Shown: positions 1-64,000 of the stretch, piece after piece
Numbering within the stretch: position 1 is the stretch's first letter
How the letters are laid out: each line of letters starts with the position of its first letter
Origin: Candidatus Iainarchaeum sp.
GTDB taxonomy: Archaea > Iainarchaeota > Iainarchaeia > JAGGVJ01
Assembly (NCBI GenBank): GCA_021158055.1
Contig: JAGGVJ010000040.1
Location: forward strand, 4,114-68,113
Length of the DNA: 64,000 nt
Direction of reading: 5' to 3'
Made by a program: the position numbers and the translations under genes
The notes under the pieces: generated by a model
What the model was told of the DNA's origin: nothing
The model's database searches: none
The model's input: the letters and a program-made list of their open reading frames with translations, nothing else

Positions 1-1534
1 CGGGAATTTCCCCTTCAATCAACAATTCCATCACTTCTTCGGTAATGGGTTCGACGTAAAAATAAAATTTGTTGTGCCTGTTCGGGGATTTTCCCTCGAT
101 TTCTTTGCTTTTTGCAGTCACTGATTCACGGTATACTACAATCGGCGGCGAGGTGGTAATTTCAAGCCCATGGTCACGTTGTATGATGTGTTCTATTCTT
201 TCAAGGTGAAGTTCACCCATTCCCGCAACAAGGTGCTCGCCTGTTTCCTGATCAAGCTCTACTTTTATTGTGGTGTCCTGTTTTTGTATTCCGCGCAAAA
301 CTTCAATGAGTTTCGGAAGGTCTTTTGTGTTTTTTGCTTCAATTGCTTTCGTGATAACCGGTTCTGAAAAGTGCTTCATTTCTTCAAACGGTTTAATTTC
401 AACTTCGCAAATTGTTTCACCTGCAGTTGCTGCCCTTAACCCGACTAAAGCAACAATGTTTCCTGCCGGCACATCTTCCACATTTATCCTGTCAGGACCC
501 ATATATACTGCGACCTGCTGTATTTTTGCGTCAACATTGCCTGTTATGAGTTTTACTTCAAGGCCTTTGCCGATCTTTCCGCTGAAAATCCTCCCTGTTG
601 CAATTTCCCCTGCGTGCGGGTCAATGATAACTTTTGTAATCATCATGACCATTTTTCCGTTCGGGTCGCATGAAATCATGCTTTTTCCCATTTCTGATTC
701 AAGGTCTCCTTTCCAGATTTTCGGAATCCTGTATTTTTGTGCTTCAATGGGATTCGGGAATTTGTCAAGAGCCATCTCTAATACGACCCTGTAAAGCGGG
801 ATTTTCTTGGCAAGCTCGTCTTGCTTTTCTTGTTTGCACCCGTCATAAATGTCTTTGAATGACATTCCTGTTTTTTTCATCATGGGAAGAGATATTGCCC
901 AGTTGTTATATGCGCTTCCGAAAGCGACTGTCCCGTCTTCAACCCTTACCTGCCATTCTTTTTTGAACTCGTCCGGTGCCATTGCATCTATGAGGCTGTT
1001 TACTTTTGCAATGATTTTTACAAACTGTTCCTGCATTTTTTCAGGGGTAACCTGCAACTCGTTTATGAGCCTGTCCACTTTGTTGATGAAAAGAACCGGT
1101 TTTACTCTTTCGCGAAGTGCCTGTCTTAGAACTGTTTCGGTTTGAGGCATTATCCCTTCAACCGCGCATACTACAACAAGCGCGCCGTCCACTGCCCTCA
1201 TTGATCTTGTAACATCCCCTCCAAAGTCAACGTGCCCGGGGGTGTCAATTAAGTTGATGAGGTATTGGTCTTCTTTGTTTTCTTCCCTTCCGTAGACCAT
1301 GGAAATGTTTGCTGCATTGATGGTAATTCCACGCTCTTGTTCTTCCTGATCGAAATCAAGGAACAGTTGTTTTCCTGCAAGTTCAGTGGAAATCATTCCG
1401 ACTCCCGCAATCAAGTTATCTGAAAGGGTGGTCTTCCCGTGGTCGATGTGCGCCACTATTCCCATGTTTCTGATCTTTTCCTGATTGTTCATCAGCTCCT
1501 TTACTTTTTCAACCATCTGCTCGCGTCTTCCCAT
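1..1534 (-). CDS. fusA: Translation elongation factor 2 (aEF-2), partial; C-terminus beyond window edge
   Basis: The minus-strand frame is open from position 2 to the ATG at 1532-1534. The N-terminus [49 protein letters not shown] carries the G1 motif, followed by [13 protein letters not shown] (G3) and NKVDRLI (G4). Its position after S7 fits the archaeal S12-S7-EF2 order. Confidence 0.9.
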
Positions 1535-1653
1535 CCAATACACCTGTTTTTCCAGTTATTTTCGCGTTTTTTCAAATTCCTTCAAACTTTTCAATCTCAA
1601 AACTGCCTTTTCAAAAAATGTTTTCATGCGGTTGTCCTGCTGTTTTCAGGCAG

Positions 1654-2640
1654 TTATCTTGCGGACCTTGCCATTCTTTCAAGAGCATTTTTTCTTGAAA
1701 TCGAAAATGATTGCGGGTCGTTTTTGGAAACCCTTATTATTTCGTTTGCCAATGCTTCCGAGGCGGTTGTCTTGCTTTTGAATGATTCTGAAAATCCTGC
1801 CAAAGCAATGTTTTTTATTGCCTCGTCAACTCTTCGGAGCGGCGCAACATCAACGCTTTGCTGCCGGCTTATCCCTCCGAATCTTACCACAGTTATGTCT
1901 TCCCTCGGTCCTGCGTTTTCGATTGCGTCAACGTAAACCTGTATCGGGTTGATTTTTGTTTTTGCGTAAATCATGTCAAAGGCACTTTCCACAATAAGTA
2001 TTGCTTTGAGTTTTTTGCCTGTGTTGTTTCTTCCGCGGATATATTTTCCTTTCAGTTTCCTTTTTCCCTGTCCGCTTCTCATGACTTTGTTGACAAGCCT
2101 TTCGACAATGTTGAGTTTTGCTTTCCGAAATTGCTTGTCGCCTGTGTACCTGCCGTGAGTGTGCGGGATAACAACGCTGTCAAGACCGACGTAATTTTGA
2201 AGGCTTACATCGTGAACATGCACTTCTGAAAAATCGTATTTGTGAAAGAGCCTTGAAGTAAATGCAAATTCAGCTGTTTTTTCGCTCGGTTGCACGTCGT
2301 CATGTGACTCAACTGGTTTTTTTGAAGGTTCTTTTGAAACCTCTGACTTGTCTTTGGTTTCGCCTGCTTTTTTTTCCGCGGCTTTACTGGCATCGGGCTT
2401 GTTTTTACCAGCTTCTTTCGCTGGTGCTTTGCCGGCGGATTGTTTTACTGTTGATTCGCTGGCTTTTGTCTTGGCTTCCAATTCCTGTTTCACTTCCGGC
2501 TTCTCCTTTACTTCCGGCTTTGAATCTTCCGCCATGCTTTCCCCGGCTTCCGGCTTCTCCTTTACTTCCGGCTTTGGCTTTTCTTCTTTTGTTTCTTTTG
2601 TTTTTTTCTCAGCCTTGTCTTCTTTTAACTGTTCAGCCAT
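1654..2640 (-). CDS. rps7: 30S ribosomal protein S7 (uS7) with ~125-aa K/E/P-rich N-terminal extension
   Basis: 328-aa ORF. The C-terminal ~200 aa (FHKYDFSEVHVHDVSLQNYVGL...VRFGGISRQQSVDVAPLRRVDEAIKNIALAGF...) are uS7-like. The N-terminal part is low-complexity KPEVKEK/KAEKK repeats. The start lies 5 bp from the S12 stop. Confidence 0.85.
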   Translation of the reverse strand: MAEQLKEDKAEKKTKETKEEKPKPEVKEKPEAGESMAEDSKPEVKEKPEVKQELEAKTKASESTVKQSAGKAPAKEAGKNKPDASKAAEKKAGETKDKSEVSKEPSKKPVESHDDVQPSEKTAEFAFTSRLFHKYDFSEVHVHDVSLQNYVGLDSVVIPHTHGRYTGDKQFRKAKLNIVERLVNKVMRSGQGKRKLKGKYIRGRNNTGKKLKAILIVESAFDMIYAKTKINPIQVYVDAIENAGPREDITVVRFGGISRQQSVDVAPLRRVDEAIKNIALAGFSESFKSKTTASEALANEIIRVSKNDPQSFSISRKNALERMARSAR

Positions 2641-2644
2641 AATT

Positions 2645-3070
2645 TCACCTTCTTGCCTTCTGCTTCTTACCCTTGAGCACTGCGTCCAAAGACACGTCGT
2701 TTACTTTACAGACACTCCATTTGACTGTCGGGATGTCTCCTTTCGGACCCCCTTGTGCGCCACCGATTCCTTCGAGCGTGACTTCGTCGTGTTCGTCAAT
2801 CTGCTGGATTGCCTTGTCTTTCGGCGCAAAAGCAGTTACTTGAATTCCATTTTTTATAAGCTGCACCCTGACGCACTTTCGAAGAGCGGAGTTCGGTTGT
2901 TTTGCTTCAACAACTGTTTTTTCAATAACTATTCCCCGCGCTTGCGGTGCTCCACGGAATGGATCTTTCTTTTCCTTAATCCTCAACGCCCTGTTTTTAT
3001 ATTTCGGGGACTTCCATTTCCATTTTTTCCTGTTCAGTTTAAGTTTTTTTGCTGCAAACTCACCCGGCAT
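2645..3070 (-). CDS. rps12: 30S ribosomal protein S12 (uS12)
   Basis: 141 aa. Conserved uS12 region [27 protein letters not shown]. Sits immediately upstream of S7 in the operon. Confidence 0.9.
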
Positions 3071-3153
3071 TATTATTCACCTGTTAAATTTTTTATTCAA
3101 CCACTGTTGTTTTTTAATATTTATTTTTTTAATGTTTTTTTGATTTTATTATT

Positions 3154-3621
3154 TCATTGCATTATCCAATTATCATGACTTGGTGCTCTCATTTGTTGCA
3201 ACCTTATATCGCTTATATTGTGGTGTCTTAAAAGCAGTTCTTTTGCTTTTTTTATCCTGCTCCCGTTTTTTCCAATTGCTTGCGCCCTTTCTGTTGATTT
3301 AAGGAACACATTGGCTACTTTTTCACCGCTTGATTCTTTTACGCTGATTTTAGCCAATTCAGCCGGAGCCAAAAGGTTTTTTATCATTTCCTCTGCGTTT
3401 GGCGAGTATTCAAAAATCAAAACGTTTGGGTTGTTTAATTTTTCCCTGACTCTTCTTATCTTAACGCCACCCTTCCCTATTACATTGCCTGCTTCGCCTT
3501 TGTTTACCACAAAAACAAGCGCGTCGTCAAACCTAACACAGTCCTTTGGAAAAATACCTGTTATGTCCCTGAAAAGAGAAATCAGCTTGATTGAATCATT
3601 TTCAAGCTTCAATATTTTCAC
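3154..3621 (-). CDS. nusA: Archaeal transcription termination/antitermination factor NusA (two KH domains)
   Basis: 155 aa with two KH GxxG motifs (NVIGKGGVKIRRVREKL and AQAIGKNGSRIKKAKEL). Lies between L30e and S12, as in archaeal rpo operons. Confidence 0.85.
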   Translation of the reverse strand: MKILKLENDSIKLISLFRDITGIFPKDCVRFDDALVFVVNKGEAGNVIGKGGVKIRRVREKLNNPNVLIFEYSPNAEEMIKNLLAPAELAKISVKESSGEKVANVFLKSTERAQAIGKNGSRIKKAKELLLRHHNISDIRLQQMRAPSHDNWIMQ

Positions 3622-3940
3622 CTAAAAGATCAAGGACCTGTGAATTTCCTTCACTTATGACGTTCAAAACAGCTACAGAAAACGGTTTCCCGCAAGCAGA
3701 ACCTAATTCAACACCTGTGCCGTTAAAAACGTAAACAGAAATGTCACTTAATTTAGAATAATGCTCGATTCTTTCTTTTATATCTTTCGGGCAGTTTGAG
3801 GCAACTATGACCATTTTCAAAGACCCTGTTTTTATTTCCTGCACTGTTTTTTTTGAACCGAAAACAACTTTTCCGGTGTCAACTGCTCTTCTGATGGCTT
3901 TTTTTTCATCAATGACTTTTGTTTCAGCCATGTTAATCAC
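3602..3940 (-). CDS. rpl30e: 50S ribosomal protein L30e
   Basis: 112 aa. L30e/L7Ae-fold signature KMVIVASNCPKDIKERIEHYSKLSDISVYVFNGTGVELGSACGKPF. Lies downstream of rpoA''. The true start may be the internal M (MAETKV). Confidence 0.85.
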   Translation of the reverse strand: MINMAETKVIDEKKAIRRAVDTGKVVFGSKKTVQEIKTGSLKMVIVASNCPKDIKERIEHYSKLSDISVYVFNGTGVELGSACGKPFSVAVLNVISEGNSQVLDLLGENIEA

Positions 3941-3974
3941 TCCAAAATACTTTTTATGCTGTTGATTTCATTTA

Positions 3975-7989
<4,015 letters not shown>

Positions 7990-7993
<4 letters not shown>

Positions 7994-9801
7994 GCCTTGT
8001 CCACAAGGTCAAGCCTTGAAAGAATTCCCATTGACTTCATTTCATCAAGCAACAGCTTGAATGCATAGCTCATTTCAACAAGGTGAACGTCTGAGCCACC
8101 GCACATCGGGCACACGTTTTTGCGCCTGATTGTGTCGTTAACCGCTATTATCCCGCATTTTTCACACACAAGTTCTGTTGTCTTATCAGATTCTTCAACA
8201 ATCCTCTCCTGCAAAAGCATCGCTGCCCCGTGTCCGACAAGACAGTCTTTTTCCATTTCCCCAAACCGGATTCCTCCTTCGCGGATTTTTCCTTCGGTCG
8301 GCTGCCTTGTAAGAAGCTGGACCGGTCCTCTTGAACGAACCTGAAGCTTTTGTGAAACAAAGTGATGAAGCCTCCGGTAATAAACGACGCCGATAAAGAT
8401 TTCCGCTTCAATCACTTTTCCGGTAATCCCGTCATACATTCTTTCCTTTCCGTCGCTTCTAAACCCGAGTTCATGAAGCTCTTGCCTGAGCGCGTCTTCC
8501 GTCTCCCCTTCAAACGGCGTGCCGTCAACAAACCTCCCGTTGAGAGCACCAACTTTTCCGCCGAGAGTTTCTATCAGATGCGCCACAGTCATACGGGAAG
8601 GTATCCCGTGCGGGTTAAGTAAAAGGTCAGGAATTATGCCGCTTGTGGTGAAAGGCATGTCTTCCTGCGGGATTATTGCACCGACCACTCCTTTTTGACC
8701 GTGTATCGAAGCAAACTTGTCTCCGACTTCAGGTGTTTTTTCACTCCTGACTTTTATTTTAACAAGCCTGTTTCCTGTTTCAGATTCAGTCAATATGATG
8801 TTATTGACATAACCGCCTTCACCTATTTTCACAGAATCCGAGTTTTCCCTTCTTTTTTCCTCAACTACCCCGAATTCGGAAATTTCTTCAAGGAACCTTG
8901 GAGGCGATGTTTTTGCCGCAATGAGATCTCCGCCTTCAACTTTTGTTTCCGGGAGGATTATCCCGTCTTCGCCAAGGTTTTTGTAGGCTTCTTCTCCCCT
9001 GAACCCGCTTATGTCTTCGCCGGGAATTTCAAACCTGTCTTTCTGGCCTCCCGGGTACCTGAGCTCTTCAGTCTGGTAAGTCCTGTAAAAAGTGGTTCTT
9101 CCAAGCCCCCTGTCAACCGCTGCCTTGTTTAAAACTACCGCGTCTTTTATGTTGTAGCCATAATACGTTGCAATTGCAACAACAAAATTTGTTCCGACAG
9201 GTCTTTTTGACTGATTTACTTTCTTCATGACCTGGGTCTGGACCATTGAATCTTCAGGGTAGTGCAGGATGTAACTTCGGGTATCGTTTCTAAGCAGATA
9301 GTTTGGCGCGTAAAGCGAAACTGCCTGCTTGCCCATTTTTACTCCGAATGTGTCCCTGTTTGCCATGTTGTGCTGCGCGTAAGGGATCATTGTTGCGGTG
9401 ATTCCAAAAATTGAAAGCGGAGTCACTTCAAGGTGAGTGTGTTTTTCAGTGAGGTATTCTTCTTTGACCGCAATCAAGGCGTTTTCCTCTTCTTCGGCGT
9501 CAAGGTATTCTATTTTTCCAAGCGCAATCAGTTCGTCCCATAAAAGTTCCTTTTTTTCAATTTTTTCAAGGTCTTCCTCGGTTATAAGCGACCTGCCCTC
9601 CTCAACAATGATTACCGGACGCATTAATCTTCCTTCGTCAGTGTTTATGTACACTTCAAAACTGTCTTGCGATATTGCAATCGACACGTGGCTTGATATC
9701 TTTCCGTTTCTTCGGTCTTTTCTTAGTTCACGGACCAGATCCGCTGAATCGTCGTGGAAACCCACAAGCTTGCCGTTTACATAAATGCTTGCTTCTTTCA
9801 T
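7990..9801 (-). CDS. rpoB1: DNA-directed RNA polymerase subunit B' (Rpo2C, C-terminal half of split B)
   Basis: 603 aa. Conserved HGQKGVVGAIIPQEDMPFTTSGIIPDLLLNPHGIPSRMTVAHLIE and a C-terminal zinc motif CEKCG...CPMCG. Follows B'' with a 4-bp overlap. Confidence 0.95.
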
Positions 9802-11291
9802 TCTTCCTCACCCTGCCGCAAGTCAAATTTTACATTTTTTTCCATTAGAATTTTTTCCACATTTTCTGAATTTTCCTCTGTAGAAATTTCCACAGTCAGA
9901 CCAAGGCTTTTTACAAGACCGCAGTTCGGCCCTTCAGGCGTCTCCACGCAGCAGATTCTTCCCCAGTAAGTTGCGTGAAGGTCTCTTGCCTCGTAGTTGG
10001 GGCGGTTTTTTGAAAGCGGTGATGTAACACGCCTTAAATGTGATATTGTCGCAAAATTGTTTGAGCGCTCAAGAATTTGCGAAACCCCGTTTCGCTTGTT
10101 TGTCCACTGCCCTGTGCTCATTGCAATCCTGATTCGCTCTGTCAGCGCGTCGGGACGCACAAGGGTTTTTATGTTCTTGAGTTGTCTGCTTCTTGCAGAC
10201 GCTCTTTCAACCTGAAACTTGACGTCTTTTTTGAACGTGTTGAAAGCTGTTCTGAAAAGGTCATCCATGAGTTCCCCTGCCATCTTAAGCCTCTTATTTG
10301 CATAGTGGTCCTTGTCATCTTCTTTTCTTTTGCCGCAGTCAAGGTCTATTGCTTTTTCTATCATGCGGACAATGAAAAACGCTTTTTTTATCCTGTCTGA
10401 TTTTTCACCGCCGATGTGGGGGAGCAAGTACTTGTCAATTAAATCCTGTGCCCTTTGCATCCTGTAATCCTGCGGCTGCCCCGGTGCCGCCCATTTTCCG
10501 ATGTGGTCGATTGCCTCATCAACTGTCTGGGGGATAACCCCCTCAAGATTCAAGAGCACGTCGTTGACGTAAACTTTGTCGTTTTTGAACGCGTTGAGAA
10601 TATCCTGGTCGGATTCTATTCCAAGCGCTCTTATGAGTACAAACGGATTGAGGTTTTTGGGGCTGAGCGGGAAAGAAATCCTGAATGTTCCTGTTTTCCT
10701 TTTTTCAATGTAAATTTTTGTGCGGTAACCCTGCCTGACAGAAATCGCTTTTGCAGTGATTACTCCGCTTGCCTGCCTGTCGACCATTACCCTGTTCGGG
10801 GCGAGTTCTTCCTGCATGACAAGAACTTTTTCGTTTCCGTTGATAATAAAATATCCGCCTGAATCGTCCGGGTCTTCTTTTGCATCTATGATTTCTTCGC
10901 GTGTTTTTCCGTGGAGGTGGCACAAATTTGATTTGATCATGACCGGGAGTTCTCCGATGTATACTTTTACCGGTTCAATTTCTTCTCCTTCCTGAACAGG
11001 GGTCATTTCAAGAAATACGGGTGCGGTATATGACCTGCTCCTTATCCTTGCCTCCATGGGAGTTATGTCTCTTTTTGAACCGTCTGCTTCAAAAGTCCTT
11101 GGTTTTTCCAGGCTGATCCTGCCCATTTTAACCACGTAGTTGTCAATGTTCGGTTCAATCAGGTTTGACTCGTCAACAACTCTTTGCAGTTTTTTGCTGA
11201 TGAACTGGTTGTATGAATCCAGATGAAACTGGACAATTTCTCTTGCGTCAAAAAATGACTCAAGCAATGGTTTAGTGTTCATTAACCCCAC
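9798..11291 (-). CDS. rpoB2: DNA-directed RNA polymerase subunit B'' (Rpo2N, N-terminal half of split B)
   Basis: 497 aa, homologous to the N-terminal region of Rpb2/RpoB. It sits between rpoH and rpoB', the canonical position in archaea with a split B subunit. Confidence 0.9.
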   Translation of the reverse strand: MGLMNTKPLLESFFDAREIVQFHLDSYNQFISKKLQRVVDESNLIEPNIDNYVVKMGRISLEKPRTFEADGSKRDITPMEARIRSRSYTAPVFLEMTPVQEGEEIEPVKVYIGELPVMIKSNLCHLHGKTREEIIDAKEDPDDSGGYFIINGNEKVLVMQEELAPNRVMVDRQASGVITAKAISVRQGYRTKIYIEKRKTGTFRISFPLSPKNLNPFVLIRALGIESDQDILNAFKNDKVYVNDVLLNLEGVIPQTVDEAIDHIGKWAAPGQPQDYRMQRAQDLIDKYLLPHIGGEKSDRIKKAFFIVRMIEKAIDLDCGKRKEDDKDHYANKRLKMAGELMDDLFRTAFNTFKKDVKFQVERASARSRQLKNIKTLVRPDALTERIRIAMSTGQWTNKRNGVSQILERSNNFATISHLRRVTSPLSKNRPNYEARDLHATYWGRICCVETPEGPNCGLVKSLGLTVEISTEENSENVEKILMEKNVKFDLRQGEEE

Positions 11292-11309
11292 CCTCTAGTG
11301 TAATTTATC

Positions 11310-11549
11310 TTATCTGGCAACTCGCCTATAATAAACAGACTCGCCGGCTGTAATGCTTTTGCGAGTTATCCTGAGAACCTGTCCTTCTTCAGTATCCAAT
11401 GCCACAACTACCGGGTCATTGAGTTTTATCAACGGAAACTGTTCTTTTTTTATCCCGAATTCTTTCAAAAGAGATTCGACTTCTTCTTCACTTAAAATTT
11501 CGTGTTTCGGTACTAAAACATGGTTTAAAAGGTCTTCTGCAGTTTCCAC
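11310..11549 (-). CDS. rpoH: DNA-directed RNA polymerase subunit H (Rpo5)
   Basis: 79 aa (METAEDLLNHVLVPKHEILSEEEVESLLKEFGIKKEQFPLIKLNDPVVVAL...), typical RpoH size and sequence. First gene of the operon. Apparent GTG start preceded by a GGAGGA RBS. Confidence 0.85.
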   Translation of the reverse strand: METAEDLLNHVLVPKHEILSEEEVESLLKEFGIKKEQFPLIKLNDPVVVALDTEEGQVLRITRKSITAGESVYYRRVAR

Positions 11550-11826
11550 GGAATTTCCTCCAAAAAAAGACTAACATTGCAAATGCATGTCACAAAACTG
11601 CGCACTGTATACTCCGGCACGCGTTTTTAAAAAAATGGTTCAACAAATTAAGAACGTACTAACAATACATTTATTATAATATTTATTCATTTCGGTAAAT
11701 GACTAAACCATCTCTACAAACACTCGGATAATACACCGGAAAACTTTTTTGAACAAGTTTACAGTTTTTAGCCTGCATTTTCACATCTGTCTGCCTTTAT
11801 GCTGTATTGCAACTCTTTCTGGTTGC

Positions 11827-11910
11827 CTTGTAATTCTTTTAGTTTGTCTTGTAATTCTTTTAGTTTGTCTTGTAATTCTTTTAGTTTGTCTTGTAATTCT
11901 TTTGGATTGC
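11827..11910. repeat. 21-bp direct tandem repeat (cttgtaattcttttagtttgt) x ~4, upstream of rpoH operon
   Basis: Seen directly in the sequence. An ORF translating to LVILLVC repeats (11749..11943) is an artefact of this repeat. Confidence 0.9.
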
Positions 11911-11948
11911 CTTGAACAAATTGCCATTTCGGAACTTTGCTAAAATAC

Positions 11949-12063
11949 TGGCGCCCCGGTCGGGATTTGAACCCGAGTCACAAGCTTACTGCCTGTAATT
12001 GAGCCGACAGGCGTATGCAACCAAAATGGTTTTTGCATCCTGGGCCACTAGACTACCGGGGCA
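11949..12063 (-). tRNA. tRNA gene with intron(s); isotype unresolved
   Basis: On the minus strand there is a perfect 7-bp acceptor (GCCCCGG/CCGGGGC), discriminator G, encoded CCA, a D-arm (GTCT-AGTGGCCCA-GGAT) and a T-arm (TCGGG-TTCAAAT-CCCGA). About 59 nt lie between D- and T-arms, so 30-40 nt of intron. I could not fold a canonical anticodon arm by eye. Confidence 0.5.
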
Positions 12064-12356
12064 TTTAAAACAACAAAATTTCAATATCAAAAAACCTTAA
12101 AAAACTAATTGCAAGCTCAAATTAAAAGTTGAACATTCCAGTTATCCTAAAATTAATTTGTTCAAATCTAATTCGTTCAAATCAAATGTTATTAAATTGT
12201 TAAAAAAATTTAATTACATTTACTACCCTTAATTCAATGTCGTTAAATTTATTTAAACCTATTCTTGAAAAATTCACCCGCAAGTTAATTCGAGCTCTTT
12301 ACCCGCAAGTTAGTTTGATTAACTTAATTACTCTTGTTTAGATGATGTTTGAATAA

Positions 12357-12800
12357 TCACTTTCTTTTGTTTAAAAATTCTTTTATGTCAACAACAACTT
12401 TTTTTACCCTTAAAACCATATCAAGCACGTTTTTTTTGTTTTTTTCAAAGTCCCTGCAAAGCTTTTCTTTCTCTTCTTTTGGAAAAGCTGTTTTTTTGCC
12501 TGAAAGCACTTGCGCGTTTATGATGACTTTTGCCTGGGCAAAATTAAAGCAAAACTCGTCAAGATTTATTTTTTGAGTGTCGCAGTCAAAGTTGAGTTCA
12601 AAAAGATACTTGTTTATTTCAAGTGAAACGTGCGAACCCATCTCTTCATGATAACCTTCAACAATCTCCGTTGCACTTGCAAGAAGTTCTTTCAACTCAT
12701 TTCCTGCGTTGTGGCCAAAGCCAAACTCTTCAAAAACTGCTTTTTCAACCTTTTCACTTATGTTCAGTTTATCGCTCATGAAACCCTTCTCCCAAAACAC
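12357..12800 (-). CDS. Hypothetical protein (147 aa)
   Basis: Intact ORF between two tRNA genes. No recognisable motifs. Confidence 0.4.
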   Translation of the reverse strand: MFWEKGFMSDKLNISEKVEKAVFEEFGFGHNAGNELKELLASATEIVEGYHEEMGSHVSLEINKYLFELNFDCDTQKINLDEFCFNFAQAKVIINAQVLSGKKTAFPKEEKEKLCRDFEKNKKNVLDMVLRVKKVVVDIKEFLNKRK

Positions 12801-12837
12801 AGTTTATCAAAACAAAACATTGCATATCAAAAAACAT

Positions 12838-12940
12838 GGTAGCCCCGGAGAGATTCGAACTCCCGCCACCAGCTCCAAAGGCTGGCATACTTTTGTGGGT
12901 CAATGCAGATGCATTTGGCTGGCCACTATACTACGGGGCT
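12838..12940 (-). tRNA. tRNA-Gln (UUG) with ~29-nt intron at a non-canonical position in the D-loop region
   Basis: Acceptor AGCCCCG/CGGGGCT, A73, encoded CCA. Anticodon arm CCAGC-CUUUGGA-GCUGG. T-arm GGGAG-TTCGAAT-CTCTC. The extra sequence (CCAGCCAAATGCATCTGCATTGACCCACAAA, with hairpin AATGCA/TGCATT) interrupts the D-loop between AGTGGCC and GTAT-G26. Confidence 0.7.
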
Positions 12941-13088
12941 TTAAAAATTGTGTCCTTATATCTGAAATCTCTTATATATTATACAATTAAAGTAATTAAT
13001 AACATATCTATTACAACAACCCAAATTAACCAAACCAACCACCCCCAAACCAGGCCAACGCAAAATCAACACACTTAAAATATCTCAA

Positions 13089-14408
13089 ATGAATATATCT
13101 AACATGGTCAATCAACCCGAAGTCAACCTGCCTGAAAAAGAGCAGCTTAAAGAACTTGTGAAAAAATACGGTTCGCCTCTTTTTGTTGTAAGCGAAGCAA
13201 AAATCATTTCCCAGTATTCAAAATTAAAGCGCGAGTTTTGCGCCCTTTACCCGAACACAAAAATCGCGTACGCTTACAAGGCAAATTACCTTCCTGCAAT
13301 ATGCGACCTGATAAACCGCGAAGGCGGCCTGGCCGAAGTCATCTGCGGGTTTGAATACCAGATAGCAAAAATAGTGGGGGTCAAGGGAAGCGACACTGTC
13401 ATAAACGGACCATACAAACCAACAGAAGAACTGGAAGACGCCATAGAGTGCAACTGCATGATTAACGTTGACAATTTTGACGAGCTGAAACGAATCAACG
13501 AAATCGGCCTCAAAAAAAACAAGCAAGTCAACATCGGGATAAGAATCAACACAAAAATCTGGCACCTTCTCTGGAACCAGTTCGGGTTCAACATCGAATC
13601 AGGCGAAGCGTTTAAAGTCGCCGAAACCATTCAGGATGACTTTTCAAACCTGAACTTAACAGGAATACACATTCACATCGGCACAAGTTTAACAGACGCC
13701 GGACTATATGAAAAATCTGTTCTGGCAGTTATTTCCTTTATAAAAAAACTTGAAGGCGAACTGAAAATTGAAATAGAATACATTGATTTGGGCGGGGGGT
13801 TCTCTTCAAAGGGAACCTGCCCCGCAGACAAATCCCTTGAAGAATGGAGCGTTCCAAAAACAGAAGACTATGCAAAAAAAATATGCGGCCCGTTAAACAA
13901 ATTTCCCGGGGATAAAAAACCGTTGTTGATACTTGAACCCGGGCAGTACATGGTTGACGAAGCAGTGGTCCTGATTTCATCAGTTGTCGCGGTAAAAAAC
14001 ATTTTCGGGATCAGGTCACTGTTCTTGGATGCGGGAATAAACATTTTGCCTTCTGCGCTTTACAGAAAACACCTGGTAAAACCGTTAACAGCAAGCCAAA
14101 GCAGCGAAGAGCAAGAAAAAGAAATCACTGACATTTACGGCCCTCTTTGCATGAGCATCGACCTGCTGGAAACAGGAGTGATGCTGCCAAAACTGCAGGC
14201 GGGGGACTTGCTGGTGATTCACAACGCCGGGGCTTACGAGATGTCAAGGTCGACCCAGTTCACAAGACCACGGCCGGCAGTCGTCAGTGTGGACAAAAAC
14301 GGAAAAATACGGCTGGTTAAAAAACGAGAGACCATAAAAGAAATCCTTGCATTGGACAATCTGAAACCAAATGACCCGGGGAAAAATACTTTTTGTGATG
14401 AACAATGA
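13089..14408 (+). CDS. PLP-dependent decarboxylase, Orn/DAP/Arg decarboxylase family (fold III; LysA-like)
   Basis: 439 aa. N-terminal PLFVVSEAKI...YAYKANYLPAICDLINREG (Lys in the AYKAN PLP site) and C-terminal EPGQYMVDEAVVL...GAYEMS, typical of diaminopimelate/ornithine decarboxylases. Confidence 0.75.
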   Translation: MNISNMVNQPEVNLPEKEQLKELVKKYGSPLFVVSEAKIISQYSKLKREFCALYPNTKIAYAYKANYLPAICDLINREGGLAEVICGFEYQIAKIVGVKGSDTVINGPYKPTEELEDAIECNCMINVDNFDELKRINEIGLKKNKQVNIGIRINTKIWHLLWNQFGFNIESGEAFKVAETIQDDFSNLNLTGIHIHIGTSLTDAGLYEKSVLAVISFIKKLEGELKIEIEYIDLGGGFSSKGTCPADKSLEEWSVPKTEDYAKKICGPLNKFPGDKKPLLILEPGQYMVDEAVVLISSVVAVKNIFGIRSLFLDAGINILPSALYRKHLVKPLTASQSSEEQEKEITDIYGPLCMSIDLLETGVMLPKLQAGDLLVIHNAGAYEMSRSTQFTRPRPAVVSVDKNGKIRLVKKRETIKEILALDNLKPNDPGKNTFCDEQ

Positions 14409-15454
14409 CAAGCCAGATCTGCGTCGGAGTCACCGGAATCAAAGTGACAACAAGCCCTCAAACCGGTTTCGGTGTGGCAAGAAGCCTCAAGGAATCCGGG
14501 CACGGTGTTGTTGGAATTTGCGAAACAGCTTTGACTTCCGCCATCTGCGCACCGTATTTTGACAGCGTTTACGCGCTTGATTCAATTTATTCAGAAGACA
14601 TTGACGGTTTCATAAAAAAAATAACAAAAATACAAAAAGAAACAAACCTGAAAGTTTTTATTCCGTGTTCCGACAGCGAAATTTATTTTTTTGAAAAATA
14701 CAAAAAAAGGCTGCTTGAAAACAACATCAAGACATTGCTCCCGTCACTTGAAAGCTTAAAAAAAACATCAAAACTGTTCCTGCACAAATTGTCAAAACAC
14801 GGTTTAAACGTGCCGAAAACAATAATTGCGTCTTCAGAAGATGACTTGGAAAAAGTAACAAACGAACTTGATTTTCCGGTTGTCTGCAAGGGAATTTTAA
14901 AAGACAGCTATATCGCAAGAGACAAAATTGACCTTCTTATTTATTTCAGGAAAATCAATGACATGCTTCACGGGGGAAAAGGAAGAATCATTTTCCAGGA
15001 GCATATCAAAGGCGATTTTTACTGTTCAACAGGCGTTGCCAACCGCAACAGCGAGCTTGTCAGGTGCCTGAACATGAAAAAGCTCGGGATTGACATCAAC
15101 GGTTCAACCTGGGCTGGAATGACTATCAAAAAAGACACTTTAACTAAAATATCGGAAAAAATGGTTAAAGCAGTCAACTGGGTCGGCCCATTTGAACTGG
15201 AGTTCATAAAAGACAATGACGGCAAGTACTGGTTATTTGAAATAAACCCGCGCCTGCCGGCGTACATTTACCTTGCGACTGTTTCCGGGCAAAACCTGCC
15301 CAAAGCAATTGTTGATCTTGCGCTTGAAAAAAACGTGAAGCAAGATTTCTCTTTCAAAAAAGACCTGGTTTTTACCAGATTGAGTGAAGAAGTCGTTTAT
15401 CCAAAAGAATATCTTGACAGTTTGGATAACGGCAAGCTTCCGCAGTTCCAATGA
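14405..15454 (+). CDS. ATP-grasp domain protein (carboxylate-amine ligase-like)
   Basis: 349 aa. WLFEINPRLPAYIYLA (the ATP-grasp EINPR motif). Its start overlaps the decarboxylase stop (ATGA). Confidence 0.7.
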   Translation: MTSQICVGVTGIKVTTSPQTGFGVARSLKESGHGVVGICETALTSAICAPYFDSVYALDSIYSEDIDGFIKKITKIQKETNLKVFIPCSDSEIYFFEKYKKRLLENNIKTLLPSLESLKKTSKLFLHKLSKHGLNVPKTIIASSEDDLEKVTNELDFPVVCKGILKDSYIARDKIDLLIYFRKINDMLHGGKGRIIFQEHIKGDFYCSTGVANRNSELVRCLNMKKLGIDINGSTWAGMTIKKDTLTKISEKMVKAVNWVGPFELEFIKDNDGKYWLFEINPRLPAYIYLATVSGQNLPKAIVDLALEKNVKQDFSFKKDLVFTRLSEEVVYPKEYLDSLDNGKLPQFQ

Positions 15455-15831
15455 AACAAAACAAAAAAACTATTCAGAAGTTTCAAAAAGCAATTCTTCT
15501 GCAACTGTTTTTTTGCACTCGCTTTGCGTGTTTTTAATATAACTCGGCAATTTTCTGATTATGCTTTTTCCAATTGCAATTTCCATTAATATTTCATCAC
15601 TTTTCATATCAACCACCACACTTCAGTGAACAATTGTTCACCTGCAGCCGCCGGTCCGCAAAAGAAACAACAACCGCAAACCCAAGCATAACAATTATTG
15701 CATAATTGTCATTAATAAATGTAACTTCCGCAGTGTTTGTTTAAGGTGCATGACATTGGTGTTGTTTAACACGCATGACATTAATTATCACCAAATCAGA
15801 CAGGGAAAATCCAAACTGTTCAAAAAAGAGG

Positions 15832-15936
15832 TCGGAAGGGAGGGAGTCGAACCCTCAACCGCTCGGTTTTTGTTTTATGCGCGTTTGTTCGCGCGTCGAT
15901 CTACAGCCGAGTGCTCTTCCATTGAGCTACCTTCCG
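15832..15936 (-). tRNA. tRNA-Tyr (GUA) with ~33-nt canonical (37/38) intron
   Basis: C1:G72 acceptor (CGGAAGG/CCTTCCG) and A73, the archaeal Tyr identity. D-arm GCTC-AATGGAA-GAGC. Anticodon stem CTCGG/CCGAG with loop CUGUAG|intron|A. T-arm GAGGG-TTCGACT-CCCTC. CCA is not encoded. Confidence 0.85.
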
Positions 15937-15971
15937 AAAAACAAAATTAAGTGTTTTTAAAGTCCTTTTTC

Positions 15972-16083
15972 TGGTGGGGCCACGGAGATTTGAACTCCGG
16001 TTACGGGCTGTTTTGCTTAAACGAACCTTTTGATTCGTTTTGTCCCAAAGCCCGAGTGATAGACCAAACTACACTATGGCCCC
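15972..16083 (-). tRNA. tRNA-Pro (UGG) with ~34-nt canonical intron
   Basis: Acceptor GGGGCCA/TGGCCCC, A73, encoded CCA. Anticodon stem CGGGC/GCCCG with loop UUUGGG|intron|A (G37). T-arm CGGAG-TTCAAAT-CTCCG. The D-stem has only 3 clean pairs. Confidence 0.7.
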
Positions 16084-16178
16084 TTTAAAAATCATTTCCA
16101 GAAAAATCCACTGCTTGCTGTTATTAATACTGCAAAACTGCCTAAAAGAGTTTACTGTAACTTTTATTATTGACCATT

Positions 16179-16325
16179 TGAAGTTTAAAATTATTCCTTT
16201 GCAGTTTAAAATTATTCCTTTGCAGTTTAAAATTATTCCTTTGCAGTTTAAAATTATTCCTTTGCAGTTTAAAATTATTCCTTTGCAGTTTAAAATTATC
16301 CTCTTCAATCCCGCTCACTTTTTAA
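16179..16325. repeat. 22-bp direct tandem repeat (gcagtttaaaattattcctttg) x ~6.5, immediately downstream of the tRNA-Pro 5' end
   Basis: Perfect copies with no intervening unique spacers. ORFs reading KIIPLQF repeats on both strands are artefacts. Confidence 0.9.
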
Positions 16326-16329
16326 CTGC

Positions 16330-16821
16330 TCACTTCTTTTTTCTTGACCCGTACCTGCCTGATTTTTTGACAAGAACTTCAAGCTTGTTGTAATCAATCC
16401 TGACTTTTGTTTTTTCAAGCGCCCGCCTGACCGCGTATGTCTTGCAGACTTCTTTGAGCGTGTTAATGTCTTTTTTTTCCATTTCAAGCCCAAAAGTAAG
16501 CTCGTTTATGACTTTTCCCACTTTCGGGCCCTGCGCTGAAGAAAGCGCTTTCGCAATTTCCTCTGAAGTGAACCTTCCTTTGTCTTCCGGAATCATTTCA
16601 TTGATTTCCGCGTCAATTTTTGAGGTGTCAACAAGTTTTGCAATGGATTCGCTTGTTTTTCTGTCAAAGCTGTCTGAAACGCTTGCGAAAAACCTTATGA
16701 TATCGAGCGGTTCCGTATTTTCATCACAAGTTATTTTCTTTACCGCAACCCAGTCACCGTATTTTGCAAGAAACTGGATGCTGTCCTTTTGTTCTTTTTG
16801 TTTCAAGTCACTGTCTGGCAA
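16330..16821 (-). CDS. Hypothetical protein (163 aa), possible winged-helix-like
   Basis: Intact ORF with apparent TTG start after a GGAGGG RBS. C-terminal basic tail. No confident family assignment. Confidence 0.45.
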   Translation of the reverse strand: MPDSDLKQKEQKDSIQFLAKYGDWVAVKKITCDENTEPLDIIRFFASVSDSFDRKTSESIAKLVDTSKIDAEINEMIPEDKGRFTSEEIAKALSSAQGPKVGKVINELTFGLEMEKKDINTLKEVCKTYAVRRALEKTKVRIDYNKLEVLVKKSGRYGSRKKK

Positions 16822-16980
16822 AAATATCCCTCCAAAACCAATGGCAAAATTAACACTAAAAAATGCATTGCACTAAAAATATGTCACAAAACTGCACTAA
16901 AAAAATATATTACAAAACTAAGTTGCTCCACATTAAAAAGACATACTCAAAAAACACTTAATGCCTTGAAAAAAACCATT

Positions 16981-17083
16981 TGGAGCCCCCTGCGAGATTT
17001 GAACTCGCGACCTACTGATTACAAGTTACGACCAAAAGCAGTTGGCTTTTGTCAGTCGCTCTGGCCAGCTGAGCTAAGGGGGC
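16981..17083 (-). tRNA. tRNA-Thr (UGU) with ~26-nt intron at non-canonical position (31/32 or 32/33)
   Basis: Acceptor GCCCCCT/AGGGGGC, U73, CCA. D-arm GCTC-AGCTGGCCA-GAGC. Anticodon stem ACTGA/TCAGT. Between the stems the only splice leaving a 7-nt loop with U33 gives CUUGUAA (anticodon UGU). The intron forms hairpin CAAAAGC-CAACT-GCTTTTG. Confidence 0.7.
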
Positions 17084-17287
17084 AAACAAAACAGACAATG
17101 CAGTATTCGCTGAAAAAATCAATAAACAACTTCAGTAAATAAATAATTACAAAATAAAAATGTAATCATTAAATGGATTTTATTGTTTAAAATCATTGCT
17201 GATTACCTGCAAAGCTAAACTTTTTTATTTAAAACATGCATTATTATTGCTGTTGCTTTAAACGTGCCAAAAAAACACTTTATTGAA

Positions 17288-17452
17288 GCCGGGGTAGCTC
17301 AGTTGGTTAGAGTGCTAGACTCATAAGTTTCATTCTTATGAGTGATGACCTTCAACACACGCTCGCTTGATTGCGGGTGTCTTGCGGGAATGACAAAAAA
17401 GATGCACTGGGAAATCTAGATGTCGAGGGTTCAAGCCCCTCCCCCGGCACCA
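17288..17452 (+). tRNA. Elongator tRNA-Met (CAU) with ~88-nt canonical intron
   Basis: GCCGGGG-TA-GCTC-AGTTGGTTA-GAGT-G-CTAGA-CUCAUA|intron 17326..17413|A-TCTAG-ATGTC-GAGGG-TTCAAGC-CCCTC-CCCCGGC-A-CCA. G1:C72 and a non-GGG anticodon stem indicate an elongator. Confidence 0.85.
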
Positions 17453-17496
17453 GCAATGCTGGTAATACAAATGCCTGTAAAGCACAGGGGTTAAAA

Positions 17497-18063
17497 ATGA
17501 AAAACGGCATCAACATCACTTATTTTGTGCACGGGACAACTTCAGACAACGAGCAGAACATTGCTACCGGCTGGTCTCCCGGCGAATTATCAGAACTTGG
17601 CAAAGAACAGTCAGTCAAACTGAAAAAGCTCATAAAAAACAAAAAATTCGACGTCGTGTTCTGTTCCGACTTAAAAAGAGCAGTTGATTCAGCAAACCTG
17701 ACTTTCAAAAACACTGTGCAGATCGTTCAGGACAAAAGACTGCGGGAATGCAATTACGGAAACCTTACCGGAAGCAGCTCCAAAAAAGTGGAATTATTGA
17801 CTCTGCAGCATATTGAAAACCCTTTTCCTGACGGTGAAAGCTACAGGGACGTTGAAAAAAGAATAAATTCCTTTTTAAATGAACTGGCAAAAAAATACGC
17901 AGGGAAAAACATCGCAATCGTTGCGCACGGGGCTCCTCAGTTAGCCCTGGATGTTTTGCTTAAGAAAAAAACATGGCAACAGGCAATTAAAGATGACTGG
18001 CGCCTGAAAGAACCGAAAGAATGGAAACCCGGGTGGCGTTATTTACTCAAAAACAACAGTTAA
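17497..18063 (+). CDS. Histidine phosphatase superfamily (phosphoglycerate mutase-like) protein
   Basis: 189 aa from the first ATG after the tRNA. N-terminal ITYFVHGTTSDNEQN (variant of the RHGxxxxN motif with V replacing R) and a second His region AIVAHGAPQ. The longer listed ORF (17371..) overlaps tRNA-Met and is rejected. Confidence 0.65.
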   Translation: MKNGINITYFVHGTTSDNEQNIATGWSPGELSELGKEQSVKLKKLIKNKKFDVVFCSDLKRAVDSANLTFKNTVQIVQDKRLRECNYGNLTGSSSKKVELLTLQHIENPFPDGESYRDVEKRINSFLNELAKKYAGKNIAIVAHGAPQLALDVLLKKKTWQQAIKDDWRLKEPKEWKPGWRYLLKNNS

Positions 18064-18077
18064 AACCAAAACAGCAC

Positions 18078-18743
18078 TCAAACCCTGAGAAACTGGTCGT
18101 TTTTCTTTTGCACGTGAACGTCATCATAAGTTAAAATAATTGCAACGTCTGCCATTCCCTCAAAATAATTGGAGTCAATCACACCCGGCACTTCAAATGC
18201 CTCGTGGACTAAGTCGCCGTGGTCAAACCTTTTATCAAACTCGACTTCAACAAACTTGTTTCCTGACTCGCTTTCCGAATCACTGACCTGTGAAACTTTT
18301 CCCATCAAACCGACTTGTTCCGAGAGTCTTTTTATCGCAAACGGGTGCACTTCAAAAACTATTTTTCTGGTCAAATTTTGCTTCCAGCTAATCTTATCCA
18401 AAAGCACCACGCATTTTTTTGCCGAAAAACAAAGAAGATTGTCTTTCAAAAGAGAATCGGACTTTCCCTTCAGAAAATCATAGTTTGTATCAAGCTCCAT
18501 TGCCTGTTCAAACATTATGTCCGGGTCGCAGTCAAGCATATTTTTTATGGGAATGTGAAATTGCTCCAGCAAAACCGCGCTTTTTACATTGGACGGGATT
18601 CCTGTAATGTTAAGTTCTCCGCAACTTACCCTTACTCCAAGCGCCTTTATGGTTTCGTAAACAAATTCACCACCGCCAAAACCAACAACCATGCCGTCTT
18701 TGACAAGCATTGCAGCGGTTTGGCCGACAACCTTGATGTTCAT
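18078..18743 (-). CDS. rpiA: Ribose-5-phosphate isomerase A
   Basis: Start taken at MNIKVVGQTAAMLVKDGMVVGFGGGEFVYETIKALG (RpiA N-terminal glycine-rich phosphate-binding pattern). About 221 aa, typical for RpiA. Confidence 0.7.
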   Translation of the reverse strand: MNIKVVGQTAAMLVKDGMVVGFGGGEFVYETIKALGVRVSCGELNITGIPSNVKSAVLLEQFHIPIKNMLDCDPDIMFEQAMELDTNYDFLKGKSDSLLKDNLLCFSAKKCVVLLDKISWKQNLTRKIVFEVHPFAIKRLSEQVGLMGKVSQVSDSESESGNKFVEVEFDKRFDHGDLVHEAFEVPGVIDSNYFEGMADVAIILTYDDVHVQKKNDQFLRV

Positions 18744-18909
18744 TTCATAAACCCCCAAAAAATAACTCAACTCACAATGCTGTTTTACTGAATCAGCAAC
18801 CAATAACACTTAATTGATTCTGACTAAAAAGCCTTTGTTTTTTAGGAAATCTTTTGTTTCGGGTCCGAATTTCACAACATATTTAATCTTTTATATAACA
18901 TAGTTAATC

Positions 18910-20076
18910 ATGGAATACATTCGCGACAGCGTGCACGACGAAATAGCACTCAACAGGATAGAGTGCGAATGCGTTGATGCCCATGAAATGCAGCGGTTGA
19001 GGGGGATAAAACAGCTCGGCATGTCTTTTTTGGTCTATCCCAGTGCAAACCATTCAAGGTTTGAGCACAGCCTCGGAACCATGCACATAGCAAAAGTCAT
19101 GGCAAAGTCACTGAAACTTGAAAAGCGTGACGTGCAAAAACTTTCGCTGGCAGGATTGCTTCACGACCTTGGACACGGTCCCTTTTCACACGTTTCAGAG
19201 ATAGTGATAAAACAAAAAACAGGCAAATCTCACGAAAAAATAACAAGAAAACGAATCACTGAATCAAGAATCGGAAAAATACTTGAAAAATACGATTTTG
19301 ACGCGGCTGAAATAGCATGTCTTGCAACAGGCAGGGGAGAATTCGGCAAGATAATTTCCGGTGATATTGACGCTGACAGGATGGATTACCTGATGAGGGA
19401 CGCTTACCACACAGGTGTTGTTTACGGGTTGTTTGACATAAAAAGGCTTATCAGGACAATGCGGCTTTTTCGAGGAGACATCGTGCTTTCAAGAAAAGGA
19501 ATTGACGCTGCTGAAAGGCTTCTTCTTGCAAGGCACTTCATGCATCTTTCAGTGTACCGGCACCACACAGTGAGAATAATCGGAGAAATGATGGTAAGGG
19601 CCATTAATTACGGGTTTGAAGAAGACTTGTTTTCACTGGATGAATTCATTTCAATGGACGACGTTGATTTGCTGAGCAGGCTTCGCTCAAGTTCCGGAAA
19701 CGCAAAAGAGTTCATTTCAAGGATTGAGTCAAGAAACCTTTTCAAGGAAGCTTCAAGAATCACTGAGCACTCCACAAACAAGCAGCTTGATAAAAAAAGC
19801 CCTGAAAAAATAGCAAAAATCGAGGAAAAAATAGCTGCAGAAGCAGGTCTGGACGCGCTGAACGTTATTCTGGACGTGCAGGGCCCTGTGAAATCCCCTG
19901 AATACAACACCAAAGTAGTAATTGAGCGTTCTCTTTTTCCGCTCGACGAAGTTTCGTTTTTCGCAAAAAATCTGGAAAAAGCAGAAAACAGTTTTCGTTA
20001 CACTGGGGTTTACACTTTGCCTTCCTACAAAAACGAAGTAAAAAAAATAGTGGAAAACATGTTTCCCGCAAACTAA
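18910..20076 (+). CDS. HD-domain metal-dependent phosphohydrolase (dNTPase-like, COG1078-type)
   Basis: 388 aa. HD signature HSRFEHSLG...LLHDLGHGPFSH...D(x)RMDYLMRD. Confidence 0.8.
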   Translation: MEYIRDSVHDEIALNRIECECVDAHEMQRLRGIKQLGMSFLVYPSANHSRFEHSLGTMHIAKVMAKSLKLEKRDVQKLSLAGLLHDLGHGPFSHVSEIVIKQKTGKSHEKITRKRITESRIGKILEKYDFDAAEIACLATGRGEFGKIISGDIDADRMDYLMRDAYHTGVVYGLFDIKRLIRTMRLFRGDIVLSRKGIDAAERLLLARHFMHLSVYRHHTVRIIGEMMVRAINYGFEEDLFSLDEFISMDDVDLLSRLRSSSGNAKEFISRIESRNLFKEASRITEHSTNKQLDKKSPEKIAKIEEKIAAEAGLDALNVILDVQGPVKSPEYNTKVVIERSLFPLDEVSFFAKNLEKAENSFRYTGVYTLPSYKNEVKKIVENMFPAN

Positions 20077-20100
20077 CCGCCCAGCCAGGACTTATCCTGT

Positions 20101-21189
20101 CTAGCTGATTATCTCATCAAGTTTGTTTGATTTTACGGCCAATCTTATCTCTTCTGCAATCCGTCTGCCTGTTGAAAGATCCGGTTCTATGAAGTCAGAG
20201 TAAGGCGAGCCGCTCGGAAACAAATTCGTGCCGGCAACAATTCTTGCAGATATTTCAAACACTTTGAATTCAAGGTTATCAGTGCAGATGGTCTCAAGGC
20301 AAAACGGCCCCGTAAGGCCTCCGAAAATATTTACGGACTCTTCCACGACTTTTTCCCCGAGTTCAAACACTTTTGGAAGAAGCGATTCTCTTGCGATAAT
20401 CGGCGCGTTTCCGGTGACAACAAAACTTGGCTGAATTGAATTTTTTGAATGGCCCAAACTTCCTTCGCGCAAAATGCGCATCCTGAAAAGCTCATCTATG
20501 TTTGTTTCTATTCTCCTGTCCATTCCCAAAAGCTCAAGGCTTCCTTTTTTCAGTTGATAGCCCGTGCTTTTCACCGGTGAGTAAAAAAAATGAAGGTAAT
20601 ACCTTGCTCCAAGAATAAACTCCTGTATTGTGCAGTTTTTGTGTTCCTTGATTTTTTGGTAGAATTCTTCAGCGGTTTCGGTCACAAAAAAACCCTTGCC
20701 TCCTTTTGCCCCGTCAAATTTCACGATTACAGGACCGTCAATTTCCTCCGGAGTGTCATATATCCGCGGAATCGGCACTCCCGCTCCTTCAAGCCATTTT
20801 CGCTCTTTTTTGCGGTCTGATTCAAAAGTCAAAGAGTGCTTGTTTCCAAAAGAAGGCACCTTAAACGACAAAAAGTTTTCTGCTCCGAGGTATTCAACAA
20901 AAGAACCGTGCGGCACAACAATTGCGTTTTTTTCCAGAAGCTTTTTGACAACACCTTCTGAAACAATGTCTTTATATGATTCAACAATCAAAAACTCATC
21001 CGGGCAGGCCGCCGGAAACGCGTCGTAAAACCTGGGTTTTTCGCCGACTGCAATCCCGATTGTGTGAAATCCCTCTTTTTTTGCCCCGTGAAATATCTGC
21101 AGGCTTGAATGGGAACAGACCGTTGCTATGCTGATGTTTTCCAGGTCATAAGAGCTGATTGTTTCCTTCAATCTTGCATCATTATTCAT
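20101..21189 (-). CDS. purP: 5-formaminoimidazole-4-carboxamide ribonucleotide (FAICAR) synthetase PurP
   Basis: 362 aa. N-terminal IATVCSHSSLQIFHGAKKEGF and an ATP-grasp-like C-terminal domain characteristic of archaeal PurP. Confidence 0.8.
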   Translation of the reverse strand: MNNDARLKETISSYDLENISIATVCSHSSLQIFHGAKKEGFHTIGIAVGEKPRFYDAFPAACPDEFLIVESYKDIVSEGVVKKLLEKNAIVVPHGSFVEYLGAENFLSFKVPSFGNKHSLTFESDRKKERKWLEGAGVPIPRIYDTPEEIDGPVIVKFDGAKGGKGFFVTETAEEFYQKIKEHKNCTIQEFILGARYYLHFFYSPVKSTGYQLKKGSLELLGMDRRIETNIDELFRMRILREGSLGHSKNSIQPSFVVTGNAPIIARESLLPKVFELGEKVVEESVNIFGGLTGPFCLETICTDNLEFKVFEISARIVAGTNLFPSGSPYSDFIEPDLSTGRRIAEEIRLAVKSNKLDEIIS

Positions 21190-21290
21190 TTAAACACCTG
21201 TGGATTGTTCATTTAGACACCTGACAGCGCACCGGCAAACCGGTAAAACACCGGCTTTGCACAAGCAAACACCGGCTTTCAATCTTTCAA

Positions 21291-22478
21291 TCATGTTATT
21301 ATCTTTTCAAGTTCATTCATTTCAAGCGCTCTTCTTATCTCAAGCGCGGTTCTCCTTCCCGTGCTCATGCTGGTTCTCCAGACAGAGTTTGCGTAAGGGT
21401 GGCCCACTGCCATGTGCACGTTTGTCCCGCCCCCGACTCTGGGCGCAACGTCGTAAATGTGATAGTTGAGGTCTTTGTCAACGCAGGTCTGCAGGCAAAA
21501 AGCGCCGATTATTCCCGGCGAGTAATGCTTTTTCGCCGCATCCACGTATTTTTCCCCGAGCTCAAATGCTTTTTCAAGAAGCGACTCGCGAAGCGTGGCG
21601 GAATTGTGACCGCACACAGTGTACTCCGGGGTTTTCTGCGACTCATTTAAGGCAAGCTGCTGGTCTGCCGGAAGCCGGACGTGACCGTCAAGGCTTGATT
21701 CAAACCTCCAGTCCACTCCAAGCAGCTCCAGCCCGCCTTCTGAAAGGGGAGAGTAAAAGAAATCAAGGTTAAAAACAGGCCCTATCACATAGCGCTCCAT
21801 CCTCGCGGATTCAAGGGCCTCGCGGGCAATGACTCCTTGAGATATGAGCGATTCTGATTTTTCAGTGTATTCCTCAAAAGAAGACGCGGTAAAAAACCCT
21901 CTTTCAAGCTTTTTTACTGCGTGAGGCAGCTTTATGATAGACAATTCGTTTATGTCTTTCGGATCAGTGATCTTTTCAGGAAACGGCAACCCCGCGCGTT
22001 CAAGAATCCAGTAGTAGTCCTGTTGTTCGCCGCGTTCCTCGCTTCTGAGCATGTTTCTGCTTCCGACCATGGGAACGGCAAAATCACGTTCTATTGCGTC
22101 CATGCTGCAATAAGAAGAAAACGACCTGTTCGGGACAAATAAAGTGTTTTTTTCAATGAGCTGTTTTTGGATTCGCGGAGACAGAATCTCTGAAAACCTG
22201 TCCAAAACCATTACTTCGTCAACAAATCCTTTTTCAACCACTCCCGTGTTTGGATTCCGCCTTGACTTGAAATAAACAGAATAAGTTTTCTCGCGTCCTT
22301 TTTGGCACACTGCAAGGGTCTTGAACCCTTCGTCTATTGCGCCGTCGCAGACGTCGAGCGCGGAGTGAGAACCCACGACACCGATAGCCAGGTTTTCTGT
22401 GTCGTAACTTTCAAGAACTCTCAAAAGATCGTCTTTGTCAACAAATCTGCCCTTAATTGAATCTTCTTCACTTTCCAT
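21291..22478 (-). CDS. purP: PurP paralog (FAICAR synthetase family)
   Basis: 395 aa. LAIGVVGSHSALDVCDGAIDEGF and overall colinearity with the adjacent PurP. Tandem paralogs. Confidence 0.75.
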   Translation of the reverse strand: MESEEDSIKGRFVDKDDLLRVLESYDTENLAIGVVGSHSALDVCDGAIDEGFKTLAVCQKGREKTYSVYFKSRRNPNTGVVEKGFVDEVMVLDRFSEILSPRIQKQLIEKNTLFVPNRSFSSYCSMDAIERDFAVPMVGSRNMLRSEERGEQQDYYWILERAGLPFPEKITDPKDINELSIIKLPHAVKKLERGFFTASSFEEYTEKSESLISQGVIAREALESARMERYVIGPVFNLDFFYSPLSEGGLELLGVDWRFESSLDGHVRLPADQQLALNESQKTPEYTVCGHNSATLRESLLEKAFELGEKYVDAAKKHYSPGIIGAFCLQTCVDKDLNYHIYDVAPRVGGGTNVHMAVGHPYANSVWRTSMSTGRRTALEIRRALEMNELEKIIT

Positions 22479-22562
22479 AATACACTTTGTGAACGCAAAA
22501 ATAAAAAGGTTTCAATTTACTTTCACATAACCGCAATTCAAGAAAATTACAGACAACCAGAA

Positions 22563-25500
22563 TCAGGCAAGTTCCACGTTGTATTTCCAGCTGCACTTTC
22601 CGTTTGCAGGAATGCACGCCTGAATATTGTAAATTCCCGGCGGGACAACAACAAACACCTGACCGCCTGCCCCCGTGAACGGGCCGAACTCTTCAGAATC
22701 ACTCACCCTCACTGCCTCGGCAGTTACCTCGCCTGAGTAAAGAGCCGAGCAATCTGTTACAGTAATCTTGAACCGAGAATAATAGCTCACATCCCACGAG
22801 TCAAGGCTCGGGGTGCTTCCGGAAGTGAAATTTGCCTTCAGTTTAATCGGGACGCTCCCGACCGTTGCTGAAATGTTCTGCCCGTTTTGAACATTTGAAA
22901 TCAAAACATTGTCATCTGACGCTTTCAAAACATCAACTGTAAGGATAGAGTTTCCCGGCGTGGTCTTTGAAAAAGTTATTACTCCCCACTTGCTGAAATT
23001 CACGGGGTCAATCGCAGGCGTGGTGAAACTCCCGCTTGACTGCGTGCCTGAAAGAACCACGCTCTCACCAGACAACTCCGTGTCTGAATAAGCTCCGTCA
23101 GACAAACTCAAACTTACAGTTGCAAGACCTGAATCATTCACAAACACAACTTCAGTAAACTCACCGCCCCAATAAGTGCCATCGCTTGCCTTTGCTTTGA
23201 TCTGCCACAAACCAGGCTCCCCAACAGCAGTGAAAGAATAACTGCCTGAACTTTGAACTGCAGGGTTCAATATCTCATTTCCCAAACCATCCAAAACCCT
23301 AAAGTCATACTGAACAATCGGGTCGCCGTTCGGATCAATCGCGGTGGCAGCCGCCTCAACTGCGTCCCCAAGTTCAAACAAAGCCAAGTTAAGCGAAACG
23401 TCTGTTATCACAGGCGCCCCAAACTGCTCCTGCGCACCCAAACCGACTGCCGGTTCAGAAGAAGCGTATTTTCGGATAAGGATGTCATCCCAGTAATGCT
23501 GACCGGTACTCGGATCATAACCTATGCTCATCCTTACCTTGTCTATTGAAGATGCTGCTGATGTGGGGAGGTCATTGCCCTTTACCTGACCGCTTATTTT
23601 AATAAACGGATATCTGTCATTCACGGTATCAAAAGCCAATTCAATTTCATACCATACATTTGCAGACCATAATGTATCAACGGGCAAATTTACACGTCCA
23701 GTGTCTGCCTGATATTTAAAATGACCGTCCTGATGCATTGTTATGCCTAAATAATTATTGCCTGCATCAGATTCCCCGACAAAAGTTCTTGAACCCCCTG
23801 ATGTTCTCCTCATACGAACTTTTAAGATGCCGGTATCAAAATCCACTGCTTTATTAACGCCGCTTTCAGGATAACCATCATGGCTCGCTGCTCTCAAGCC
23901 CCCGTAAACAACACTGCTTTGCACGTCAATATCATTCTGACCAACCCACCCTCCTTGACCGTTCAAATCCCCTGCATTGTAGTTTTCAAAATCATCAAAA
24001 AAATCAAATGTTTCCATGCCGTTGCTCACACCCCCCGCAACCGGATTACCGTAATACATGTAAATATCTGTGGAACCGTTCGCAGGAATGCTTGGGACCT
24101 TTACCCAAACCTTCGTGTCCGCAGTGTTGCACCCGGACTCAATCCAGTAACTCAGCTCATGTGTCCCGGAAACATCAGTAAACCTCAAATCACTGCAATC
24201 ACTGCACATTGCACCTGCAGAAACCAACGACTCGGAATCAAACTCAACCAACACCTGAAAATCAGTCAGATCAGAACCGCTCAACTCAGCCATGGTAATC
24301 GGTTTCCTGTACAGCCAATCAGAACCCCACCAGCCGCTGACAATAACGCTCTCACTGAAAACACTACTTTCGTGACCGTCAACATCAACCACTGTCACTT
24401 CAACAGCCCATGTTCCCGCGACATCGGGAGTGAAAGAATACTCACTGCCTGCCGGGGTTACGGGACCTGCGAATATACTTCCACCAGGGCTTTTTACAGT
24501 GAAAGAATAACTCTCAATCGTTCCAACTCCTTGCGGGTCATCTGCAGTGGCGGTTGCTGTCACACTTTGACCTATTTCCAAAGAAGCGGGGTTGAACAAA
24601 ACACCTGTGACAAAAGGACCGTCTTCCTGTTCTTGATCGCCCAGAATTACTGTCGGTTCCTGAACAATGTTAAGAGCCGAATAATTCCTGACAAACACAT
24701 TGGCTCCCTGATGGGCATTCTTATAATCTATATGTGGGCTGCCGGCGTAATACTCACCGTAAACAATCACCCCGACGTGGTTACCTACAGAAATCCATGG
24801 GTCCTCCGAATTCGCGCTCCTGAAATACCAGCGGTACTGCGTGGGCGACGCTGACTGGGATGATTTTTTCACGTTCTTCAAGGCATTTGAATAACAGCAG
24901 ACAATTTCCGACGGGTAAGTTATCAGCCAGTGGGAATAATCCCCTGTTGAAAGCAAAACCTCATCATAAGAAATACCACTGAAATTCATGTAAAAATCAG
25001 ATGACGCAGTAATATCCGGGACATAAGTTCCGGAAGAGTGATTCGGCTGCAAGTTATAATTCCACGAAGCCCAACCCCCTACGTCGTCGTTCCTGATTAC
25101 AAAAGTCCAGCCGCCGCCGTCCAACGACATGTCACAATAAACCTGAAAAGGAACACCATCCGGATCAATCCAGTAAACACCATCCATTGAAGAACCATTG
25201 CTGCGGACTTCCGTGCAGGACTTCCCAGCGGGAGAGACATCTGAACCGAAAACAACGGATTCCAGACTTGCGCTATCTGCAAGGGCATTTCCGTAATACA
25301 TGTAAACAACTGAAGAAGAATCCCCTGATATAACAGGTATCTCAACCCTCACTTTCGTGTCTGGAGTATTGCAGCCGGACTCAATCCAGTAACTTAATTC
25401 CTGAATACCGGACATATCCGCAAATCTTAAGTCGCCGCAATCATCTTTCATAGCTCCTGAAGAAATCAGGGACTGGGAATCGAATTCAACTAAAACACCA

Positions 25501-28364
25501 TAATCAGTCAGATCAGAACCTGAATTTTCATTTATTGTGATTGGTTGCCTGTACCTCCAATTAGAGTTCCACCAACCAACCACCTGCACCTGCTCAGAAT
25601 AAACATTGCTTGTGTGTCCATCACCATCTGTTGCAGTAACGCCCACAGACCAATACCCCCCCTCATCAGGAACAAACGAGTAAGTGTTGCCTGCCTGAGT
25701 CACCGGACCCTCAAACACGCTTGAATCAGGCTTTTTCACAATAAAAGTGTAACTTGAAATGTCTTCCGGGCCCTGCGGGTCACTCGCAGAAACAGCCACA
25801 GTCACTGACTGCCTTGACTCTGGAGAAATCGGGTCAAAAGAAACGCCGGTAACACACGGCCTACCGCTCTGCTCCTCGCCGCCAACACTTAAAACCGGCT
25901 CGGCGGAAGCGCATTTGGCGACAAAGAATTCGTCAGCATATCGCGGCCCGTAATCCCAAGCCGCAAGACCCACCTGACCGGCACCCGTTATCTTTGAACC
26001 AAGATCAACTGTTGTTTTATAATTCCCATTAAGCCACACTTTTGCCGAATTACCTGATACACATGTCTCAACTATATTCCAGTCAGATGTGACATCGCCA
26101 CTTGCAAAATGCCCTAAAACACTGTTACTACTGCCATTCCAGTAAAGCATATCCATTTCACTTCTTGGAGAATCTCTTACAGAAAGCCAATACAATTCTC
26201 CCGTTCCAGATTGCCTCCTGAAAGCCAAAGCTACATAGTCAGAACCCCCTGTTACTTTAAGCTTTGCCCGCAGCCTCAAATCCGCGTAAGAAGACCCAGT
26301 GACATAAGTAGTGGCAGTCATATCCTCATGCGTAGCCGGACCGTTATACACCCCATCTGAAACCGCCCATTTACTATTTATATCAGTCCACGCATCCTCG
26401 TTCTCAAAATCATCAAAAAATTCAAAAACAGCGTCACCATCGCTTGCGCTCTCCGCTTCATCGTTTCCATAGTAAGCATAAATTGTCTTTGTGTCATCTG
26501 CGGGAATTTCAGGAACCTTCACCCAAAAAGTTCCGTCTTTTTCCTGCCAGTAAGGAAAAGACGCAGCCCATTCAGATTCTTCAAAACTGGCTGAATCAGT
26601 AAACCTGATATCATCATAGTTTGGCTTTGCATTTGCGTCGTAGTGGGCTTTGATTTCATCGGGGGAAAGAGCGCGGTTGTAAATGCGGACTTCGTCGATG
26701 AATCCGTTGAAAGCAGTTCTGATATTATTATCCCCTTCATCATACCACGCGCCAATATACTCTGAATAATTCCCTGCAGGAAATCCAAATGTTCCACCGC
26801 CCACAGCATCTTCGACACCGTCTATATACAATTTTGTGGAAGAAATATCCCAGGCCACTGCAACGTGCGTCCAGACACCATCAGCCAACGGCTGTGCAGA
26901 ATACAAACTTGTAACGGAACCGTAATTATCAGTGATCTTAACTTTGTTTATATCCGCACCACTCTCCTCCACAGCAAGACCAACGCTGTAGTTCATTGCT
27001 CTTTGTTTCATGAAGAGACCCGGATCATAACCCGTTGTCTGAACACCATCACGCTTTACCCACATTGATATAGTCCCCGTGATTGTCGGCAGAGCCTGAT
27101 AAGGCACGCTCACTCTGGAAGCCGAAGTACTAGTCGCACCATCAAAATACCCGCAATAGCCATGTTTACCACCTGAATCCCGGGAAAAATTACCTGCTGC
27201 TGTTCCACTATGCTGGTTTCCACTTGCATCTGCAACGCTTGTTCCGGATGTTCCGTCCATATGCCAGCTTGCGACCAAACCGGTCTCGTCATAAACCGGG
27301 TTCTCCACCTTTACCTGATAATCAGTCAAAGCAGAACCACCGGTGTTGTCGATTGTGATTGCTTTCCTGAAAGAATAAGTCCTGTCCGACTGCTCAGAAC
27401 TGATGGTAGTTGCCGGCTCGGGGGAGGTATATTTGCGGACATAAATCCAATCCACATATCCAGTGCTGCTTGGTCTCTGATGCAAAAAAATGTGTCCTGT
27501 TGTGTATATAGGCGTTCCCGTCAATTCACCAAGTTGCGTACTATCATCATCTGCATAAGCTTTTACTGTAGCTGACCCAGACGAGGGAATCCATAACTTC
27601 CCACGATACCATGTATCTGAAACTGGGTCAGTTGCTGATTTCGTAGCCCCCCCGCCAACATAAAGAGCGAAATTATCGTCAATTCTTGTCGAAAGTTTTT
27701 CTTTCGATGTTCCTTGTGCTTTTGACCCTTCCGAGCCTAAATATAGTTCGCATGGCTCTGTTCCAACTACCTTAAGTCTTGCTTCGATTGCATATCCATT
27801 ACTGAAGTTTTGCTGAGAATTTAAACAATCTGAAAATGTAAAGCCTCCATCCGAAAGTGCAAGAAGACCACCTGAAACACTATATAATCCGTGATTATTG
27901 CTTACCCATTTATTTGTCCAATCTAAAGAACTACTAAAATCATCAAAAAACTCAAAAGTACCCGGTCCGCTACTCGCACTCACAGCAACCGGATTGCCGT
28001 AATACATATGGATATCAGTTGAACTGCTTGCCGGAATGCTTGGAACCTTCACCCACGCTTTTGTATTTGCAGTATTGCACCCGGAGTCAAGCCAATAACT
28101 CAACCCTTGCGCTCCGGAAACGTCACTGAACCTCAAATCACTGCAATCAAGATTCATCTTCCCGGCAGAAACCAAAGATTGAGAATCAAACTCGACCAAA
28201 ACCTGAAAATCAGTCAAATCAGAACCTGAAGAATCAGTAACAGTGATTGCTTTCCTGTACTCCCAGTTTGAGTCCCACCAGATTCCCGCTGAAAAAACAG
28301 GGGACAAAAAAAGAACAACAGTTAAAAAAACAAATGATTTAGTCAACGCATTCAAAAGCAACAC
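22563..28364 (-). CDS. Giant secreted surface protein (1933 aa) with three DUF2341-like + LamG/ConA-like lectin + PKD-like units
   Basis: N-terminal signal peptide MLLLNALTKSFVFLTVVLFLSPVFSAG. A W-x-YRK-ITI...LTDFQVLVEFDS...DLRF...LSYW(I/L)ESGCNT..TKVWVKVP...IYMYYGN unit (the DUF2341 pattern) occurs three times. LamG-like blocks and PCVTGVSFDPISP/PFVTGVLFNPASL PKD-like modules are present. DNA-level repeats mirror the domain triplication. Confidence 0.8.
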   Translation of the reverse strand: MLLLNALTKSFVFLTVVLFLSPVFSAGIWWDSNWEYRKAITVTDSSGSDLTDFQVLVEFDSQSLVSAGKMNLDCSDLRFSDVSGAQGLSYWLDSGCNTANTKAWVKVPSIPASSSTDIHMYYGNPVAVSASSGPGTFEFFDDFSSSLDWTNKWVSNNHGLYSVSGGLLALSDGGFTFSDCLNSQQNFSNGYAIEARLKVVGTEPCELYLGSEGSKAQGTSKEKLSTRIDDNFALYVGGGATKSATDPVSDTWYRGKLWIPSSGSATVKAYADDDSTQLGELTGTPIYTTGHIFLHQRPSSTGYVDWIYVRKYTSPEPATTISSEQSDRTYSFRKAITIDNTGGSALTDYQVKVENPVYDETGLVASWHMDGTSGTSVADASGNQHSGTAAGNFSRDSGGKHGYCGYFDGATSTSASRVSVPYQALPTITGTISMWVKRDGVQTTGYDPGLFMKQRAMNYSVGLAVEESGADINKVKITDNYGSVTSLYSAQPLADGVWTHVAVAWDISSTKLYIDGVEDAVGGGTFGFPAGNYSEYIGAWYDEGDNNIRTAFNGFIDEVRIYNRALSPDEIKAHYDANAKPNYDDIRFTDSASFEESEWAASFPYWQEKDGTFWVKVPEIPADDTKTIYAYYGNDEAESASDGDAVFEFFDDFENEDAWTDINSKWAVSDGVYNGPATHEDMTATTYVTGSSYADLRLRAKLKVTGGSDYVALAFRRQSGTGELYWLSVRDSPRSEMDMLYWNGSSNSVLGHFASGDVTSDWNIVETCVSGNSAKVWLNGNYKTTVDLGSKITGAGQVGLAAWDYGPRYADEFFVAKCASAEPVLSVGGEEQSGRPCVTGVSFDPISPESRQSVTVAVSASDPQGPEDISSYTFIVKKPDSSVFEGPVTQAGNTYSFVPDEGGYWSVGVTATDGDGHTSNVYSEQVQVVGWWNSNWRYRQPITINENSGSDLTDYGVLVEFDSQSLISSGAMKDDCGDLRFADMSGIQELSYWIESGCNTPDTKVRVEIPVISGDSSSVVYMYYGNALADSASLESVVFGSDVSPAGKSCTEVRSNGSSMDGVYWIDPDGVPFQVYCDMSLDGGGWTFVIRNDDVGGWASWNYNLQPNHSSGTYVPDITASSDFYMNFSGISYDEVLLSTGDYSHWLITYPSEIVCCYSNALKNVKKSSQSASPTQYRWYFRSANSEDPWISVGNHVGVIVYGEYYAGSPHIDYKNAHQGANVFVRNYSALNIVQEPTVILGDQEQEDGPFVTGVLFNPASLEIGQSVTATATADDPQGVGTIESYSFTVKSPGGSIFAGPVTPAGSEYSFTPDVAGTWAVEVTVVDVDGHESSVFSESVIVSGWWGSDWLYRKPITMAELSGSDLTDFQVLVEFDSESLVSAGAMCSDCSDLRFTDVSGTHELSYWIESGCNTADTKVWVKVPSIPANGSTDIYMYYGNPVAGGVSNGMETFDFFDDFENYNAGDLNGQGGWVGQNDIDVQSSVVYGGLRAASHDGYPESGVNKAVDFDTGILKVRMRRTSGGSRTFVGESDAGNNYLGITMHQDGHFKYQADTGRVNLPVDTLWSANVWYEIELAFDTVNDRYPFIKISGQVKGNDLPTSAASSIDKVRMSIGYDPSTGQHYWDDILIRKYASSEPAVGLGAQEQFGAPVITDVSLNLALFELGDAVEAAATAIDPNGDPIVQYDFRVLDGLGNEILNPAVQSSGSYSFTAVGEPGLWQIKAKASDGTYWGGEFTEVVFVNDSGLATVSLSLSDGAYSDTELSGESVVLSGTQSSGSFTTPAIDPVNFSKWGVITFSKTTPGNSILTVDVLKASDDNVLISNVQNGQNISATVGSVPIKLKANFTSGSTPSLDSWDVSYYSRFKITVTDCSALYSGEVTAEAVRVSDSEEFGPFTGAGGQVFVVVPPGIYNIQACIPANGKCSWKYNVELA

Positions 28365-28488
28365 CTTGCCTGTGGTTTTTCCCCTTCAACCAAAAAACCC
28401 AGTGAATCTGTACAGTAAAACACAAATAAAGTAATTAAAAAGGCATACTAAAAAGTATCGCTGAAAATGGTAAAAATCAGCTGTTGTC

Positions 28489-28581
28489 TGGAGCCCCCTG
28501 CGAGATTTGAACTCGCGGCCTCTACCTGTTTGGTTTGAAAAAATTACCAAGGTAGCGCTCCACCGACTGAGCTAAGGGGGC
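28489..28581 (-). tRNA. tRNA-Thr (GGU) with 17-nt canonical intron
   Basis: Acceptor GCCCCCT/AGGGGGC, U73, CCA. D-arm GCTC-AGTCGGTG-GAGC. Anticodon stem CTACC/GGTAG with loop UUGGUA|intron|A. T-arm GCGAG-TTCAAAT-CTCGC. Confidence 0.85.
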
Positions 28582-28727
28582 ATGACCTGTTAATGCAATT
28601 AATACACCAACATAGCAATGCAACACCAAAACATTGCCTGTTGAAATGCAACTATATCCATAGCAACTTGATTGAATTTAATTTTATCGTCTTCAACTTT
28701 CTTTATTTCTTTATTTCTTTATTCCAA

Positions 28728-28796
28728 TTGTTTCTCTCTTTCTATCTCATTACTATAATTGTTTCTCTCTTTCTATCTCATTACTATAATTGTTTC
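28728..28796. repeat. 31-bp direct repeat (ttgtttctctctttctatctcattactataa) x2 plus a partial third copy, upstream of a membrane-protein gene
   Basis: Seen directly. Lies between tRNA-Thr(GGU) and the start of the 28784..29755 gene. Confidence 0.85.
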
Positions 28797-29755
28797 AGCC
28801 AGTTAAAAATTTTGACCAGGTATTTGACCGCTAAAAGGTAGGTGGTTGCAATAAACCCAAATATCATTGCAAATACTGACACAACAATCATCACTGAAAA
28901 AGCTATTGCAAGCAGAAAAAAATCGTAAAAAAACCTGAGCGGGGTGTCTTGTTTTATCTTTTCCATGAACTGCGGCGACGACATCGCTTCAATCATTTTT
29001 GACTGGGTAAGCGACGAATACGCAAGCGTTGACTGGATAGTGCATTCTTCAAGAGTTTTTTTCAATTGCGGGTCGTCTATCGAAGACATCTGGCTCTGGA
29101 AAGACTTTTGTTTTTCAAGCTCGCTTAAAACATCTTGTCTTGAAACCGGTTCTTTCAGCGAATCTTCAACTGTCAGCTTCAAAAAATCCACAAAGTTTTC
29201 GTTTGCAACCTGCTTGAGCTCTTCCTGATAAGGCATGAACGCGGCAAGAGACGCAAACACTGAAAGGAACGTGAAAAAAAACAAGCCGTCCCTGACGGTG
29301 TTGGAAGCAAAAGAAAACATTTTGTTGTTTTCGGAATTTCGTGCCGATATCTTTTCAGAGGTTCTTGCGGTTTGAAAAAGGCCGAATGCGTTTGCAACGC
29401 CCATGAAGAAAAAAAACAGGGAAAACCCAAAATGCGGAAGCATCACAACCACTGCCACAAAATTTCCTAAAATGACTATTTGCGAGACCTGTTTTTTAAA
29501 AACCCTTGGAAAAATAAAAGCAAGCGAATAAGAAGCAGAAAAAAACAACACAAAAAGAACAAAAGGCAAAGACAAAAGCTTTTCAGAAACCTGCTCTGCG
29601 TGAGAAAACTTGAGCATGTCAGACGCTTCAAGACCGGTTTGTGAAAGCGAAAACATCCATAAAAAAGAAACAAGCAAAGTGACAGAAAAAATTATTATGT
29701 TTGCTTTTGTGCCAGCGCTTATTAACCGGTTTTTGTGTTTTTTTGATTTTTTCAT
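28784..29755 (-). CDS. Hypothetical integral membrane protein (323 aa)
   Basis: Multiple hydrophobic helices at both ends with a central polar region. No family recognised. Confidence 0.5.
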   Translation of the reverse strand: MKKSKKHKNRLISAGTKANIIIFSVTLLVSFLWMFSLSQTGLEASDMLKFSHAEQVSEKLLSLPFVLFVLFFSASYSLAFIFPRVFKKQVSQIVILGNFVAVVVMLPHFGFSLFFFFMGVANAFGLFQTARTSEKISARNSENNKMFSFASNTVRDGLFFFTFLSVFASLAAFMPYQEELKQVANENFVDFLKLTVEDSLKEPVSRQDVLSELEKQKSFQSQMSSIDDPQLKKTLEECTIQSTLAYSSLTQSKMIEAMSSPQFMEKIKQDTPLRFFYDFFLLAIAFSVMIVVSVFAMIFGFIATTYLLAVKYLVKIFNWLKQL

Positions 29756-29803
29756 TGAAATACCAAAGTTTTTCTTATTTTATATCTTTTCCCATATTTT
29801 TTC

Positions 29804-30730
29804 TTATCTTATATTTGTCCTGTCAGTGAGTTTTTCCGCTCCCTTTGAAGTCACAACAACAGTGTCTTCTGCCTGCGCGACTATTTTTCCTTTTTCCTCT
29901 GCAAGCACCGGGTACGGCCTGATCACTTTTTTCATCATGAGCTCGCGAAACGCCATCTTCAGCTTGAGCCTGCTGTAATCTTTGGCGACCCATCGCTCTG
30001 CAAACGGCAGCGTGTTGTAGTTGCTGACCAGGTTCGGGAAAATAATCCTTGCTTCTTTGTTTCTTAACGGCGCTGCGCCCGAAACTGAAAATATCTCGCA
30101 TTTCGCGCTTTCCCGGACATGCCCTTTGCCGTCTGTCGCAAACGGTTCAAGCGCCAGAACCGAACCTTCCTCAAACTCAGCAGGGCTTTTGACAACAGTG
30201 TTTGGAATGGAATTGCCTGCATGAACAAGGTACTCTCCAAGAGTGTGGCCTGAAAGGTTTTCGACCACGTGAAGGTCAAACGACTCAATGGTCTCCTGCA
30301 CTGTTTTCCCGAATTCCTGCAAAAGAACACCAGGTGCAATCACTTTTATTCCCTGCGCAAGCCCTGTTTCCGCAGCTTCAACAAAACGGCCGTATTTCCC
30401 GCTTAAATCTTTTGTTATGGCAGAGTCTGCAATAAACCCGTCAACGTGCACCCCGATGTCAATCTTCAGCACATCGTTTTCACCAAGCTTTGTCTCGTCG
30501 TCAATTGAGGGAGTATAATGGGCTGCAACTTCGTTGAGAGACAAATTTATGGGGAAAGCGATCCCCGCGTTTTTTTCAAGCATTATCGCTTCGGCGTCGT
30601 TTGCAAGGTCAATGAGCTTTGCCCCGACAACCGCGTTCTCAAACACTGTTTCCATCACTTCGACAAGTATTTTTCCTGCCTGCCTATTTTTTTCAATGTC
30701 GTTTTTTTCAACTGCCATAAAATCACACAA
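29804..30730 (-). CDS. map: Methionine aminopeptidase, type 2 (archaeal)
   Basis: 308 aa. AAHYTP...DVLKIDIGVHVDGFIADSA and SGHTLGEYLVHAG metal-ligand motifs of the MetAP2/pita-bread fold. The start may be the internal M (MAVEKN). Confidence 0.85.
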   Translation of the reverse strand: MCDFMAVEKNDIEKNRQAGKILVEVMETVFENAVVGAKLIDLANDAEAIMLEKNAGIAFPINLSLNEVAAHYTPSIDDETKLGENDVLKIDIGVHVDGFIADSAITKDLSGKYGRFVEAAETGLAQGIKVIAPGVLLQEFGKTVQETIESFDLHVVENLSGHTLGEYLVHAGNSIPNTVVKSPAEFEEGSVLALEPFATDGKGHVRESAKCEIFSVSGAAPLRNKEARIIFPNLVSNYNTLPFAERWVAKDYSRLKLKMAFRELMMKKVIRPYPVLAEEKGKIVAQAEDTVVVTSKGAEKLTDRTNIR

Positions 30731-30817
30731 ATTCCTCTTTTAAACTACATAAATTTCTCTTTCAACTGCCAACAACAAAAGCAATCCAAACCCGCCAATA
30801 ACAACAGCAACCCGGAC

Positions 30818-33361
30818 TTAAAACCATTTCTTCATTGACGACTGTTTTCCTTCTGTTGTCATGTCCGAGTCTTTGAAGCCAAGCTCGCCGATTATCCTCA
30901 TTGTTGCCGGAAGCACCTGGTTATTGACATAGTATTCCGCGTCAAAATCCCCTTCCCTTGCAAAACTCATTACTTCTGCTTTGGCTGAAATTGTTTTGCC
31001 GTGCTTTGTCACAATGTACCCGACAAGCGCGCCGTCTGCAACTTCTTCCCCGCGTGCGCGCGCCTTTTCAACTGCCGCAACGTGTGGTCCTATTGACTCG
31101 TATTCGGAGACCTTTTTCTTTAAGCGGGTGTAAATCACAAGTTCTTTTTTTGATACCTCACCTTTCCTCAGCCTTTCAACCACCGATTTCACGTAATCGG
31201 CCGCTTCCTTGGGTTTTCCTTCAAGCACAAGCCCGATCACTTTTTGCTGGGTGTTTTTCGCGATTTCAGCCCAGTCCCTGCGCACGAACTCAAACCCCTT
31301 TATTTCAACTTTTCCGTCTTCACCCAAAAGAGCATACCTTTTTTTTGCTGCTTCTTTTCCTTCCCTTTTCGTCACAAAAAGGCCTCTCTTGTAAAACCCC
31401 TGAAAGTCAAGCTCCATCTTTTCAGGCAGGACATTTTCGTTGATGTGGCGCATGAACTCCATTCCTTTTTTCCTGACATCGCCTTTGCCATAGGTTACAA
31501 AAACAGAGTCAGTGTCCGCGTAAAGCACATCCAGCCCGAATTTTTCCGCTTCAGCAATGGTTTTTTGGATGTACTGCCTGCCCCACGCCGCAGTAGACTC
31601 CGCGCATTCAAGGCTGTACCATCTGAATCTGGGGTAACCCATCACGCCGTAGGCAGAGTTTGCGATTATCTTGAGAGCGTGTTGTTTTGCGTCAAGTATT
31701 TTTCTTTGCGTTGAATCACGCGCCTGTTTTTTCATTTCCTGTTTTGCCTGCTTGCGGCGCAAAAGTATTTCTTCAAGTATTTCCGGAATAAAACCCTTTT
31801 TTTTAGCGCAGAACTTGTGGCCGCCCGGAGAAACAAACGATTCGTCGTCACTGCAGCAGTCGCAGTCAAGGGTTGAAGAATCAATGTTGTGGGAAATTAT
31901 TATCGAAGGGTAAAGAGAGCGGAAATCAAACACCATTATGCTTTCGTGAAGCCCTGCTGTCGGCTGTTTTACCATCCCCCCTTTGTACGTGGAACGCGCT
32001 CTTCCCATGACCTGCCTGAAACTCGGTTTTCTCGGAATAAGCTCTCCTCTTTTTTTTGCCTCGCGCACAAGGAACTGTTCAACCATCTGGCCGGAGGTAA
32101 GGTTTGTGACCTCCTGAAGCGAAACAGACAAAAGCCGCGCAAGCTCTTCAAACTGCGGGGAAAAATTGTCAAACAATTCAAAAACCGCTTTTGAGTCCTC
32201 AAGGCAATACTGCGCAAGCTTGTTCACTGCGTCTTTTCCCCCGCTCCACCACATGTCAATGTTTCTTGTGTCTATTTTTTCTTTTTTTTCATTGAATACA
32301 GCTTCAAACACGTCTTCAAGGCGGTACCTCATAAGGTCAAGCGACCCTGTTCTTGCAAGAAACTGCACCATACGATAAACATCTATCACTTGCCTGCCTG
32401 TCAAAAGCGCCTGCGACGAATCTTTTCGGCTGACAAACCTTACTTCCGAGTTGTCCCGCCCGATAAGAAGCTTGTTCTTAAGCGCCCTTGACCTTTCCCG
32501 AAGGTACGGAAAATCAAAATTGTCTGTGTTGTACCCGATAATTATGTCCGGGTCGATTTTTTTCACTGTATCTGAAAAACCTTCAAGCATTTTTTCCTCG
32601 TTCCCGAAATTTTCGACAAAATCAGTTCCTTCAAGGTCTTTTGAGTACGACAATACTTTTTTTTCATTGTTCCAGACCGAAACCATGACAATTTCATCTT
32701 TTGAAGGTCTTGGCACGCCAAAAGGGTTTTTCACTTCCAGGTCAAACGCCATTTTTTTAAGAATGACCTTGATTTGTCCTGCCTGATCTTTCAATGGCCT
32801 GATGGACTTCAACCGGTCTTTCTCAAACTCGACTTCAACGCTTTGAAGCGGCGAGACCCCTTTGTCTATGAGGTATTTCAAAGTCCATTTTATCATGTGT
32901 TCGCGGGTATCAGCAACCCCGTCCATTTTTTTGACTATGTCACGCACCGGCTTCAGGTTTGAGGTGTGCCCCACGTTTATTTTTATGCATTCTGTTTCCT
33001 TTCCATTGATTTTTTTTATCTCCAAAACCACTGGCTTTGCCTGTGCTGCGGATTTTGCTTGTACTGCGGGCTTTGGCGGCACTGTGGATTTTTGGGTGTA
33101 ACCCCTGTTTGAGTGGTTTTCTCTCTCTTTGTGGTCTTTCCTCTTTTTTACTTCAACGCATACTTTTTCAATTTCAGAAACAAGTTTTTTTGCATCGCAG
33201 TCAGGCTCTGCAAGCACGTAAAAATAATCTGAAAAACTCTCATCAAAAAGCATCAGGTAACCGTCTTTTGTCTTCAGGCTAAGCCTGATTGAATTGCCTG
33301 CGTTTCCTTTCGCATAGTCGACATCCAGTAAAACCGCTTTTGCTTTCATGTTACCCTGCAC
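30818..33361 (-). CDS. polB: Family B DNA polymerase
   Basis: 847 aa. Exo I MAFDLEV, motif A DFRSLYPSII, motif B KQHALKIIANSAYG and motif C LYADTDSVFV. Confidence 0.95.
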   Translation of the reverse strand: MQGNMKAKAVLLDVDYAKGNAGNSIRLSLKTKDGYLMLFDESFSDYFYVLAEPDCDAKKLVSEIEKVCVEVKKRKDHKERENHSNRGYTQKSTVPPKPAVQAKSAAQAKPVVLEIKKINGKETECIKINVGHTSNLKPVRDIVKKMDGVADTREHMIKWTLKYLIDKGVSPLQSVEVEFEKDRLKSIRPLKDQAGQIKVILKKMAFDLEVKNPFGVPRPSKDEIVMVSVWNNEKKVLSYSKDLEGTDFVENFGNEEKMLEGFSDTVKKIDPDIIIGYNTDNFDFPYLRERSRALKNKLLIGRDNSEVRFVSRKDSSQALLTGRQVIDVYRMVQFLARTGSLDLMRYRLEDVFEAVFNEKKEKIDTRNIDMWWSGGKDAVNKLAQYCLEDSKAVFELFDNFSPQFEELARLLSVSLQEVTNLTSGQMVEQFLVREAKKRGELIPRKPSFRQVMGRARSTYKGGMVKQPTAGLHESIMVFDFRSLYPSIIISHNIDSSTLDCDCCSDDESFVSPGGHKFCAKKKGFIPEILEEILLRRKQAKQEMKKQARDSTQRKILDAKQHALKIIANSAYGVMGYPRFRWYSLECAESTAAWGRQYIQKTIAEAEKFGLDVLYADTDSVFVTYGKGDVRKKGMEFMRHINENVLPEKMELDFQGFYKRGLFVTKREGKEAAKKRYALLGEDGKVEIKGFEFVRRDWAEIAKNTQQKVIGLVLEGKPKEAADYVKSVVERLRKGEVSKKELVIYTRLKKKVSEYESIGPHVAAVEKARARGEEVADGALVGYIVTKHGKTISAKAEVMSFAREGDFDAEYYVNNQVLPATMRIIGELGFKDSDMTTEGKQSSMKKWF

Positions 33362-33642
33362 TTTTTGCGTTTTGTTTTTTATTACCTGTTTTGACAGCTG
33401 ATTTTATTACTGCTTTGACAGCCGGTTATTTAGTTGTGTTTTGTTACACATTTATACAGATATAATAAGAACCACAATTGAATAAATATACTCAGTATTT
33501 CTTTGTAAATACAAAGGATATATATTATTTTATACAATATTATTAGTGCAATATATACAAGGTTGCTCAATACAAAATTAGCGAAAAATATTAGTACAAA
33601 ACAGCGAAAATAAAAACTTTCAGTTAAAATCAGTGATATACA

Positions 33643-34146
33643 ATGGCAAGACAAAACGTGGATCTTGATATAGTGCTGAGCCAGCTAAACAATGACATGC
33701 GTGCGCTTGACACAAAAATAGCGATAATTGTGCAGAGAATCAAATACGTTGAAAAACACGAGAAAATCCTTGCCCAAAACCTCATCAGCTTAAACAACAA
33801 GGTAAAAGAACTGGAGTCCGGTGCCGGCAAAACCACCCAGGACAAAAATGAATCAGGGTTTGGAAAAGAACCCGCAAAAGCTGTTTCAAAAGTGGCGGTC
33901 AAGGAACTTGAAAGCGTAAAAAAGGAACTTGAAAACCTGAAAAAAATCGAGGGGCTGGTAAAAGAAAATTCCTCGAAAAGCAAGGAAATTTTGATTGAAC
34001 TCAAAAAAATGAAAGACGATTCTGTAAATATTCAGGACTTCAACCAGTTGCGTTACGTGATAGACACTGTCAACCCGCTTCAGTTCATTACTTTTGACCA
34101 GGTAGAAGAACTGATTGAAAAAAAATTCAGGGAAAAAAAACTTTAA
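33643..34146 (+). CDS. Hypothetical coiled-coil protein (167 aa)
   Basis: Heptad-rich K/E sequence. No family recognised. Confidence 0.4.
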   Translation: MARQNVDLDIVLSQLNNDMRALDTKIAIIVQRIKYVEKHEKILAQNLISLNNKVKELESGAGKTTQDKNESGFGKEPAKAVSKVAVKELESVKKELENLKKIEGLVKENSSKSKEILIELKKMKDDSVNIQDFNQLRYVIDTVNPLQFITFDQVEELIEKKFREKKL

Positions 34147-34220
34147 ACACAAAACTTCGCTTTATTCCAGCCAAATATCCCAATCAAAACCTTTCCCGTT
34201 CAACAAGACAAGCAAACTGC

Positions 34221-35765
34221 CTATTTTTCAAACCTGCTTAAAGTGGGCCTGACCTTAACGCGGTAAGGCCGTCCTGCAACTTCTTTTACCGCGACCTCTC
34301 TTTCCGCGATCACTTCAATGTCCAGTGTGGAGGACTCAACCATCGAACGGTCAAGATGATGCCTTGTTTCGGCAAGGTAACAGCACCCAAGCCCGTAGTT
34401 TTGGCATTCGCCGCTCAGTTTTATGAATTCCGACTGCATTACTGTCGGGTTTTCACCAAACATCAATTCAGAGTGGGGTATGACCACGACTCCCCCAATG
34501 CTTTTGCTGTGGTTTTCTTTTTTGAACTTTTGAAGCACAATTTCAAGAACAGAATAAACCATAAGCACGCCGACTTCTGTGGAGTAATCTGAAAGGTCTA
34601 CGTGGGACACCCTGCCCATCGAGCCCCTCCATCCGCCAATGATGTCATCAACCTGGTTTTTCCCTCCAAAGGCATTTTCGTTTGACTTCTCAATCACTTT
34701 CAAAAACCTTACCGCGCGGTTTATCTGGAACCTGTTCCCTTGTTTTCTTTGAAGCTTGTCAAAAATTTCCTTGACTGAAGTAATTGACCCTTTTGACTCA
34801 AAAATTGTTTCCTCGATGAGATTGGCTGCCTCGTTGTCCCCGAGGTTGAACGCCTGTGAAAAAACCCCTTTCGGCAGCAAATTTAAATCCACGTGAATGT
34901 CTTTTCCCGCAACAAATTTTTTTGTCGGAAACCCGATCGGCTCAAGGTCTATTTTTGACTCCGCAAACTTTGAAGTGTCGTTGGAAGGCAAAGATATACC
35001 CTTGAACTCCGCGTCCATGTCAAAAATCAGTGCAGGAACATTGTTCAGCAAAGATCCTTCTGCAATCACTTGTGTCACTGCGGCGCGGTTGCTCTTAAGG
35101 GAACCTGAAATAACGGCTTTCAAAAGCGACTGCACAGAAATTTTTGCAATTGTGCTGTCGGAAGTAAGGCCAAAAACAAACTCTCCCGCAATTATTTTTG
35201 ATTTCGTGCCTTTGATTGACGCCGGATACGCGCCTGTATCCGTCGCGGATCTTACGGCTGCAGATGCGACAATCATCAAGGGTTCTGAATAAAACTGCAT
35301 TTCAGCAGCTTTTCCCGCTTCCTTCAGTGAAGTGAATTCAATATTGTATGCTTTTCCTATTTCTTTTATGGAAACTGAAATTGATTCAAGGTCTTTGTTC
35401 ATTTCCTGCACGGCGTTTGACAGCTCTTCTGACTCAAGCCCGACGTATTTCGGGTAAGCGGGAATCACCGCAAACTTGAATGACTTGTCTTGCGTGTGCT
35501 TTTCAACAATGATTATGTCGCGTTTTATGGCGGATGCAAAGTGCTGCACGTCACCCACGACAGTGTATATCTTGTTGAACATTACAACCATTCCCTTAAG
35601 GCTCTTGCCTTTCCCGTCAAACACAATAGTTAAAGTGTCCTTGTCCGGGTTTTGATACACCATAAGAGAATTTTTTTGAAATTCCCCTGAAAAAAGTTGT
35701 ACCCAGGGGCCAAAAGGCAGTTTTAGTATGTTCATTTTATCACTTGAGTCATATCCTTGCGTCAT
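34221..35765 (-). CDS. Hypothetical protein (514 aa)
   Basis: Long intact ORF. No P-loop or other motif recognised by eye. Confidence 0.5.
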   Translation of the reverse strand: MTQGYDSSDKMNILKLPFGPWVQLFSGEFQKNSLMVYQNPDKDTLTIVFDGKGKSLKGMVVMFNKIYTVVGDVQHFASAIKRDIIIVEKHTQDKSFKFAVIPAYPKYVGLESEELSNAVQEMNKDLESISVSIKEIGKAYNIEFTSLKEAGKAAEMQFYSEPLMIVASAAVRSATDTGAYPASIKGTKSKIIAGEFVFGLTSDSTIAKISVQSLLKAVISGSLKSNRAAVTQVIAEGSLLNNVPALIFDMDAEFKGISLPSNDTSKFAESKIDLEPIGFPTKKFVAGKDIHVDLNLLPKGVFSQAFNLGDNEAANLIEETIFESKGSITSVKEIFDKLQRKQGNRFQINRAVRFLKVIEKSNENAFGGKNQVDDIIGGWRGSMGRVSHVDLSDYSTEVGVLMVYSVLEIVLQKFKKENHSKSIGGVVVIPHSELMFGENPTVMQSEFIKLSGECQNYGLGCCYLAETRHHLDRSMVESSTLDIEVIAEREVAVKEVAGRPYRVKVRPTLSRFEK

Positions 35766-35922
35766 TCAGCAGACAAATCAATGCCAACATAATATAATGC
35801 CGGCAAATACACTTGTTTTTTATAATTATTGTAATTTATATATAGTTATATGTTTAAAATTTTTCATGGTTTATTCAACAAACCTGTTAATAAAATGTTT
35901 ATTAATCTTTTAAATATGTCTG

Positions 35923-36879
35923 ATGTATATATCTTATGTGGTTAACGTGAGCAACATTGAATCCATCATAAAAACGATGATTAAATCAGGTTCTTCCCCT
36001 GAAAGCGTGCGAAACACTCTTTTGGAAATGGGTGTTTCAAAAGAGGCAATCGAAAACTCCTTTAAAAATGAAAACACAGCTGCTGCACAATCACCTCAAG
36101 CAACTGATCAAGCTTCACAGCCTGCGCCGGACCAGCAACCTTCGTCATCAATTGACCTTTCAAACTTTGAGCCTGCAAAAGAAACCATTGCGCAAACAAG
36201 CGACAATGCTGCGCAAACAAGTGAAAGTGCTGCACAGCCAAAGGATAACATTGCCGGATCATCTCAGCCGCAGCCGGTTCAGCCGCCTTCGCTTCAAAAA
36301 AAACAGGAAATGTTTCCAGCAACCAGCGAACCGCAACCAACGAACAACGAACCGCAATCACCCGTAGGCCTGTCTGAAGCCACCAAACCTGTAGAAACAG
36401 CAGGCGGTTCTGCTGACACTCAAAAATCCCTTGACATAACTGACATGGACAAAAAACTTGCAGAGCTAAAACAACAGGTTGAGTCCATACCGGTTGACAA
36501 CATAACTTCAAGCATGGAACTGCTTAGCCAGGAAAGAAGCGAGGGTTTGTCAGAACACAGCAAGATCATTTCTGAGCTCAGTGAAAAGGTCTCGCAGGTC
36601 CAGGACAAGATTGATTCAAGTTCACCTGACAACATTAAAGAGCTTACTTTGGCTGTGGACGACTTGAGAAAAATGCTGAATGAAATGAAGCCCATGGTAT
36701 TTGCCCTTCACGAGATCGACAAAAAGATACTTGACACAAACAGGGAGGTCCTTTTTGAGCTTGCTGAAAAAATCCACGCCCAAAAACAGGAAAACCCGGT
36801 AAAAAGCAATACTGCTTCAACACCAAAGCCTTCGGTTGCAGAAAAGGAAAAAACCAAAAAATCCGTTAAAAAAAACTGA
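35923..36879 (+). CDS. Hypothetical low-complexity protein (318 aa; Q/P/S-rich linker, C-terminal coiled coil; N-terminal UBA-like helix motif)
   Basis: ORF with N-terminal SPESVRNTLLEMGVSKEAIENSF, a long Q/P/S-rich region and a K/E coiled coil. The start may be an internal M. Confidence 0.4.
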   Translation: MYISYVVNVSNIESIIKTMIKSGSSPESVRNTLLEMGVSKEAIENSFKNENTAAAQSPQATDQASQPAPDQQPSSSIDLSNFEPAKETIAQTSDNAAQTSESAAQPKDNIAGSSQPQPVQPPSLQKKQEMFPATSEPQPTNNEPQSPVGLSEATKPVETAGGSADTQKSLDITDMDKKLAELKQQVESIPVDNITSSMELLSQERSEGLSEHSKIISELSEKVSQVQDKIDSSSPDNIKELTLAVDDLRKMLNEMKPMVFALHEIDKKILDTNREVLFELAEKIHAQKQENPVKSNTASTPKPSVAEKEKTKKSVKKN

Positions 36880-36968
36880 AGACAAAAAGAAACCAGATTG
36901 TGCTGAATACATTGACCGGCCCAAAGCAAAATAACTGTTTTTAGAACTTTCTTCTTTAATTGGACCTG

Positions 36969-37301
36969 TCATCTTCCTCTTTGAGGGGGTTCGTCATCTT
37001 CCGGGGGTTCTTCCTTGTTTGAATCCAGTATTTTATTGGTTGTTTTACGGGCTCTTTTCCATGCCTTAACAGTTGTCGGAACAGGCTTGAAAGTTGATCT
37101 CGGGTACGGCTTTGAACCGGAATGCTCTTCTTCGTCTTCTTCAGCGTCGTCTGAATAGCTTTTCGGAGCTGATTTGATTTCGGACAACACCACCAAAAAC
37201 GCAATCAATGCAAGGACAAACCCGATTGCCTGGCCTGTTCTTTTGTCAAGGACAAAAAATATAACTGCAAGAAACAATAACAAAACCGGCAAGTACTTCA
37301 T
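36969..37301 (-). CDS. Small membrane protein (110 aa) with acidic/basic C-terminal tail
   Basis: Two predicted TM helices in the N-terminal 40 aa. An overlapping alternative frame (36956..37204) is rejected. Confidence 0.4.
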   Translation of the reverse strand: MKYLPVLLLFLAVIFFVLDKRTGQAIGFVLALIAFLVVLSEIKSAPKSYSDDAEEDEEEHSGSKPYPRSTFKPVPTTVKAWKRARKTTNKILDSNKEEPPEDDEPPQRGR

Positions 37302-37372
37302 TTTTTCACCATTTGACCTTTAAATCCTGATTTCACCCTGACTTTTGAACATTACCTAGATTTGAATTTGGT

Positions 37373-37690
37373 TCAGTCGCCGCCAAGGCCAACCGCGTTC
37401 CTTATGCCTTCACCGAATATCGACAGGAAAATTATTGCCGCGACAAGCCACACAAGCGTCGGGTGCGTCCAGATGGTCAGGTAAACAAGCGCAAACCCGA
37501 CTATCCAACCGACAAACCCAGGCAAGTGAGAACGGCCCCAGTTGATTATCCAGACTGAAAATATTATCAACAAAGCATACCAAATCTGTATGTCGCCGAA
37601 AATGTTGGTGTTGAACAACTGTGACATCGTGAAAAGCACAGGGCTTGTTGAAACATTCAAAAAATCCATGTAAATACCTTCATTATCCAA
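37373..37690 (-). CDS. Small integral membrane protein (105 aa)
   Basis: Three hydrophobic helices rich in W/I/F. Confidence 0.4.
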   Translation of the reverse strand: MDNEGIYMDFLNVSTSPVLFTMSQLFNTNIFGDIQIWYALLIIFSVWIINWGRSHLPGFVGWIVGFALVYLTIWTHPTLVWLVAAIIFLSIFGEGIRNAVGLGGD

Positions 37691-37733
37691 CTTATTATTA
37701 CTTATGTTTCAAACCATTTATCTAATTTTAAAT

Positions 37734-38372
37734 TTATCGACAATAGCACATCCTGTCTCCAGTGTAATCGCAAGCAAACCTTGCCTGGTCTTCATTGAAC
37801 ACCTTTTTCTCTTGAGAGTCTTTAATCTCATCAAGTCTAGAGCCAAGTCTGGAGCCCGAGCCTGAAACTAAACAATAACCATTCCTTTTAATAATACCAT
37901 GATCAAGGGAAACGCATGCGTCATCGCAACACCCAATCTTGTCATCCATACAGCTTGCAGGCAAATCGCGGATGTTTTTGTTGGTGCTTAAATCATTATT
38001 CCACTCATCGTCACAATAACTTACCAGGTTTTCAACAGTTATACTGCTTAATTCTTCAACAATATCACTATTATATATTATGGTGCAGGACTTAAAGCTT
38101 CCAAACTGCTCCAGTTTACTGGTATCTGTTTGTTTTTCCGGGGTGGCAATGATATCAAAAGAGCATTTTGGGGTACTATACGCTTCTATATTTGTCAAAC
38201 TGACATAATCAACAGCCAGCCTGACTTTTCCACACGAAACACTATCAATCAGTTCAGACTCAAATTCCAAGCCGGGGCACTCGTTCTTAAAATTGTCTTT
38301 TGTGCACCCGGAAAGAAGCACAATCCCAAACAAAAAAATTACCACAATCAAGTTTTTACATGCAACGCCCAT
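37734..38372 (-). CDS. Cysteine-rich secreted/lipoprotein-like protein (212 aa)
   Basis: Signal peptide with lipobox-like LLSGC. 17 Cys including CC pairs. Lies immediately upstream of the first giant gene. Confidence 0.5.
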   Translation of the reverse strand: MGVACKNLIVVIFLFGIVLLSGCTKDNFKNECPGLEFESELIDSVSCGKVRLAVDYVSLTNIEAYSTPKCSFDIIATPEKQTDTSKLEQFGSFKSCTIIYNSDIVEELSSITVENLVSYCDDEWNNDLSTNKNIRDLPASCMDDKIGCCDDACVSLDHGIIKRNGYCLVSGSGSRLGSRLDEIKDSQEKKVFNEDQARFACDYTGDRMCYCR

Positions 38373-38388
38373 ACAAAACCCTTACCAA

Positions 38389-41300
38389 TCATTTAGCAAA
38401 TCCTCTTATGAACTCAACAATTATTTCATCCAATTCATCTTCACAGGCATCCAATTCCAGACCCTGCCCACTGTTTATAAAACATATCTCCGGCGGTCTT
38501 TCATCACCATAATCCTTATCTTCGCACACCGGTCTTTCGTCTGAACCCATACTGAATATCAACCCCGTGATTATCAACTCACTGGTTGGACTCAAACTGT
38601 CATCTTTGTTTCTCCTGACTACTTTTACCGGCGTTACTGTATTTGTCTTTCCGATGTCTGACATTTGCTTCCCGTCAATACTAACGTCTCCTTCAAGTAT
38701 TTTAAGATACTTTCTCTGAATGTTTTCTACAACTTCCTCTGAACTGCCTTTTACAACCACTGAAACTTTCTGGCCTGTTCCCGCGGGAGCAGAAGGATTC
38801 CAACTCATGATTGCAAAAATTCCGTCGTATTTATTGATAAGATTCACTACTCTTAAACACGCGCTTTTATAGGCATCATCTTCCTTTTCACAACGGTTTT
38901 CATCAAGATTTTCCCCTACATACCTTGCAAACAGATTAAATTGACTGTTACCGGAGGCACGCGACGGTGAAAGATTTCCTGCCAATCCCTCAATGCCCTC
39001 AATCCCAGCTGTGTTGGAGTATTCAACATCAAACATCTCCTCAAAAGGCAAGCTGTATGTTCCTTTCTGCACGCCGGAACCGTCACTAAGCGGCGCAAAA
39101 AACAACGGGAAATACTTCGGCAGGTTTATCACGCCGAAATTGCAGTTGTAAGTGGACTTGCTGTCAGCTTCCTTTCTGTCAACTTTTACGATATAGCTGT
39201 TTTCACCATCCCTCGTGTAAATCCTTTTCCAGACACCGCAGGACATCTTTTTCGGACTAACCTCAAATTTGATTGACGTCGGGCCTGGACTGCTTATGTC
39301 ACTTCCAACAACAAAAATTTCCTTGTCCCAGCTTAAAAGTTTAAGGCGCGCAGGAGAAATTCCCCCGAGTTTAAACGGGGATTCCCCCCGATCATCTCTG
39401 AACACACCCAATGCAAGAGACATAATCCCATTGTATTCCTCATCTGTAAAAGCAAATTTAAATTCATTCTCGTGAATATTAGCTCTTTTCAAATTTCCGC
39501 CATCCAACGGAGAACTGAAAAGGAAAAGATACAATTCGTTCAAAAGCTTGAAAGTTGTCTGGTCGCAGTAATGCGTGTTGCATTCCCTGAACAGTTTGGA
39601 AATGTCTTGCGCTGAAAACCCTGAAACTTCACTGCCGTCGTCGTCAACAATTATTTTGTTTCCGTTGAACATCGCAGCAACTTCGCTAAACCCCCTGCTG
39701 TCTTCTTTCACCTTGAAATTGCCGCCCGAGGTTTTCTCAACCGGCTGGTCTTCCAGTGCTTCTTCCCCGAAAATCGTGGCGAAAAGAGAGTCGTATTCAA
39801 TAGTGCACTCTGTTCCGATTACGTTCACCCTGAAATCTGCAATCTTATTTTCAGGTTCGCTGAATCCTTCAAGAAGCTTTGTTTCACCCCGACCGACAAA
39901 AGTTTCAGAAAGGTCATAACCGTAATTGGTTGTGCCGGAAGTCGTCGAACTCTCAAGGAAACGAACTCCCTGCTTTCCTTTGTTCTGCGCCTTCAGCCCT
40001 TCTTCGGAGTTGATGAAAATAAGTGTCGAGTTCAGGTCAGAGCAATTCAGATATTTCTTTTTAAAAACATGGCTGCACTCTGTAGCCGCTTCACTTTCTT
40101 CTTCTCTTTTCATGCTGTATTCTATGCTGAACTCTTCTTCACTTTCACCGAAACTGACAAAAAGAAGATCAGATTTCCCGGATTCAATAATCACATCCTT
40201 GTCAGTCCCTGCGAAATTCGGATTTTTCGTTATTGTGACTTCTGCATCTGACTTGTTGTCAATAAACAGGCCGCCCAGCGAGTCGCTCAACTCAAACGAT
40301 ACCTTGTCGCACAGCTCGCTTCCGTAGACACAACCGTCGTCACGGTTAACGTTCACGGTTACTTTTTGTTTCGGGGCAGTTTCTTTTGATTCGCCGATGT
40401 AGATTGCAAGCACCCACTTGCCGTTGTCGTCAGTCAAATCGTCACTCACTTCCGCTTCCAGTTCAAACGTCTTTGCCTCGTCAATCAACAGTTTGTGTTC
40501 CTCGCTGAACTCTTCAAGAACTCCTTCTTTTTCAGCTTCTTCGTCATCGCCGGTAACTATCTCAAGAATCGTTGCAGTGGCCAAACCCTTGTCTGATCCT
40601 TCCTCGTCTTCACCCGGCAAAAGCTTGAAATACAGGTCAATGGCGTCTTCTGAAATGTTTTTCAAATCAAACTTGATTGACTCTGTTTTTTTGTCCTGCA
40701 TGCACATGTTGTCAAAAGAAATGCTTTCAATGGAGGTTTCAGTGTTTTGCTTGAGCACTTTCACGTAACTTTGCCCGCTTTGCGGTGAAATGCTCACTGA
40801 AACAGGCAAAGTGGCTTCAACAGGTTCGCCTGAACAGTCAACTGTAAGAACATACTGCCCTGAAACAGCCAGATTGCCTGTTATTGCCTTTTCTTTGTCT
40901 ATTTCCGCCACAAGTTCAATGTCTGTAAGCGCGCTGCTTTTGTCAGTCCATTTTGAAAACGCTGTTTCAATGTCCCCTCCGGAGCTTTTGCTTCTAAGCA
41001 ACACGTTCAGCTCAAAATCACCCGCGACAGTGTCGCCGCTTAAAACAATGAATTCCTGGCCTGAAAACGAACTGATGTTGCAGGAACAAACAGTTTCTAT
41101 TTTTATCCCCTGCAGTATTTTTGACCTGTTGCCGGAATCAAGCAAAAATTCTGCTTCCTGATCGCCTGAACCGTAAGATATCCTGAAGCAGTCGGAAGAA
41201 CCGTGCGCAGTCACTTTGAACGGCAGGGTTGTAATATGCAGCTTGTTGTCGCTGTCTGATTTGCCTGCAACGAAAACATATCCTTCAAAGCTTGGATCAC

Positions 41301-44300
41301 TTGCGGTTTCAACGCTCACCCACGCTTTCATCTTGAAATCAAGAGTGGAGCCGTTTTCAATTTCCCTTCCCAGAATAATGTTTTTGAAGTCAAGGTGAAA
41401 GTCGTCTGACTCGTTTCTTGAGACAATGTCAGCGACAGTAATCGTGATATTATTTGAGCCATTGTTTTTCAGTTTCAGGGTTTCTTCAATGGTTTCTGTT
41501 TTTTCAACAACGCCGAACTCAACAATTGAATCGCTTCCCTCTGAATCAGTTAACTTGAGGTCTGAGTCAAACTCTTCTGAAACATTTATGTCAACGCCTG
41601 CCGGCCTGAACCTACCTGCGCTTACCCTGGCGTTGACTGTTCCTTCTTCAAGTGAAAAGAACTCTCCCTGTTCAGGGAAAATGTATTCACCGTCTTTTCC
41701 AGAGCCCTCTTCGTCGTCAAACCCTGTTTTTGAATAAGTCACGTCTTCCCCGAGAGGCACACCGGTTTTGTTTGAAAGAAGAACGGATGCGCCAGTCACC
41801 GGAGTATCGCTTCCTGCTTCAGTTACAATCAGTTTTATCTGGTTTCTTCCTTCAAGAATCATTGTCGAAGGGCTCACGTCAACGTCAAGCAGTTTGTCCC
41901 CCGTGGAATCAAAGTAAACTGTAAACACGCCCCCCTCATCTTCTGCACCGTCTTTTGAAAACTCAAACTCTATTCCCACCCCGTCGCTGACAACTCTTGA
42001 AAACGCCTTTATTTCCCCTGCCAGCAAATCTGACTGGTAATCCTCAAGAAGCGTTGAAATCAAATCGCTTTCATCTTCAAAAGCAATCCCCCCGATGTCA
42101 TATGACTTGAACCTAACGCTTCCTGCCATGTCAGGCGAAACTTTTACTTTGTATCCGTCAAGATAACTCCCATTCTTTGAATAAGCGGAAAACTCAACCA
42201 CAAAATCAGTTGAGGTGACTGTTGAAAACAATCCGCTCGGGAAATATTCTTCACTGTCCTCTTCCCTGAAAAGCGCTGAAAAACACACATTTTCCCCACA
42301 CAGTTCTTCCTGCGCAACCACAAGGAATTCTTCCTCGCGCAATGCAATGTCTTTTTCGTCAATGTTTCCCCTGAAACCAAAAACTGCCTTGTCTTCTTCT
42401 TCCGCATCGCTTTTTACGGCAAGCCACACCTCAATCTGGTAAACCATTGGCCCGCCTGAAGAACTCTCCGCCTTTGAAAGGGAGATCCATTTCCAGCCCC
42501 CTGAAGACAGCATTGAAGTAGTTTCAAACTCCTGTCCGCCCAAAACTTCAAGGTCAATTTTTGAAGAATAGCCGCTTACAACCCAGTTTGAATCTTCAAG
42601 GCCGAGCCCTTCACCGACCGAAAGCATAAACACAGAGTCGCCTTCCGCGTTCTTTGGAATAATAACATTGAAAACCGCGCGGTACGTTTCATCTACTGCA
42701 ACCGCGTATTTTTGGTTTCCGCTTTGGTCAAATAGTCCTTCAAAATCTATTGATTCATCTGAACTTTCAGCATGCATTTTTGCGTTCACGGTCGCCCCGC
42801 CCGAAACAACAAGAACGGGCCTTGACACAAAGTCAAGGTAATTGTCTTCTTCGACCATCACATAAACAACCATGCCCTGCGGAGCCAGCAACTCATACGC
42901 CCCTTCTTTGCCGCTTGTGTCTTTTGTTATTTCACTGTTTGTTTCCACGTCAAACAACGAAACTTCGGCGCTGTTCAATGCAGAGCCGTTTTTTGCTTTT
43001 TCAACATTTACAATGATTTTTTCAAGTTTTGAACTCAACAAAATATCAACATTTGTTGTTTTTCCTGCTTCAACTTCAACTCCGGAAACCTGTCCGGATG
43101 AAGCCAGCGACTCTGCTTTTGCAGTTATTGCCGAACCTGCCGGGACATCCGGGAAAGAAACACAACCGTCTGTTTCGGTTTTTTTCAGGGGCATGCCAAG
43201 GAAATCTGTTCCGGTCCACAAGGTGACTGACGCCCCGTGAACAGCAGCAAAGTTTTTCTTCACGCAGACATTCAGGTTTGCCGAGTTTTGTGTAGTGGAC
43301 TCTTCAAGTTCAATTGATACCGTTGAACCGGAAGAAACGCCTTTTTTGAGCTTTGGAAGATACCCGCTCTTGTAAGCTGAAACATTGTATGTCCCTGCTT
43401 TCTCAAGCAGGACAACTCTTCCGCTTGAAGCAGTTGTTTCAGACAAAAGGATTTCTGAACCAGTAAGCAAAGTGACAGCTGCTCCGGAAATGCCTCCAAA
43501 GTATTCTGTTTTCACTTCCACGATTATCTGGTTTTCGTCACCTGCTTTTTCCATGGTGATTTCTTTTCTTTCAACTGTTTGTCCTGATTCGATTTCAAAA
43601 TAATTTGTTCTTTCTGTGGAGTAAATTCCCTCCGGATCTGTTGCAACAACCTGTATTTCAACGTTTGCGGGTATTTCGCGAAGGCTTACCGTTCCTCCCG
43701 CGTAAGTCGTGCCCTCTGAAATTTTCGTTGAGTCATACCTTTTGGCAGTTACGGTTATTCCGGCAAGCAAATCACCGGATTCGTTTTTAACTGTGACTGG
43801 AAGGGTAACTATTGAACTTTTCGGATCAGGCGCGCTTAGATTTTTTGCAAGGGTAACTGTAAACTGCTTGTTTTCTGATTCAGAGTCAACACTCACTTCT
43901 TCGCTGTAGTGGTTGTCTGAAGAAAACTCAAGAACATATCTTTTGCCTCTTTCAAACCCGCTGAAAGAAAACGCGCCGTCTGTGTAAAAAGTAGTTTTTA
44001 TGTTCAGCTTGGCACCAGTATCTTCAACACCCAAAATCGTGACCTCGCCGTCCAGCACTTCATTGTCATCGTTTTTTATCAAAAATGACGCTTCAAAACT
44101 CACTGTTTCTTTGGCAAGTGAAATCTCTGCAAGGGTTCCTGCTTCGTATGTGTTTTGCCCGATTTCAAATCCGTCTGTGTTGATAACCAATTTGACTGAT
44201 TTTTGCTCATACCCCTCTTTTTCAAGGTTTATCCTGAGCGGTTCTCCAAGCCGCGGGGACGCAATGTAAAACACCCCGTCCTCCTGCGTCTGCCCAAGGT

Positions 44301-44628
44301 CTTTCAAGCCGGTTTCAGGAAAATTGGCTGACACAAAAACCCCTTGGACAGGGTCAAGCGTTATTGAGTCAATGACTGTTACTTTGAACACTAAAGGCGA
44401 CATTGCCCCTGCTGCAAGGAAAGCGACTGTTCCGAGAAGCACAGTCAAAAGAATAAGGACAACCGGAAACGAGGGGACGTTTTTTGACTCCATTGCATCA
44501 ACAACAGAGTACACAGGAACTCCCTTGCCGTCCAGAAAATCAAGCACAGAATAGTACTTGTCCTCCATGGATGCATAGAAATCTGAAAGCGATTCCTTTA
44601 AGTTACTTGCCACACTCAAATAAACCAA
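38389..44628 (-). CDS. Giant N-terminally anchored surface protein (2079 aa) with carboxypeptidase-regulatory-like/Ig-like beta repeats
   Basis: ~50-aa cytoplasmic N-terminal module (LSDFYASMEDKYYSVLDFLDGKGVPVYSVVDAMESKNVPSFP), then one TM helix, then repeated VxVxDxxTxxPVxGAxV-type beta-sandwich units. C-terminal module has the IMSWNPSAPAGTG motif. No C-terminal TM. Confidence 0.8.
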   Translation of the reverse strand: MVYLSVASNLKESLSDFYASMEDKYYSVLDFLDGKGVPVYSVVDAMESKNVPSFPVVLILLTVLLGTVAFLAAGAMSPLVFKVTVIDSITLDPVQGVFVSANFPETGLKDLGQTQEDGVFYIASPRLGEPLRINLEKEGYEQKSVKLVINTDGFEIGQNTYEAGTLAEISLAKETVSFEASFLIKNDDNEVLDGEVTILGVEDTGAKLNIKTTFYTDGAFSFSGFERGKRYVLEFSSDNHYSEEVSVDSESENKQFTVTLAKNLSAPDPKSSIVTLPVTVKNESGDLLAGITVTAKRYDSTKISEGTTYAGGTVSLREIPANVEIQVVATDPEGIYSTERTNYFEIESGQTVERKEITMEKAGDENQIIVEVKTEYFGGISGAAVTLLTGSEILLSETTASSGRVVLLEKAGTYNVSAYKSGYLPKLKKGVSSGSTVSIELEESTTQNSANLNVCVKKNFAAVHGASVTLWTGTDFLGMPLKKTETDGCVSFPDVPAGSAITAKAESLASSGQVSGVEVEAGKTTNVDILLSSKLEKIIVNVEKAKNGSALNSAEVSLFDVETNSEITKDTSGKEGAYELLAPQGMVVYVMVEEDNYLDFVSRPVLVVSGGATVNAKMHAESSDESIDFEGLFDQSGNQKYAVAVDETYRAVFNVIIPKNAEGDSVFMLSVGEGLGLEDSNWVVSGYSSKIDLEVLGGQEFETTSMLSSGGWKWISLSKAESSSGGPMVYQIEVWLAVKSDAEEEDKAVFGFRGNIDEKDIALREEEFLVVAQEELCGENVCFSALFREEDSEEYFPSGLFSTVTSTDFVVEFSAYSKNGSYLDGYKVKVSPDMAGSVRFKSYDIGGIAFEDESDLISTLLEDYQSDLLAGEIKAFSRVVSDGVGIEFEFSKDGAEDEGGVFTVYFDSTGDKLLDVDVSPSTMILEGRNQIKLIVTEAGSDTPVTGASVLLSNKTGVPLGEDVTYSKTGFDDEEGSGKDGEYIFPEQGEFFSLEEGTVNARVSAGRFRPAGVDINVSEEFDSDLKLTDSEGSDSIVEFGVVEKTETIEETLKLKNNGSNNITITVADIVSRNESDDFHLDFKNIILGREIENGSTLDFKMKAWVSVETASDPSFEGYVFVAGKSDSDNKLHITTLPFKVTAHGSSDCFRISYGSGDQEAEFLLDSGNRSKILQGIKIETVCSCNISSFSGQEFIVLSGDTVAGDFELNVLLRSKSSGGDIETAFSKWTDKSSALTDIELVAEIDKEKAITGNLAVSGQYVLTVDCSGEPVEATLPVSVSISPQSGQSYVKVLKQNTETSIESISFDNMCMQDKKTESIKFDLKNISEDAIDLYFKLLPGEDEEGSDKGLATATILEIVTGDDEEAEKEGVLEEFSEEHKLLIDEAKTFELEAEVSDDLTDDNGKWVLAIYIGESKETAPKQKVTVNVNRDDGCVYGSELCDKVSFELSDSLGGLFIDNKSDAEVTITKNPNFAGTDKDVIIESGKSDLLFVSFGESEEEFSIEYSMKREEESEAATECSHVFKKKYLNCSDLNSTLIFINSEEGLKAQNKGKQGVRFLESSTTSGTTNYGYDLSETFVGRGETKLLEGFSEPENKIADFRVNVIGTECTIEYDSLFATIFGEEALEDQPVEKTSGGNFKVKEDSRGFSEVAAMFNGNKIIVDDDGSEVSGFSAQDISKLFRECNTHYCDQTTFKLLNELYLFLFSSPLDGGNLKRANIHENEFKFAFTDEEYNGIMSLALGVFRDDRGESPFKLGGISPARLKLLSWDKEIFVVGSDISSPGPTSIKFEVSPKKMSCGVWKRIYTRDGENSYIVKVDRKEADSKSTYNCNFGVINLPKYFPLFFAPLSDGSGVQKGTYSLPFEEMFDVEYSNTAGIEGIEGLAGNLSPSRASGNSQFNLFARYVGENLDENRCEKEDDAYKSACLRVVNLINKYDGIFAIMSWNPSAPAGTGQKVSVVVKGSSEEVVENIQRKYLKILEGDVSIDGKQMSDIGKTNTVTPVKVVRRNKDDSLSPTSELIITGLIFSMGSDERPVCEDKDYGDERPPEICFINSGQGLELDACEDELDEIIVEFIRGFAK

Positions 44629-44763
44629 TCCTGATTTTTAATTTAATTCCACTGTCTCCAATCAACAACCGGTTCAAACAACCACCAGTCATGATAAACA
44701 TTGCGGTTAAACCTTTAAAATAATTACCTTATTAAAAACATTTAGCAAAAGCGGTAAAAAAAA

Positions 44764-45195
44764 TCAAAGAAAAAACGGGACTGCCGCTGCAAGCGCTGAC
44801 ACCGCAAGCAAAGCAAACGCTATTTTGACCGGCTTGTTCGTGTTTGACTTTCCCCGCAGGTCTGCGTGGAGTTCAAGTCCGAGGTACGCGCCTGCAAAAA
44901 GCGCGATGAAAACCGGAAAAAACGTTTGGGCTGCTGCCTGTGGGTTTTCCTGCATAAGTTTGCCGACTGCCTGTCCGAAAAAAAAACTCGGCACAAAAGA
45001 AAAATAGCCGAAAAAAAGCATCGCTGACACAAAAGGCGCAACAGTTCCAAGCAAAACTGCGACAAGCAACTGGTCTGAAGTGATATTCAGGGGCACTTCA
45101 AAAAGCACCCCTTGTTCAAGCGCAAACCCAGCCAGAAGCCCGGCTGCAAAAAACGCAAGGGCAACCACCAAAAAAACCTGTTTCGGTTTCATCAT
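44764..45195 (-). CDS. Small polytopic membrane protein (143 aa)
   Basis: Four hydrophobic helices. Lies between the two giant genes. Confidence 0.45.
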   Translation of the reverse strand: MMKPKQVFLVVALAFFAAGLLAGFALEQGVLFEVPLNITSDQLLVAVLLGTVAPFVSAMLFFGYFSFVPSFFFGQAVGKLMQENPQAAAQTFFPVFIALFAGAYLGLELHADLRGKSNTNKPVKIAFALLAVSALAAAVPFFL

Positions 45196-45259
45196 TCAGA
45201 CACTGTTCCTTTATTCAATTGCTTATCACATCTCTCAGATTTCTCAAATTTCTCAAGCA

Positions 45260-48200
45260 TTACACTTCTTCAAAAGTCACTATGCAGTTGTCGTGCTGTG
45301 CAATATACACGTCGAGTGCCCAGCATGCGCCTGCAATTGCTGCGCTTCCCAACGGGTTGATTCTCTTTACTTTTTTTAATGACTCAAGTTTTTTCTCGGT
45401 TTCTTCAACACCTTTTGTCATTTCATTGCTTTTAGCCACAAACTCACTGTGTTTTTCCGTGTTTTTCAAAAGCGCGTCTGTTACGTCATCCCCTTCGTCG
45501 CTAAAGTTAACACCTTCGTCTGCAAGAGAACGTAAGTCAGTTTCCAGTTGCCCTTTACGGGCGGTCAACTCGTTTTGCGTTTCAAGCAGTTTTTCTTTAC
45601 CCAGCGCTCCTCCCTCTATCTTTCCCTGCAACTTCCAAACATTTTCAAACTGCTCGTTTACTTTTTTAAGATTTTCAACTCTTTCCGCTTCAAATTCACT
45701 GAACATTTTCTGGGTGTCTTTCACTTCTTTCAAAAGTTCCCTGCGCACAGTCAATTCTTTATTTGACGCATCCATCGTTTTCACTATGTCACCGGACAGC
45801 TTGTTTAACTCGCCGGTTTCCTTTACAAGATTTGTTTTGCCCTGCTCTAACGTCTGAATGCCTTTTTTAAGATTACTGGTATCTATTTCAATTTTCTTGA
45901 AATCACTTAAAGATGTCAAAACATTATCAAGAGCAGAATCATAACCCATTGTCAGGTTAGAGAACGCGCTATTTCCCTTGATTTCACTTACTGCATCTGC
46001 CAGTTTGGCCGGGTCGTCCCCCTTATTCACCATGTCCCTGAAGTCTGTGATAAATTTTCGATCCATATCATCTAATGTGTCCCCCGGAGCAGTCATAAAT
46101 TCATCAATACCTTCCAAAAGCACTTGTTTATTCTGTTTAAAAAGATGGCCTGCATCGTCAAGACGGGGACTGAGATCATTTAACGCAGCCCTGTTTTGAG
46201 TTATGGTTTCCTCAATGCCTTTCACTTGCTCCATGTTCAGATTCATGGTGTCATTTGCATTCTTGAAAGCCGATTCCAACCCCTTGACATCAAGTTCTGC
46301 CGGTTTTGTTTTGCTGAGATTATCCAACACATCCTTTAATGCCTTTTTTGAATCATCAATTTCTTTATTGACGGTGTCCAGTGCATCCAAATGCGCTTTA
46401 TAAACAAGATCATCACCCATCCCGGCCGTATCTATCTTCATGCCTGCCAGTATGGCGTCTCTTTCTTTAGTCAAACCAGCTACTTTGCCGTCTAATTTAC
46501 TTATATCATCTTCTAACCTGGCTATTTCATCCAGAGTATCTGCATATTTACTCCATTTGCCTGCCGCGTTCTTGTATGATTCGGCTATTTCTTTCTTGAT
46601 ATTATAGTTGTCAAGATAATTCTTATTGCCCAAAACCAGCAACTTAAGCTGTTTTCCAGACGAGTCAAGTGCATCCGGTTCAAGAACCTGTGAAGCTACT
46701 GCTCTTTGTATCTTGAACTGCCTGATTGCCGGATACAAACGTCTAAACGGCTGCGCAAGAGCCCCTTTTACTTTTTTTAACTTGCCGCTGCTTTCAACGA
46801 CTTCTTCCCCGAGCTTCTTGTAAGAACAAATAGCTCCCGCAGCTGTGGGGCCGGCAGTAATCCCTGCGGCTATCATCGGGGTGTAATAAGGTGAACGCGT
46901 CAAAGTGCTGATGTCAGTGAAGCCCTCCCCTGCTTCTTTGAACTTATTCTTATAGGCCATGTGGTCAAAGCCAACCTTCAGTATTTCGTCAACAACCAAA
47001 AAGTCAACCAACTGGTCAGCTACGAAAAGCCCGGCACTGGCTCCCGCGCCTGCCGGGTTCCAGGACATCAATGCTGCCCCGCCCCTGGCCACTGCAACCC
47101 CTGTCACAATCGTGCAGGCTGAATTCATTGCAGGGCAAGTGTTGATTGTCGGGCTTTCCTTGATTTCAATGTTCATCCTCAGTTTGACACCGTCATCACC
47201 CTTCATAACCTTTTCATTTCCATCCTCAGTCGTCATCAATCCGCTCCACCTTATTTCCGGCCTGCAGCTGTGGCAGTCATCTGTCAACATACTCTCGCCC
47301 CAAAAGTCAGATGAAAACGTGCTTCCCCAAAATTTTTCATCAACATCTGCAACGCACGTGGCCCAAGCGGGCTCGTTTTCCTTGTCCCTCAGGTTATGTA
47401 TTTTATCTCTGAAAACATCTTTTGTGAAATCTTCTCCCGTGTACTTGATTTTGTACCCGCCGTAGATTCCTGTGCCGGTGTCAAAAGAAATCAGCGCCGC
47501 AGTGCATTCACAGGCAATAAGACTTGCCAGCGCTTCAGCATCTTTCACAATCAAAGTCCGCCCGTCCTTGTCAACTTCCACCCTGCCCTCAAACTCAGGC
47601 AATATTATTTTCCAATTTCCATTGGCAAACACGCACTCGTTTCTGCCCGCGTCTTTTGCGTTCAAAGGAGCTTCAGTCAAACCCGTAATCACAAACGAAT
47701 CAATCTTTGCCCTGTCGCCTTCACGTTTTGAAGTGGACTGCGACCCGAAATAACAACCGATCGGTTTTGCTCCGGAAGCAATCTCAACAAAAGCACTCAC
47801 TGCTGTTCCAATTGATTTGTTGAGATCTTCTGATGAGTCTCCAAGAGCATTCTTGTCAATCACCAATTCAAAAATATTACTGCCGAACTTGGAAACATCG
47901 TGGTGAATCACACCGTAAGCTGGGTAGCCGATGTCCTTATTAAGAATATCAACCAATTCGCTTTCTTCTTTAGTCAAATTAGCCGAATCCCTAAAGAGCA
48001 ACTTGACAACGTTTTTTCCGCCGACGACATCAAGAGATGTTTTTACCCTGCCATCTTTTTCAAGCAAATTATAATCCAGTTCAGTTCCGCTTAAACCCGA
48101 AGCGATTTCTTCAACTATTCCCTTAAAACTGTCTTCTTCGTTCTTAGGAATTACAAAAACTGTGTTTTTCATTTCAGCTGCATCTTCCGAACTCAGGTTA

Positions 48201-51200
48201 TCCCAAGGCAAAAGAGTGCTCATGTGAAGTGCGTTTCCTTCACAGGCAGCTGTTTCACCGACATAGCTCGTTTCTACAAAGATACTGAACTGACTGCCTA
48301 TTTCACCATCACGGGCAAAAAACACCGGCTTGAACTTTACTTTGTACCAACCGCATTTCCTAAGTAACTCTTCCGAGTCATAATCATTGTGTGAATCATA
48401 ATCATTGTGTGAATCATAACCATAGTGTGAATCATAATCATAGTGTGAATCATAATCATAGTGTGAATCATAATCATAGTATATGTCTCCACCGGTGCTT
48501 ATTCTACCTGAATTCACCATTTCTCTGTAATCACCGCTCACTATCTGCCCGTTAAAGTAACGTGAAACAACATTGGTTTTTGCCCGTTTCAACGCTTCTA
48601 AAGTCACCCGGTCATCCATCAGGAACAAGTCAACCCCGTTTAATATCCAGTCATCCTGCGGAACAAGACCTGACTGAAGCAACTCTTCAAAAGTGCAGAT
48701 GTTTCTTTTAGATGACCCGCACCCGATATCCCTGATTTTCTTGCCTTCAAATGCTGTCAGTATCTTATCCATGAACCGGTCTGCTTTTTCAATTACATAT
48801 TCAGCGGCCTGCATCCCATCACAGTACCCGTCACTGCAGTCCCCGCTCAAACCTGCTTTTGTCGGAATCGAGACAGTTTTTGTTATCCCGATATCCGGGT
48901 CGCATGAGTGAACCAGATACTCTGTCGTGAAATCGGATGTCTTCAAATCAGAGCCTATTTCCACGTTTATCATTATAAGCTCGCTTAAAATTTCTGTATC
49001 TGAAGATGTTTCACCTGCAATGAAAACACCTTTCTGGAAGCTGTCACTCACTATAGCTGCTCTTTTGGACACTCTTTTCAACCTAAAGTCAAACTGCGCG
49101 GTTTCACCGTCAAAAAGAGACCTTTTTGAACCTTCTGAAAAGTCAATGTACAACCTGAAATCGTTAAGAGGAATGAAATCGACAAACCTGGTTATCCTTT
49201 TGCCGCACTCGTTCTTGATAACAACTGAACTTTTTATTTCATCAAAGTAAGCAGTTGTTGAAACAAAATCAATTGACTCCGAACTGATTACCTTCAGGCA
49301 ACCTTCTTCTTCGGGAACTATTTCCACAATCAAGCCCACTTCCCTTGAAACTGAAGTGACTTTTCCCGGCTTGTTCTTATAATAGACATCTGCGTCGATA
49401 ACAAGAGTCCCGGTCATTCTCCCTGCCTCTCCGCTGTAACCTGAAGCATCAACTTCAATTTCAAAATGAGTTGTGTCTTCCGGTTCAAGCTCATCTATTG
49501 TTGACGATGCTTCAGTCTCGCTCAAATAATTCACATAAATATTCGGGTTGATCTCCCAGTCTTCTGCTTTTTCACTTATCCTAATGTTTTTGAAAGTAAC
49601 CGAACCGCGGTTTTTCAAGACAAGTTTTTCTGCATTGCCGTCCAGTATATCAAGCGATTCCCCCGCCTTGAGCTTTAGCTTTACCTTGTTCTCAACATCA
49701 AGGGCTGCTGCCTCGTCAAGGAACACCACTGCATAGTCAAGCTCTCCTGAAACGTCCTGCGAGCCGTTTTCCCCCCTGAAAACAAGGGTTCCGACAACAT
49801 CATCATCTTCAGCGTTGTTCTCGCTGTCATCCAAAGTGTCTGCCTGGAAAGTCACAAGGACAGTCGCCTTGTTCTCGCCTGAAAGCGAATCAGCTGAAAG
49901 CAATTCTATAACTGTACTTTCTTCTTCACCTGTCCCTTCAATCACCTGGTTTCCGTTGCAGTCAAGGACAAAAATTCCACCGTCAAGATCATTGCTGGAA
50001 TAAGCGACAATGTTTGACAAATCAATCCCACAATTGTTTTTCAAAACGACTTCCATTGAATTGAACGCAGTGTCAAGGTCTTCTGAGCCGACCACAAACT
50101 CTGTCTGCGACGGGGTCACTTCAAGGCATTCCGCAATTACCTGCGCGTCTATTTTCGGCGCGTACAAGAGTTTTATCCTTCCCTGCGCTGTCACATACTC
50201 GTTGTCTTTCACTGCAAATATCTTGATTGTGGCCTCGGCTGACGCGGAATCCGTCGAGTCAGGGAAATAACCTGAAGTGAACGTGAGGTAAGTTGTCTCG
50301 CCAGGCCCGAGCAATCTTGTGATTGATGCGTCGTCGAGCTCCAAGCTGAAATCATCATCCGGAAAGCCCTCGTCGCGTTCAACTACAACCTGCAGGTCAG
50401 TGAGTTTTTTGCTTGAGCTATTTTTTATGGCAAGCTGTTTTGTCGCGGTTTTTATATTAAGGGGAATCTCAATCACAAACGGGTCTTCGTCAATTGCGAT
50501 CGCCGCTTCTTTTCCGACACGCACAAGAATTGTCTCTTCGGCAAAGTGATCTGCTGAAACATTTACTGCAATGACTCCCGAGGCAGGCTCAATTGTGGTT
50601 GCGTAGACGCCGTTTCTTCCGCGGTTTCTCTTGTCTTTTCCTGTAATTGTTATTGTTTTGTTTCCAAGCGGTTTCCCGATGTTGTTGACCAGTTTTATCG
50701 TGGCGTCGGTAACTGCTTCAAAATCTCCCGCGCGAAGCACTGTTATCATAAACTGGGTTTTTTCACCTGCAACAGCCATTTCCGGCTCAACGAAAACACT
50801 GAGCCCCAGTCCCGCAACAACTTTAAGGAACAGCTCTTTTTCAATCAGCACTTCACCTGACCTTTTCACAATTATTTTTACTGAAGCCGAGTTGTTTTCA
50901 GCTGTCGGGACAAACACTGCCTCAAGGCCTGTTCCCCTGTTTTTCCCAAGGCTTTCAAGGTTGACTGCAAGCGCGTGCGCTTCGTCATCAAGCTGTGTCT
51001 GGGTTCCAAGGTAATGGTATGACACAAAGTCAAGCGATGCGTCAGAATTTAAAATTTCCACCTGCAAATCTTCAAGGTCTTGTTTTGCCTGCACTTCGAT
51101 TCCAAGCGAGTAGACCGCGCTCAAGTACGCCTCACTTGCAGTCAGGTCCTTGATTTCTTCCCCGGTTATTGCCCTTGAAAAACCGTAATTCATGCAGATT

Positions 51201-53557
51201 TCCTGCGTGCATTCAACCGTATTTTGCGTCACTGAAAATTCAACGGGTGTGGTGGCTGCGTAAAGCGGCTGTTTTCCTTCAGAGTCAATCAAAGTTCCAA
51301 GTTCTTCGTCAAACGGGCTTCTTTCCATGCCGCCCAGGTTTATGTAAGTCCAGCCCCTGAAATTGAATTTCACTCTCTCGCCCAAAACCACGTTGTCTTT
51401 CACCTGAACTGCAAAGTCCACAACATGCGTTCCTTTCCCGACATCTTTTCCAACCACCTGCACCCACTTGTTCATCTGTCCTGAAAGCGTGGTTCCTGCC
51501 ATGTCAATATCCTGTCCAAGCGGGGGGTTGTGGGTCGTGCCTGAAGACGGTTCTCCCATCGCCTGCATCACTCCCGTGATTGCAACATTGTCTTTTGCTG
51601 AAAAGTCGTTTTCTTCAAGGCCTGTCATCAAAAACAACCCTGCCTCGTCTGACGCGGCGGCCGTGTTCAACGCGACTCTTGCGCGGTACTGCTTGCTTTC
51701 AACAACGCTTTCTACCCTGTTTCCGAACCTGTCGAACAAGCCGATGAAAACCGCGCCCGTGGAATCCGCGGGGCTGAAAAGCTGTACATCTATGCGGTTT
51801 TCTTTTGAAGAGTCAATGTTTATGACATGGGAAAAGTATTTTGCGCTGCCAGGCGATTCAACGACTGCGTAAGCCTGTATGCCTTCAACAACGTCAAACT
51901 CGGCAACCCCATTTGAATCCGTGACAGTCGGCGACGAAAGCTCTTTGCCTAAAACCGTTGCCGCATTGTCAAATAAAATCACGCTTGCTCCTGAAACCGG
52001 GTTTTCTTCTTTTGTCACTTTGACCGTGACTTTTGTCTGCGTTGCGCTTATGTCAATCATTGGTTCCTGCGTGGTCGGAGTTTCCACTGGTTTTGCCACT
52101 CCGACTTTGGAGCCGACGTATGCCTTTGCAATGACTGTCTTGTTGTTCGGAACGTCGCTGAACTCCGCGCAACCGCTTGAACCGGTCAATTCTGACGGGA
52201 TTCCCAGCACTTTTGACGCAGTCTCAAAAAGAACAACCGGCACACCGTTTAACGGTGCCTTGGTGTCTTCTTCGCGGACACACACTCTAAGGGTTGATGT
52301 ATTTTCCTTGGTTGACAGCTCCATTGAAGCCAAAACTGATTCCCCTGCCCCGACATCTGTCCTGACAAACGGGACATAGTTGCCTGAGTAGACAGAAACC
52401 ATGTATTTTTTTGACTTGTCCACAAGAACTTTTCCTGTCCCGTCGATGTCCTGCGATTTCACGAGAACGCCGTCCAGATAAACGTTTACGGCTGCTTCAA
52501 GGGGTGTTCCGGTCATGGTTCTTGCAGTGACGTTTATAAAGTCGCTGTTTGCAAAATCAGCTGTTGAAATAATCATTTCAAGTTTGTTTTCAGCGTTTGA
52601 AAGGACCTGAACGGCTTTTTCAGTCTGGCTCAAGTACTCTTCTTTTGACACCGTCACGTTGTAAAGTCCTGGTATCAGCCCTCTTAAAACTGTTTTTCCG
52701 TCAACGTCGGTCTTTTCAGAAGACGCGAGTTCTGCAACGCCTTTTGGGCGGGCTTCAACCTCCGCTCCTTCAACTGCATCGCCGTTTATGTCTTCAATGT
52801 AAACCAGTAAATCTGCAGGTTCGCTTTCATCGGCTTCAAGGCTTATGGAGAGCTCCTGGTCTGAGTTGAACGTGAATGTTTCGCTTTTTTCCTGATAGCC
52901 CGGGGATGTGAAAACAAGGTCAATGTCTTGTCCCTGCGGAACTATCGCTTCAATTACCCCGTTTTCTTTTATGGTGTATGTTCCAAGGTCTTCTCCTTCT
53001 TTCATTACCTTGACTGTGCCTTCCCTTACAATGCTGTCAAAATCGGTTGTGACTCTCATCACTACTTTCACGTTTGTTTTTTCAAGTTTTGAAAGCGAAA
53101 AATCCTGCTGAAGCGAAGTGAAATAAAAGGATTTGTCAAGGGTTTCGTAGTCATACTTTGTTATCTCTACTGTGCCGTAACTATTGAGCTTGTCGAAATT
53201 TTCTATTGTTGCAATTCCTTTTGAATCGGTTTTTCCGATAAACGAGCTTAAGGTATCCGGGTAGGTTATCCTGACATCAGCCCCTTCAATGGCTGCTCCT
53301 GTTTCCGCATCAACGACTTTTACCTGAAGCGTTCCAGAGGCGGGGGTGCCAAGCATGAAAAACGCGACAAGCCCAATGAAAAAAATCGTCAAAAATAACG
53401 GGAAAACAGGTATGTTCTTGTCTTCAAGCGCGTCTATTACGCGGTAAACAGGGATTCCGTGGTCATCCACAAAATCCATCAAACCAAAAAACTTGTTTTC
53501 CACGCCGTAATAAAAGTCGTTCAAATTGTCTTTAACTGACTTGGATGCCAACTTCAT
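45260..53557 (-). CDS. Giant N-terminally anchored surface protein (2765 aa); paralogous architecture to 38389..44628, with (DYDSHY)n repeat and C-terminal coiled coil
   Basis: N-terminus LNDFYYGVENKFFGLMDFVDDHGIPVYRVIDALEDKNIPVFP + TM, colinear with the N-terminus of the 2079-aa protein. CarbopepD_reg-like repeats (TLQVKVVDAETGAAIEGADVRITY...). HYDYDS tandem repeat. ~450-aa coiled coil. C-terminal LMSWNPAGAGASAG motif shared with the other giant. Confidence 0.8.
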   Translation of the reverse strand: MKLASKSVKDNLNDFYYGVENKFFGLMDFVDDHGIPVYRVIDALEDKNIPVFPLFLTIFFIGLVAFFMLGTPASGTLQVKVVDAETGAAIEGADVRITYPDTLSSFIGKTDSKGIATIENFDKLNSYGTVEITKYDYETLDKSFYFTSLQQDFSLSKLEKTNVKVVMRVTTDFDSIVREGTVKVMKEGEDLGTYTIKENGVIEAIVPQGQDIDLVFTSPGYQEKSETFTFNSDQELSISLEADESEPADLLVYIEDINGDAVEGAEVEARPKGVAELASSEKTDVDGKTVLRGLIPGLYNVTVSKEEYLSQTEKAVQVLSNAENKLEMIISTADFANSDFINVTARTMTGTPLEAAVNVYLDGVLVKSQDIDGTGKVLVDKSKKYMVSVYSGNYVPFVRTDVGAGESVLASMELSTKENTSTLRVCVREEDTKAPLNGVPVVLFETASKVLGIPSELTGSSGCAEFSDVPNNKTVIAKAYVGSKVGVAKPVETPTTQEPMIDISATQTKVTVKVTKEENPVSGASVILFDNAATVLGKELSSPTVTDSNGVAEFDVVEGIQAYAVVESPGSAKYFSHVINIDSSKENRIDVQLFSPADSTGAVFIGLFDRFGNRVESVVESKQYRARVALNTAAASDEAGLFLMTGLEENDFSAKDNVAITGVMQAMGEPSSGTTHNPPLGQDIDMAGTTLSGQMNKWVQVVGKDVGKGTHVVDFAVQVKDNVVLGERVKFNFRGWTYINLGGMERSPFDEELGTLIDSEGKQPLYAATTPVEFSVTQNTVECTQEICMNYGFSRAITGEEIKDLTASEAYLSAVYSLGIEVQAKQDLEDLQVEILNSDASLDFVSYHYLGTQTQLDDEAHALAVNLESLGKNRGTGLEAVFVPTAENNSASVKIIVKRSGEVLIEKELFLKVVAGLGLSVFVEPEMAVAGEKTQFMITVLRAGDFEAVTDATIKLVNNIGKPLGNKTITITGKDKRNRGRNGVYATTIEPASGVIAVNVSADHFAEETILVRVGKEAAIAIDEDPFVIEIPLNIKTATKQLAIKNSSSKKLTDLQVVVERDEGFPDDDFSLELDDASITRLLGPGETTYLTFTSGYFPDSTDSASAEATIKIFAVKDNEYVTAQGRIKLLYAPKIDAQVIAECLEVTPSQTEFVVGSEDLDTAFNSMEVVLKNNCGIDLSNIVAYSSNDLDGGIFVLDCNGNQVIEGTGEEESTVIELLSADSLSGENKATVLVTFQADTLDDSENNAEDDDVVGTLVFRGENGSQDVSGELDYAVVFLDEAAALDVENKVKLKLKAGESLDILDGNAEKLVLKNRGSVTFKNIRISEKAEDWEINPNIYVNYLSETEASSTIDELEPEDTTHFEIEVDASGYSGEAGRMTGTLVIDADVYYKNKPGKVTSVSREVGLIVEIVPEEEGCLKVISSESIDFVSTTAYFDEIKSSVVIKNECGKRITRFVDFIPLNDFRLYIDFSEGSKRSLFDGETAQFDFRLKRVSKRAAIVSDSFQKGVFIAGETSSDTEILSELIMINVEIGSDLKTSDFTTEYLVHSCDPDIGITKTVSIPTKAGLSGDCSDGYCDGMQAAEYVIEKADRFMDKILTAFEGKKIRDIGCGSSKRNICTFEELLQSGLVPQDDWILNGVDLFLMDDRVTLEALKRAKTNVVSRYFNGQIVSGDYREMVNSGRISTGGDIYYDYDSHYDYDSHYDYDSHYGYDSHNDYDSHNDYDSEELLRKCGWYKVKFKPVFFARDGEIGSQFSIFVETSYVGETAACEGNALHMSTLLPWDNLSSEDAAEMKNTVFVIPKNEEDSFKGIVEEIASGLSGTELDYNLLEKDGRVKTSLDVVGGKNVVKLLFRDSANLTKEESELVDILNKDIGYPAYGVIHHDVSKFGSNIFELVIDKNALGDSSEDLNKSIGTAVSAFVEIASGAKPIGCYFGSQSTSKREGDRAKIDSFVITGLTEAPLNAKDAGRNECVFANGNWKIILPEFEGRVEVDKDGRTLIVKDAEALASLIACECTAALISFDTGTGIYGGYKIKYTGEDFTKDVFRDKIHNLRDKENEPAWATCVADVDEKFWGSTFSSDFWGESMLTDDCHSCRPEIRWSGLMTTEDGNEKVMKGDDGVKLRMNIEIKESPTINTCPAMNSACTIVTGVAVARGGAALMSWNPAGAGASAGLFVADQLVDFLVVDEILKVGFDHMAYKNKFKEAGEGFTDISTLTRSPYYTPMIAAGITAGPTAAGAICSYKKLGEEVVESSGKLKKVKGALAQPFRRLYPAIRQFKIQRAVASQVLEPDALDSSGKQLKLLVLGNKNYLDNYNIKKEIAESYKNAAGKWSKYADTLDEIARLEDDISKLDGKVAGLTKERDAILAGMKIDTAGMGDDLVYKAHLDALDTVNKEIDDSKKALKDVLDNLSKTKPAELDVKGLESAFKNANDTMNLNMEQVKGIEETITQNRAALNDLSPRLDDAGHLFKQNKQVLLEGIDEFMTAPGDTLDDMDRKFITDFRDMVNKGDDPAKLADAVSEIKGNSAFSNLTMGYDSALDNVLTSLSDFKKIEIDTSNLKKGIQTLEQGKTNLVKETGELNKLSGDIVKTMDASNKELTVRRELLKEVKDTQKMFSEFEAERVENLKKVNEQFENVWKLQGKIEGGALGKEKLLETQNELTARKGQLETDLRSLADEGVNFSDEGDDVTDALLKNTEKHSEFVAKSNEMTKGVEETEKKLESLKKVKRINPLGSAAIAGACWALDVYIAQHDNCIVTFEEV

Positions 53558-53729
53558 ACCCCCGATAACCTAAATAATCACATGCGGAATTAAACCGCAT
53601 TAACTTTGTTGCAACAAAAATATAAGTTTTAATAATTGAAACACTTCAGCATATATATTCTTTTTTATATACTGTTATAATACAACACATATCCGGACAC
53701 AAAACCACCATGTCCACCATATACATTGT

Positions 53730-55526
53730 TTAACAACTTTCGCTTGCTGAGCCGGTGCACATGTCACACGACGATACTGACATGAAGTTGTCAACACACT
53801 GGAGATCAAGCCCTTCAACATAAGGCAACGTGCTCCTTGTTGCCCCCTTCCATTCTTCCTTGAGGTCTGCCCTTACACTGTCACTTACACTGTTTTCCCT
53901 TGCCAGTGAAACGCAGAACACAAACGGGACAGAAATGCCCCCGTCATCGGATGTCGTTGAACTCATCGGGGCTTCCATCGGGTGATAAATAATCTGGTTT
54001 TCTTCCGGTTCAAAATGAGTTGTCCCGTAACCCCCCGGTATTCCAAACCCCTTATCCACAATGGTAAAACAGGCATAAGCAGCTTCCGGAACCTGCGCGC
54101 AAAGCGCCGGCTTCAGGTTTACCTGGTCTCCAAAAGGATTTGAAATAATGCCTGATTCAGGGTACTGCACATAAGAAGTGCTTCTTGAGCACCCGTCAAA
54201 AACACCTGCTCCGTTGTCAACAGTGTACCTGAAGTACTTTGTGGGGAAAACCACTTTTTCAAGGAAACCTAAAGAATGCCTGTTTTTACTTGAATTCAGC
54301 CCTTCGCGAATAAAAAACTGCGCGCCTGAAAAAACACCATCAATTTTCCCCCTGTACTCAAGAGTGTCAAAATACAACGGCGCAAATTCAATGTTGCCGG
54401 CACTTGACTTCAGTTCCGAATTATTGCCTGAAAGAACACCCCCTATTTTTTCTGAAACACTGTCCATGTAACTTTCGGCAGTTATCTCGCCTGAAGCATA
54501 AACATCGTCGTATTCTGAATCAAGGCATTTTCTTTCAAAATCCGTTTCAAAATACGGGGGGGTTTTGGGGTCATAGTGCACCCACACCGGCAAAGAAACT
54601 TCCGAAGAATCCGAAACAGCCACTGAAATTTCTTTTGTGCAGTCAAGCCGTGATTTTTTTCCAAAATACTCTGCTTCACCATAAATTTTGCAATCCACAG
54701 GATAATCCGACCCCCTCGTCATGCAATCGCATCCCTGTGCGCCTGTTGATTCCAGGTCGCACAAGCCCCACGGTTTTATTTTACCAGGCCCCTCCAGATT
54801 CAGAATTTCGTCCTGGATCGCAAAGGCAATGTCTGCTGCTTTCATAAACCTTATCGGAACAGGGACAATCAGGCTTCCCTCCGGGATCACAGAACTGACG
54901 CTTTCTTCCCCAGTGAGATTGTTTGTCATGACTATCCGCGCAATCTCATCGTTGCTTAAGTCGGCCGGGGGCTTTATTTCCACTGCAAACGAACCGTCTT
55001 TTGAACTGAAACAATCATCTGGAAAAACAAAAATATTATATCTTGTGAGGCTGCCGACCAATCCAATACTATAGTCCCCGATATTTACAAGGTGTTCTGA
55101 ATCAGTATCTTTAAACTCTCCAACCACGTCAAAAACGCTTGAAGTCATATTTGTCAATAAACTTGTCCTGACACCGGATTCAAAAAAATCCTTCACGACC
55201 GTGCAAAAAGTGCCGCGGTCAGTTGAAACAAAAATGGCTTCTTCAAGGTCGTTGTTAAAATACTTCTTCAAAAACATATTGTGGGTCTGGGCCTTAAACT
55301 GAAAAATCACCGTGTGAATCGCATCCATCCTTGCAAAATCAAGAGTCGCCGACTCCTTCAGAGAAGACTGGTAGTCAACAATGACACTGACCCTGTTTTT
55401 TTCAGTGTTTATTATGTTTACTATCATTACAAGAGCAATTACAAGAATCACCATCCCGACAAGCGGGGTAAACAATGTAAACCCTTTTTTCATCTTTTGC
55501 GACACTGACATACCAGGCAACCAGGT
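53730..55526 (-). CDS. Large (~598 aa) cysteine-rich protein with class III (prepilin-like) signal peptide; candidate filament-associated adhesin
   Basis: From ATG at 55526: MKKTWLPGMSVSQKMKKG|FTLFTPLVGMVILVIALVMIVNII, a charged N-terminus, K-G, then a ~22-aa hydrophobic stretch, which is the archaeal prepilin pattern. More than 20 Cys. The listed ORF extends to 55802 only by reading through a 21-bp tandem duplication and would overlap the neighbouring gene. Confidence 0.6.
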   Translation of the reverse strand, partial: TWLPGMSVSQKMKKGFTLFTPLVGMVILVIALVMIVNIINTEKNRVSVIVDYQSSLKESATLDFARMDAIHTVIFQFKAQTHNMFLKKYFNNDLEEAIFVSTDRGTFCTVVKDFFESGVRTSLLTNMTSSVFDVVGEFKDTDSEHLVNIGDYSIGLVGSLTRYNIFVFPDDCFSSKDGSFAVEIKPPADLSNDEIARIVMTNNLTGEESVSSVIPEGSLIVPVPIRFMKAADIAFAIQDEILNLEGPGKIKPWGLCDLESTGAQGCDCMTRGSDYPVDCKIYGEAEYFGKKSRLDCTKEISVAVSDSSEVSLPVWVHYDPKTPPYFETDFERKCLDSEYDDVYASGEITAESYMDSVSEKIGGVLSGNNSELKSSAGNIEFAPLYFDTLEYRGKIDGVFSGAQFFIREGLNSSKNRHSLGFLEKVVFPTKYFRYTVDNGAGVFDGCSRSTSYVQYPESGIISNPFGDQVNLKPALCAQVPEAAYACFTIVDKGFGIPGGYGTTHFEPEENQIIYHPMEAPMSSTTSDDGGISVPFVFCVSLARENSVSDSVRADLKEEWKGATRSTLPYVEGLDLQCVDNFMSVSSCDMCTGSASESC

Positions 55527-55539
55527 TTTTTTCATTTTA

Positions 55540-55581
55540 ACACCTTTATCTTCAAAAACACTTTGTTTGTCTTCAAAAACA
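55540..55581. repeat. 21-bp tandem duplication (tcttcaaaaacactttgtttg / ...gcttg) in the 5' leader of the pilin-like gene
   Basis: Seen directly. Produces the spurious KQSVFEDKQSVFEDK in the extended ORF. Confidence 0.85.
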
Positions 55582-55608
55582 CTTTGCTTGCACCTTACAT
55601 AAATTGCT

Positions 55609-56250
55609 TTACCTGTCCCTTGCTTTCTGCAAAAACTGTTTTGCCGAAAAACCTGCTTTTTCAAGCCAACCGATATACCTTTCAAGCCACCCAAGGTACC
55701 ATGCGGCATAAAACACAAACGTAAACACAAAAAGGCTTGCCCTGAAAAGCGTATTGTGGGTGAAATCCGCTGCTTCCCAGCCAAACCACACCCCGGTTGC
55801 AAGAGTCAATGCAATGCGGACCGGGTTAAACAAAAGAACTGCAAAAAAGCCAAGCCCCGCGCCGACTGCCCTGCTTTTCAGAGTCCTGTCAGTGCTTGAA
55901 AAGACAGCCGCAAAAAGAACAGCTATTTCAAGGTCGCCTGAGCAAATCCTTGAAATCACTGCCGTGAACGGGTAAAACAGGTCAGAAAAAATCAACGGCG
56001 CAGCCCCTGAAAAAATACCGGGCGTCATTTCTGCCCTGATTCCCAAAACCGCAAGCACTGCAACTGCAGAAACCGCGCTGAATGCCTGCAAAAGAGGGGT
56101 GAGCAAAAGGGAAATCAAAAACGAGACCGCTAAAAAAAGAACTGAAAATAATGCCGTGAACTTTGCTGCCCGGATTAACTCAAAACGAAGAATATTTATT
56201 GGAATACGCACTTTTTTCACCTTATGGGTGAAATGGATAAGGGCAAACAT
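55609..56250 (-). CDS. Exosortase/archaeosortase-family membrane protein (213 aa, short form)
   Basis: Polytopic membrane protein with SRICSGDLEIAVLF (the family's conserved C-S-G active-site Cys region) followed ~38 aa later by FNPVRIALTL (conserved N-x-x-R) and then H (FTHN). The ATG at 56250 overlaps the ATPase start head-to-head, so one of the two starts is probably misplaced. Confidence 0.55.
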   Translation of the reverse strand: MFALIHFTHKVKKVRIPINILRFELIRAAKFTALFSVLFLAVSFLISLLLTPLLQAFSAVSAVAVLAVLGIRAEMTPGIFSGAAPLIFSDLFYPFTAVISRICSGDLEIAVLFAAVFSSTDRTLKSRAVGAGLGFFAVLLFNPVRIALTLATGVWFGWEAADFTHNTLFRASLFVFTFVFYAAWYLGWLERYIGWLEKAGFSAKQFLQKARDR

Positions 56251-58518
56251 GTAATTAAAAGTGAGGGTGGCAAAAAAACCCTTGTAATCGATTACAGGAA
56301 CTCAAAAACCGGGGCAGACATCGCAGAATACGCCGACTGCATGGAACAAGTGCTCTCTCTTTTGAGAACAAACGACGCTGACTTAGTGGTTTTGGCTGAC
56401 CTGTATGAAAGGGTCTACGACGAAAAGCAGACAAAAATGCTCAAAGAAATAGCTGACCTGGCAAATTTGTTTGAAACAGAAAACCTTTGGGGCTACACAT
56501 ATCTCGGAAACGTAAAAACAGAAAGCGAAGTGACTTTAAGCGAGAGGCACAACCTGGTGGTCAAAATTGCCCACGACCTGCTTTTGCGCGACCCGATAAA
56601 GGCATACCTGACTCTTCTTGACACCCTGAAAAAAGAAAAAATGAGAGCAAACGCAGGAGGAAAAACCTATCCCGTCGTGTTCCTGAAAACACTGGTGTTT
56701 GTCAAAAACAAGCTTGAGGCAACCAATCTTATTTCCGTCACAAAAAACCTGATTTTAAGGCTTCACAAAGTCCCGACGGGACGAGGTTTTTATCACTCGT
56801 TTTTTGACGCGCAGATAAAGCCGTCTTTTGTGGGTTCAAGGCTTCTTTTCAAAACCGACGAAAAAGTTGAACTGGTTGACCAGTACAACGTTCTTGACGC
56901 GGAAGTGCGGGTCTACAGGCACCCTGAAAAAATCGCTTTAATGTATTACATCAACCCGCCCGAGTACTCGCTTTCGCCTGAAAAATACTTCATCTTGACA
57001 AAAACAAAAGAAGTCGTTGCAAAATACAGGCCCACAAACACAGAATTTTCAGATGCTTCCCAGTCAAGGAAATACTTCGAGCACATTTACCAGGCAACCA
57101 TAAACGACATTGCAAAAGAAAACAGCATTTCCATCTCACCGCGGGAAAAAGAAGCGCTTGCAAAAATAGTGGCGCGCTACACAATCGGCTACGGCGTGCT
57201 TGAACTCCTGTTGTCTGACAGGAAACTGACAGACGTTTACCTTGATGCGCCTCTCGGAACCAAACCTATTTATGTTGTTCACGGCGAATACGGGCAGTGC
57301 CAGACAAACGTAATCTTCACAAACGAAGAAGCCCGCTCAACAGTATCCCGGCTCAGGGCGCTTTCAGGCAGGCCTTTTGACGAAGCCCACCCTGTCATGG
57401 ACTTTAACCTATCCTCGCTCCAGACAAGGGTCGCAGTCATCGGCCAGCCCCTCAGCCCGCACGGCATAGCGTTTGCGTTGAGGCTTCACAAGACCACTCC
57501 CTGGACTTTGCCCCAGTTCATTGACGCGCACATGATTGACCACCACACAGCAGGCCTTTTGAGCTTTCTCGTGGACTCAAAGGCATCCATGCTCATAACC
57601 GGCTCAAGGGGTTCGGGAAAAAGCTCCATGCTTACCGCGCTCATGCTTGAGATCCTTCAAAACCTGAGAATCATCGTCCAGGAAGACACCCTTGAAATTC
57701 CCGCGCCGTACCTCAAAAGCATCGGCTACAACATCCAGCAGCTCAAAACCCAGAGTGCGATTTCCGTGGGAAGAACCGAAAACGAAGTAAGCCCTGACGA
57801 GGCATTGAGAACAGCGCTTCGTCTGGGTGACTCTGTCCTGATCGTGGGTGAAGTGAGATCAAAAGAAGCAAGAGTGCTTTACGAGGCAATGCGTATCGGC
57901 GCGGTGGGAAACGTTGTCATGGGGACCATTCACGGCGAAAGCGCTTATTCCGTGTGGGACAGGATTGTAAACGACCTTGAAGTGCCGAACACTTCCTTCA
58001 AGGCAACCGACATGGTCCTTGTCCAGGCCCCTGTTAGATTCAAGGGCTCGCTCAAACGGCACAGGAGAGTAATCCAGCTGACTGAAGTGAAAAAGCACTG
58101 GCAAAACGACCCTGCCGCAGAAGAGGGGCTTCTTGACCTGCTCTCTTTTGACGCTTCAAAAGACGGGTGGGACCTGTTAAAGGACAACTTCAAGGACTCC
58201 GAGTACTTCCCGAAACTCAAGCGCACAACCGGCATGAGCATTGAGGAAATATGGAAGGACATAAAACTGCGCGGAGAATCAAAAAAATACCTTGTCGACT
58301 CAAAAAACAAATTTGAAATCCCTGCTCTTCTGGAAGCCGAAAACACTGTTCCGATGAACAACAAATTACTGCTGATGGCTGAAGAAATGCGCAAATCCGG
58401 CGGAGGCATGGACTACGACAAGCTTCTTGAATCATGGAAAAAATGGGTTGACAACCGGTATGTGAAAGAAATAATTGCAAAAAAAAGGCTTGTTTCAACA
58501 CGTAAAATCAAAAGGTGA
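56224..58518 (+). CDS. Type IV pilus/archaellum-type secretion ATPase (FlaI/TadA/GspE/VirB11 superfamily) with ~250-aa N-terminal extension
   Basis: 764 aa. Walker A LITGSRGSGKSSMLTAL, Asp/Walker B box SVLIVGEVRSKEA and His box VVMGTIHGESA. Typical family members are ~450-550 aa. Confidence 0.85.
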   Translation: MGEMDKGKHVIKSEGGKKTLVIDYRNSKTGADIAEYADCMEQVLSLLRTNDADLVVLADLYERVYDEKQTKMLKEIADLANLFETENLWGYTYLGNVKTESEVTLSERHNLVVKIAHDLLLRDPIKAYLTLLDTLKKEKMRANAGGKTYPVVFLKTLVFVKNKLEATNLISVTKNLILRLHKVPTGRGFYHSFFDAQIKPSFVGSRLLFKTDEKVELVDQYNVLDAEVRVYRHPEKIALMYYINPPEYSLSPEKYFILTKTKEVVAKYRPTNTEFSDASQSRKYFEHIYQATINDIAKENSISISPREKEALAKIVARYTIGYGVLELLLSDRKLTDVYLDAPLGTKPIYVVHGEYGQCQTNVIFTNEEARSTVSRLRALSGRPFDEAHPVMDFNLSSLQTRVAVIGQPLSPHGIAFALRLHKTTPWTLPQFIDAHMIDHHTAGLLSFLVDSKASMLITGSRGSGKSSMLTALMLEILQNLRIIVQEDTLEIPAPYLKSIGYNIQQLKTQSAISVGRTENEVSPDEALRTALRLGDSVLIVGEVRSKEARVLYEAMRIGAVGNVVMGTIHGESAYSVWDRIVNDLEVPNTSFKATDMVLVQAPVRFKGSLKRHRRVIQLTEVKKHWQNDPAAEEGLLDLLSFDASKDGWDLLKDNFKDSEYFPKLKRTTGMSIEEIWKDIKLRGESKKYLVDSKNKFEIPALLEAENTVPMNNKLLLMAEEMRKSGGGMDYDKLLESWKKWVDNRYVKEIIAKKRLVSTRKIKR

Positions 58519-58522
58519 AAAA

Positions 58523-60730
58523 GTGCGCGAAAGAAAAAAACAAAACCAGGCAAACAGAAAAACCCGCGACACCGAAAACATTGATGTCAAGCTCCCGGGA
58601 TCACTGATTTACGGGGAGCGCGAAACAGATCCGGTCACAAAAACCGCTGATTCAAAAAAACCAGGAAAAAGCGGTTTTGTGAAATTCTGCAAGTGGAGCT
58701 ACAGGCGCATAAAATCAAAAAACTCCAAATTTGACGAAAAATACAGGCAGGCAATTGACTTTCTCGGCTGGAACCTCACTGCAGACGAGTTTGCTTCAGG
58801 ACAGAAAATGTCTATGGTCCTTGGTTTTGCATTGTCTGCAGTGATTGGACTGTGCGCATCCTACTTTGGCCTGATTTCATTATCAGGCGGCATTTCAATG
58901 GACAATCTTCCATTCCTTGGCATGCTTGCGGTGATTCCGATGGCCGCTTCGGCGATGGTTGTCAAAATGCCTTTAAACGCTGCCGAAACAGAAAAAATGA
59001 ACTCCATGACTTACGTTCCTGAAATCGTAAATTACCTTGTCATGAGCATGAAGCTGTCGCCAAACCTTGAAAAGGCAATCCAGTTTGCTGCAGAGCACGG
59101 GCGGGGAAAGATCGCCGACGATTTCAAAAAGCTGTTGTGGGACGTTGACATCGGAGTATACAACACTGTTGAGGAAGGCCTTGACGACCTCGCGTACAAA
59201 TGGGGGGACTACAGTTCTGTCCTGAAACACGCCTTGATGCAGATTCGCGCTTCAGTGATTGAGGCAAACGATGCAAGGCGCCTTGCGTTGCTTGACAAGG
59301 CGGTAGCCGATGTCATTGAAGGAATCAAGGCGGAAATGAGCACTTACTCGCGAAAACTGCACGCGCCCGCGATTTACCTTTATTACCTCGGGGTCCTCCT
59401 GCCGCTTATGCTTGTGATCATCCTGCCTATCGGCTCCGTGTTTACCGGGGCAGGCCTTGCTGACAGGAACCTCTTGTTTGTGCTCTACAACATAATCATA
59501 CCGACAGCCACTTTCCTTTTTGCAAGAAACCTCCTCAAAAAAAGACCCCCGACTTACACCCCGCCGGTCATCCCCGATGACTTTCCGGGAATCCCCCCAA
59601 AACACAAGTTGTTTTACGGGAAAAACAAAAAAACATTCCCTGTCCTGGCACTTGCAATAATTGCTGCTTTGGCTGTTCTCCTGTTTTCATTCATGGCAAA
59701 CAACACAATTACTCAGCTTAGCTTTTCAGGCACCGACTTTGGCATCGACCCTTTTCACATGGTCACGCTTGAAGAGGCAAAAAACAACATCTGGGGAACT
59801 TTCAACGACACCGGGTTTGAATGGGGCGGAATAAAATATGTCACTCCGATCTGGATGATCTACGGAGTTCTTTTATCGGTTGTTTCCTTTATTTCAGTTT
59901 ACCTTTACTTTGACTCAAAATACAAAAAAGAAGCCCAAGACCACATCAAAAAACTTGAGGACGAATTCAACGACGCGATTTACGTGCTTGCCTCAAGGCT
60001 CGGTGAAAACAGGCCCATGGAAGAAGCCCTTTCCCACTCTGTCAAGTTTTTGGGTCCGGGTTCTCTTGTCGGGACCGAGATTTTTGCAACAATCACCAAA
60101 AACATATCAATGATGGGCCTGACCTTGCGATCCGCAATCTTTGACTCAAATTACGGGGCGCTGAAACATGTTCCCTCCAACCTGATCCAAAGCGCAATGA
60201 CCATCTTAAGCGACTCGGTAGAGCTCGGGACAAACGTTGCGGCGCGCTCGATTATGTCTCTTTCCTCGCAGATCCGGGATTCAAAGAAAATCGACGAGAA
60301 CTTGCGCAAAATGCTTGAGGATCTGACTTCCATGATGAACTCAATGGCGATAATGATTGCCCCCATGGTTCTTGGAATCACCACCGCGCTGCAGAAAATC
60401 GTGCTGAATGCCCTGACCAATATCACAAAAGCGACAAGTCCTGGCGGAGCGAGCGCTGCAATGGGGACAGGCGGAATGGGCAATATGCTCTCAGGCGCAG
60501 GCAGCGCCCAGCAGGCAGCAAACATAATCAACCCCACTGATTTCCTTTTGATAATCGGGTTTTACGTGATTGAGCTTGTCATCATTTTGATGTATTTCAC
60601 CATGAACATCCAGGAAGGGGACAACAAAATAATAGTCAAGATGGCCATTGCAAAAATCCTGCCTGTTGCAATCATATTTTTCATAATAAGCACTCTTCTT
60701 GCAAACAATTTGATAGCAAACGCGGGTTGA
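58523..60730 (+). CDS. Type IV filament platform membrane protein (TadC/FlaJ/PilC-like, T2SS-F type), unusually long
   Basis: ~735 aa. Cytoplasmic basic N-terminus then many TM helices. Immediately downstream of the ATPase and upstream of the pilin genes. The listed ORF starts at TTG 58475, inside the ATPase. GTG 58523 (5 bp after the ATPase stop) or ATG ~58810 are alternatives. Assignment rests mainly on context and topology. Confidence 0.6.
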   Translation: MRERKKQNQANRKTRDTENIDVKLPGSLIYGERETDPVTKTADSKKPGKSGFVKFCKWSYRRIKSKNSKFDEKYRQAIDFLGWNLTADEFASGQKMSMVLGFALSAVIGLCASYFGLISLSGGISMDNLPFLGMLAVIPMAASAMVVKMPLNAAETEKMNSMTYVPEIVNYLVMSMKLSPNLEKAIQFAAEHGRGKIADDFKKLLWDVDIGVYNTVEEGLDDLAYKWGDYSSVLKHALMQIRASVIEANDARRLALLDKAVADVIEGIKAEMSTYSRKLHAPAIYLYYLGVLLPLMLVIILPIGSVFTGAGLADRNLLFVLYNIIIPTATFLFARNLLKKRPPTYTPPVIPDDFPGIPPKHKLFYGKNKKTFPVLALAIIAALAVLLFSFMANNTITQLSFSGTDFGIDPFHMVTLEEAKNNIWGTFNDTGFEWGGIKYVTPIWMIYGVLLSVVSFISVYLYFDSKYKKEAQDHIKKLEDEFNDAIYVLASRLGENRPMEEALSHSVKFLGPGSLVGTEIFATITKNISMMGLTLRSAIFDSNYGALKHVPSNLIQSAMTILSDSVELGTNVAARSIMSLSSQIRDSKKIDENLRKMLEDLTSMMNSMAIMIAPMVLGITTALQKIVLNALTNITKATSPGGASAAMGTGGMGNMLSGAGSAQQAANIINPTDFLLIIGFYVIELVIILMYFTMNIQEGDNKIIVKMAIAKILPVAIIFFIISTLLANNLIANAG

Positions 60731-60738
60731 TCTCAAAA

Positions 60739-61221
60739 ATGAAAAAAACAACAATGCCTGGTTTAAGAGGACAGGAATTTGACATTTTCAAAATACTTCT
60801 CGCAGTCGCTTTCGCGCTTGCCTTGACTGCCATACTTTCCGGTTTTGTCAACAGCTTGTGGGACGAGACCTGTGAGTTTGACAGCAACAAGATAGTGAGC
60901 GCAATCCACGCGGCAAAAGCTGTTCCTGGAGAGGTTTTGAAGATTGAAGACGTCTGCTTTAACAAGGGGAGCAAAATCACTGCCGAATCTTACGCGATTC
61001 AGGCAAAGCTTGTCGGGCGCGACGGGGGATGCATAAAATTCAGCGGCTGCCCAAAACAGGCAACGTGCCCGAACGAATTTGAAGCAGAATTCAACGCAAG
61101 CAACACAAAAGACTTTTTCGTTGTGTGCGGGCGAAGCACTGACCCCGTGTGTGTTTTCGAGCTTCCTGAAAGCGAGTATTATGTGTCGGGATGCACGATT
61201 TACCTTGACGGAAAACCCTGA
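60739..61221 (+). CDS. Pilin-like protein with class III signal peptide (160 aa, Cys-rich)
   Basis: MKKTTMPGLRG|QEFDIFKILLAVAFALALTAILSGF is a prepilin-type N-terminus. 8 Cys in the mature part. Confidence 0.7.
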   Translation: MKKTTMPGLRGQEFDIFKILLAVAFALALTAILSGFVNSLWDETCEFDSNKIVSAIHAAKAVPGEVLKIEDVCFNKGSKITAESYAIQAKLVGRDGGCIKFSGCPKQATCPNEFEAEFNASNTKDFFVVCGRSTDPVCVFELPESEYYVSGCTIYLDGKP

Positions 61222-61395
61222 CAAAAAAACAATAACAATAAATAATATCAAACACAATTCAGTATTCACTAAGAATATTAATCAAATCCAGTATTTGCTA
61301 AAAATATCAATCAATGTCAATACACTAAAATATTACAAAAATATTAAGATATTATCAAAAAAGATATTATAAAAATCTTCAGAAAAGGTGATTCA

Positions 61396-61821
61396 ATGAA
61401 AAACGCTTTGAAAGGACAGGCATTCGACACATTCAAACTGTTGATCGCGGCAATTGTTGCGATTTCCATTCTTGGGGTGATGATGGGAATTATCGGCGGC
61501 ACAACACTGCCCGGTTCAGACCCGAACCACGAGATAAAGAGCAAATTAAGCAGCGCAGTGATAAACGCCGGAAACACCGTGACCACATCCACAATAAAAT
61601 TCAAATTCGGTGACACCTACTGCATCACGGCCTTGAAAGGAAACTCGGGCCTTGACGACGACCAGATTGATTTTGACGTTCAGCACAACGGAATAGAAAT
61701 AAGCCCGGATGACTCCAAATGCATACAGGCAAAAAGCACTGATGTAAACGGGAGAGCAGCAATCAAATGCGACCCGAGCACCGCCACGTGCACAATAACA
61801 ATCAAACCGGCATTGAACTGA
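61396..61821 (+). CDS. Pilin-like protein with class III signal peptide (141 aa)
   Basis: MKNALKG|QAFDTFKLLIAAIVAISILGVMMGI, the same GQxFDxFK(I/L)L motif as the preceding gene. 5 Cys. Confidence 0.7.
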   Translation: MKNALKGQAFDTFKLLIAAIVAISILGVMMGIIGGTTLPGSDPNHEIKSKLSSAVINAGNTVTTSTIKFKFGDTYCITALKGNSGLDDDQIDFDVQHNGIEISPDDSKCIQAKSTDVNGRAAIKCDPSTATCTITIKPALN

Positions 61822-61876
61822 AGCGAAAGCTTGAACAAAACTGAAGCAAAAGCTTAACAAAAAAGAGGTATGAAAA

Positions 61877-62176
61877 ATGAAAAAAGGAGACAGCTCATGG
61901 GGTGCGCTTTACCTGTTGATTGTGCTTGTGATTGCAGCCGTGCTCATAACCACTGTAATAAAGCCCATGTTCAGCCAGTCGCAGGAAGCCGTGACTTCAA
62001 AAAAACTCCCTTCCTCAATGGGATTGATCGGACTGGCTGCCGTTTTCAGCAAAAGGCAGGAAAACACTGTTCTGGAAAAGCGCGCTGAAGACACAAGCAC
62101 ACCCCCAAAAAAAAACCTTGTTCAAACCTGTTTCACAGCATTTTCAAGTGTGCCAAATGCCAGCGCACAAGGGTGA
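61877..62176 (+). CDS. Small pilin-like protein (99 aa), possible minor pilin
   Basis: MKKG|DSSWGALYLLIVLVIAAVLITTVI hydrophobic N-terminus after K-G. Weaker match than its neighbours. Confidence 0.45.
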   Translation: MKKGDSSWGALYLLIVLVIAAVLITTVIKPMFSQSQEAVTSKKLPSSMGLIGLAAVFSKRQENTVLEKRAEDTSTPPKKNLVQTCFTAFSSVPNASAQG

Positions 62177-62180
62177 ACCG

Positions 62181-62756
62181 ATGCGCCGCCTGCACGGACA
62201 AGAAGAAGCGCCGATTGAGCTTCTGGTCGGGATAATCATGTTCATAATGGTCTCTGTCCTTGCCATCCAGGTAACGACAAGCATAAACAATTCCATCTGC
62301 AGCGAAAAACTGAACAAGGCACAGATTGACATTTCCTCAAACCTCAAAAGTGCGCTTACAGGCTCAGAATTCACTGTGCAGACCTTTTCGGTTGACATCC
62401 CAAGCTGTCCTGAAAAAAAAATAAAAAGCCTGAACATAGAAAAAATAACCGACCCCAACATCTGCCAGATTTACTGCCGGCCGACCAAAAACACCTGCTG
62501 GATGACAGTGCTTGAAGTGCACGGCGAAACAGAAGGGGAAATAGAAAAAGAATTCATGTGCATCAACATCTCGCCTGAAACAGAAATAATCCCGGAAGAC
62601 GACGAAGACCTGTGCAACTGGGACAAAATGAGGCAAAAAACAGGCATAACAAGCACAACACCTCTTGAGCAGTTAAACCTGGGCCCCGCCTACTACAAAT
62701 TCACTTTCAAAAGAGACACCGGAATGACCCCAAAAATAAAGGTGTGCATTGAATGA
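62181..62756 (+). CDS. Pilin-like protein with class III signal peptide (191 aa, Cys-rich)
   Basis: From the internal ATG: MRRLHG|QEEAPIELLVGIIMFIMVSVLAI. 8 Cys. The listed ORF start (62118) would overlap the previous gene. Confidence 0.6.
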   Translation: MRRLHGQEEAPIELLVGIIMFIMVSVLAIQVTTSINNSICSEKLNKAQIDISSNLKSALTGSEFTVQTFSVDIPSCPEKKIKSLNIEKITDPNICQIYCRPTKNTCWMTVLEVHGETEGEIEKEFMCINISPETEIIPEDDEDLCNWDKMRQKTGITSTTPLEQLNLGPAYYKFTFKRDTGMTPKIKVCIE

Positions 62757-63430
62757 AACTTGCCAAAAAACAACGCGGGATAATGCTCTGGACAATGTCA
62801 AAAATCACTTTGTTTATTTTCATGCTCGGCCTTGTCACTGTATTCTACCACTTCCTTATCTACACAAACACGATTACCCTGCAGGAAAACGCAAAAAACA
62901 CTGCAAAAAACATGATTTCAAAACTCGACGAAGTGCGCTTCAGCACCATGACCTGCAAAGAAGAAGTGATTCCCATTGATTACAGGTTTCGCGCAGGGGA
63001 AACCGACTTGTCTTACCTGATAAGAATTGAAAAAACAAAGCTAAAAATCGGAGATACGCAAGAGGAAAAAAGGCTTTCGGTTCAGATCAGAAGCTCAAAA
63101 GACAAAGAACTGCTTGGAGCATCAGACACGATGCTTGCGGAAAACGAAAAAATAAGCTTTTACAAATGCCCCTACAGATTCGGTTCGGCAGACGACGACT
63201 TCTTTTGCCAAAAGGAACTGGAAAAAAGCAATGGGAATGCATCACTTGACATCTACCCAAGTGAAAAAAACGAAAAAAACAACAATCTTCAAAGCTCTTA
63301 CATCATTATAAAAAAAGGATTTTTTAAAGGCGACGAAACAAAACAAGGGATTTGTGTCGTGGACTGTTTTGACACAGACCAGAGAACCTGCCTGAAAGCA
63401 ATAAGGACAGTTGATGCGTGTGAATGCTAA
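62753..63430 (+). CDS. Pilin-like protein with class III signal peptide (225 aa, Cys-rich)
   Basis: MKLAKKQRG|IMLWTMSKITLFIFMLGLVTVFY. 7 Cys. ATGA overlap with the upstream gene. Confidence 0.6.
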   Translation: MKLAKKQRGIMLWTMSKITLFIFMLGLVTVFYHFLIYTNTITLQENAKNTAKNMISKLDEVRFSTMTCKEEVIPIDYRFRAGETDLSYLIRIEKTKLKIGDTQEEKRLSVQIRSSKDKELLGASDTMLAENEKISFYKCPYRFGSADDDFFCQKELEKSNGNASLDIYPSEKNEKNNNLQSSYIIIKKGFFKGDETKQGICVVDCFDTDQRTCLKAIRTVDACEC

Positions 63431-63998
63431 AAGCCAAAAGCCAAAGACTCCAAAGGGGTTTATCGGACCGATTGGTTTTGACCTGCCAAGCATAATGCCA
63501 ATCGTTTTTGCCATAATAGTTTTTTTCAGTGCCGTGAGCTACTCGTACACCACCGTGAACGAAAAAAACAACGTTCTTGACTCAATAGAATCATCCATCA
63601 AAATAGCCGATATCTTAAAAGGAAACTCTTACCTGTTCTTCGACGCCACAGATTCAGGCGCAAAAAACAAGTTTGCCTCAAACTGCGAAAAAGCAGTTAA
63701 CATTGCGCAGTCAAAAAACATAAACTTCGCGGCCACTTTTGTAAAGCTTGACTCAAGCTCAAGCATTGAATGGCTGATTGAAAACAAGGAAAGCGAAATT
63801 GACTCCTGCACAACAGCAGACGGCAAACACCTTTGCTGGTGCGGCTTTTCCCCAAAAAAATTTGATTCAAACCTGTCAAAACAATTCTGGAGCATTTCTT
63901 TTCCCGTAACAGTTGACGTAAAACCGCCCGGTTCCGGTCCGGAGGACATTTACCCGCAAAGTTACCTCAGGAAAATAATTGTGGTGGTGTGGAAGTGA
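63414..63998 (+). CDS. Pilin-like protein with class III signal peptide (194 aa)
   Basis: MRVNAKSQKPKTPKG|FIGPIGFDLPSIMPIVFAIIVFFSAV. 5 Cys. The stop codon falls at the window end. Confidence 0.6.
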   Translation: MRVNAKSQKPKTPKGFIGPIGFDLPSIMPIVFAIIVFFSAVSYSYTTVNEKNNVLDSIESSIKIADILKGNSYLFFDATDSGAKNKFASNCEKAVNIAQSKNINFAATFVKLDSSSSIEWLIENKESEIDSCTTADGKHLCWCGFSPKKFDSNLSKQFWSISFPVTVDVKPPGSGPEDIYPQSYLRKIIVVVWK

Positions 63999-64000
63999 TT

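Follow-up and report, generated by a model that had tools for sequence, protein, structure and literature searches.

Why should a gene for an archaeosortase-like protein lie back to back with the ATPase gene of a pilus locus, when none of the proteins encoded around it ends in the kind of tail that archaeosortases normally recognize? The question was raised by a sequence-only reading of a 64-kb stretch of archaeal DNA (the whole of which is referred to here as the window). It touches on a wider one, as contact with a host is a physical necessity for DPANN archaea, and little is known of the molecular apparatus behind it.

The Sortase Gene and Its Family

The gene in question (55609..56250, minus strand) encodes 213 aa if translation begins at the ATG at 56250; the JGI call begins at the GTG at 56220 instead and yields 203 aa. 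The sequence-only reading had assigned it to the exosortases/archaeosortases from a C / N-x-x-R / H pattern, and both the assignment and the pattern are borne out by the exo_archaeo model, TIGR04178, and by the family alignment: judged by its sequence, the product is a genuine, minimal member of the superfamily with its catalytic residues intact. TIGR04178 matches residues 99-184 with 33.8 bits (E 3.2e-8), above the curated cut-off of 23, and it also matches all of the 60 aligned relatives. Pfam at E<=10 returns no family for the window sortase, hence no CPBP/CAAX, rhomboid, or Peptidase_A24 match, so that the CPBP/CAAX or rhomboid-type protease considered as an alternative identity did not materialize; PF09721 is matched by relatives, while the window sortase itself has no match to it. 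In NCBIfam, the protein matches exo/archaeosortase models along with a single weak match to SecE (E 0.37). The relatives form 157 clusters at E<=1e-3, and the organism labels on their loci are DPANN or "archaeon," with no others among those seen; the RpoB' of the window is likewise placed in DPANN.

None of the named subfamily cut-offs (ArtA–F and the Xrt models) is reached, which places the protein in an unnamed clade of enzymes of ~160–220 aa. A first point of reference is ArtA of Haloferax volcanii (HVO_0915), which shares with the window sortase the superfamily signature, the conserved Cys and Arg, and the nature of a polytopic membrane protein, but which is the product of a stand-alone housekeeping gene and has ~300 aa (the figure given in the earlier reading), versus about 200 aa and a pilus operon here. 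The ArtA model (TIGR04125) does not match the window sortase at E<=10 and finds a weak match in one of 60 relatives. The protein is indeed shorter than ArtA, as had been remarked, but this is nothing unusual, the models for ArtB, ArtD, ArtE, XrtH, XrtM, and XrtX being only 150-168 positions long. With ArtB, ArtD, XrtH, and XrtX, comparable in length, the similarity is full-length but weak, at 17-43 bits, far below the curated cut-offs of 86-170 bits; for ArtB, ArtD, and XrtH on the window sortase, the scores are 17.2, 20.2, and 20.1 bits, versus cut-offs of 150, 125, and 86. The ArtE model (TIGR04124; 153 positions; Methanococcus maripaludis MMJJ_17200) gives no match to the window sortase at E<=10; of the named subfamilies, ArtE gives the lowest E-value for a clade member (2.1e-17, among 60 relatives), and the best of 20 clade members scored individually reaches 30.6 bits versus a cut-off of 95.

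Catalytic Residues and Predicted Topology

In the 213-aa numbering, the window sortase contains the motifs ICSGDLE (Cys103, codon 55942-55944), NPVR (Asn142/Arg145, with the Arg codon at 55816-55818), and ADFTH (His165, codon 55756-55758). C/E/N/R/H/F/W are invariant in the 60-sequence alignment, including the Cys, Asn, Arg, and His of the catalytic pattern, and the misplacement of Cys and Arg that was thought capable of overturning the assignment is not seen. The superfamily has its near-invariant Cys, Arg, and His at the ends of three consecutive TM helices, and the AF2 model from this alignment (pLDDT 94.4, pTM 0.84) agrees: in the 203-aa numbering, C93 is at the start of helix 91-108, N132/R135 fall within the outer third of helix 114-146, and H155 is near the start of helix 148-175. 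The core is predicted to comprise four TM helices, and the three residues would be exposed at the outer face of the membrane. The basic stretches are at the N-terminus, in the DR loop, and in the C-tail, a positive-inside pattern. One database protein, P0063, is a natural fusion of the sortase domain to the large prepilin-like protein described below, joining the C-tail of the sortase to a prepilin signal that starts in the cytoplasm, a geometry in which His165, Arg145, and Cys103 would all face outward. From the charge pattern and this fusion, we infer an extracytoplasmic active site, in agreement with ArtA, whose active site is extracellular and in which Cys173, Arg214, and Arg253 are essential (PMC9263693).

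The topology bears on the view that the protein is not a sorting protease at all, and that it has a structural part in the machine or stands in for a prepilin peptidase. Its gene abuts that of the ATPase, and no Pfam match to Peptidase_A24 was found among the window ORFs scanned, both of which would suit such a role. However, instead of the catalytic Asp pair of Peptidase_A24, the invariant residues of the clade are Cys/Arg/His, a set that would argue for catalysis, and these residues probably face outward, whereas prepilins are cleaved at the cytoplasmic face (PMC4858521); in addition, a FlaK-like peptidase is encoded at another place in the genome of Mia14, a micrarchaeon in culture (PMC5498576). 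We consider this view hardly credible, and the idea of a substitute prepilin peptidase was rejected on the predicted topology. An ORF at 28784-29755, with about 7 hydrophobic segments, was considered separately as a prepilin peptidase and rejected, as it has no Pfam or NCBIfam match.

The Gene Cluster and Its Conservation

That the sortase gene is embedded in a pilus locus, as first proposed, is borne out by its neighbors, an ATPase, a platform protein, and prepilin-type proteins. Divergent from it and abutting is a gene for a type IV filament assembly ATPase of the FlaI/TadA/VirB11 superfamily (56224..58518, plus strand; PF00437 T2SSE, 69.6 bits; 140 bits with the FlaI model, below its cut-off of 550), followed by a polytopic TadC/FlaJ-type platform protein (58523..60730, plus strand; called by JGI at 735 aa, while the longest ORF starts at 58475) with about 10 hydrophobic segments, one ortholog of which has a weak PF00482 T2SSF match. 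Six small proteins whose N-termini are of class III (prepilin type) complete this strand (60739..63998), as recognized from the sequences, the JGI gene calls (L039), and homologs in related loci. They are encoded at 60739-61221 (RG/QEFDIFKILL), 61396-61821 (KG/QAFDTFKLLI), 61877-62176, 62157-62756 (HG/QEEAPIELLVG), 62753-63430, and 63414-63998 (KG/FIGPIGFDLPSI). On the minus strand, directly 3' of the sortase gene, is the gene for a large prepilin-like protein (53730..55535; possible starts at 55535, 55511, the JGI call, and 55493) with the N-terminus ...KMKKG/FTLFTPLVGMVILVIAL. Beyond it are two giants. One is a surface protein of 2,765 aa (45260..53557, minus strand) with CarboxypepD_reg, Big_1, bMG3, and SpaA matches, which has a conserved ~45-aa acidic N-terminal leader ending in KN/IPVFP, a TM segment, beta-sandwich repeats, the heptamer ALMSWNP at residue 2162, and a coiled-coil-rich C-terminal region of ~600 aa; its homology to giants of other phylum-level lineages extends over 1,000-1,900 aa. 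The second, of 2,079 aa (38389..44628, minus strand), has the same type of leader (SKN/VPSFP plus TM) and carries AIMSWNP at residue 1939; no hydrophobic segment follows the heptamer.

Related loci, found by a genome scan with a 10-sequence sortase alignment, reproduce this arrangement. The ATPase gene adjoins the sortase gene in all 34 of the 34 related loci that include the 5' flank, with the ATPases 52-60% identical, and platform orthologs (39-44% identical) are beside the ATPase in most; nearly all loci whose flanks are long enough have the platform, the KGF-prepilin-like gene, and a leader-bearing giant. In almost every locus, the genes for the prepilin-like protein and the giants adjoin the sortase gene on the same strand, and often the distance is 29 nt or there is an overlap. 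The prepilin-like N-terminus [KR]G-F-S-[LI]-F-T-P-[LM]-[VI]-G is kept in most loci, and the giants, of 1,700–2,800 aa, keep their N-terminal leader. The loci include ones labeled Micrarchaeota, Diapherotrites, and "Nanobdellati," and synteny is kept across different phylum-level labels at 30-48% sortase identity. The sortase is a fixed component of a type IV filament (TFF) cluster in which giant, adhesin-like proteins are encoded as well.

Without functional coupling, such synteny across phylum-level labels would be difficult to account for, and it counts against a housekeeping sortase that would serve surface proteins encoded elsewhere, an S-layer protein for instance, and would owe its position to co-regulation or genomic inertia. 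There is precedent for this, as ArtA-type enzymes have many unlinked substrates (PMC6098224), and nothing canonical is found near the sortase gene in the window. However, the conservation at 30-48% identity extends down to a start junction of 0-40 nt or an overlap, and in 492 kb of related DNA canonical signals were seen only inside the cluster, making a housekeeping role quite improbable.

Candidate Clients

The earlier observation that none of the window proteins ends in a TM segment and a basic tail holds for the ORFs of the entire 64-kb window, and no canonical sorting-signal protein was found in a further 2.2 kb of the same organism. PGF-CTERM substrates belong to ArtA, and no PGF-type tails are found in the window. 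The signals VPXXXP-CTERM, cognate to ArtB, and PIP-CTERM and IPTLxxWG-CTERM, cognate, with some uncertainty, to ArtD and XrtH, were not seen either. A different picture comes from three related lineages, in which a protein encoded at the edge of the cluster ends in A-[AQ]-L-P-[WG]-x-P, a helix, and a basic (Arg/Lys) tail. No other family with a tripartite signal at the C-terminus recurs in the 492 kb of related DNA, and the signal of this ALPWxP family counts as unnamed since it has only weak, sub-threshold matches to many sorting-domain models. The proposal that the substrates are elsewhere gains support from these three lineages, while such proteins are absent from the 64 kb and 2.2 kb of the window organism. 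Other related loci with full 10-kb flanks encode no C-terminally anchored protein.

The reading that we favor, with a probability of about 0.45, is that of a genuine minimal sortase, fixed in the TFF cluster and dedicated to sorting one or a few surface proteins of the apparatus. Dedicated sorting enzymes tend to be encoded alongside their clients (bioRxiv 10.1101/2023.06.07.544157). The enzyme would act as an outward-facing Cys protease/transpeptidase, cutting at a short signature motif beside a membrane-embedded helix, and the cut client would then be released or re-anchored, as is usual in the chemistry of the family. In the related lineages, the likeliest client would be the cluster-encoded protein with A-[AQ]-L-P-[WG]-x-P, helix, and Arg/Lys tail; in the window organism, it may be encoded outside the sequence at hand, or the giants with their A[IL]MSWNP sites may take its role. 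Several observations run against this reading. The 64 kb and 2.2 kb hold no canonical client; the ALPWxP protein is found in only three lineages, and the other loci with full flanks lack any such anchored protein; and the universally adjacent genes, for the prepilin-like protein and the giants, carry N-terminal and not C-terminal signals.

The latter genes suggest non-canonical clients: the sortase may act on the adjacent downstream KGF-prepilin-like protein, on the giants, or on both, whose class-III-like helix at the N-terminus would keep them in the membrane, to be cut or ligated at the outer face, for example for release from the helix or for coupling to the filament or to lipid. These are the only co-directional adjacent genes in nearly every locus, conservation in both proteins is highest in the N-terminal signals, P0063 provides a natural sortase-prepilin fusion, and many loci have no canonical client nearby. 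However, KG/FSLFTP and KG/IPxxP are at the cytoplasmic end of the helix, opposite to where the catalytic residues are predicted, and the helix of the giants has no conserved motif at its outer end. Nor do we know of any exosortase or archaeosortase that uses an N-terminal signal (consistent with PMC6098224). We regard such clients as possible but somewhat unlikely.

The giants could also be cut at their A[IL]MSWNP sites in the window organism. The sequence-only reading had pointed to MSWNP as a conserved C-terminal module and a candidate signal; as a module it does not stand, as the C-terminal regions of the two giants have no BLAST-level homology, sharing the A[IL]MSWNP heptamer and nothing else, and the motif is absent from eight of the eight other giants compared. 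When a 7-mer profile built solely from the A-A-L-P-W-x-P signal of the relatives was scored on the 17,812 7-mers of the window, the A[IL]MSWNP sites of the two giants ranked 1st (tied) and 3rd, and ArtA can use a tripartite signal away from the C-terminus, as in HVO_0405 (PMC9263693). However, AVIPAYP, an unrelated site in the window, ties for the top score; no helix follows MSWNP (for the 2,765-aa giant, 19-residue hydropathy peaks at 1.52, and the 2,079-aa giant has no such segment); and a basic cluster directly after it was seen in neither. The MSWNP sites are weak candidate signals, and cleavage of the giants at them appears doubtful indeed. A homology of the C-terminal 660 aa of the 2,765-aa giant to the ALPWxP family was looked for separately and rejected (best E 0.1; the HMM finds nothing).

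Relation to Other Systems

The gene content of the window locus resembles that of the archaeal TFF "system 1," or clade 1 (Epd-type). These loci encode an ATPase, one or more long platform proteins, many minor pilins, adhesin-like proteins of large size (DUF2341 among them), and "additional membrane proteins," and they are reported in some DPANN, including Micrarchaeota (PMC4858521; PMC5498576; bioRxiv 10.64898/2026.04.22.720090). The likeness is one of gene content, and the window locus differs in having a single platform gene of ~735 aa and in having a sortase. The searchable text of two surveys of archaeal type IV filaments does not mention such an enzyme, and the supplementary data for Mia14 have no exosortase/archaeosortase entry, the single "sortase" match being arCOG00830, "Sortase or related acyltransferase."

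Another comparison is with the class C sortases of Gram-positive bacteria, Cys transpeptidases that are found within pilus operons and are encoded with their pilin and adhesin clients. The arrangement is alike by analogy, while fold and family are unrelated to those of the window sortase. The Gram-positive pili are assembled by the sortase itself, not by a type IV ATPase and platform, and the clients carry a C-terminal LPXTG.

A third example, and a precedent for a dedicated role of a short archaeosortase, is ArtE, whose substrate is not reported in the papers covered. Natural transformation in M. maripaludis depends on ArtE and is lost when the gene is deleted, and type IV-like pilus components are essential for the same process, with MMJJ_17200 not among the pilus genes listed (PMC10133366). 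If the window sortase matures the apparatus encoded next to it, the exosortase/archaeosortase family would be extended from S-layer/EPS-linked to pilus-linked sorting, and a mechanistic lead would be gained for the unexplained requirement for ArtE. In a bolder form, the sortase would be the first exosortase/archaeosortase to work on type IV filament components, processing or covalently coupling the giant adhesins, the large prepilin-like protein, or both, with the action on these clients, with their N-terminal, class-III-like signals, taking place during or after extraction by the TFF. We hold this form to be unlikely; if true, it would make the system an archaeal counterpart of sortase-assembled pili, at the core of the DPANN host-attachment apparatus, and would explain why Methanococcus needs ArtE for natural transformation.

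More broadly, lineages labeled Micrarchaeota, Diapherotrites, and other DPANN possess a conserved module of ATPase, platform, several pilins, sortase, large prepilin-like protein, and giant adhesins, and the constant presence of the sortase within this pilus-like cluster with giants suggests that the family helps to build the host-contact apparatus. The candidate signals gained are the unnamed A-A-L-P-W-x-P C-terminal signal, the MSWNP sites of the giants, and the two conserved N-terminal signals.

Start Junction and Spacer

The longest sortase ORF overlaps the ATPase start (ATG at 56224) head-to-head by 27 nt, the sortase ATG at 56250 being the complement of an ATPase His codon (56248-56250), while the GTG at 56220 leaves a 3-nt spacer. 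From this overlap, one of the two starts in the junction (56220..56250) had been suspected of misannotation. The suspicion is not borne out by a comparison of 15 loci, in several of which a 12-nt head-to-head overlap, ATG-N6-CAT, is seen again; as it recurs in relatives, where the genes are 0-40 nt apart or overlap, start overlap is a conserved feature of the cluster and hence no sign of misannotation. The tight arrangement of the two starts presents a small, separate puzzle for archaeal gene expression. On the other side of the gene, 74 nt separate the sortase stop from the prepilin-like gene, and this spacer contains 2.2 copies of a 21-bp direct repeat (55545..55590; score 78 in Tandem Repeats Finder), which may serve as a regulatory site or an internal promoter.

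An archaeosortase-family enzyme outside the named subfamilies

The 213-aa product of the open reading frame at 55609..56250 (-) carries the motifs ICSGDLE (Cys103), NPVR (Asn142, Arg145) and ADFTH (His165), and its residues 99-184 match TIGR04178, the generic NCBIfam signature of exosortases and archaeosortases, at 33.8 bits (E 3.2e-8; curated cut-off 23). The sequence-only reading had placed the protein in this family by its C-S-G / N-x-x-R / H pattern, and the profile search bears this out. A Pfam scan gave no match, including none to CPBP/CAAX or rhomboid proteins. The subfamily models score far under their cut-offs (ArtD, 20.2 vs 125; XrtH, 20.1 vs 86; ArtB, 17.2 vs 150), and those for ArtA and ArtE gave no match at E<=10 in the NCBIfam scan. 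An exhaustive search across 1.84 billion cluster representatives recovered 157 clusters of relatives at E<=1e-3, nearly all of 160-220 aa. All 60 relatives taken into an alignment pass TIGR04178, and the Cys, a Glu (+5), Asn-x-x-Arg, His, a Phe and a Trp are invariant among them. Individual scoring of 21 proteins (the window protein and 20 relatives) brought none to the cut-off of a named subfamily; the named model with the best E-value over all 60 relatives is ArtE (2.1e-17), its top score among the 20 being 30.6 bits vs a cut-off of 95. Members of the clade are named by NCBI only as "exosortase/archaeosortase family protein" or "hypothetical." The shortness of the protein, earlier noted in comparison with ArtA, is ordinary, as the models for ArtB, ArtD, ArtE, XrtH, XrtM, and XrtX span 150-168 positions. 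We have high confidence that this is an intact archaeosortase-family enzyme.

An AF2 model built from the alignment of 60 relatives (pLDDT 94.4, pTM 0.84) predicts a long N-terminal helix (8-58), a small three-stranded element (64-88), helices at 91-108, 114-146, and 148-175, and an amphipathic helix at the C-terminus; among solved structures none resembles it in sequence or fold. The N-terminus is basic, as are the conserved D-R loop and the C-tail, and so the Cys, Arg, and His would sit on the opposite, outer face. This placement agrees with that in ArtA, which requires Cys173, Arg214, and Arg253 and whose active site is recorded as extracellular (PMC9263693). The C-tail also contains a 21-nt tandem duplication (55659-55700; YLGWLERYIGWLEK), not found in the closest homologs, P0002 and P0003.

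A conserved filament and giant-adhesin cluster

With the sortase as query, 39 related loci (about 30 distinct) were collected from a species-representative genome collection, JGI metagenomes and an exact look-up, and synteny was compared by tblastn with the window's neighboring proteins. In 34/34 loci with 5' flank, a T2SSE-type ATPase gene (product 52-60% identical) runs divergently from that of the sortase, directly abutting it in most; next come a gene for a TadC-like platform protein of ~670-770 aa and several for small proteins bearing class III signals. On the sortase strand, a 257-937-aa prepilin-like protein with the N-terminus [KR]G-F-S-[LI]-F-T-P-[LM]-[VI]-G (53730..55535 (-) in the window) often starts 29 nt past the sortase stop or overlaps that stop, and a giant of 1,700-2,800 aa comes next. 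The distant sortase subgroups represented by L012 (Diapherotrites-labeled), L014 (Micrarchaeota-labeled), and L016 keep this order, apart from one or two genes inserted into it, and the sole clear exception is L010, which has the prepilin-like protein and no giant. Overall, we have high confidence that the sortase comes from a clade, as yet unnamed, that is firmly wired into a cluster for a type IV filament and giant adhesins.

One database protein (P0063, 1,102 aa) joins a sortase domain (residues 26-195) to a prepilin-like protein (...SKG|FYAVTPFLG) through a repetitive, low-complexity linker (KREQGSGMERKG..., with LKRGMNSKG twice). This apparent natural fusion, with which a cytoplasmic C-tail is consistent, supports a functional link between sortase and prepilin, or else it may be a gene-model read-through. 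A non-catalytic or prepilin-peptidase role of the sortase we consider highly improbable, given the invariant Cys, Arg, and His.

The organism labels on the related loci are all DPANN or "archaeon." The window itself encodes, as identified from translations, a split RpoB, RpoA', ribosomal protein S7 and an apparent DNA polymerase; its RpoB' shares 93% identity with an incomplete protein labeled "Candidatus Diapherotrites archaeon" and 55-60% with proteins labeled Micrarchaeota, Diapherotrites, Fermentimicrarchaeum, Burarchaeum, and Gugararchaeum, which together indicate chromosomal DNA of a DPANN archaeon. In the Micrarchaeota loci, 6-7 small multi-TM proteins of 74-140 aa form a conserved series directly after the giant (L003, 13394-15915; L006, 16771-18294; L007, 18597-20525), with conserved tails including ...YSPEL[ML]RLLGG and ...VKRKYVGPESIYPEKM.

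The junction with the ATPase gene

The overlap of the sortase start with that of the ATPase (56224..58518 (+)) had been read as a sign that one start is misannotated, a view that the relatives do not favor. The JGI gene calls place the sortase start at GTG 56220 (203 aa) and the ATPase start at ATG 56224, with 3 nt between. Equally tight junctions occur elsewhere: at L003 5583-5594, L024 805-816, L033 9962-9973, and L018 9980-9991 the plus strand reads ATG-N6-CAT, each ATG being the complement of the other gene's fourth codon (His), in a 12-nt head-to-head overlap. Window ATG 56250 is likewise the exact complement of the corresponding ATPase His codon (junction 56220-56250), and it is therefore positionally equivalent to the relatives' sortase start. 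In a sediment lineage (L017, L020, L022, L025, L028, L029, and L031; for example L017 ~9976-9991) the sortase starts with GTG (complement of CAC, His) and the ATPase has ACG (Thr) at the position of the relatives' ATG; reading upstream in frame, a stop is reached before any canonical start, so that this ATPase either uses a non-canonical start or starts elsewhere. A head-to-head overlap in the window is thus the conserved state and does not point to misannotation, the sortase starting at either ATG 56250 or GTG 56220. In the relatives, the sortase start is preceded at 35-46 nt by an AT-rich box (CTATTAATAAATA), which could be a TATA box within coding sequence, the opposite strand encoding the ATPase motif YLLID.

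Candidate substrates and proposed role

The sequence-only reading had stated that none of the window's large secreted proteins ends in a TM segment and basic tail; a scan of the 64 kb found no open reading frame with a C-terminal helix followed by a basic tail, and such an ending is also absent from the complete giants and prepilin-like proteins of the other loci. Across 492 kb of related DNA, a scan for C-terminal signals revealed one recurrent tripartite-signal family, here termed ALPWxP, in three lineages (L004/L021; L007/L038; and L017, L018, L020, L022, L025, L029). It is situated at the far edge of the cluster (L004 1-2268; L007 1-2049; L017 2-1753; L018 3-1796; the same position in L020, L022, L025, and L029), and the proteins are at least 580-755 aa, their frames being open to the locus edge. 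The C-terminus consists of a Thr/Gly-rich linker, the motif A-[AQ]-L-P-[WG]-x-P, a 15-residue hydrophobic helix and an Arg/Lys-rich tail, the classical tripartite design. No named sorting-domain model matched this signal, with weak sub-cut-off matches to PEP-CTERM, Loki-CTERM, Heimdall-CTERM, MYXO-CTERM, and GVDTG; one isolated 42-aa tail gave a marginal LPXTG-anchor match (16.5 vs 15.9 bits, E 0.01), and the protein has no Pfam domain. Searched with the family profile, neither the window nor L039 (the window's own organism, reaching 2.2 kb past the window end) nor the remaining loci yielded a member, and the loci lacking the family contain no other C-terminally anchored open reading frame within 10 kb. 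A canonical client is thus present in the clusters of some relatives and not seen in the window or L039. Just past window base 64000, L039 1-1482 holds a gene convergent on the pilin genes, whose product has TM segments at its N-terminus, a zinc ribbon at its C-terminus and a long, charged stretch of low complexity.

According to Haft, a sorting enzyme dedicated to a few clients tends to be encoded alongside them (bioRxiv 10.1101/2023.06.07.544157), a tendency that the ALPWxP protein fits, as do the universally adjacent prepilin-like protein and giants. The sortase would most likely be dedicated to sorting surface proteins of the filament apparatus, using the usual chemistry of the family, with the ALPWxP-tailed protein as its most conservative client in relatives, a reading to which we assign a probability of roughly 45%. 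The main rival reading has the sortase act in a non-canonical way on its neighbors, the N-terminally anchored giants or the prepilin-like protein; it draws on their constant proximity and is judged unlikely. A housekeeping role unlinked to the cluster would accommodate the missing client in the window and is improbable in a clade of such fixed gene order.

The word "sortase" does not occur in the available portions of a 2016 survey of archaeal type IV pili (PMC4858521) or of a 2026 preprint on archaeal type IV filament machineries (bioRxiv 10.64898/2026.04.22.720090); the same portions describe extra membrane proteins in system/clade 1 loci, and those of the preprint report system 1 in some DPANN. 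One Micrarchaeota pilus locus has been placed in clade 1 (the Mia14 paper, PMC5498576). In Methanococcus maripaludis, type IV-like pilus components are essential for natural transformation, and transformation is abolished by deletion of the uncharacterized archaeosortase ArtE, short like the window's sortase, and restored by complementation (PMC10133366). In the literature that we found, no other experiment ties a short archaeosortase to a function that depends on pili. It is a lead, not proof, as the window protein does not pass the NCBIfam cut-off for ArtE.

Giants and other surface proteins

The window giants (45260..53557 (-), 2,765 aa, and 38389..44628 (-), 2,079 aa) share in their C-terminal parts only A[IL]MSWNP, which had been put forward as an alternative sorting signal. 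Ranked among 17,812 window 7-mers by a 7-column profile made from the relatives' ALPWxP signal alone, lineages weighted equally, the two sites come first (tied with an unrelated AVIPAYP) and third. Also in favor of the idea, ArtA can process a tripartite signal not at the C-terminus (PMC9263693). No convincing helix follows the motif (maximal 19-residue hydropathy 1.52 in the larger giant, none in the smaller), its flanks are not homologous to proteins of the ALPWxP family (best E 0.1), and a motif search found it absent from eight other giants. The evidence is thin, and cleavage at MSWNP seems improbable.

The giants are orthologous across 1,000-2,000 aa, even among the window, a Diapherotrites-labeled MAG and an unlabeled metagenome contig. 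Their best-conserved part is an acidic leader of ~35-45 aa (Y.K.EDKW[YF]DLLD..D.KG[IV]PVY...[DE].[KA]G[IV]P.[LF]P) running directly into a hydrophobic helix, which resembles a class III signal with a long leader. In the window giants (53258-53557, 44380-44628) Lys-Asn precedes the [IV]-P-x-F-P helix start, the relatives having Lys-Gly or Ala-Gly; Asn at -1 would be unusual if a prepilin peptidase removes the leader. An 18-nt tandem repeat in the larger giant (48378-48480; 5.7 copies, 96% matches) encodes (S-H-Y-D-Y-D)n, perhaps as a linker of variable length. Immediately past the second giant, 37734-38372 (-) encodes a Cys-rich protein of 212 aa whose N-terminus is lipobox-like (…VLLSG|C), and which may be an archaeal lipoprotein of the giants' operon. 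Further away (~10 kb from the nearer giant, at 38389, and ~27 kb from the sortase) lies the gene for a secreted protein of 1,933 aa (22563-28364 (-)) that has four DUF2341 domains, one LamG domain and a fibrinogen-C-like match. It matches the DUF2341 adhesin type, said to be expanded in Micrarchaeota, that Makarova et al., in the available portions of their survey, tie to clade 1 archaeal pilus loci (PMC4858521).

Follow-up and report, generated by a model that had tools for sequence, protein, structure and literature searches.

Gene content and conservation of the locus

The window (the whole stretch of DNA analysed, 64,000 nucleotides) carries six small genes in succession (g1-g6), all on the plus strand at 60739-63998, as originally located, and immediately 3' of genes encoding a secretion ATPase and a polytopic platform protein, followed by the start of a seventh (g7). 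These genes and their neighbours are listed below, with an arrow at the putative processing point and the basis of each assignment in parentheses.

53730..55511, minus strand: Cys-rich protein of 593 aa (16 Cys) with a prepilin-like N-terminus, MSVSQKMKKG↓FTLFTPLVGMVILVIAL (sequence; called in all related contigs)
55609..56220, minus strand: membrane protein of the exosortase/archaeosortase family, 203 aa, its gene divergent from that of the ATPase (NCBIfam TIGR04178)
56224..58518, plus strand: secretion ATPase of the FlaI/GspE2/CpaF type, 764 aa (Pfam, NCBIfam and PDB profile matches)
58523..60730, plus strand: polytopic platform protein of the TadC/FlaJ/PilC (T2SSF) type, 735 aa (hydrophobic segments, Pfam matches of orthologues)
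60739-61221, plus strand: g1, pilin-like, 160 aa, 8 Cys, RG↓QEFDIFKILLAVAFALAL (ORF, BLASTP, HMMER)
61222..61395, plus strand: AT-rich spacer of 174 nt; its GGTGA ribosome-binding site lies five bases upstream of the g2 ATG
61396-61821, plus strand: g2, pilin-like, 141 aa, 4 Cys, KG↓QAFDTFKLLIAAIVAI (family search, AF2 model)
61877-62176, plus strand: g3, small pilin-like or membrane protein, 99 aa (orthologues in 14 other loci)
62181-62756, plus strand: g4, pilin-like, 191 aa, 8 invariant Cys, HG↓QEEAPIELLVGII, with GGTGA five bases upstream of its ATG (alignments A4 and A6, hhalign, PDB profile, AF2)
62753-63430, plus strand: g5, pilin-like, 225 aa, 8 Cys, RG↓IMLWTMSKITLFIFMLGLV (alignment A5, position)
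63414-63998, plus strand: g6, pilin-like, 194 aa, 4 Cys, KG↓FIGPIGFDLPSIMPIVFAIIVFF (alignment A8)
63989..64000 (start 63989/63995), plus strand: start of g7, which runs off the window; 231 aa, RG↓QASFFDALTFLLIV (complete in locus L001, 12594/12600-13295)

Identical proteins in NCBI (MCD6230089-98) are titled 'MAG: Candidatus Diapherotrites archaeon' (Iainarchaeota, DPANN). The gene order ATPase, platform, g1, g2, g3, g4, g5, g6, g7 recurs in about 12 independent metagenomic loci (L001, L007, L010, L012, L018, L019, L020, L049, L060, L078, L083 and L084), with an ATPase identity of 51-58%; g1 orthologues sit right after the platform gene in related loci. In L001, identical to the window save for 1 base in 12,605, the g7 gene is complete; the original prediction had not noticed this gene. 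Among 51 related ATPase loci, the platform gene is directly downstream of the ATPase gene in only 21 (~40%). Junctions within the operon are at most 55 nt long or overlapping, apart from the g1-g2 spacer, which from its sequence may contain an internal promoter for g2.

The ATPase matches T2SSE of Pfam (2.5e-19), FlaI and TadA of NCBIfam (7.7e-41 and 1.1e-38, both under the equivalog cut-offs) and, in the PDB, Archaeoglobus fulgidus GspE2 (2oap, 1.3e-31), FlaI (1.8e-22) and CpaF (9e-21), the PDB matches covering residues ~290-630 only; it carries an extra N-terminal region of ~290 aa. The platform protein has at least nine hydrophobic segments; the copy in the window matches Pfam T2SSF at an E value of 0.025 only, and 19 of 23 orthologues match this family (best 2.4e-6).

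The 593-aa protein encoded upstream on the opposite strand, which the original prediction had missed, belongs to no Pfam or NCBIfam family and is a candidate pilus-associated adhesin. Large proteins at the equivalent position in other loci begin with [KR]G↓FST(I/L)LL or A↓QGTIEYLVI, and the conserved neighbours of the operon include large prepilin-like proteins and giant surface proteins bearing Ig-like and CarboxypepD_reg domains. The exosortase-family protein scores 33.8 bits against TIGR04178 (cut-off 23), bears the NCBI title 'exosortase/archaeosortase family protein', and belongs to a family in which the conserved Cys is present in 44/44, the Arg in 42/44 and the His in 43/44 sequences; of the 59 loci with enough upstream sequence, 30 have a copy no more than 2.5 kb upstream of the ATPase gene. 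In agreement with the original statement, no prepilin peptidase gene was found in the window, its polytopic ORFs being without an A24 match in Pfam or NCBIfam; nor was one found in the 10-kb flanks of related loci, where the GxGD membrane proteins are presenilin-type SPP. Absence of the peptidase from a pilin locus is the norm in archaea and not an anomaly.

N-terminal pattern, cysteines and families of the small proteins

All of the small proteins start with a brief basic leader whose last residue is G (A in the g3 family), after which come about 20 hydrophobic residues. For g3-g6, the claim of K/R-G before a hydrophobic stretch holds as to the G and the stretch in all four, but g4 of the window has HG. 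A crude rule to gauge chance ([KRH][GA] and then, within 8 residues, 17 strongly hydrophobic residues, in the first 60 aa) selected 7 of 46 non-overlapping ORFs of the window, five of them in the small-gene cluster, where g1 went uncounted, being masked by a longer antisense ORF; the two outside the cluster, among ~40 other ORFs, both encode polytopic membrane proteins. Six pilin-like genes in a row are therefore far beyond chance. In the g2 and g4 families, conservation is highest in the ~25 residues that follow the G (3.7-3.8 bits per column, versus ~1.2-2.6 in the remainder of the protein), with the G nearly invariant and the following Q invariant in both; such a peak is the opposite of the pattern expected of a discarded Sec signal peptide. 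No pilin or class III signal model of Pfam or NCBIfam is matched by any of the seven.

BLASTP aligns g1 and g2 over 66 N-terminal residues (27% identity, E 2e-6), and because local HMMER iterations seeded with either one converge on 55 hits in 22 loci, the two are read as one family (motif [KR]G↓Q(A/E)F(S/D/E)xF(K/Q)LLIAA), of which g1 is the short 'g1-type' branch. The N-termini originally quoted (LRGQEFDIFKILLAVAFALAL in g1, LKGQAFDTFKLLIAAIVAI in g2) are exact and have G-Q-x-F-D-x-F-K-x-L in common; they agree at ~9 of 17 positions, and so display a shared motif and not the 'almost identical' processing region that was claimed. The g2 family comprises 496 representative clusters (E<=1e-3), every named member being from Diapherotrites, with the consensus [KR]GQAF[SD][VT]F[KQ]LLIAA[IV]VA and no sequence relative of g2 in Pfam or PDB. 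The g2-type protein is the most likely candidate for the major subunit: its family is very large, paralogues occur in several loci, and the gene is preceded by an AT-rich spacer of its own.

The N-terminus of g4 reads HG↓QEEAPIELLVGIIMFIMV in the window, with [KR]G in orthologues (family motif [KR]G↓QE.APFELL). Its profile aligns with the g2 family in hhalign (82.6% probability, E 1e-5, N-terminal 67 columns), and its best four PDB matches, PilE1 (8pfb, E 0.01) and Geobacter PilA-N among them, are without exception type IV pilins, with alpha1-N as the aligned region and marginal E values (0.01-0.24). One g4 homologue has the UniRef title 'Class III signal peptide-containing protein'. The AF2 models of g2 (pLDDT 89.6; helices 8-34 and 43-56, then eight beta strands) and g4 (pLDDT 82.2; a 49-residue helix, 12-60, then a beta sheet) are 'lollipops' in which a long N-terminal helix packs on a beta-sheet head; Foldseek found no pilin and no significant match to either among PDB structures.

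The g3 orthologues in 14 other loci (E 1e-14 to 1e-22, 50-72 aa) have the consensus [RK]A↓QSEW(S/N)S(V/I)YMLIVLIIAALLLI..KPMFKQSQ and the family motif [RK]A↓QSEW..Y.LI; g3 of the window begins with KKG↓DSSWGALYLLIVLVIAAV. Orthologues of g5 begin with MLG↓F(I/T)LSK(L/M)NLLILV and have four conserved Cys (alignment A5); the window copy was assigned to this family by its position between g4 and g6, because HMMER failed to link it. In the g6 family (motif KG↓F(L/I)GPIGDDLPSLIP), alignment A8 has K14, G15, F16, G18, I20, G21, D23, L24, P25, S26, P29 and two cysteines, C91 and C141, invariant, and the g7 family (alignment A9) has [KR]G↓QAA(V/I)TDALYFLLIV and two near-invariant Cys. By hhalign, no homology was detected of g3, g5, g6 and g7 to g1, g2 or g4 or among themselves, and their profiles have no PDB match. 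Demonstrable mutual homology is limited to g1, g2 and g4; the other four are putatively pilin-like by N-terminal pattern and operon position only.

The products of g1-g6 contain 8, 4, 1, 8, 8 and 4 Cys, respectively, so the claim of 5-8 in every mature domain is false for g2, g3 and g6; g3 orthologues have none. The eight Cys of g4 (C40, C76, C95, C99, C106, C127, C145 and C189 in alignments A4 and A6) are invariant across 42 homologues at ~22% identity, and in 153 proteins, almost all of the g2 family, the number of Cys is even in 148 (six in 78 proteins, four in 49, two in 13, eight in 6 and ten in 2) and odd in five. Because the Cys are invariant and even-numbered across homologues, disulfide-stabilised heads are likely, and the prediction to this effect is well supported indirectly. 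A lipoprotein-like exported protein of the same organism (212 aa) has 15 Cys.

Proposed assembly and alternative readings

The six small genes and g7 very probably encode the pilins and minor pilins of a TFF/T4P-like operon for an archaeal type IV filament. The pilin-like identity first proposed for the six is supported by the T2SSE-type ATPase and T2SSF-type platform genes that precede them, with which the g2 and g4 models and the g4 profile agree. Precursors would enter the membrane via the hydrophobic segment, and a class III (A24, PibD/EppA-type) signal peptidase encoded elsewhere would cleave after the G, so that five of the seven families would have Gln at +1, like EppA substrates of Methanococcus. 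The ATPase and platform protein would pull the subunits out of the membrane and build the filament core from their stacked N-terminal helices, with heads held by one to four disulfides. The single-copy genes g1 and g4-g7, in fixed order, and perhaps the tiny g3, may encode minor pilins that initiate assembly or make up a complex at the tip or base, as do bacterial GspH-K or FimU-PilVWX.

It is possible, if rather doubtful, that the filament subunits are g1, g2 and g4 only and that g3, g5, g6 and g7 are bitopic membrane proteins for assembly or anchoring, functional analogues of PilN/PilO or FlaF/FlaG in which the [KR]G is not cleaved. For these four families, resemblance to g1/g2/g4 was detected in the hydrophobic stretch only; g5 orthologues, starting MLG, are nearly leaderless, the g6 motif is rich in proline and glycine, unlike pilin alpha1-N, and g3 orthologues are merely 50-72 aa long. 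However, leaders of only three residues are known among archaeal class III signals, tiny Flp pilins of ~50 aa are genuine filament subunits, bacterial minor pilins are also unrecognisable by sequence beyond alpha1-N, and a G just before the hydrophobic segment that is invariant in g6 (with K14) and near-invariant in g7 would be odd for a plain anchor.

An unlikely reading is that the machine is real but makes no long adhesive pilus, the seven pilin-like proteins instead forming a short pseudopilus or DNA-uptake or secretion piston (T2SS- or Com-like), a periplasm-less stalk that moves cargo by push or pull. Seven distinct families in fixed order and mostly single copy are closer to GspG-K/ComG than to a simple major-pilin locus, Pfam and NCBIfam showed no adhesin domain in the small proteins, and DPANN archaea, with their reduced biosynthesis, could gain from uptake of DNA or nutrients. 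Against this, the neighbours are without a nuclease, ComEC or DNA-binding match in Pfam and NCBIfam, the conserved Ig-like and CarboxypepD_reg surface proteins nearby fit adhesion, and the characterised archaeal T4P-like systems, archaellum and bindosome aside, all make adhesive pili (PMC6098224).

It is highly improbable that the six are Cys-rich surface proteins of an ordinary kind, Sec-secreted or membrane-anchored, that happen to lie beside a secretion ATPase and have a coincidental K/R-G: no curated pilin model was matched, and Cys-richness alone is no pilin marker because other exported proteins of the organism (the 212-aa and 593-aa proteins) are Cys-rich too, but the hydrophobic segment is the best conserved part and extends into the 49-residue helix of the g4 model, the G and Q are conserved as described in g2 and g4, the fixed operon after ATPase and platform is repeated in ~12 loci, and the pattern is rare elsewhere in the window.

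Relation to known filament systems

For the type IV filament reading, the closest counterparts include the predicted 'dark matter' T4P islands of DPANN (Makarova, Wolf & Koonin 2019, PMC6393860, Fig. 2A; PMC4858521), in which genes for a secretion ATPase and a TadC-like protein precede several for small unannotated signal-peptide proteins, unrecognisable but predicted to be fast-evolving pilins. The prediction there is general, whereas here there are seven families with motifs, invariant cysteines, order and models. The survey of Makarova, Koonin & Albers (2016, PMC4858521) makes no mention of Diapherotrites, and genomes of this group have been reported to have T4P (PMC8561730).

The Epd pilus of Methanococcus maripaludis (archaeal TFF 'system 1') likewise has an ATPase, a platform and several different pilin genes in an operon. 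Its pilins, reportedly, in work of Szabo and colleagues from 2007, have Gln at +1 after the cleavage-site Gly. Epd pilins are glycosylated and not Cys-rich, and the small proteins here have 0-2 sequons each. The Epd locus has its own peptidase, EppA, and two platform genes, whereas the present locus has one 735-aa platform gene and no peptidase, and the Pfam Class_IIIsignal or QxSxExxxL signature is unmatched. Archaeal TFF system 1 has been reported in some DPANN (bioRxiv 10.64898/2026.04.22.720090).

Cys-richness had been called unusual for archaeal pilins, but there is precedent in the T4P loci of Thermoproteales (clades 4D/4E), in which 'almost all components contain multiple, conserved cysteines' (Makarova et al. 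2016, PMC4858521) and disulfides are expected; the pilus of Pyrobaculum arsenaticum has a pilin with cysteine bonds. That is an unrelated hyperthermophilic lineage of Thermoproteota with other pilin families (arCOG03739/03740), to which no sequence relationship of the proteins here was detected. The bacterial Tad/Flp pilus is comparable in its CpaF-related ATPase (E 9e-21) and in having, as here with g3, a very small protein beside larger pilin-like ones, but g3 is without the G↓xxxxEY Flp motif, no secretin or other Tad component was found, and the context is archaeal. The bacterial GspH-I-J-K (T2SS) and FimU-PilV-W-X-E (T4aP) sets are also single-copy, mutually dissimilar genes in fixed order in one operon, with similarity confined to the N-terminal helix and each differing in the pattern of charged residues near +5; by this analogy, with no detectable homology, g4-g7 may make up a complex for priming or at the tip.

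This kind of system is already known, and its subunits here would be unnamed, lineage-specific, disulfide-rich pilin families in a tiny uncultured archaeon of Diapherotrites, within DPANN. The filament would likely serve for attachment to surfaces or host cells, as expected for a DPANN archaeon.

Operon layout and related loci

The six small pilin-like genes g1 to g6 follow the ATPase and platform genes on the same strand, and the operon continues beyond the end of the window, where a seventh gene, g7, is read from the related contig L001, which matches the window at all but 1 of 12,605 bases.

Pilin-like genes of the operon (window coordinates, strand, product)
60739-61221, plus strand: g1, 160 aa
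61396-61821, plus strand: g2, 141 aa
61877-62176, plus strand: g3, 99 aa
62181-62756, plus strand: g4, 191 aa
62753-63430, plus strand: g5, 225 aa
63414-63998, plus strand: g6, 194 aa
past the window end, seen in L001: g7, 231 aa, 2 Cys, N-terminus RG↓QASFFDALTFLLIV (here and below, ↓ marks the presumed leader cleavage point)

The gaps measure 8 nt between the platform gene and g1, 174 nt between g1 and g2, 55 nt between g2 and g3, and 4 nt between g3 and g4, followed by overlaps of 4 nt (g4 and g5) and 17 nt (g5 and g6). The sole long gap, a very AT-rich spacer (61222-61395), carries a ribosome-binding site, GGTGA, and, about 20-35 nt 5' of the g2 ATG, A/T-rich stretches that resemble a TATA box; judging from these features, it may provide g2, the putative major pilin, with an internal promoter of its own. 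The N-termini quoted for the small genes in the original prediction match the sequence exactly, and the run of six genes is not a chance grouping: a crude rule for class III-like signals (a basic residue, G or A, and a strongly hydrophobic 17-mer within 8 residues) selects 7 of the 46 non-overlapping ORFs of the window, five of them in the cluster, where g1 is hidden from the count by a longer antisense ORF, and two outside it, both encoding polytopic membrane proteins.

Identical proteins are deposited in GenBank (MCD6230089-98, 'MAG: Candidatus Diapherotrites archaeon'), with the ATPase and an exosortase-like protein named and the platform and all seven small proteins labelled 'hypothetical protein'. 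Scanning genome contigs with the ATPase gave a single true relative, L007 (a Candidatus Iainarchaeum MAG, ATPase 58% identical), and scanning metagenomes with a two-sequence ATPase alignment gave 80 loci with ATPase identities of 39-64%. With families assigned by local HMMER and gene position, the genes run ATPase, platform, two or three copies of g1/2, g3, g4, g5, g6, g7 in L001, L007, L010, L012, L018, L019, L020, L049, L060, L078, L083 and L084; L043 carries them too, in a rearranged order. Minus-strand genes of L007 (7488-10295), for a Bro-N domain protein, an MNT/HEPN pair and a PIN-domain protein, break its operon between g1 and g4 and look like mobile or toxin-antitoxin insertions. In a more distant lineage (L087 13302-21218, and L085), with an ATPase 39% identical, the locus likewise opens with the ATPase and platform, and these are followed by some eleven N-terminally anchored proteins, both small and large. 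Three of them measure 55-67 aa, and two others, of 719 and 467 aa, contain 48 and 51 Cys, respectively.

Probable pilin character of the small proteins

A class III-like signal pattern, consisting of a short basic leader, G or A, and a hydrophobic helix, is conserved in all seven families and is matched by no curated model: Pfam and NCBIfam scans of g1-g6 and g7 gave nothing meaningful and no pilin or class III match, the Pfam model PF04021 (Class_IIIsignal, of the QxSxExxxL type) being unmatched by g1-g6 (E<=1) and by g7 (E<=0.01). Presumably a strict FlaFind pattern would fail on such N-termini, which would account for the 'hypothetical' labels.

N-terminal consensus of the seven families
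g1 and g2: [KR]G↓Q(A/E)F(S/D/E)xF(K/Q)LLIAA(I/V)VA
g3 orthologues: [RK]A↓QSEW(S/N)S(V/I)YMLIVLIIAALLLI..KPMFKQSQ
g4: [KR]G↓QE.APFELL(I/V)AV
g5: MLG↓F(I/T)LSK(L/M)NLLILV
g6: KG↓F(L/I)GPIGDDLPSLIPLLFAL
g7: [KR]G↓QAA(V/I)TDALYFLLIV

Gln at +1, common to g1, g2, g4, g7 and the g3 orthologues and so to five of the seven families, recalls the substrates of EppA. The g1/g2 family has two branches, a short g1-type (G(Q/E)FEPFKMLIGAI, ~150 aa) and a g2-type (~180 aa). An exhaustive HMMER search with the g2-family profile recovered 496 representative clusters at E<=1e-3, of which 294 also pass E<=1e-10; the named members sampled all come from Diapherotrites or Iainarchaeum and carry the label 'hypothetical'. 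The 42 homologues of g4 are likewise all from Diapherotrites, one of them being labelled 'Class III signal peptide-containing protein' in UniRef.

The g3 protein is 50-72 aa long in 14 orthologues of other loci, as against 99 aa in the window and a close strain; the window copy stands apart by a C-terminal extension, probably a lineage-specific read-through, which bears a second short hydrophobic stretch, LPSSMGLIGLAAVFSKRQ. This tail has a very weak PEP-CTERM resemblance (Pfam E 0.64), but a PEP-CTERM-like signal was rejected as a feature of the family, the entire extension being missing in orthologues. The orthologues have the size of Flp/Tad pilins but the motif [RK]A↓QSEW..Y, not G↓xxxxEY, and the Flp family is absent among the Pfam matches of g3. 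The g5 motif is similar to the bacterial G↓FTLIE but has Lys where Glu5 stands; a role as a PilN analogue, suggested by 'LNLL', was discarded, as the motif lies inside the transmembrane segment and no PilM-like gene is present. It is possible, if rather doubtful, that g3 and g5-g7 are bitopic parts of some other kind that do not enter a filament: no pair of families other than g2 and g4 is significantly related in profile-profile comparison; on the other side, G is invariant in g6, and in g7 G is nearly invariant and Q invariant. The PDB searches with the g2, g5, g6 and g7 profiles returned only chance matches to hydrophobic segments.

The 764-aa ATPase matches Pfam T2SSE above cut-off (2.5e-19) and, in NCBIfam, FlaI (7.7e-41) and TadA (1.1e-38); its closest solved relatives are A. 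fulgidus GspE2 (1.3e-31), FlaI (1.8e-22) and CpaF (9e-21), with PDB matches confined to residues ~290-630. The platform is a polytopic protein of 735 aa, of which the window copy matches T2SSF below threshold (E 0.025) and 19 of 23 orthologues match, at best with 2.4e-6. The locus thus has both a secretion ATPase of the GspE/PilB/FlaI (T2SSE) family and a platform of the PilC/TadC/FlaJ (T2SSF) family, two marks of the type IV filament superfamily. A pseudopilus or an uptake machine in place of a filament is unlikely.

That no prepilin peptidase gene lies in the window is borne out, no member of the A24 family (PibD/FlaK/EppA) being present among its polytopic ORFs, nor was one found among those of the 80 related loci when all proteins with at least four transmembrane segments were considered. 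GxGD candidates in some loci proved to be presenilin-type SPP (PF06550), Na/Ca exchanger, TctA and similar proteins. Most archaeal genomes that encode the ATPase also have the peptidase gene, as a rule at a site unlinked to the pilus loci (PMC4858521), so its absence from a 64-kb window is uninformative.

The reading of the small proteins as pilins and minor pilins draws on conservation and models of g2 and g4. Column information, computed for 84 g2-family and 42 g4-family sequences, is maximal in the 20-25 residues after G (3.7-3.8 bits, compared with ~1.2-2.6 elsewhere); in both, Q after G is invariant and G invariant or nearly so. Confident AlphaFold2 models built on these alignments for g2 (pLDDT 89.6; helices 8-34 and 43-56, then eight strands) and g4 (pLDDT 82.2; a single helix 12-60, then a beta-sheet) show the 'lollipop' layout of pilins as predicted folds. 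The two families align with each other profile to profile over the N-terminal 67 columns (82.6%, E 1e-5), and in the PDB the g4 profile has type IV pilins as its best four matches (PilE1 8pfb, E 0.01; Geobacter PilA-N, 0.09-0.24), in alignments that cover alpha1-N and set FELL of the family against (I/V)EL(I/L) of the pilins; as sequence matches these are marginal but specific. Foldseek searches with the g2 and g4 models found no pilin. That the small proteins are unrelated secreted proteins is hardly credible, since a segment that is best conserved after G is unlike a discarded Sec H-region, even with no curated pilin model matched.

The original prediction gave every mature domain 5-8 cysteines, which is wrong for three of the six: the counts for g1-g6 are 8, 4, 1, 8, 8 and 4. 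Eight Cys are invariant in g4 across 42 sequences of only ~22% identity; in g5 three Cys are invariant and a fourth nearly so, g6 has two invariant Cys, g7 two nearly invariant, and the g3 orthologues none. Among 153 proteins, almost all of the g2 family plus two g1 homologues, there are 6 Cys in 78, 4 in 49, 2 in 13, 8 in 6 and 10 in 2, an odd number occurring in only five, and two variable Cys columns occur together. The even numbers and the invariance at low identity argue for heads held by structural disulfides. N-glycosylation sequons are few (0-2 per protein). Cysteine-richness is not specific to the pilin-like proteins: whereas Cys makes up 0-2% of the cytoplasmic proteins encoded in the window, there are 16 Cys in a 593-aa protein and 15 (7.1%) in a 212-aa lipoprotein-like protein (37734-38372, minus strand) with a lipobox-like start ..LLSGC, the latter showing that it is a general property of exported proteins of this organism and no peculiarity of pilins. 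Cysteine-rich components of archaeal type IV pili have already been described in Thermoproteales (PMC4858521; bioRxiv 10.64898/2026.04.22.720090).

An exosortase-family gene and large surface proteins

Several further genes that encode a candidate processing enzyme or large surface proteins lie near the ATPase gene here or in related loci.

Exosortase-family gene and large proteins
55609-56220, minus strand: exosortase/archaeosortase-family gene, divergent from the ATPase gene (TIGR04178, 33.8 bits, cut-off 23)
53730-55511, minus strand: 593-aa protein, 16 Cys, N-terminus MSVSQKMKKG↓FTLFTPLVGMVILVIAL
45260-53557 and 38389-44628, minus strand: giant proteins of 2765 and 2079 aa with CarboxypepD_reg, Ig-like and MG3 domains
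L042 3689-6472, L075 4495-7320, L043 8231-9898 and L030 3320-6073: large prepilin-like proteins of other loci

The gene at 55609-56220 is assigned to the exosortase/archaeosortase family by the signature model and by the conserved Cys (44 of 44 homologues), Arg (42 of 44) and His (43 of 44); the cut-offs of the named subfamilies (ArtA-E, Xrt) are not reached. It also occurs in L007 (769-1305, minus strand) and in 42 of the related loci, and in 30 of the 59 loci with enough upstream sequence it is no more than 2.5 kb upstream of the ATPase gene, a pairing that holds even in loci with no platform or pilin genes downstream. No paper that ties archaeosortases to type IV pili by genomic context came up in a literature search. 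When every ORF of the loci was screened for C-terminal tails of a transmembrane segment plus basic residues, as in sortase substrates, many anchored surface proteins were recovered, with no common motif. About 5 kb past the window end and the operon, L001 (15411-19766, plus strand) encodes a protein of 1451 aa that has a signal peptide of the Sec type and matches no Pfam domain. Its tripartite C-terminal tail, FPQEP-AMLALMLLAMLSSMLAI-RLKRTEGNK, resembles a PEP/PGF-CTERM sorting signal, so that the exosortase-like enzyme may have this protein as a substrate.

The exosortase-like gene is often flanked by large proteins of 550-970 aa that are rich in Cys, and by the giant proteins. The 593-aa protein of the window has the prepilin-like start KKG↓FTLFTPLVG, those elsewhere start with [KR]G↓FST(I/L)LL or A↓QGTIEYLVI, and several end in YC(K/R/G)(L/M/F)DP; none has a Pfam family except for two sub-threshold Class_IIIsignal matches (E 0.0097 and 0.032) in other loci. 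They are candidate pilus adhesins. The giant proteins share an N-terminal segment of ~45 aa (..FY...EDKY(F/Y)..LDFLD.KG(I/L)PVY..) followed by one transmembrane helix, and are found in 22 loci, 0.5-8 kb from the ATPase gene, mostly upstream and on the opposite strand, exceeding 3000 aa elsewhere. Elsewhere in the window, a further giant surface protein, secreted and of 1933 aa (22563-28364, minus strand), has four DUF2341 repeats, Laminin_G_3 and a fibrinogen-C-like segment, and the window starts with the housekeeping genes for EF-2 and an Rpb1-like subunit of RNA polymerase.

One reading of this pairing in Diapherotrites, in which a large prepilin-like protein and a giant surface protein are usually present as well, is that the exosortase-family Cys-Arg-His enzyme is part of the pilus system. 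On this reading, an improbable one, it would process or covalently anchor pilus-associated proteins and, at the extreme, take over the maturation of the atypical prepilins in a lineage where no A24 peptidase was seen near the loci. If true, this would be a new way to finish type IV filament subunits and the core of a DPANN host-attachment apparatus.

Proposed assembly and significance

As a type IV filament operon, the locus would most probably work as follows. The prepilin-like precursors would insert in the membrane, a PibD/EppA-type enzyme encoded elsewhere would cut after G, and the ATPase and platform would assemble the subunits, with the conserved N-terminal helices forming the filament core and the disulfide-locked heads lying outside. 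The g2-type protein is the best candidate for the major subunit, in view of its very large family, its paralogous copies in several loci and the 174-nt AT-rich spacer with GGTGA, and the single-copy, fixed-order g4-g7, together with g1, resemble a minor-pilin set.

Type IV pili have been reported in Diapherotrites genomes (PMC8561730), and gene context has led to the prediction of pilus islands in DPANN whose pilins are unrecognisable (PMC6393860). The system is of a kind already known and the concept of the archaeal type IV pilus is unchanged; the novelty lies in the definition of seven conserved families that had no annotation, each with its motif and most with invariant or nearly invariant Cys, in the tiny g3 and in the conserved neighbourhood. 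Standard pilin models overlook a family with hundreds of members. DPANN archaea are tiny, mostly host-dependent cells. The locus offers a lineage-wide parts list for a Diapherotrites surface filament, comprising seven pilin-like families, the ATPase and platform that would assemble them, and conserved neighbours; such a list could guide targeted metaproteomics, studies with antibodies or cryo-ET, and assays of heterologous processing.
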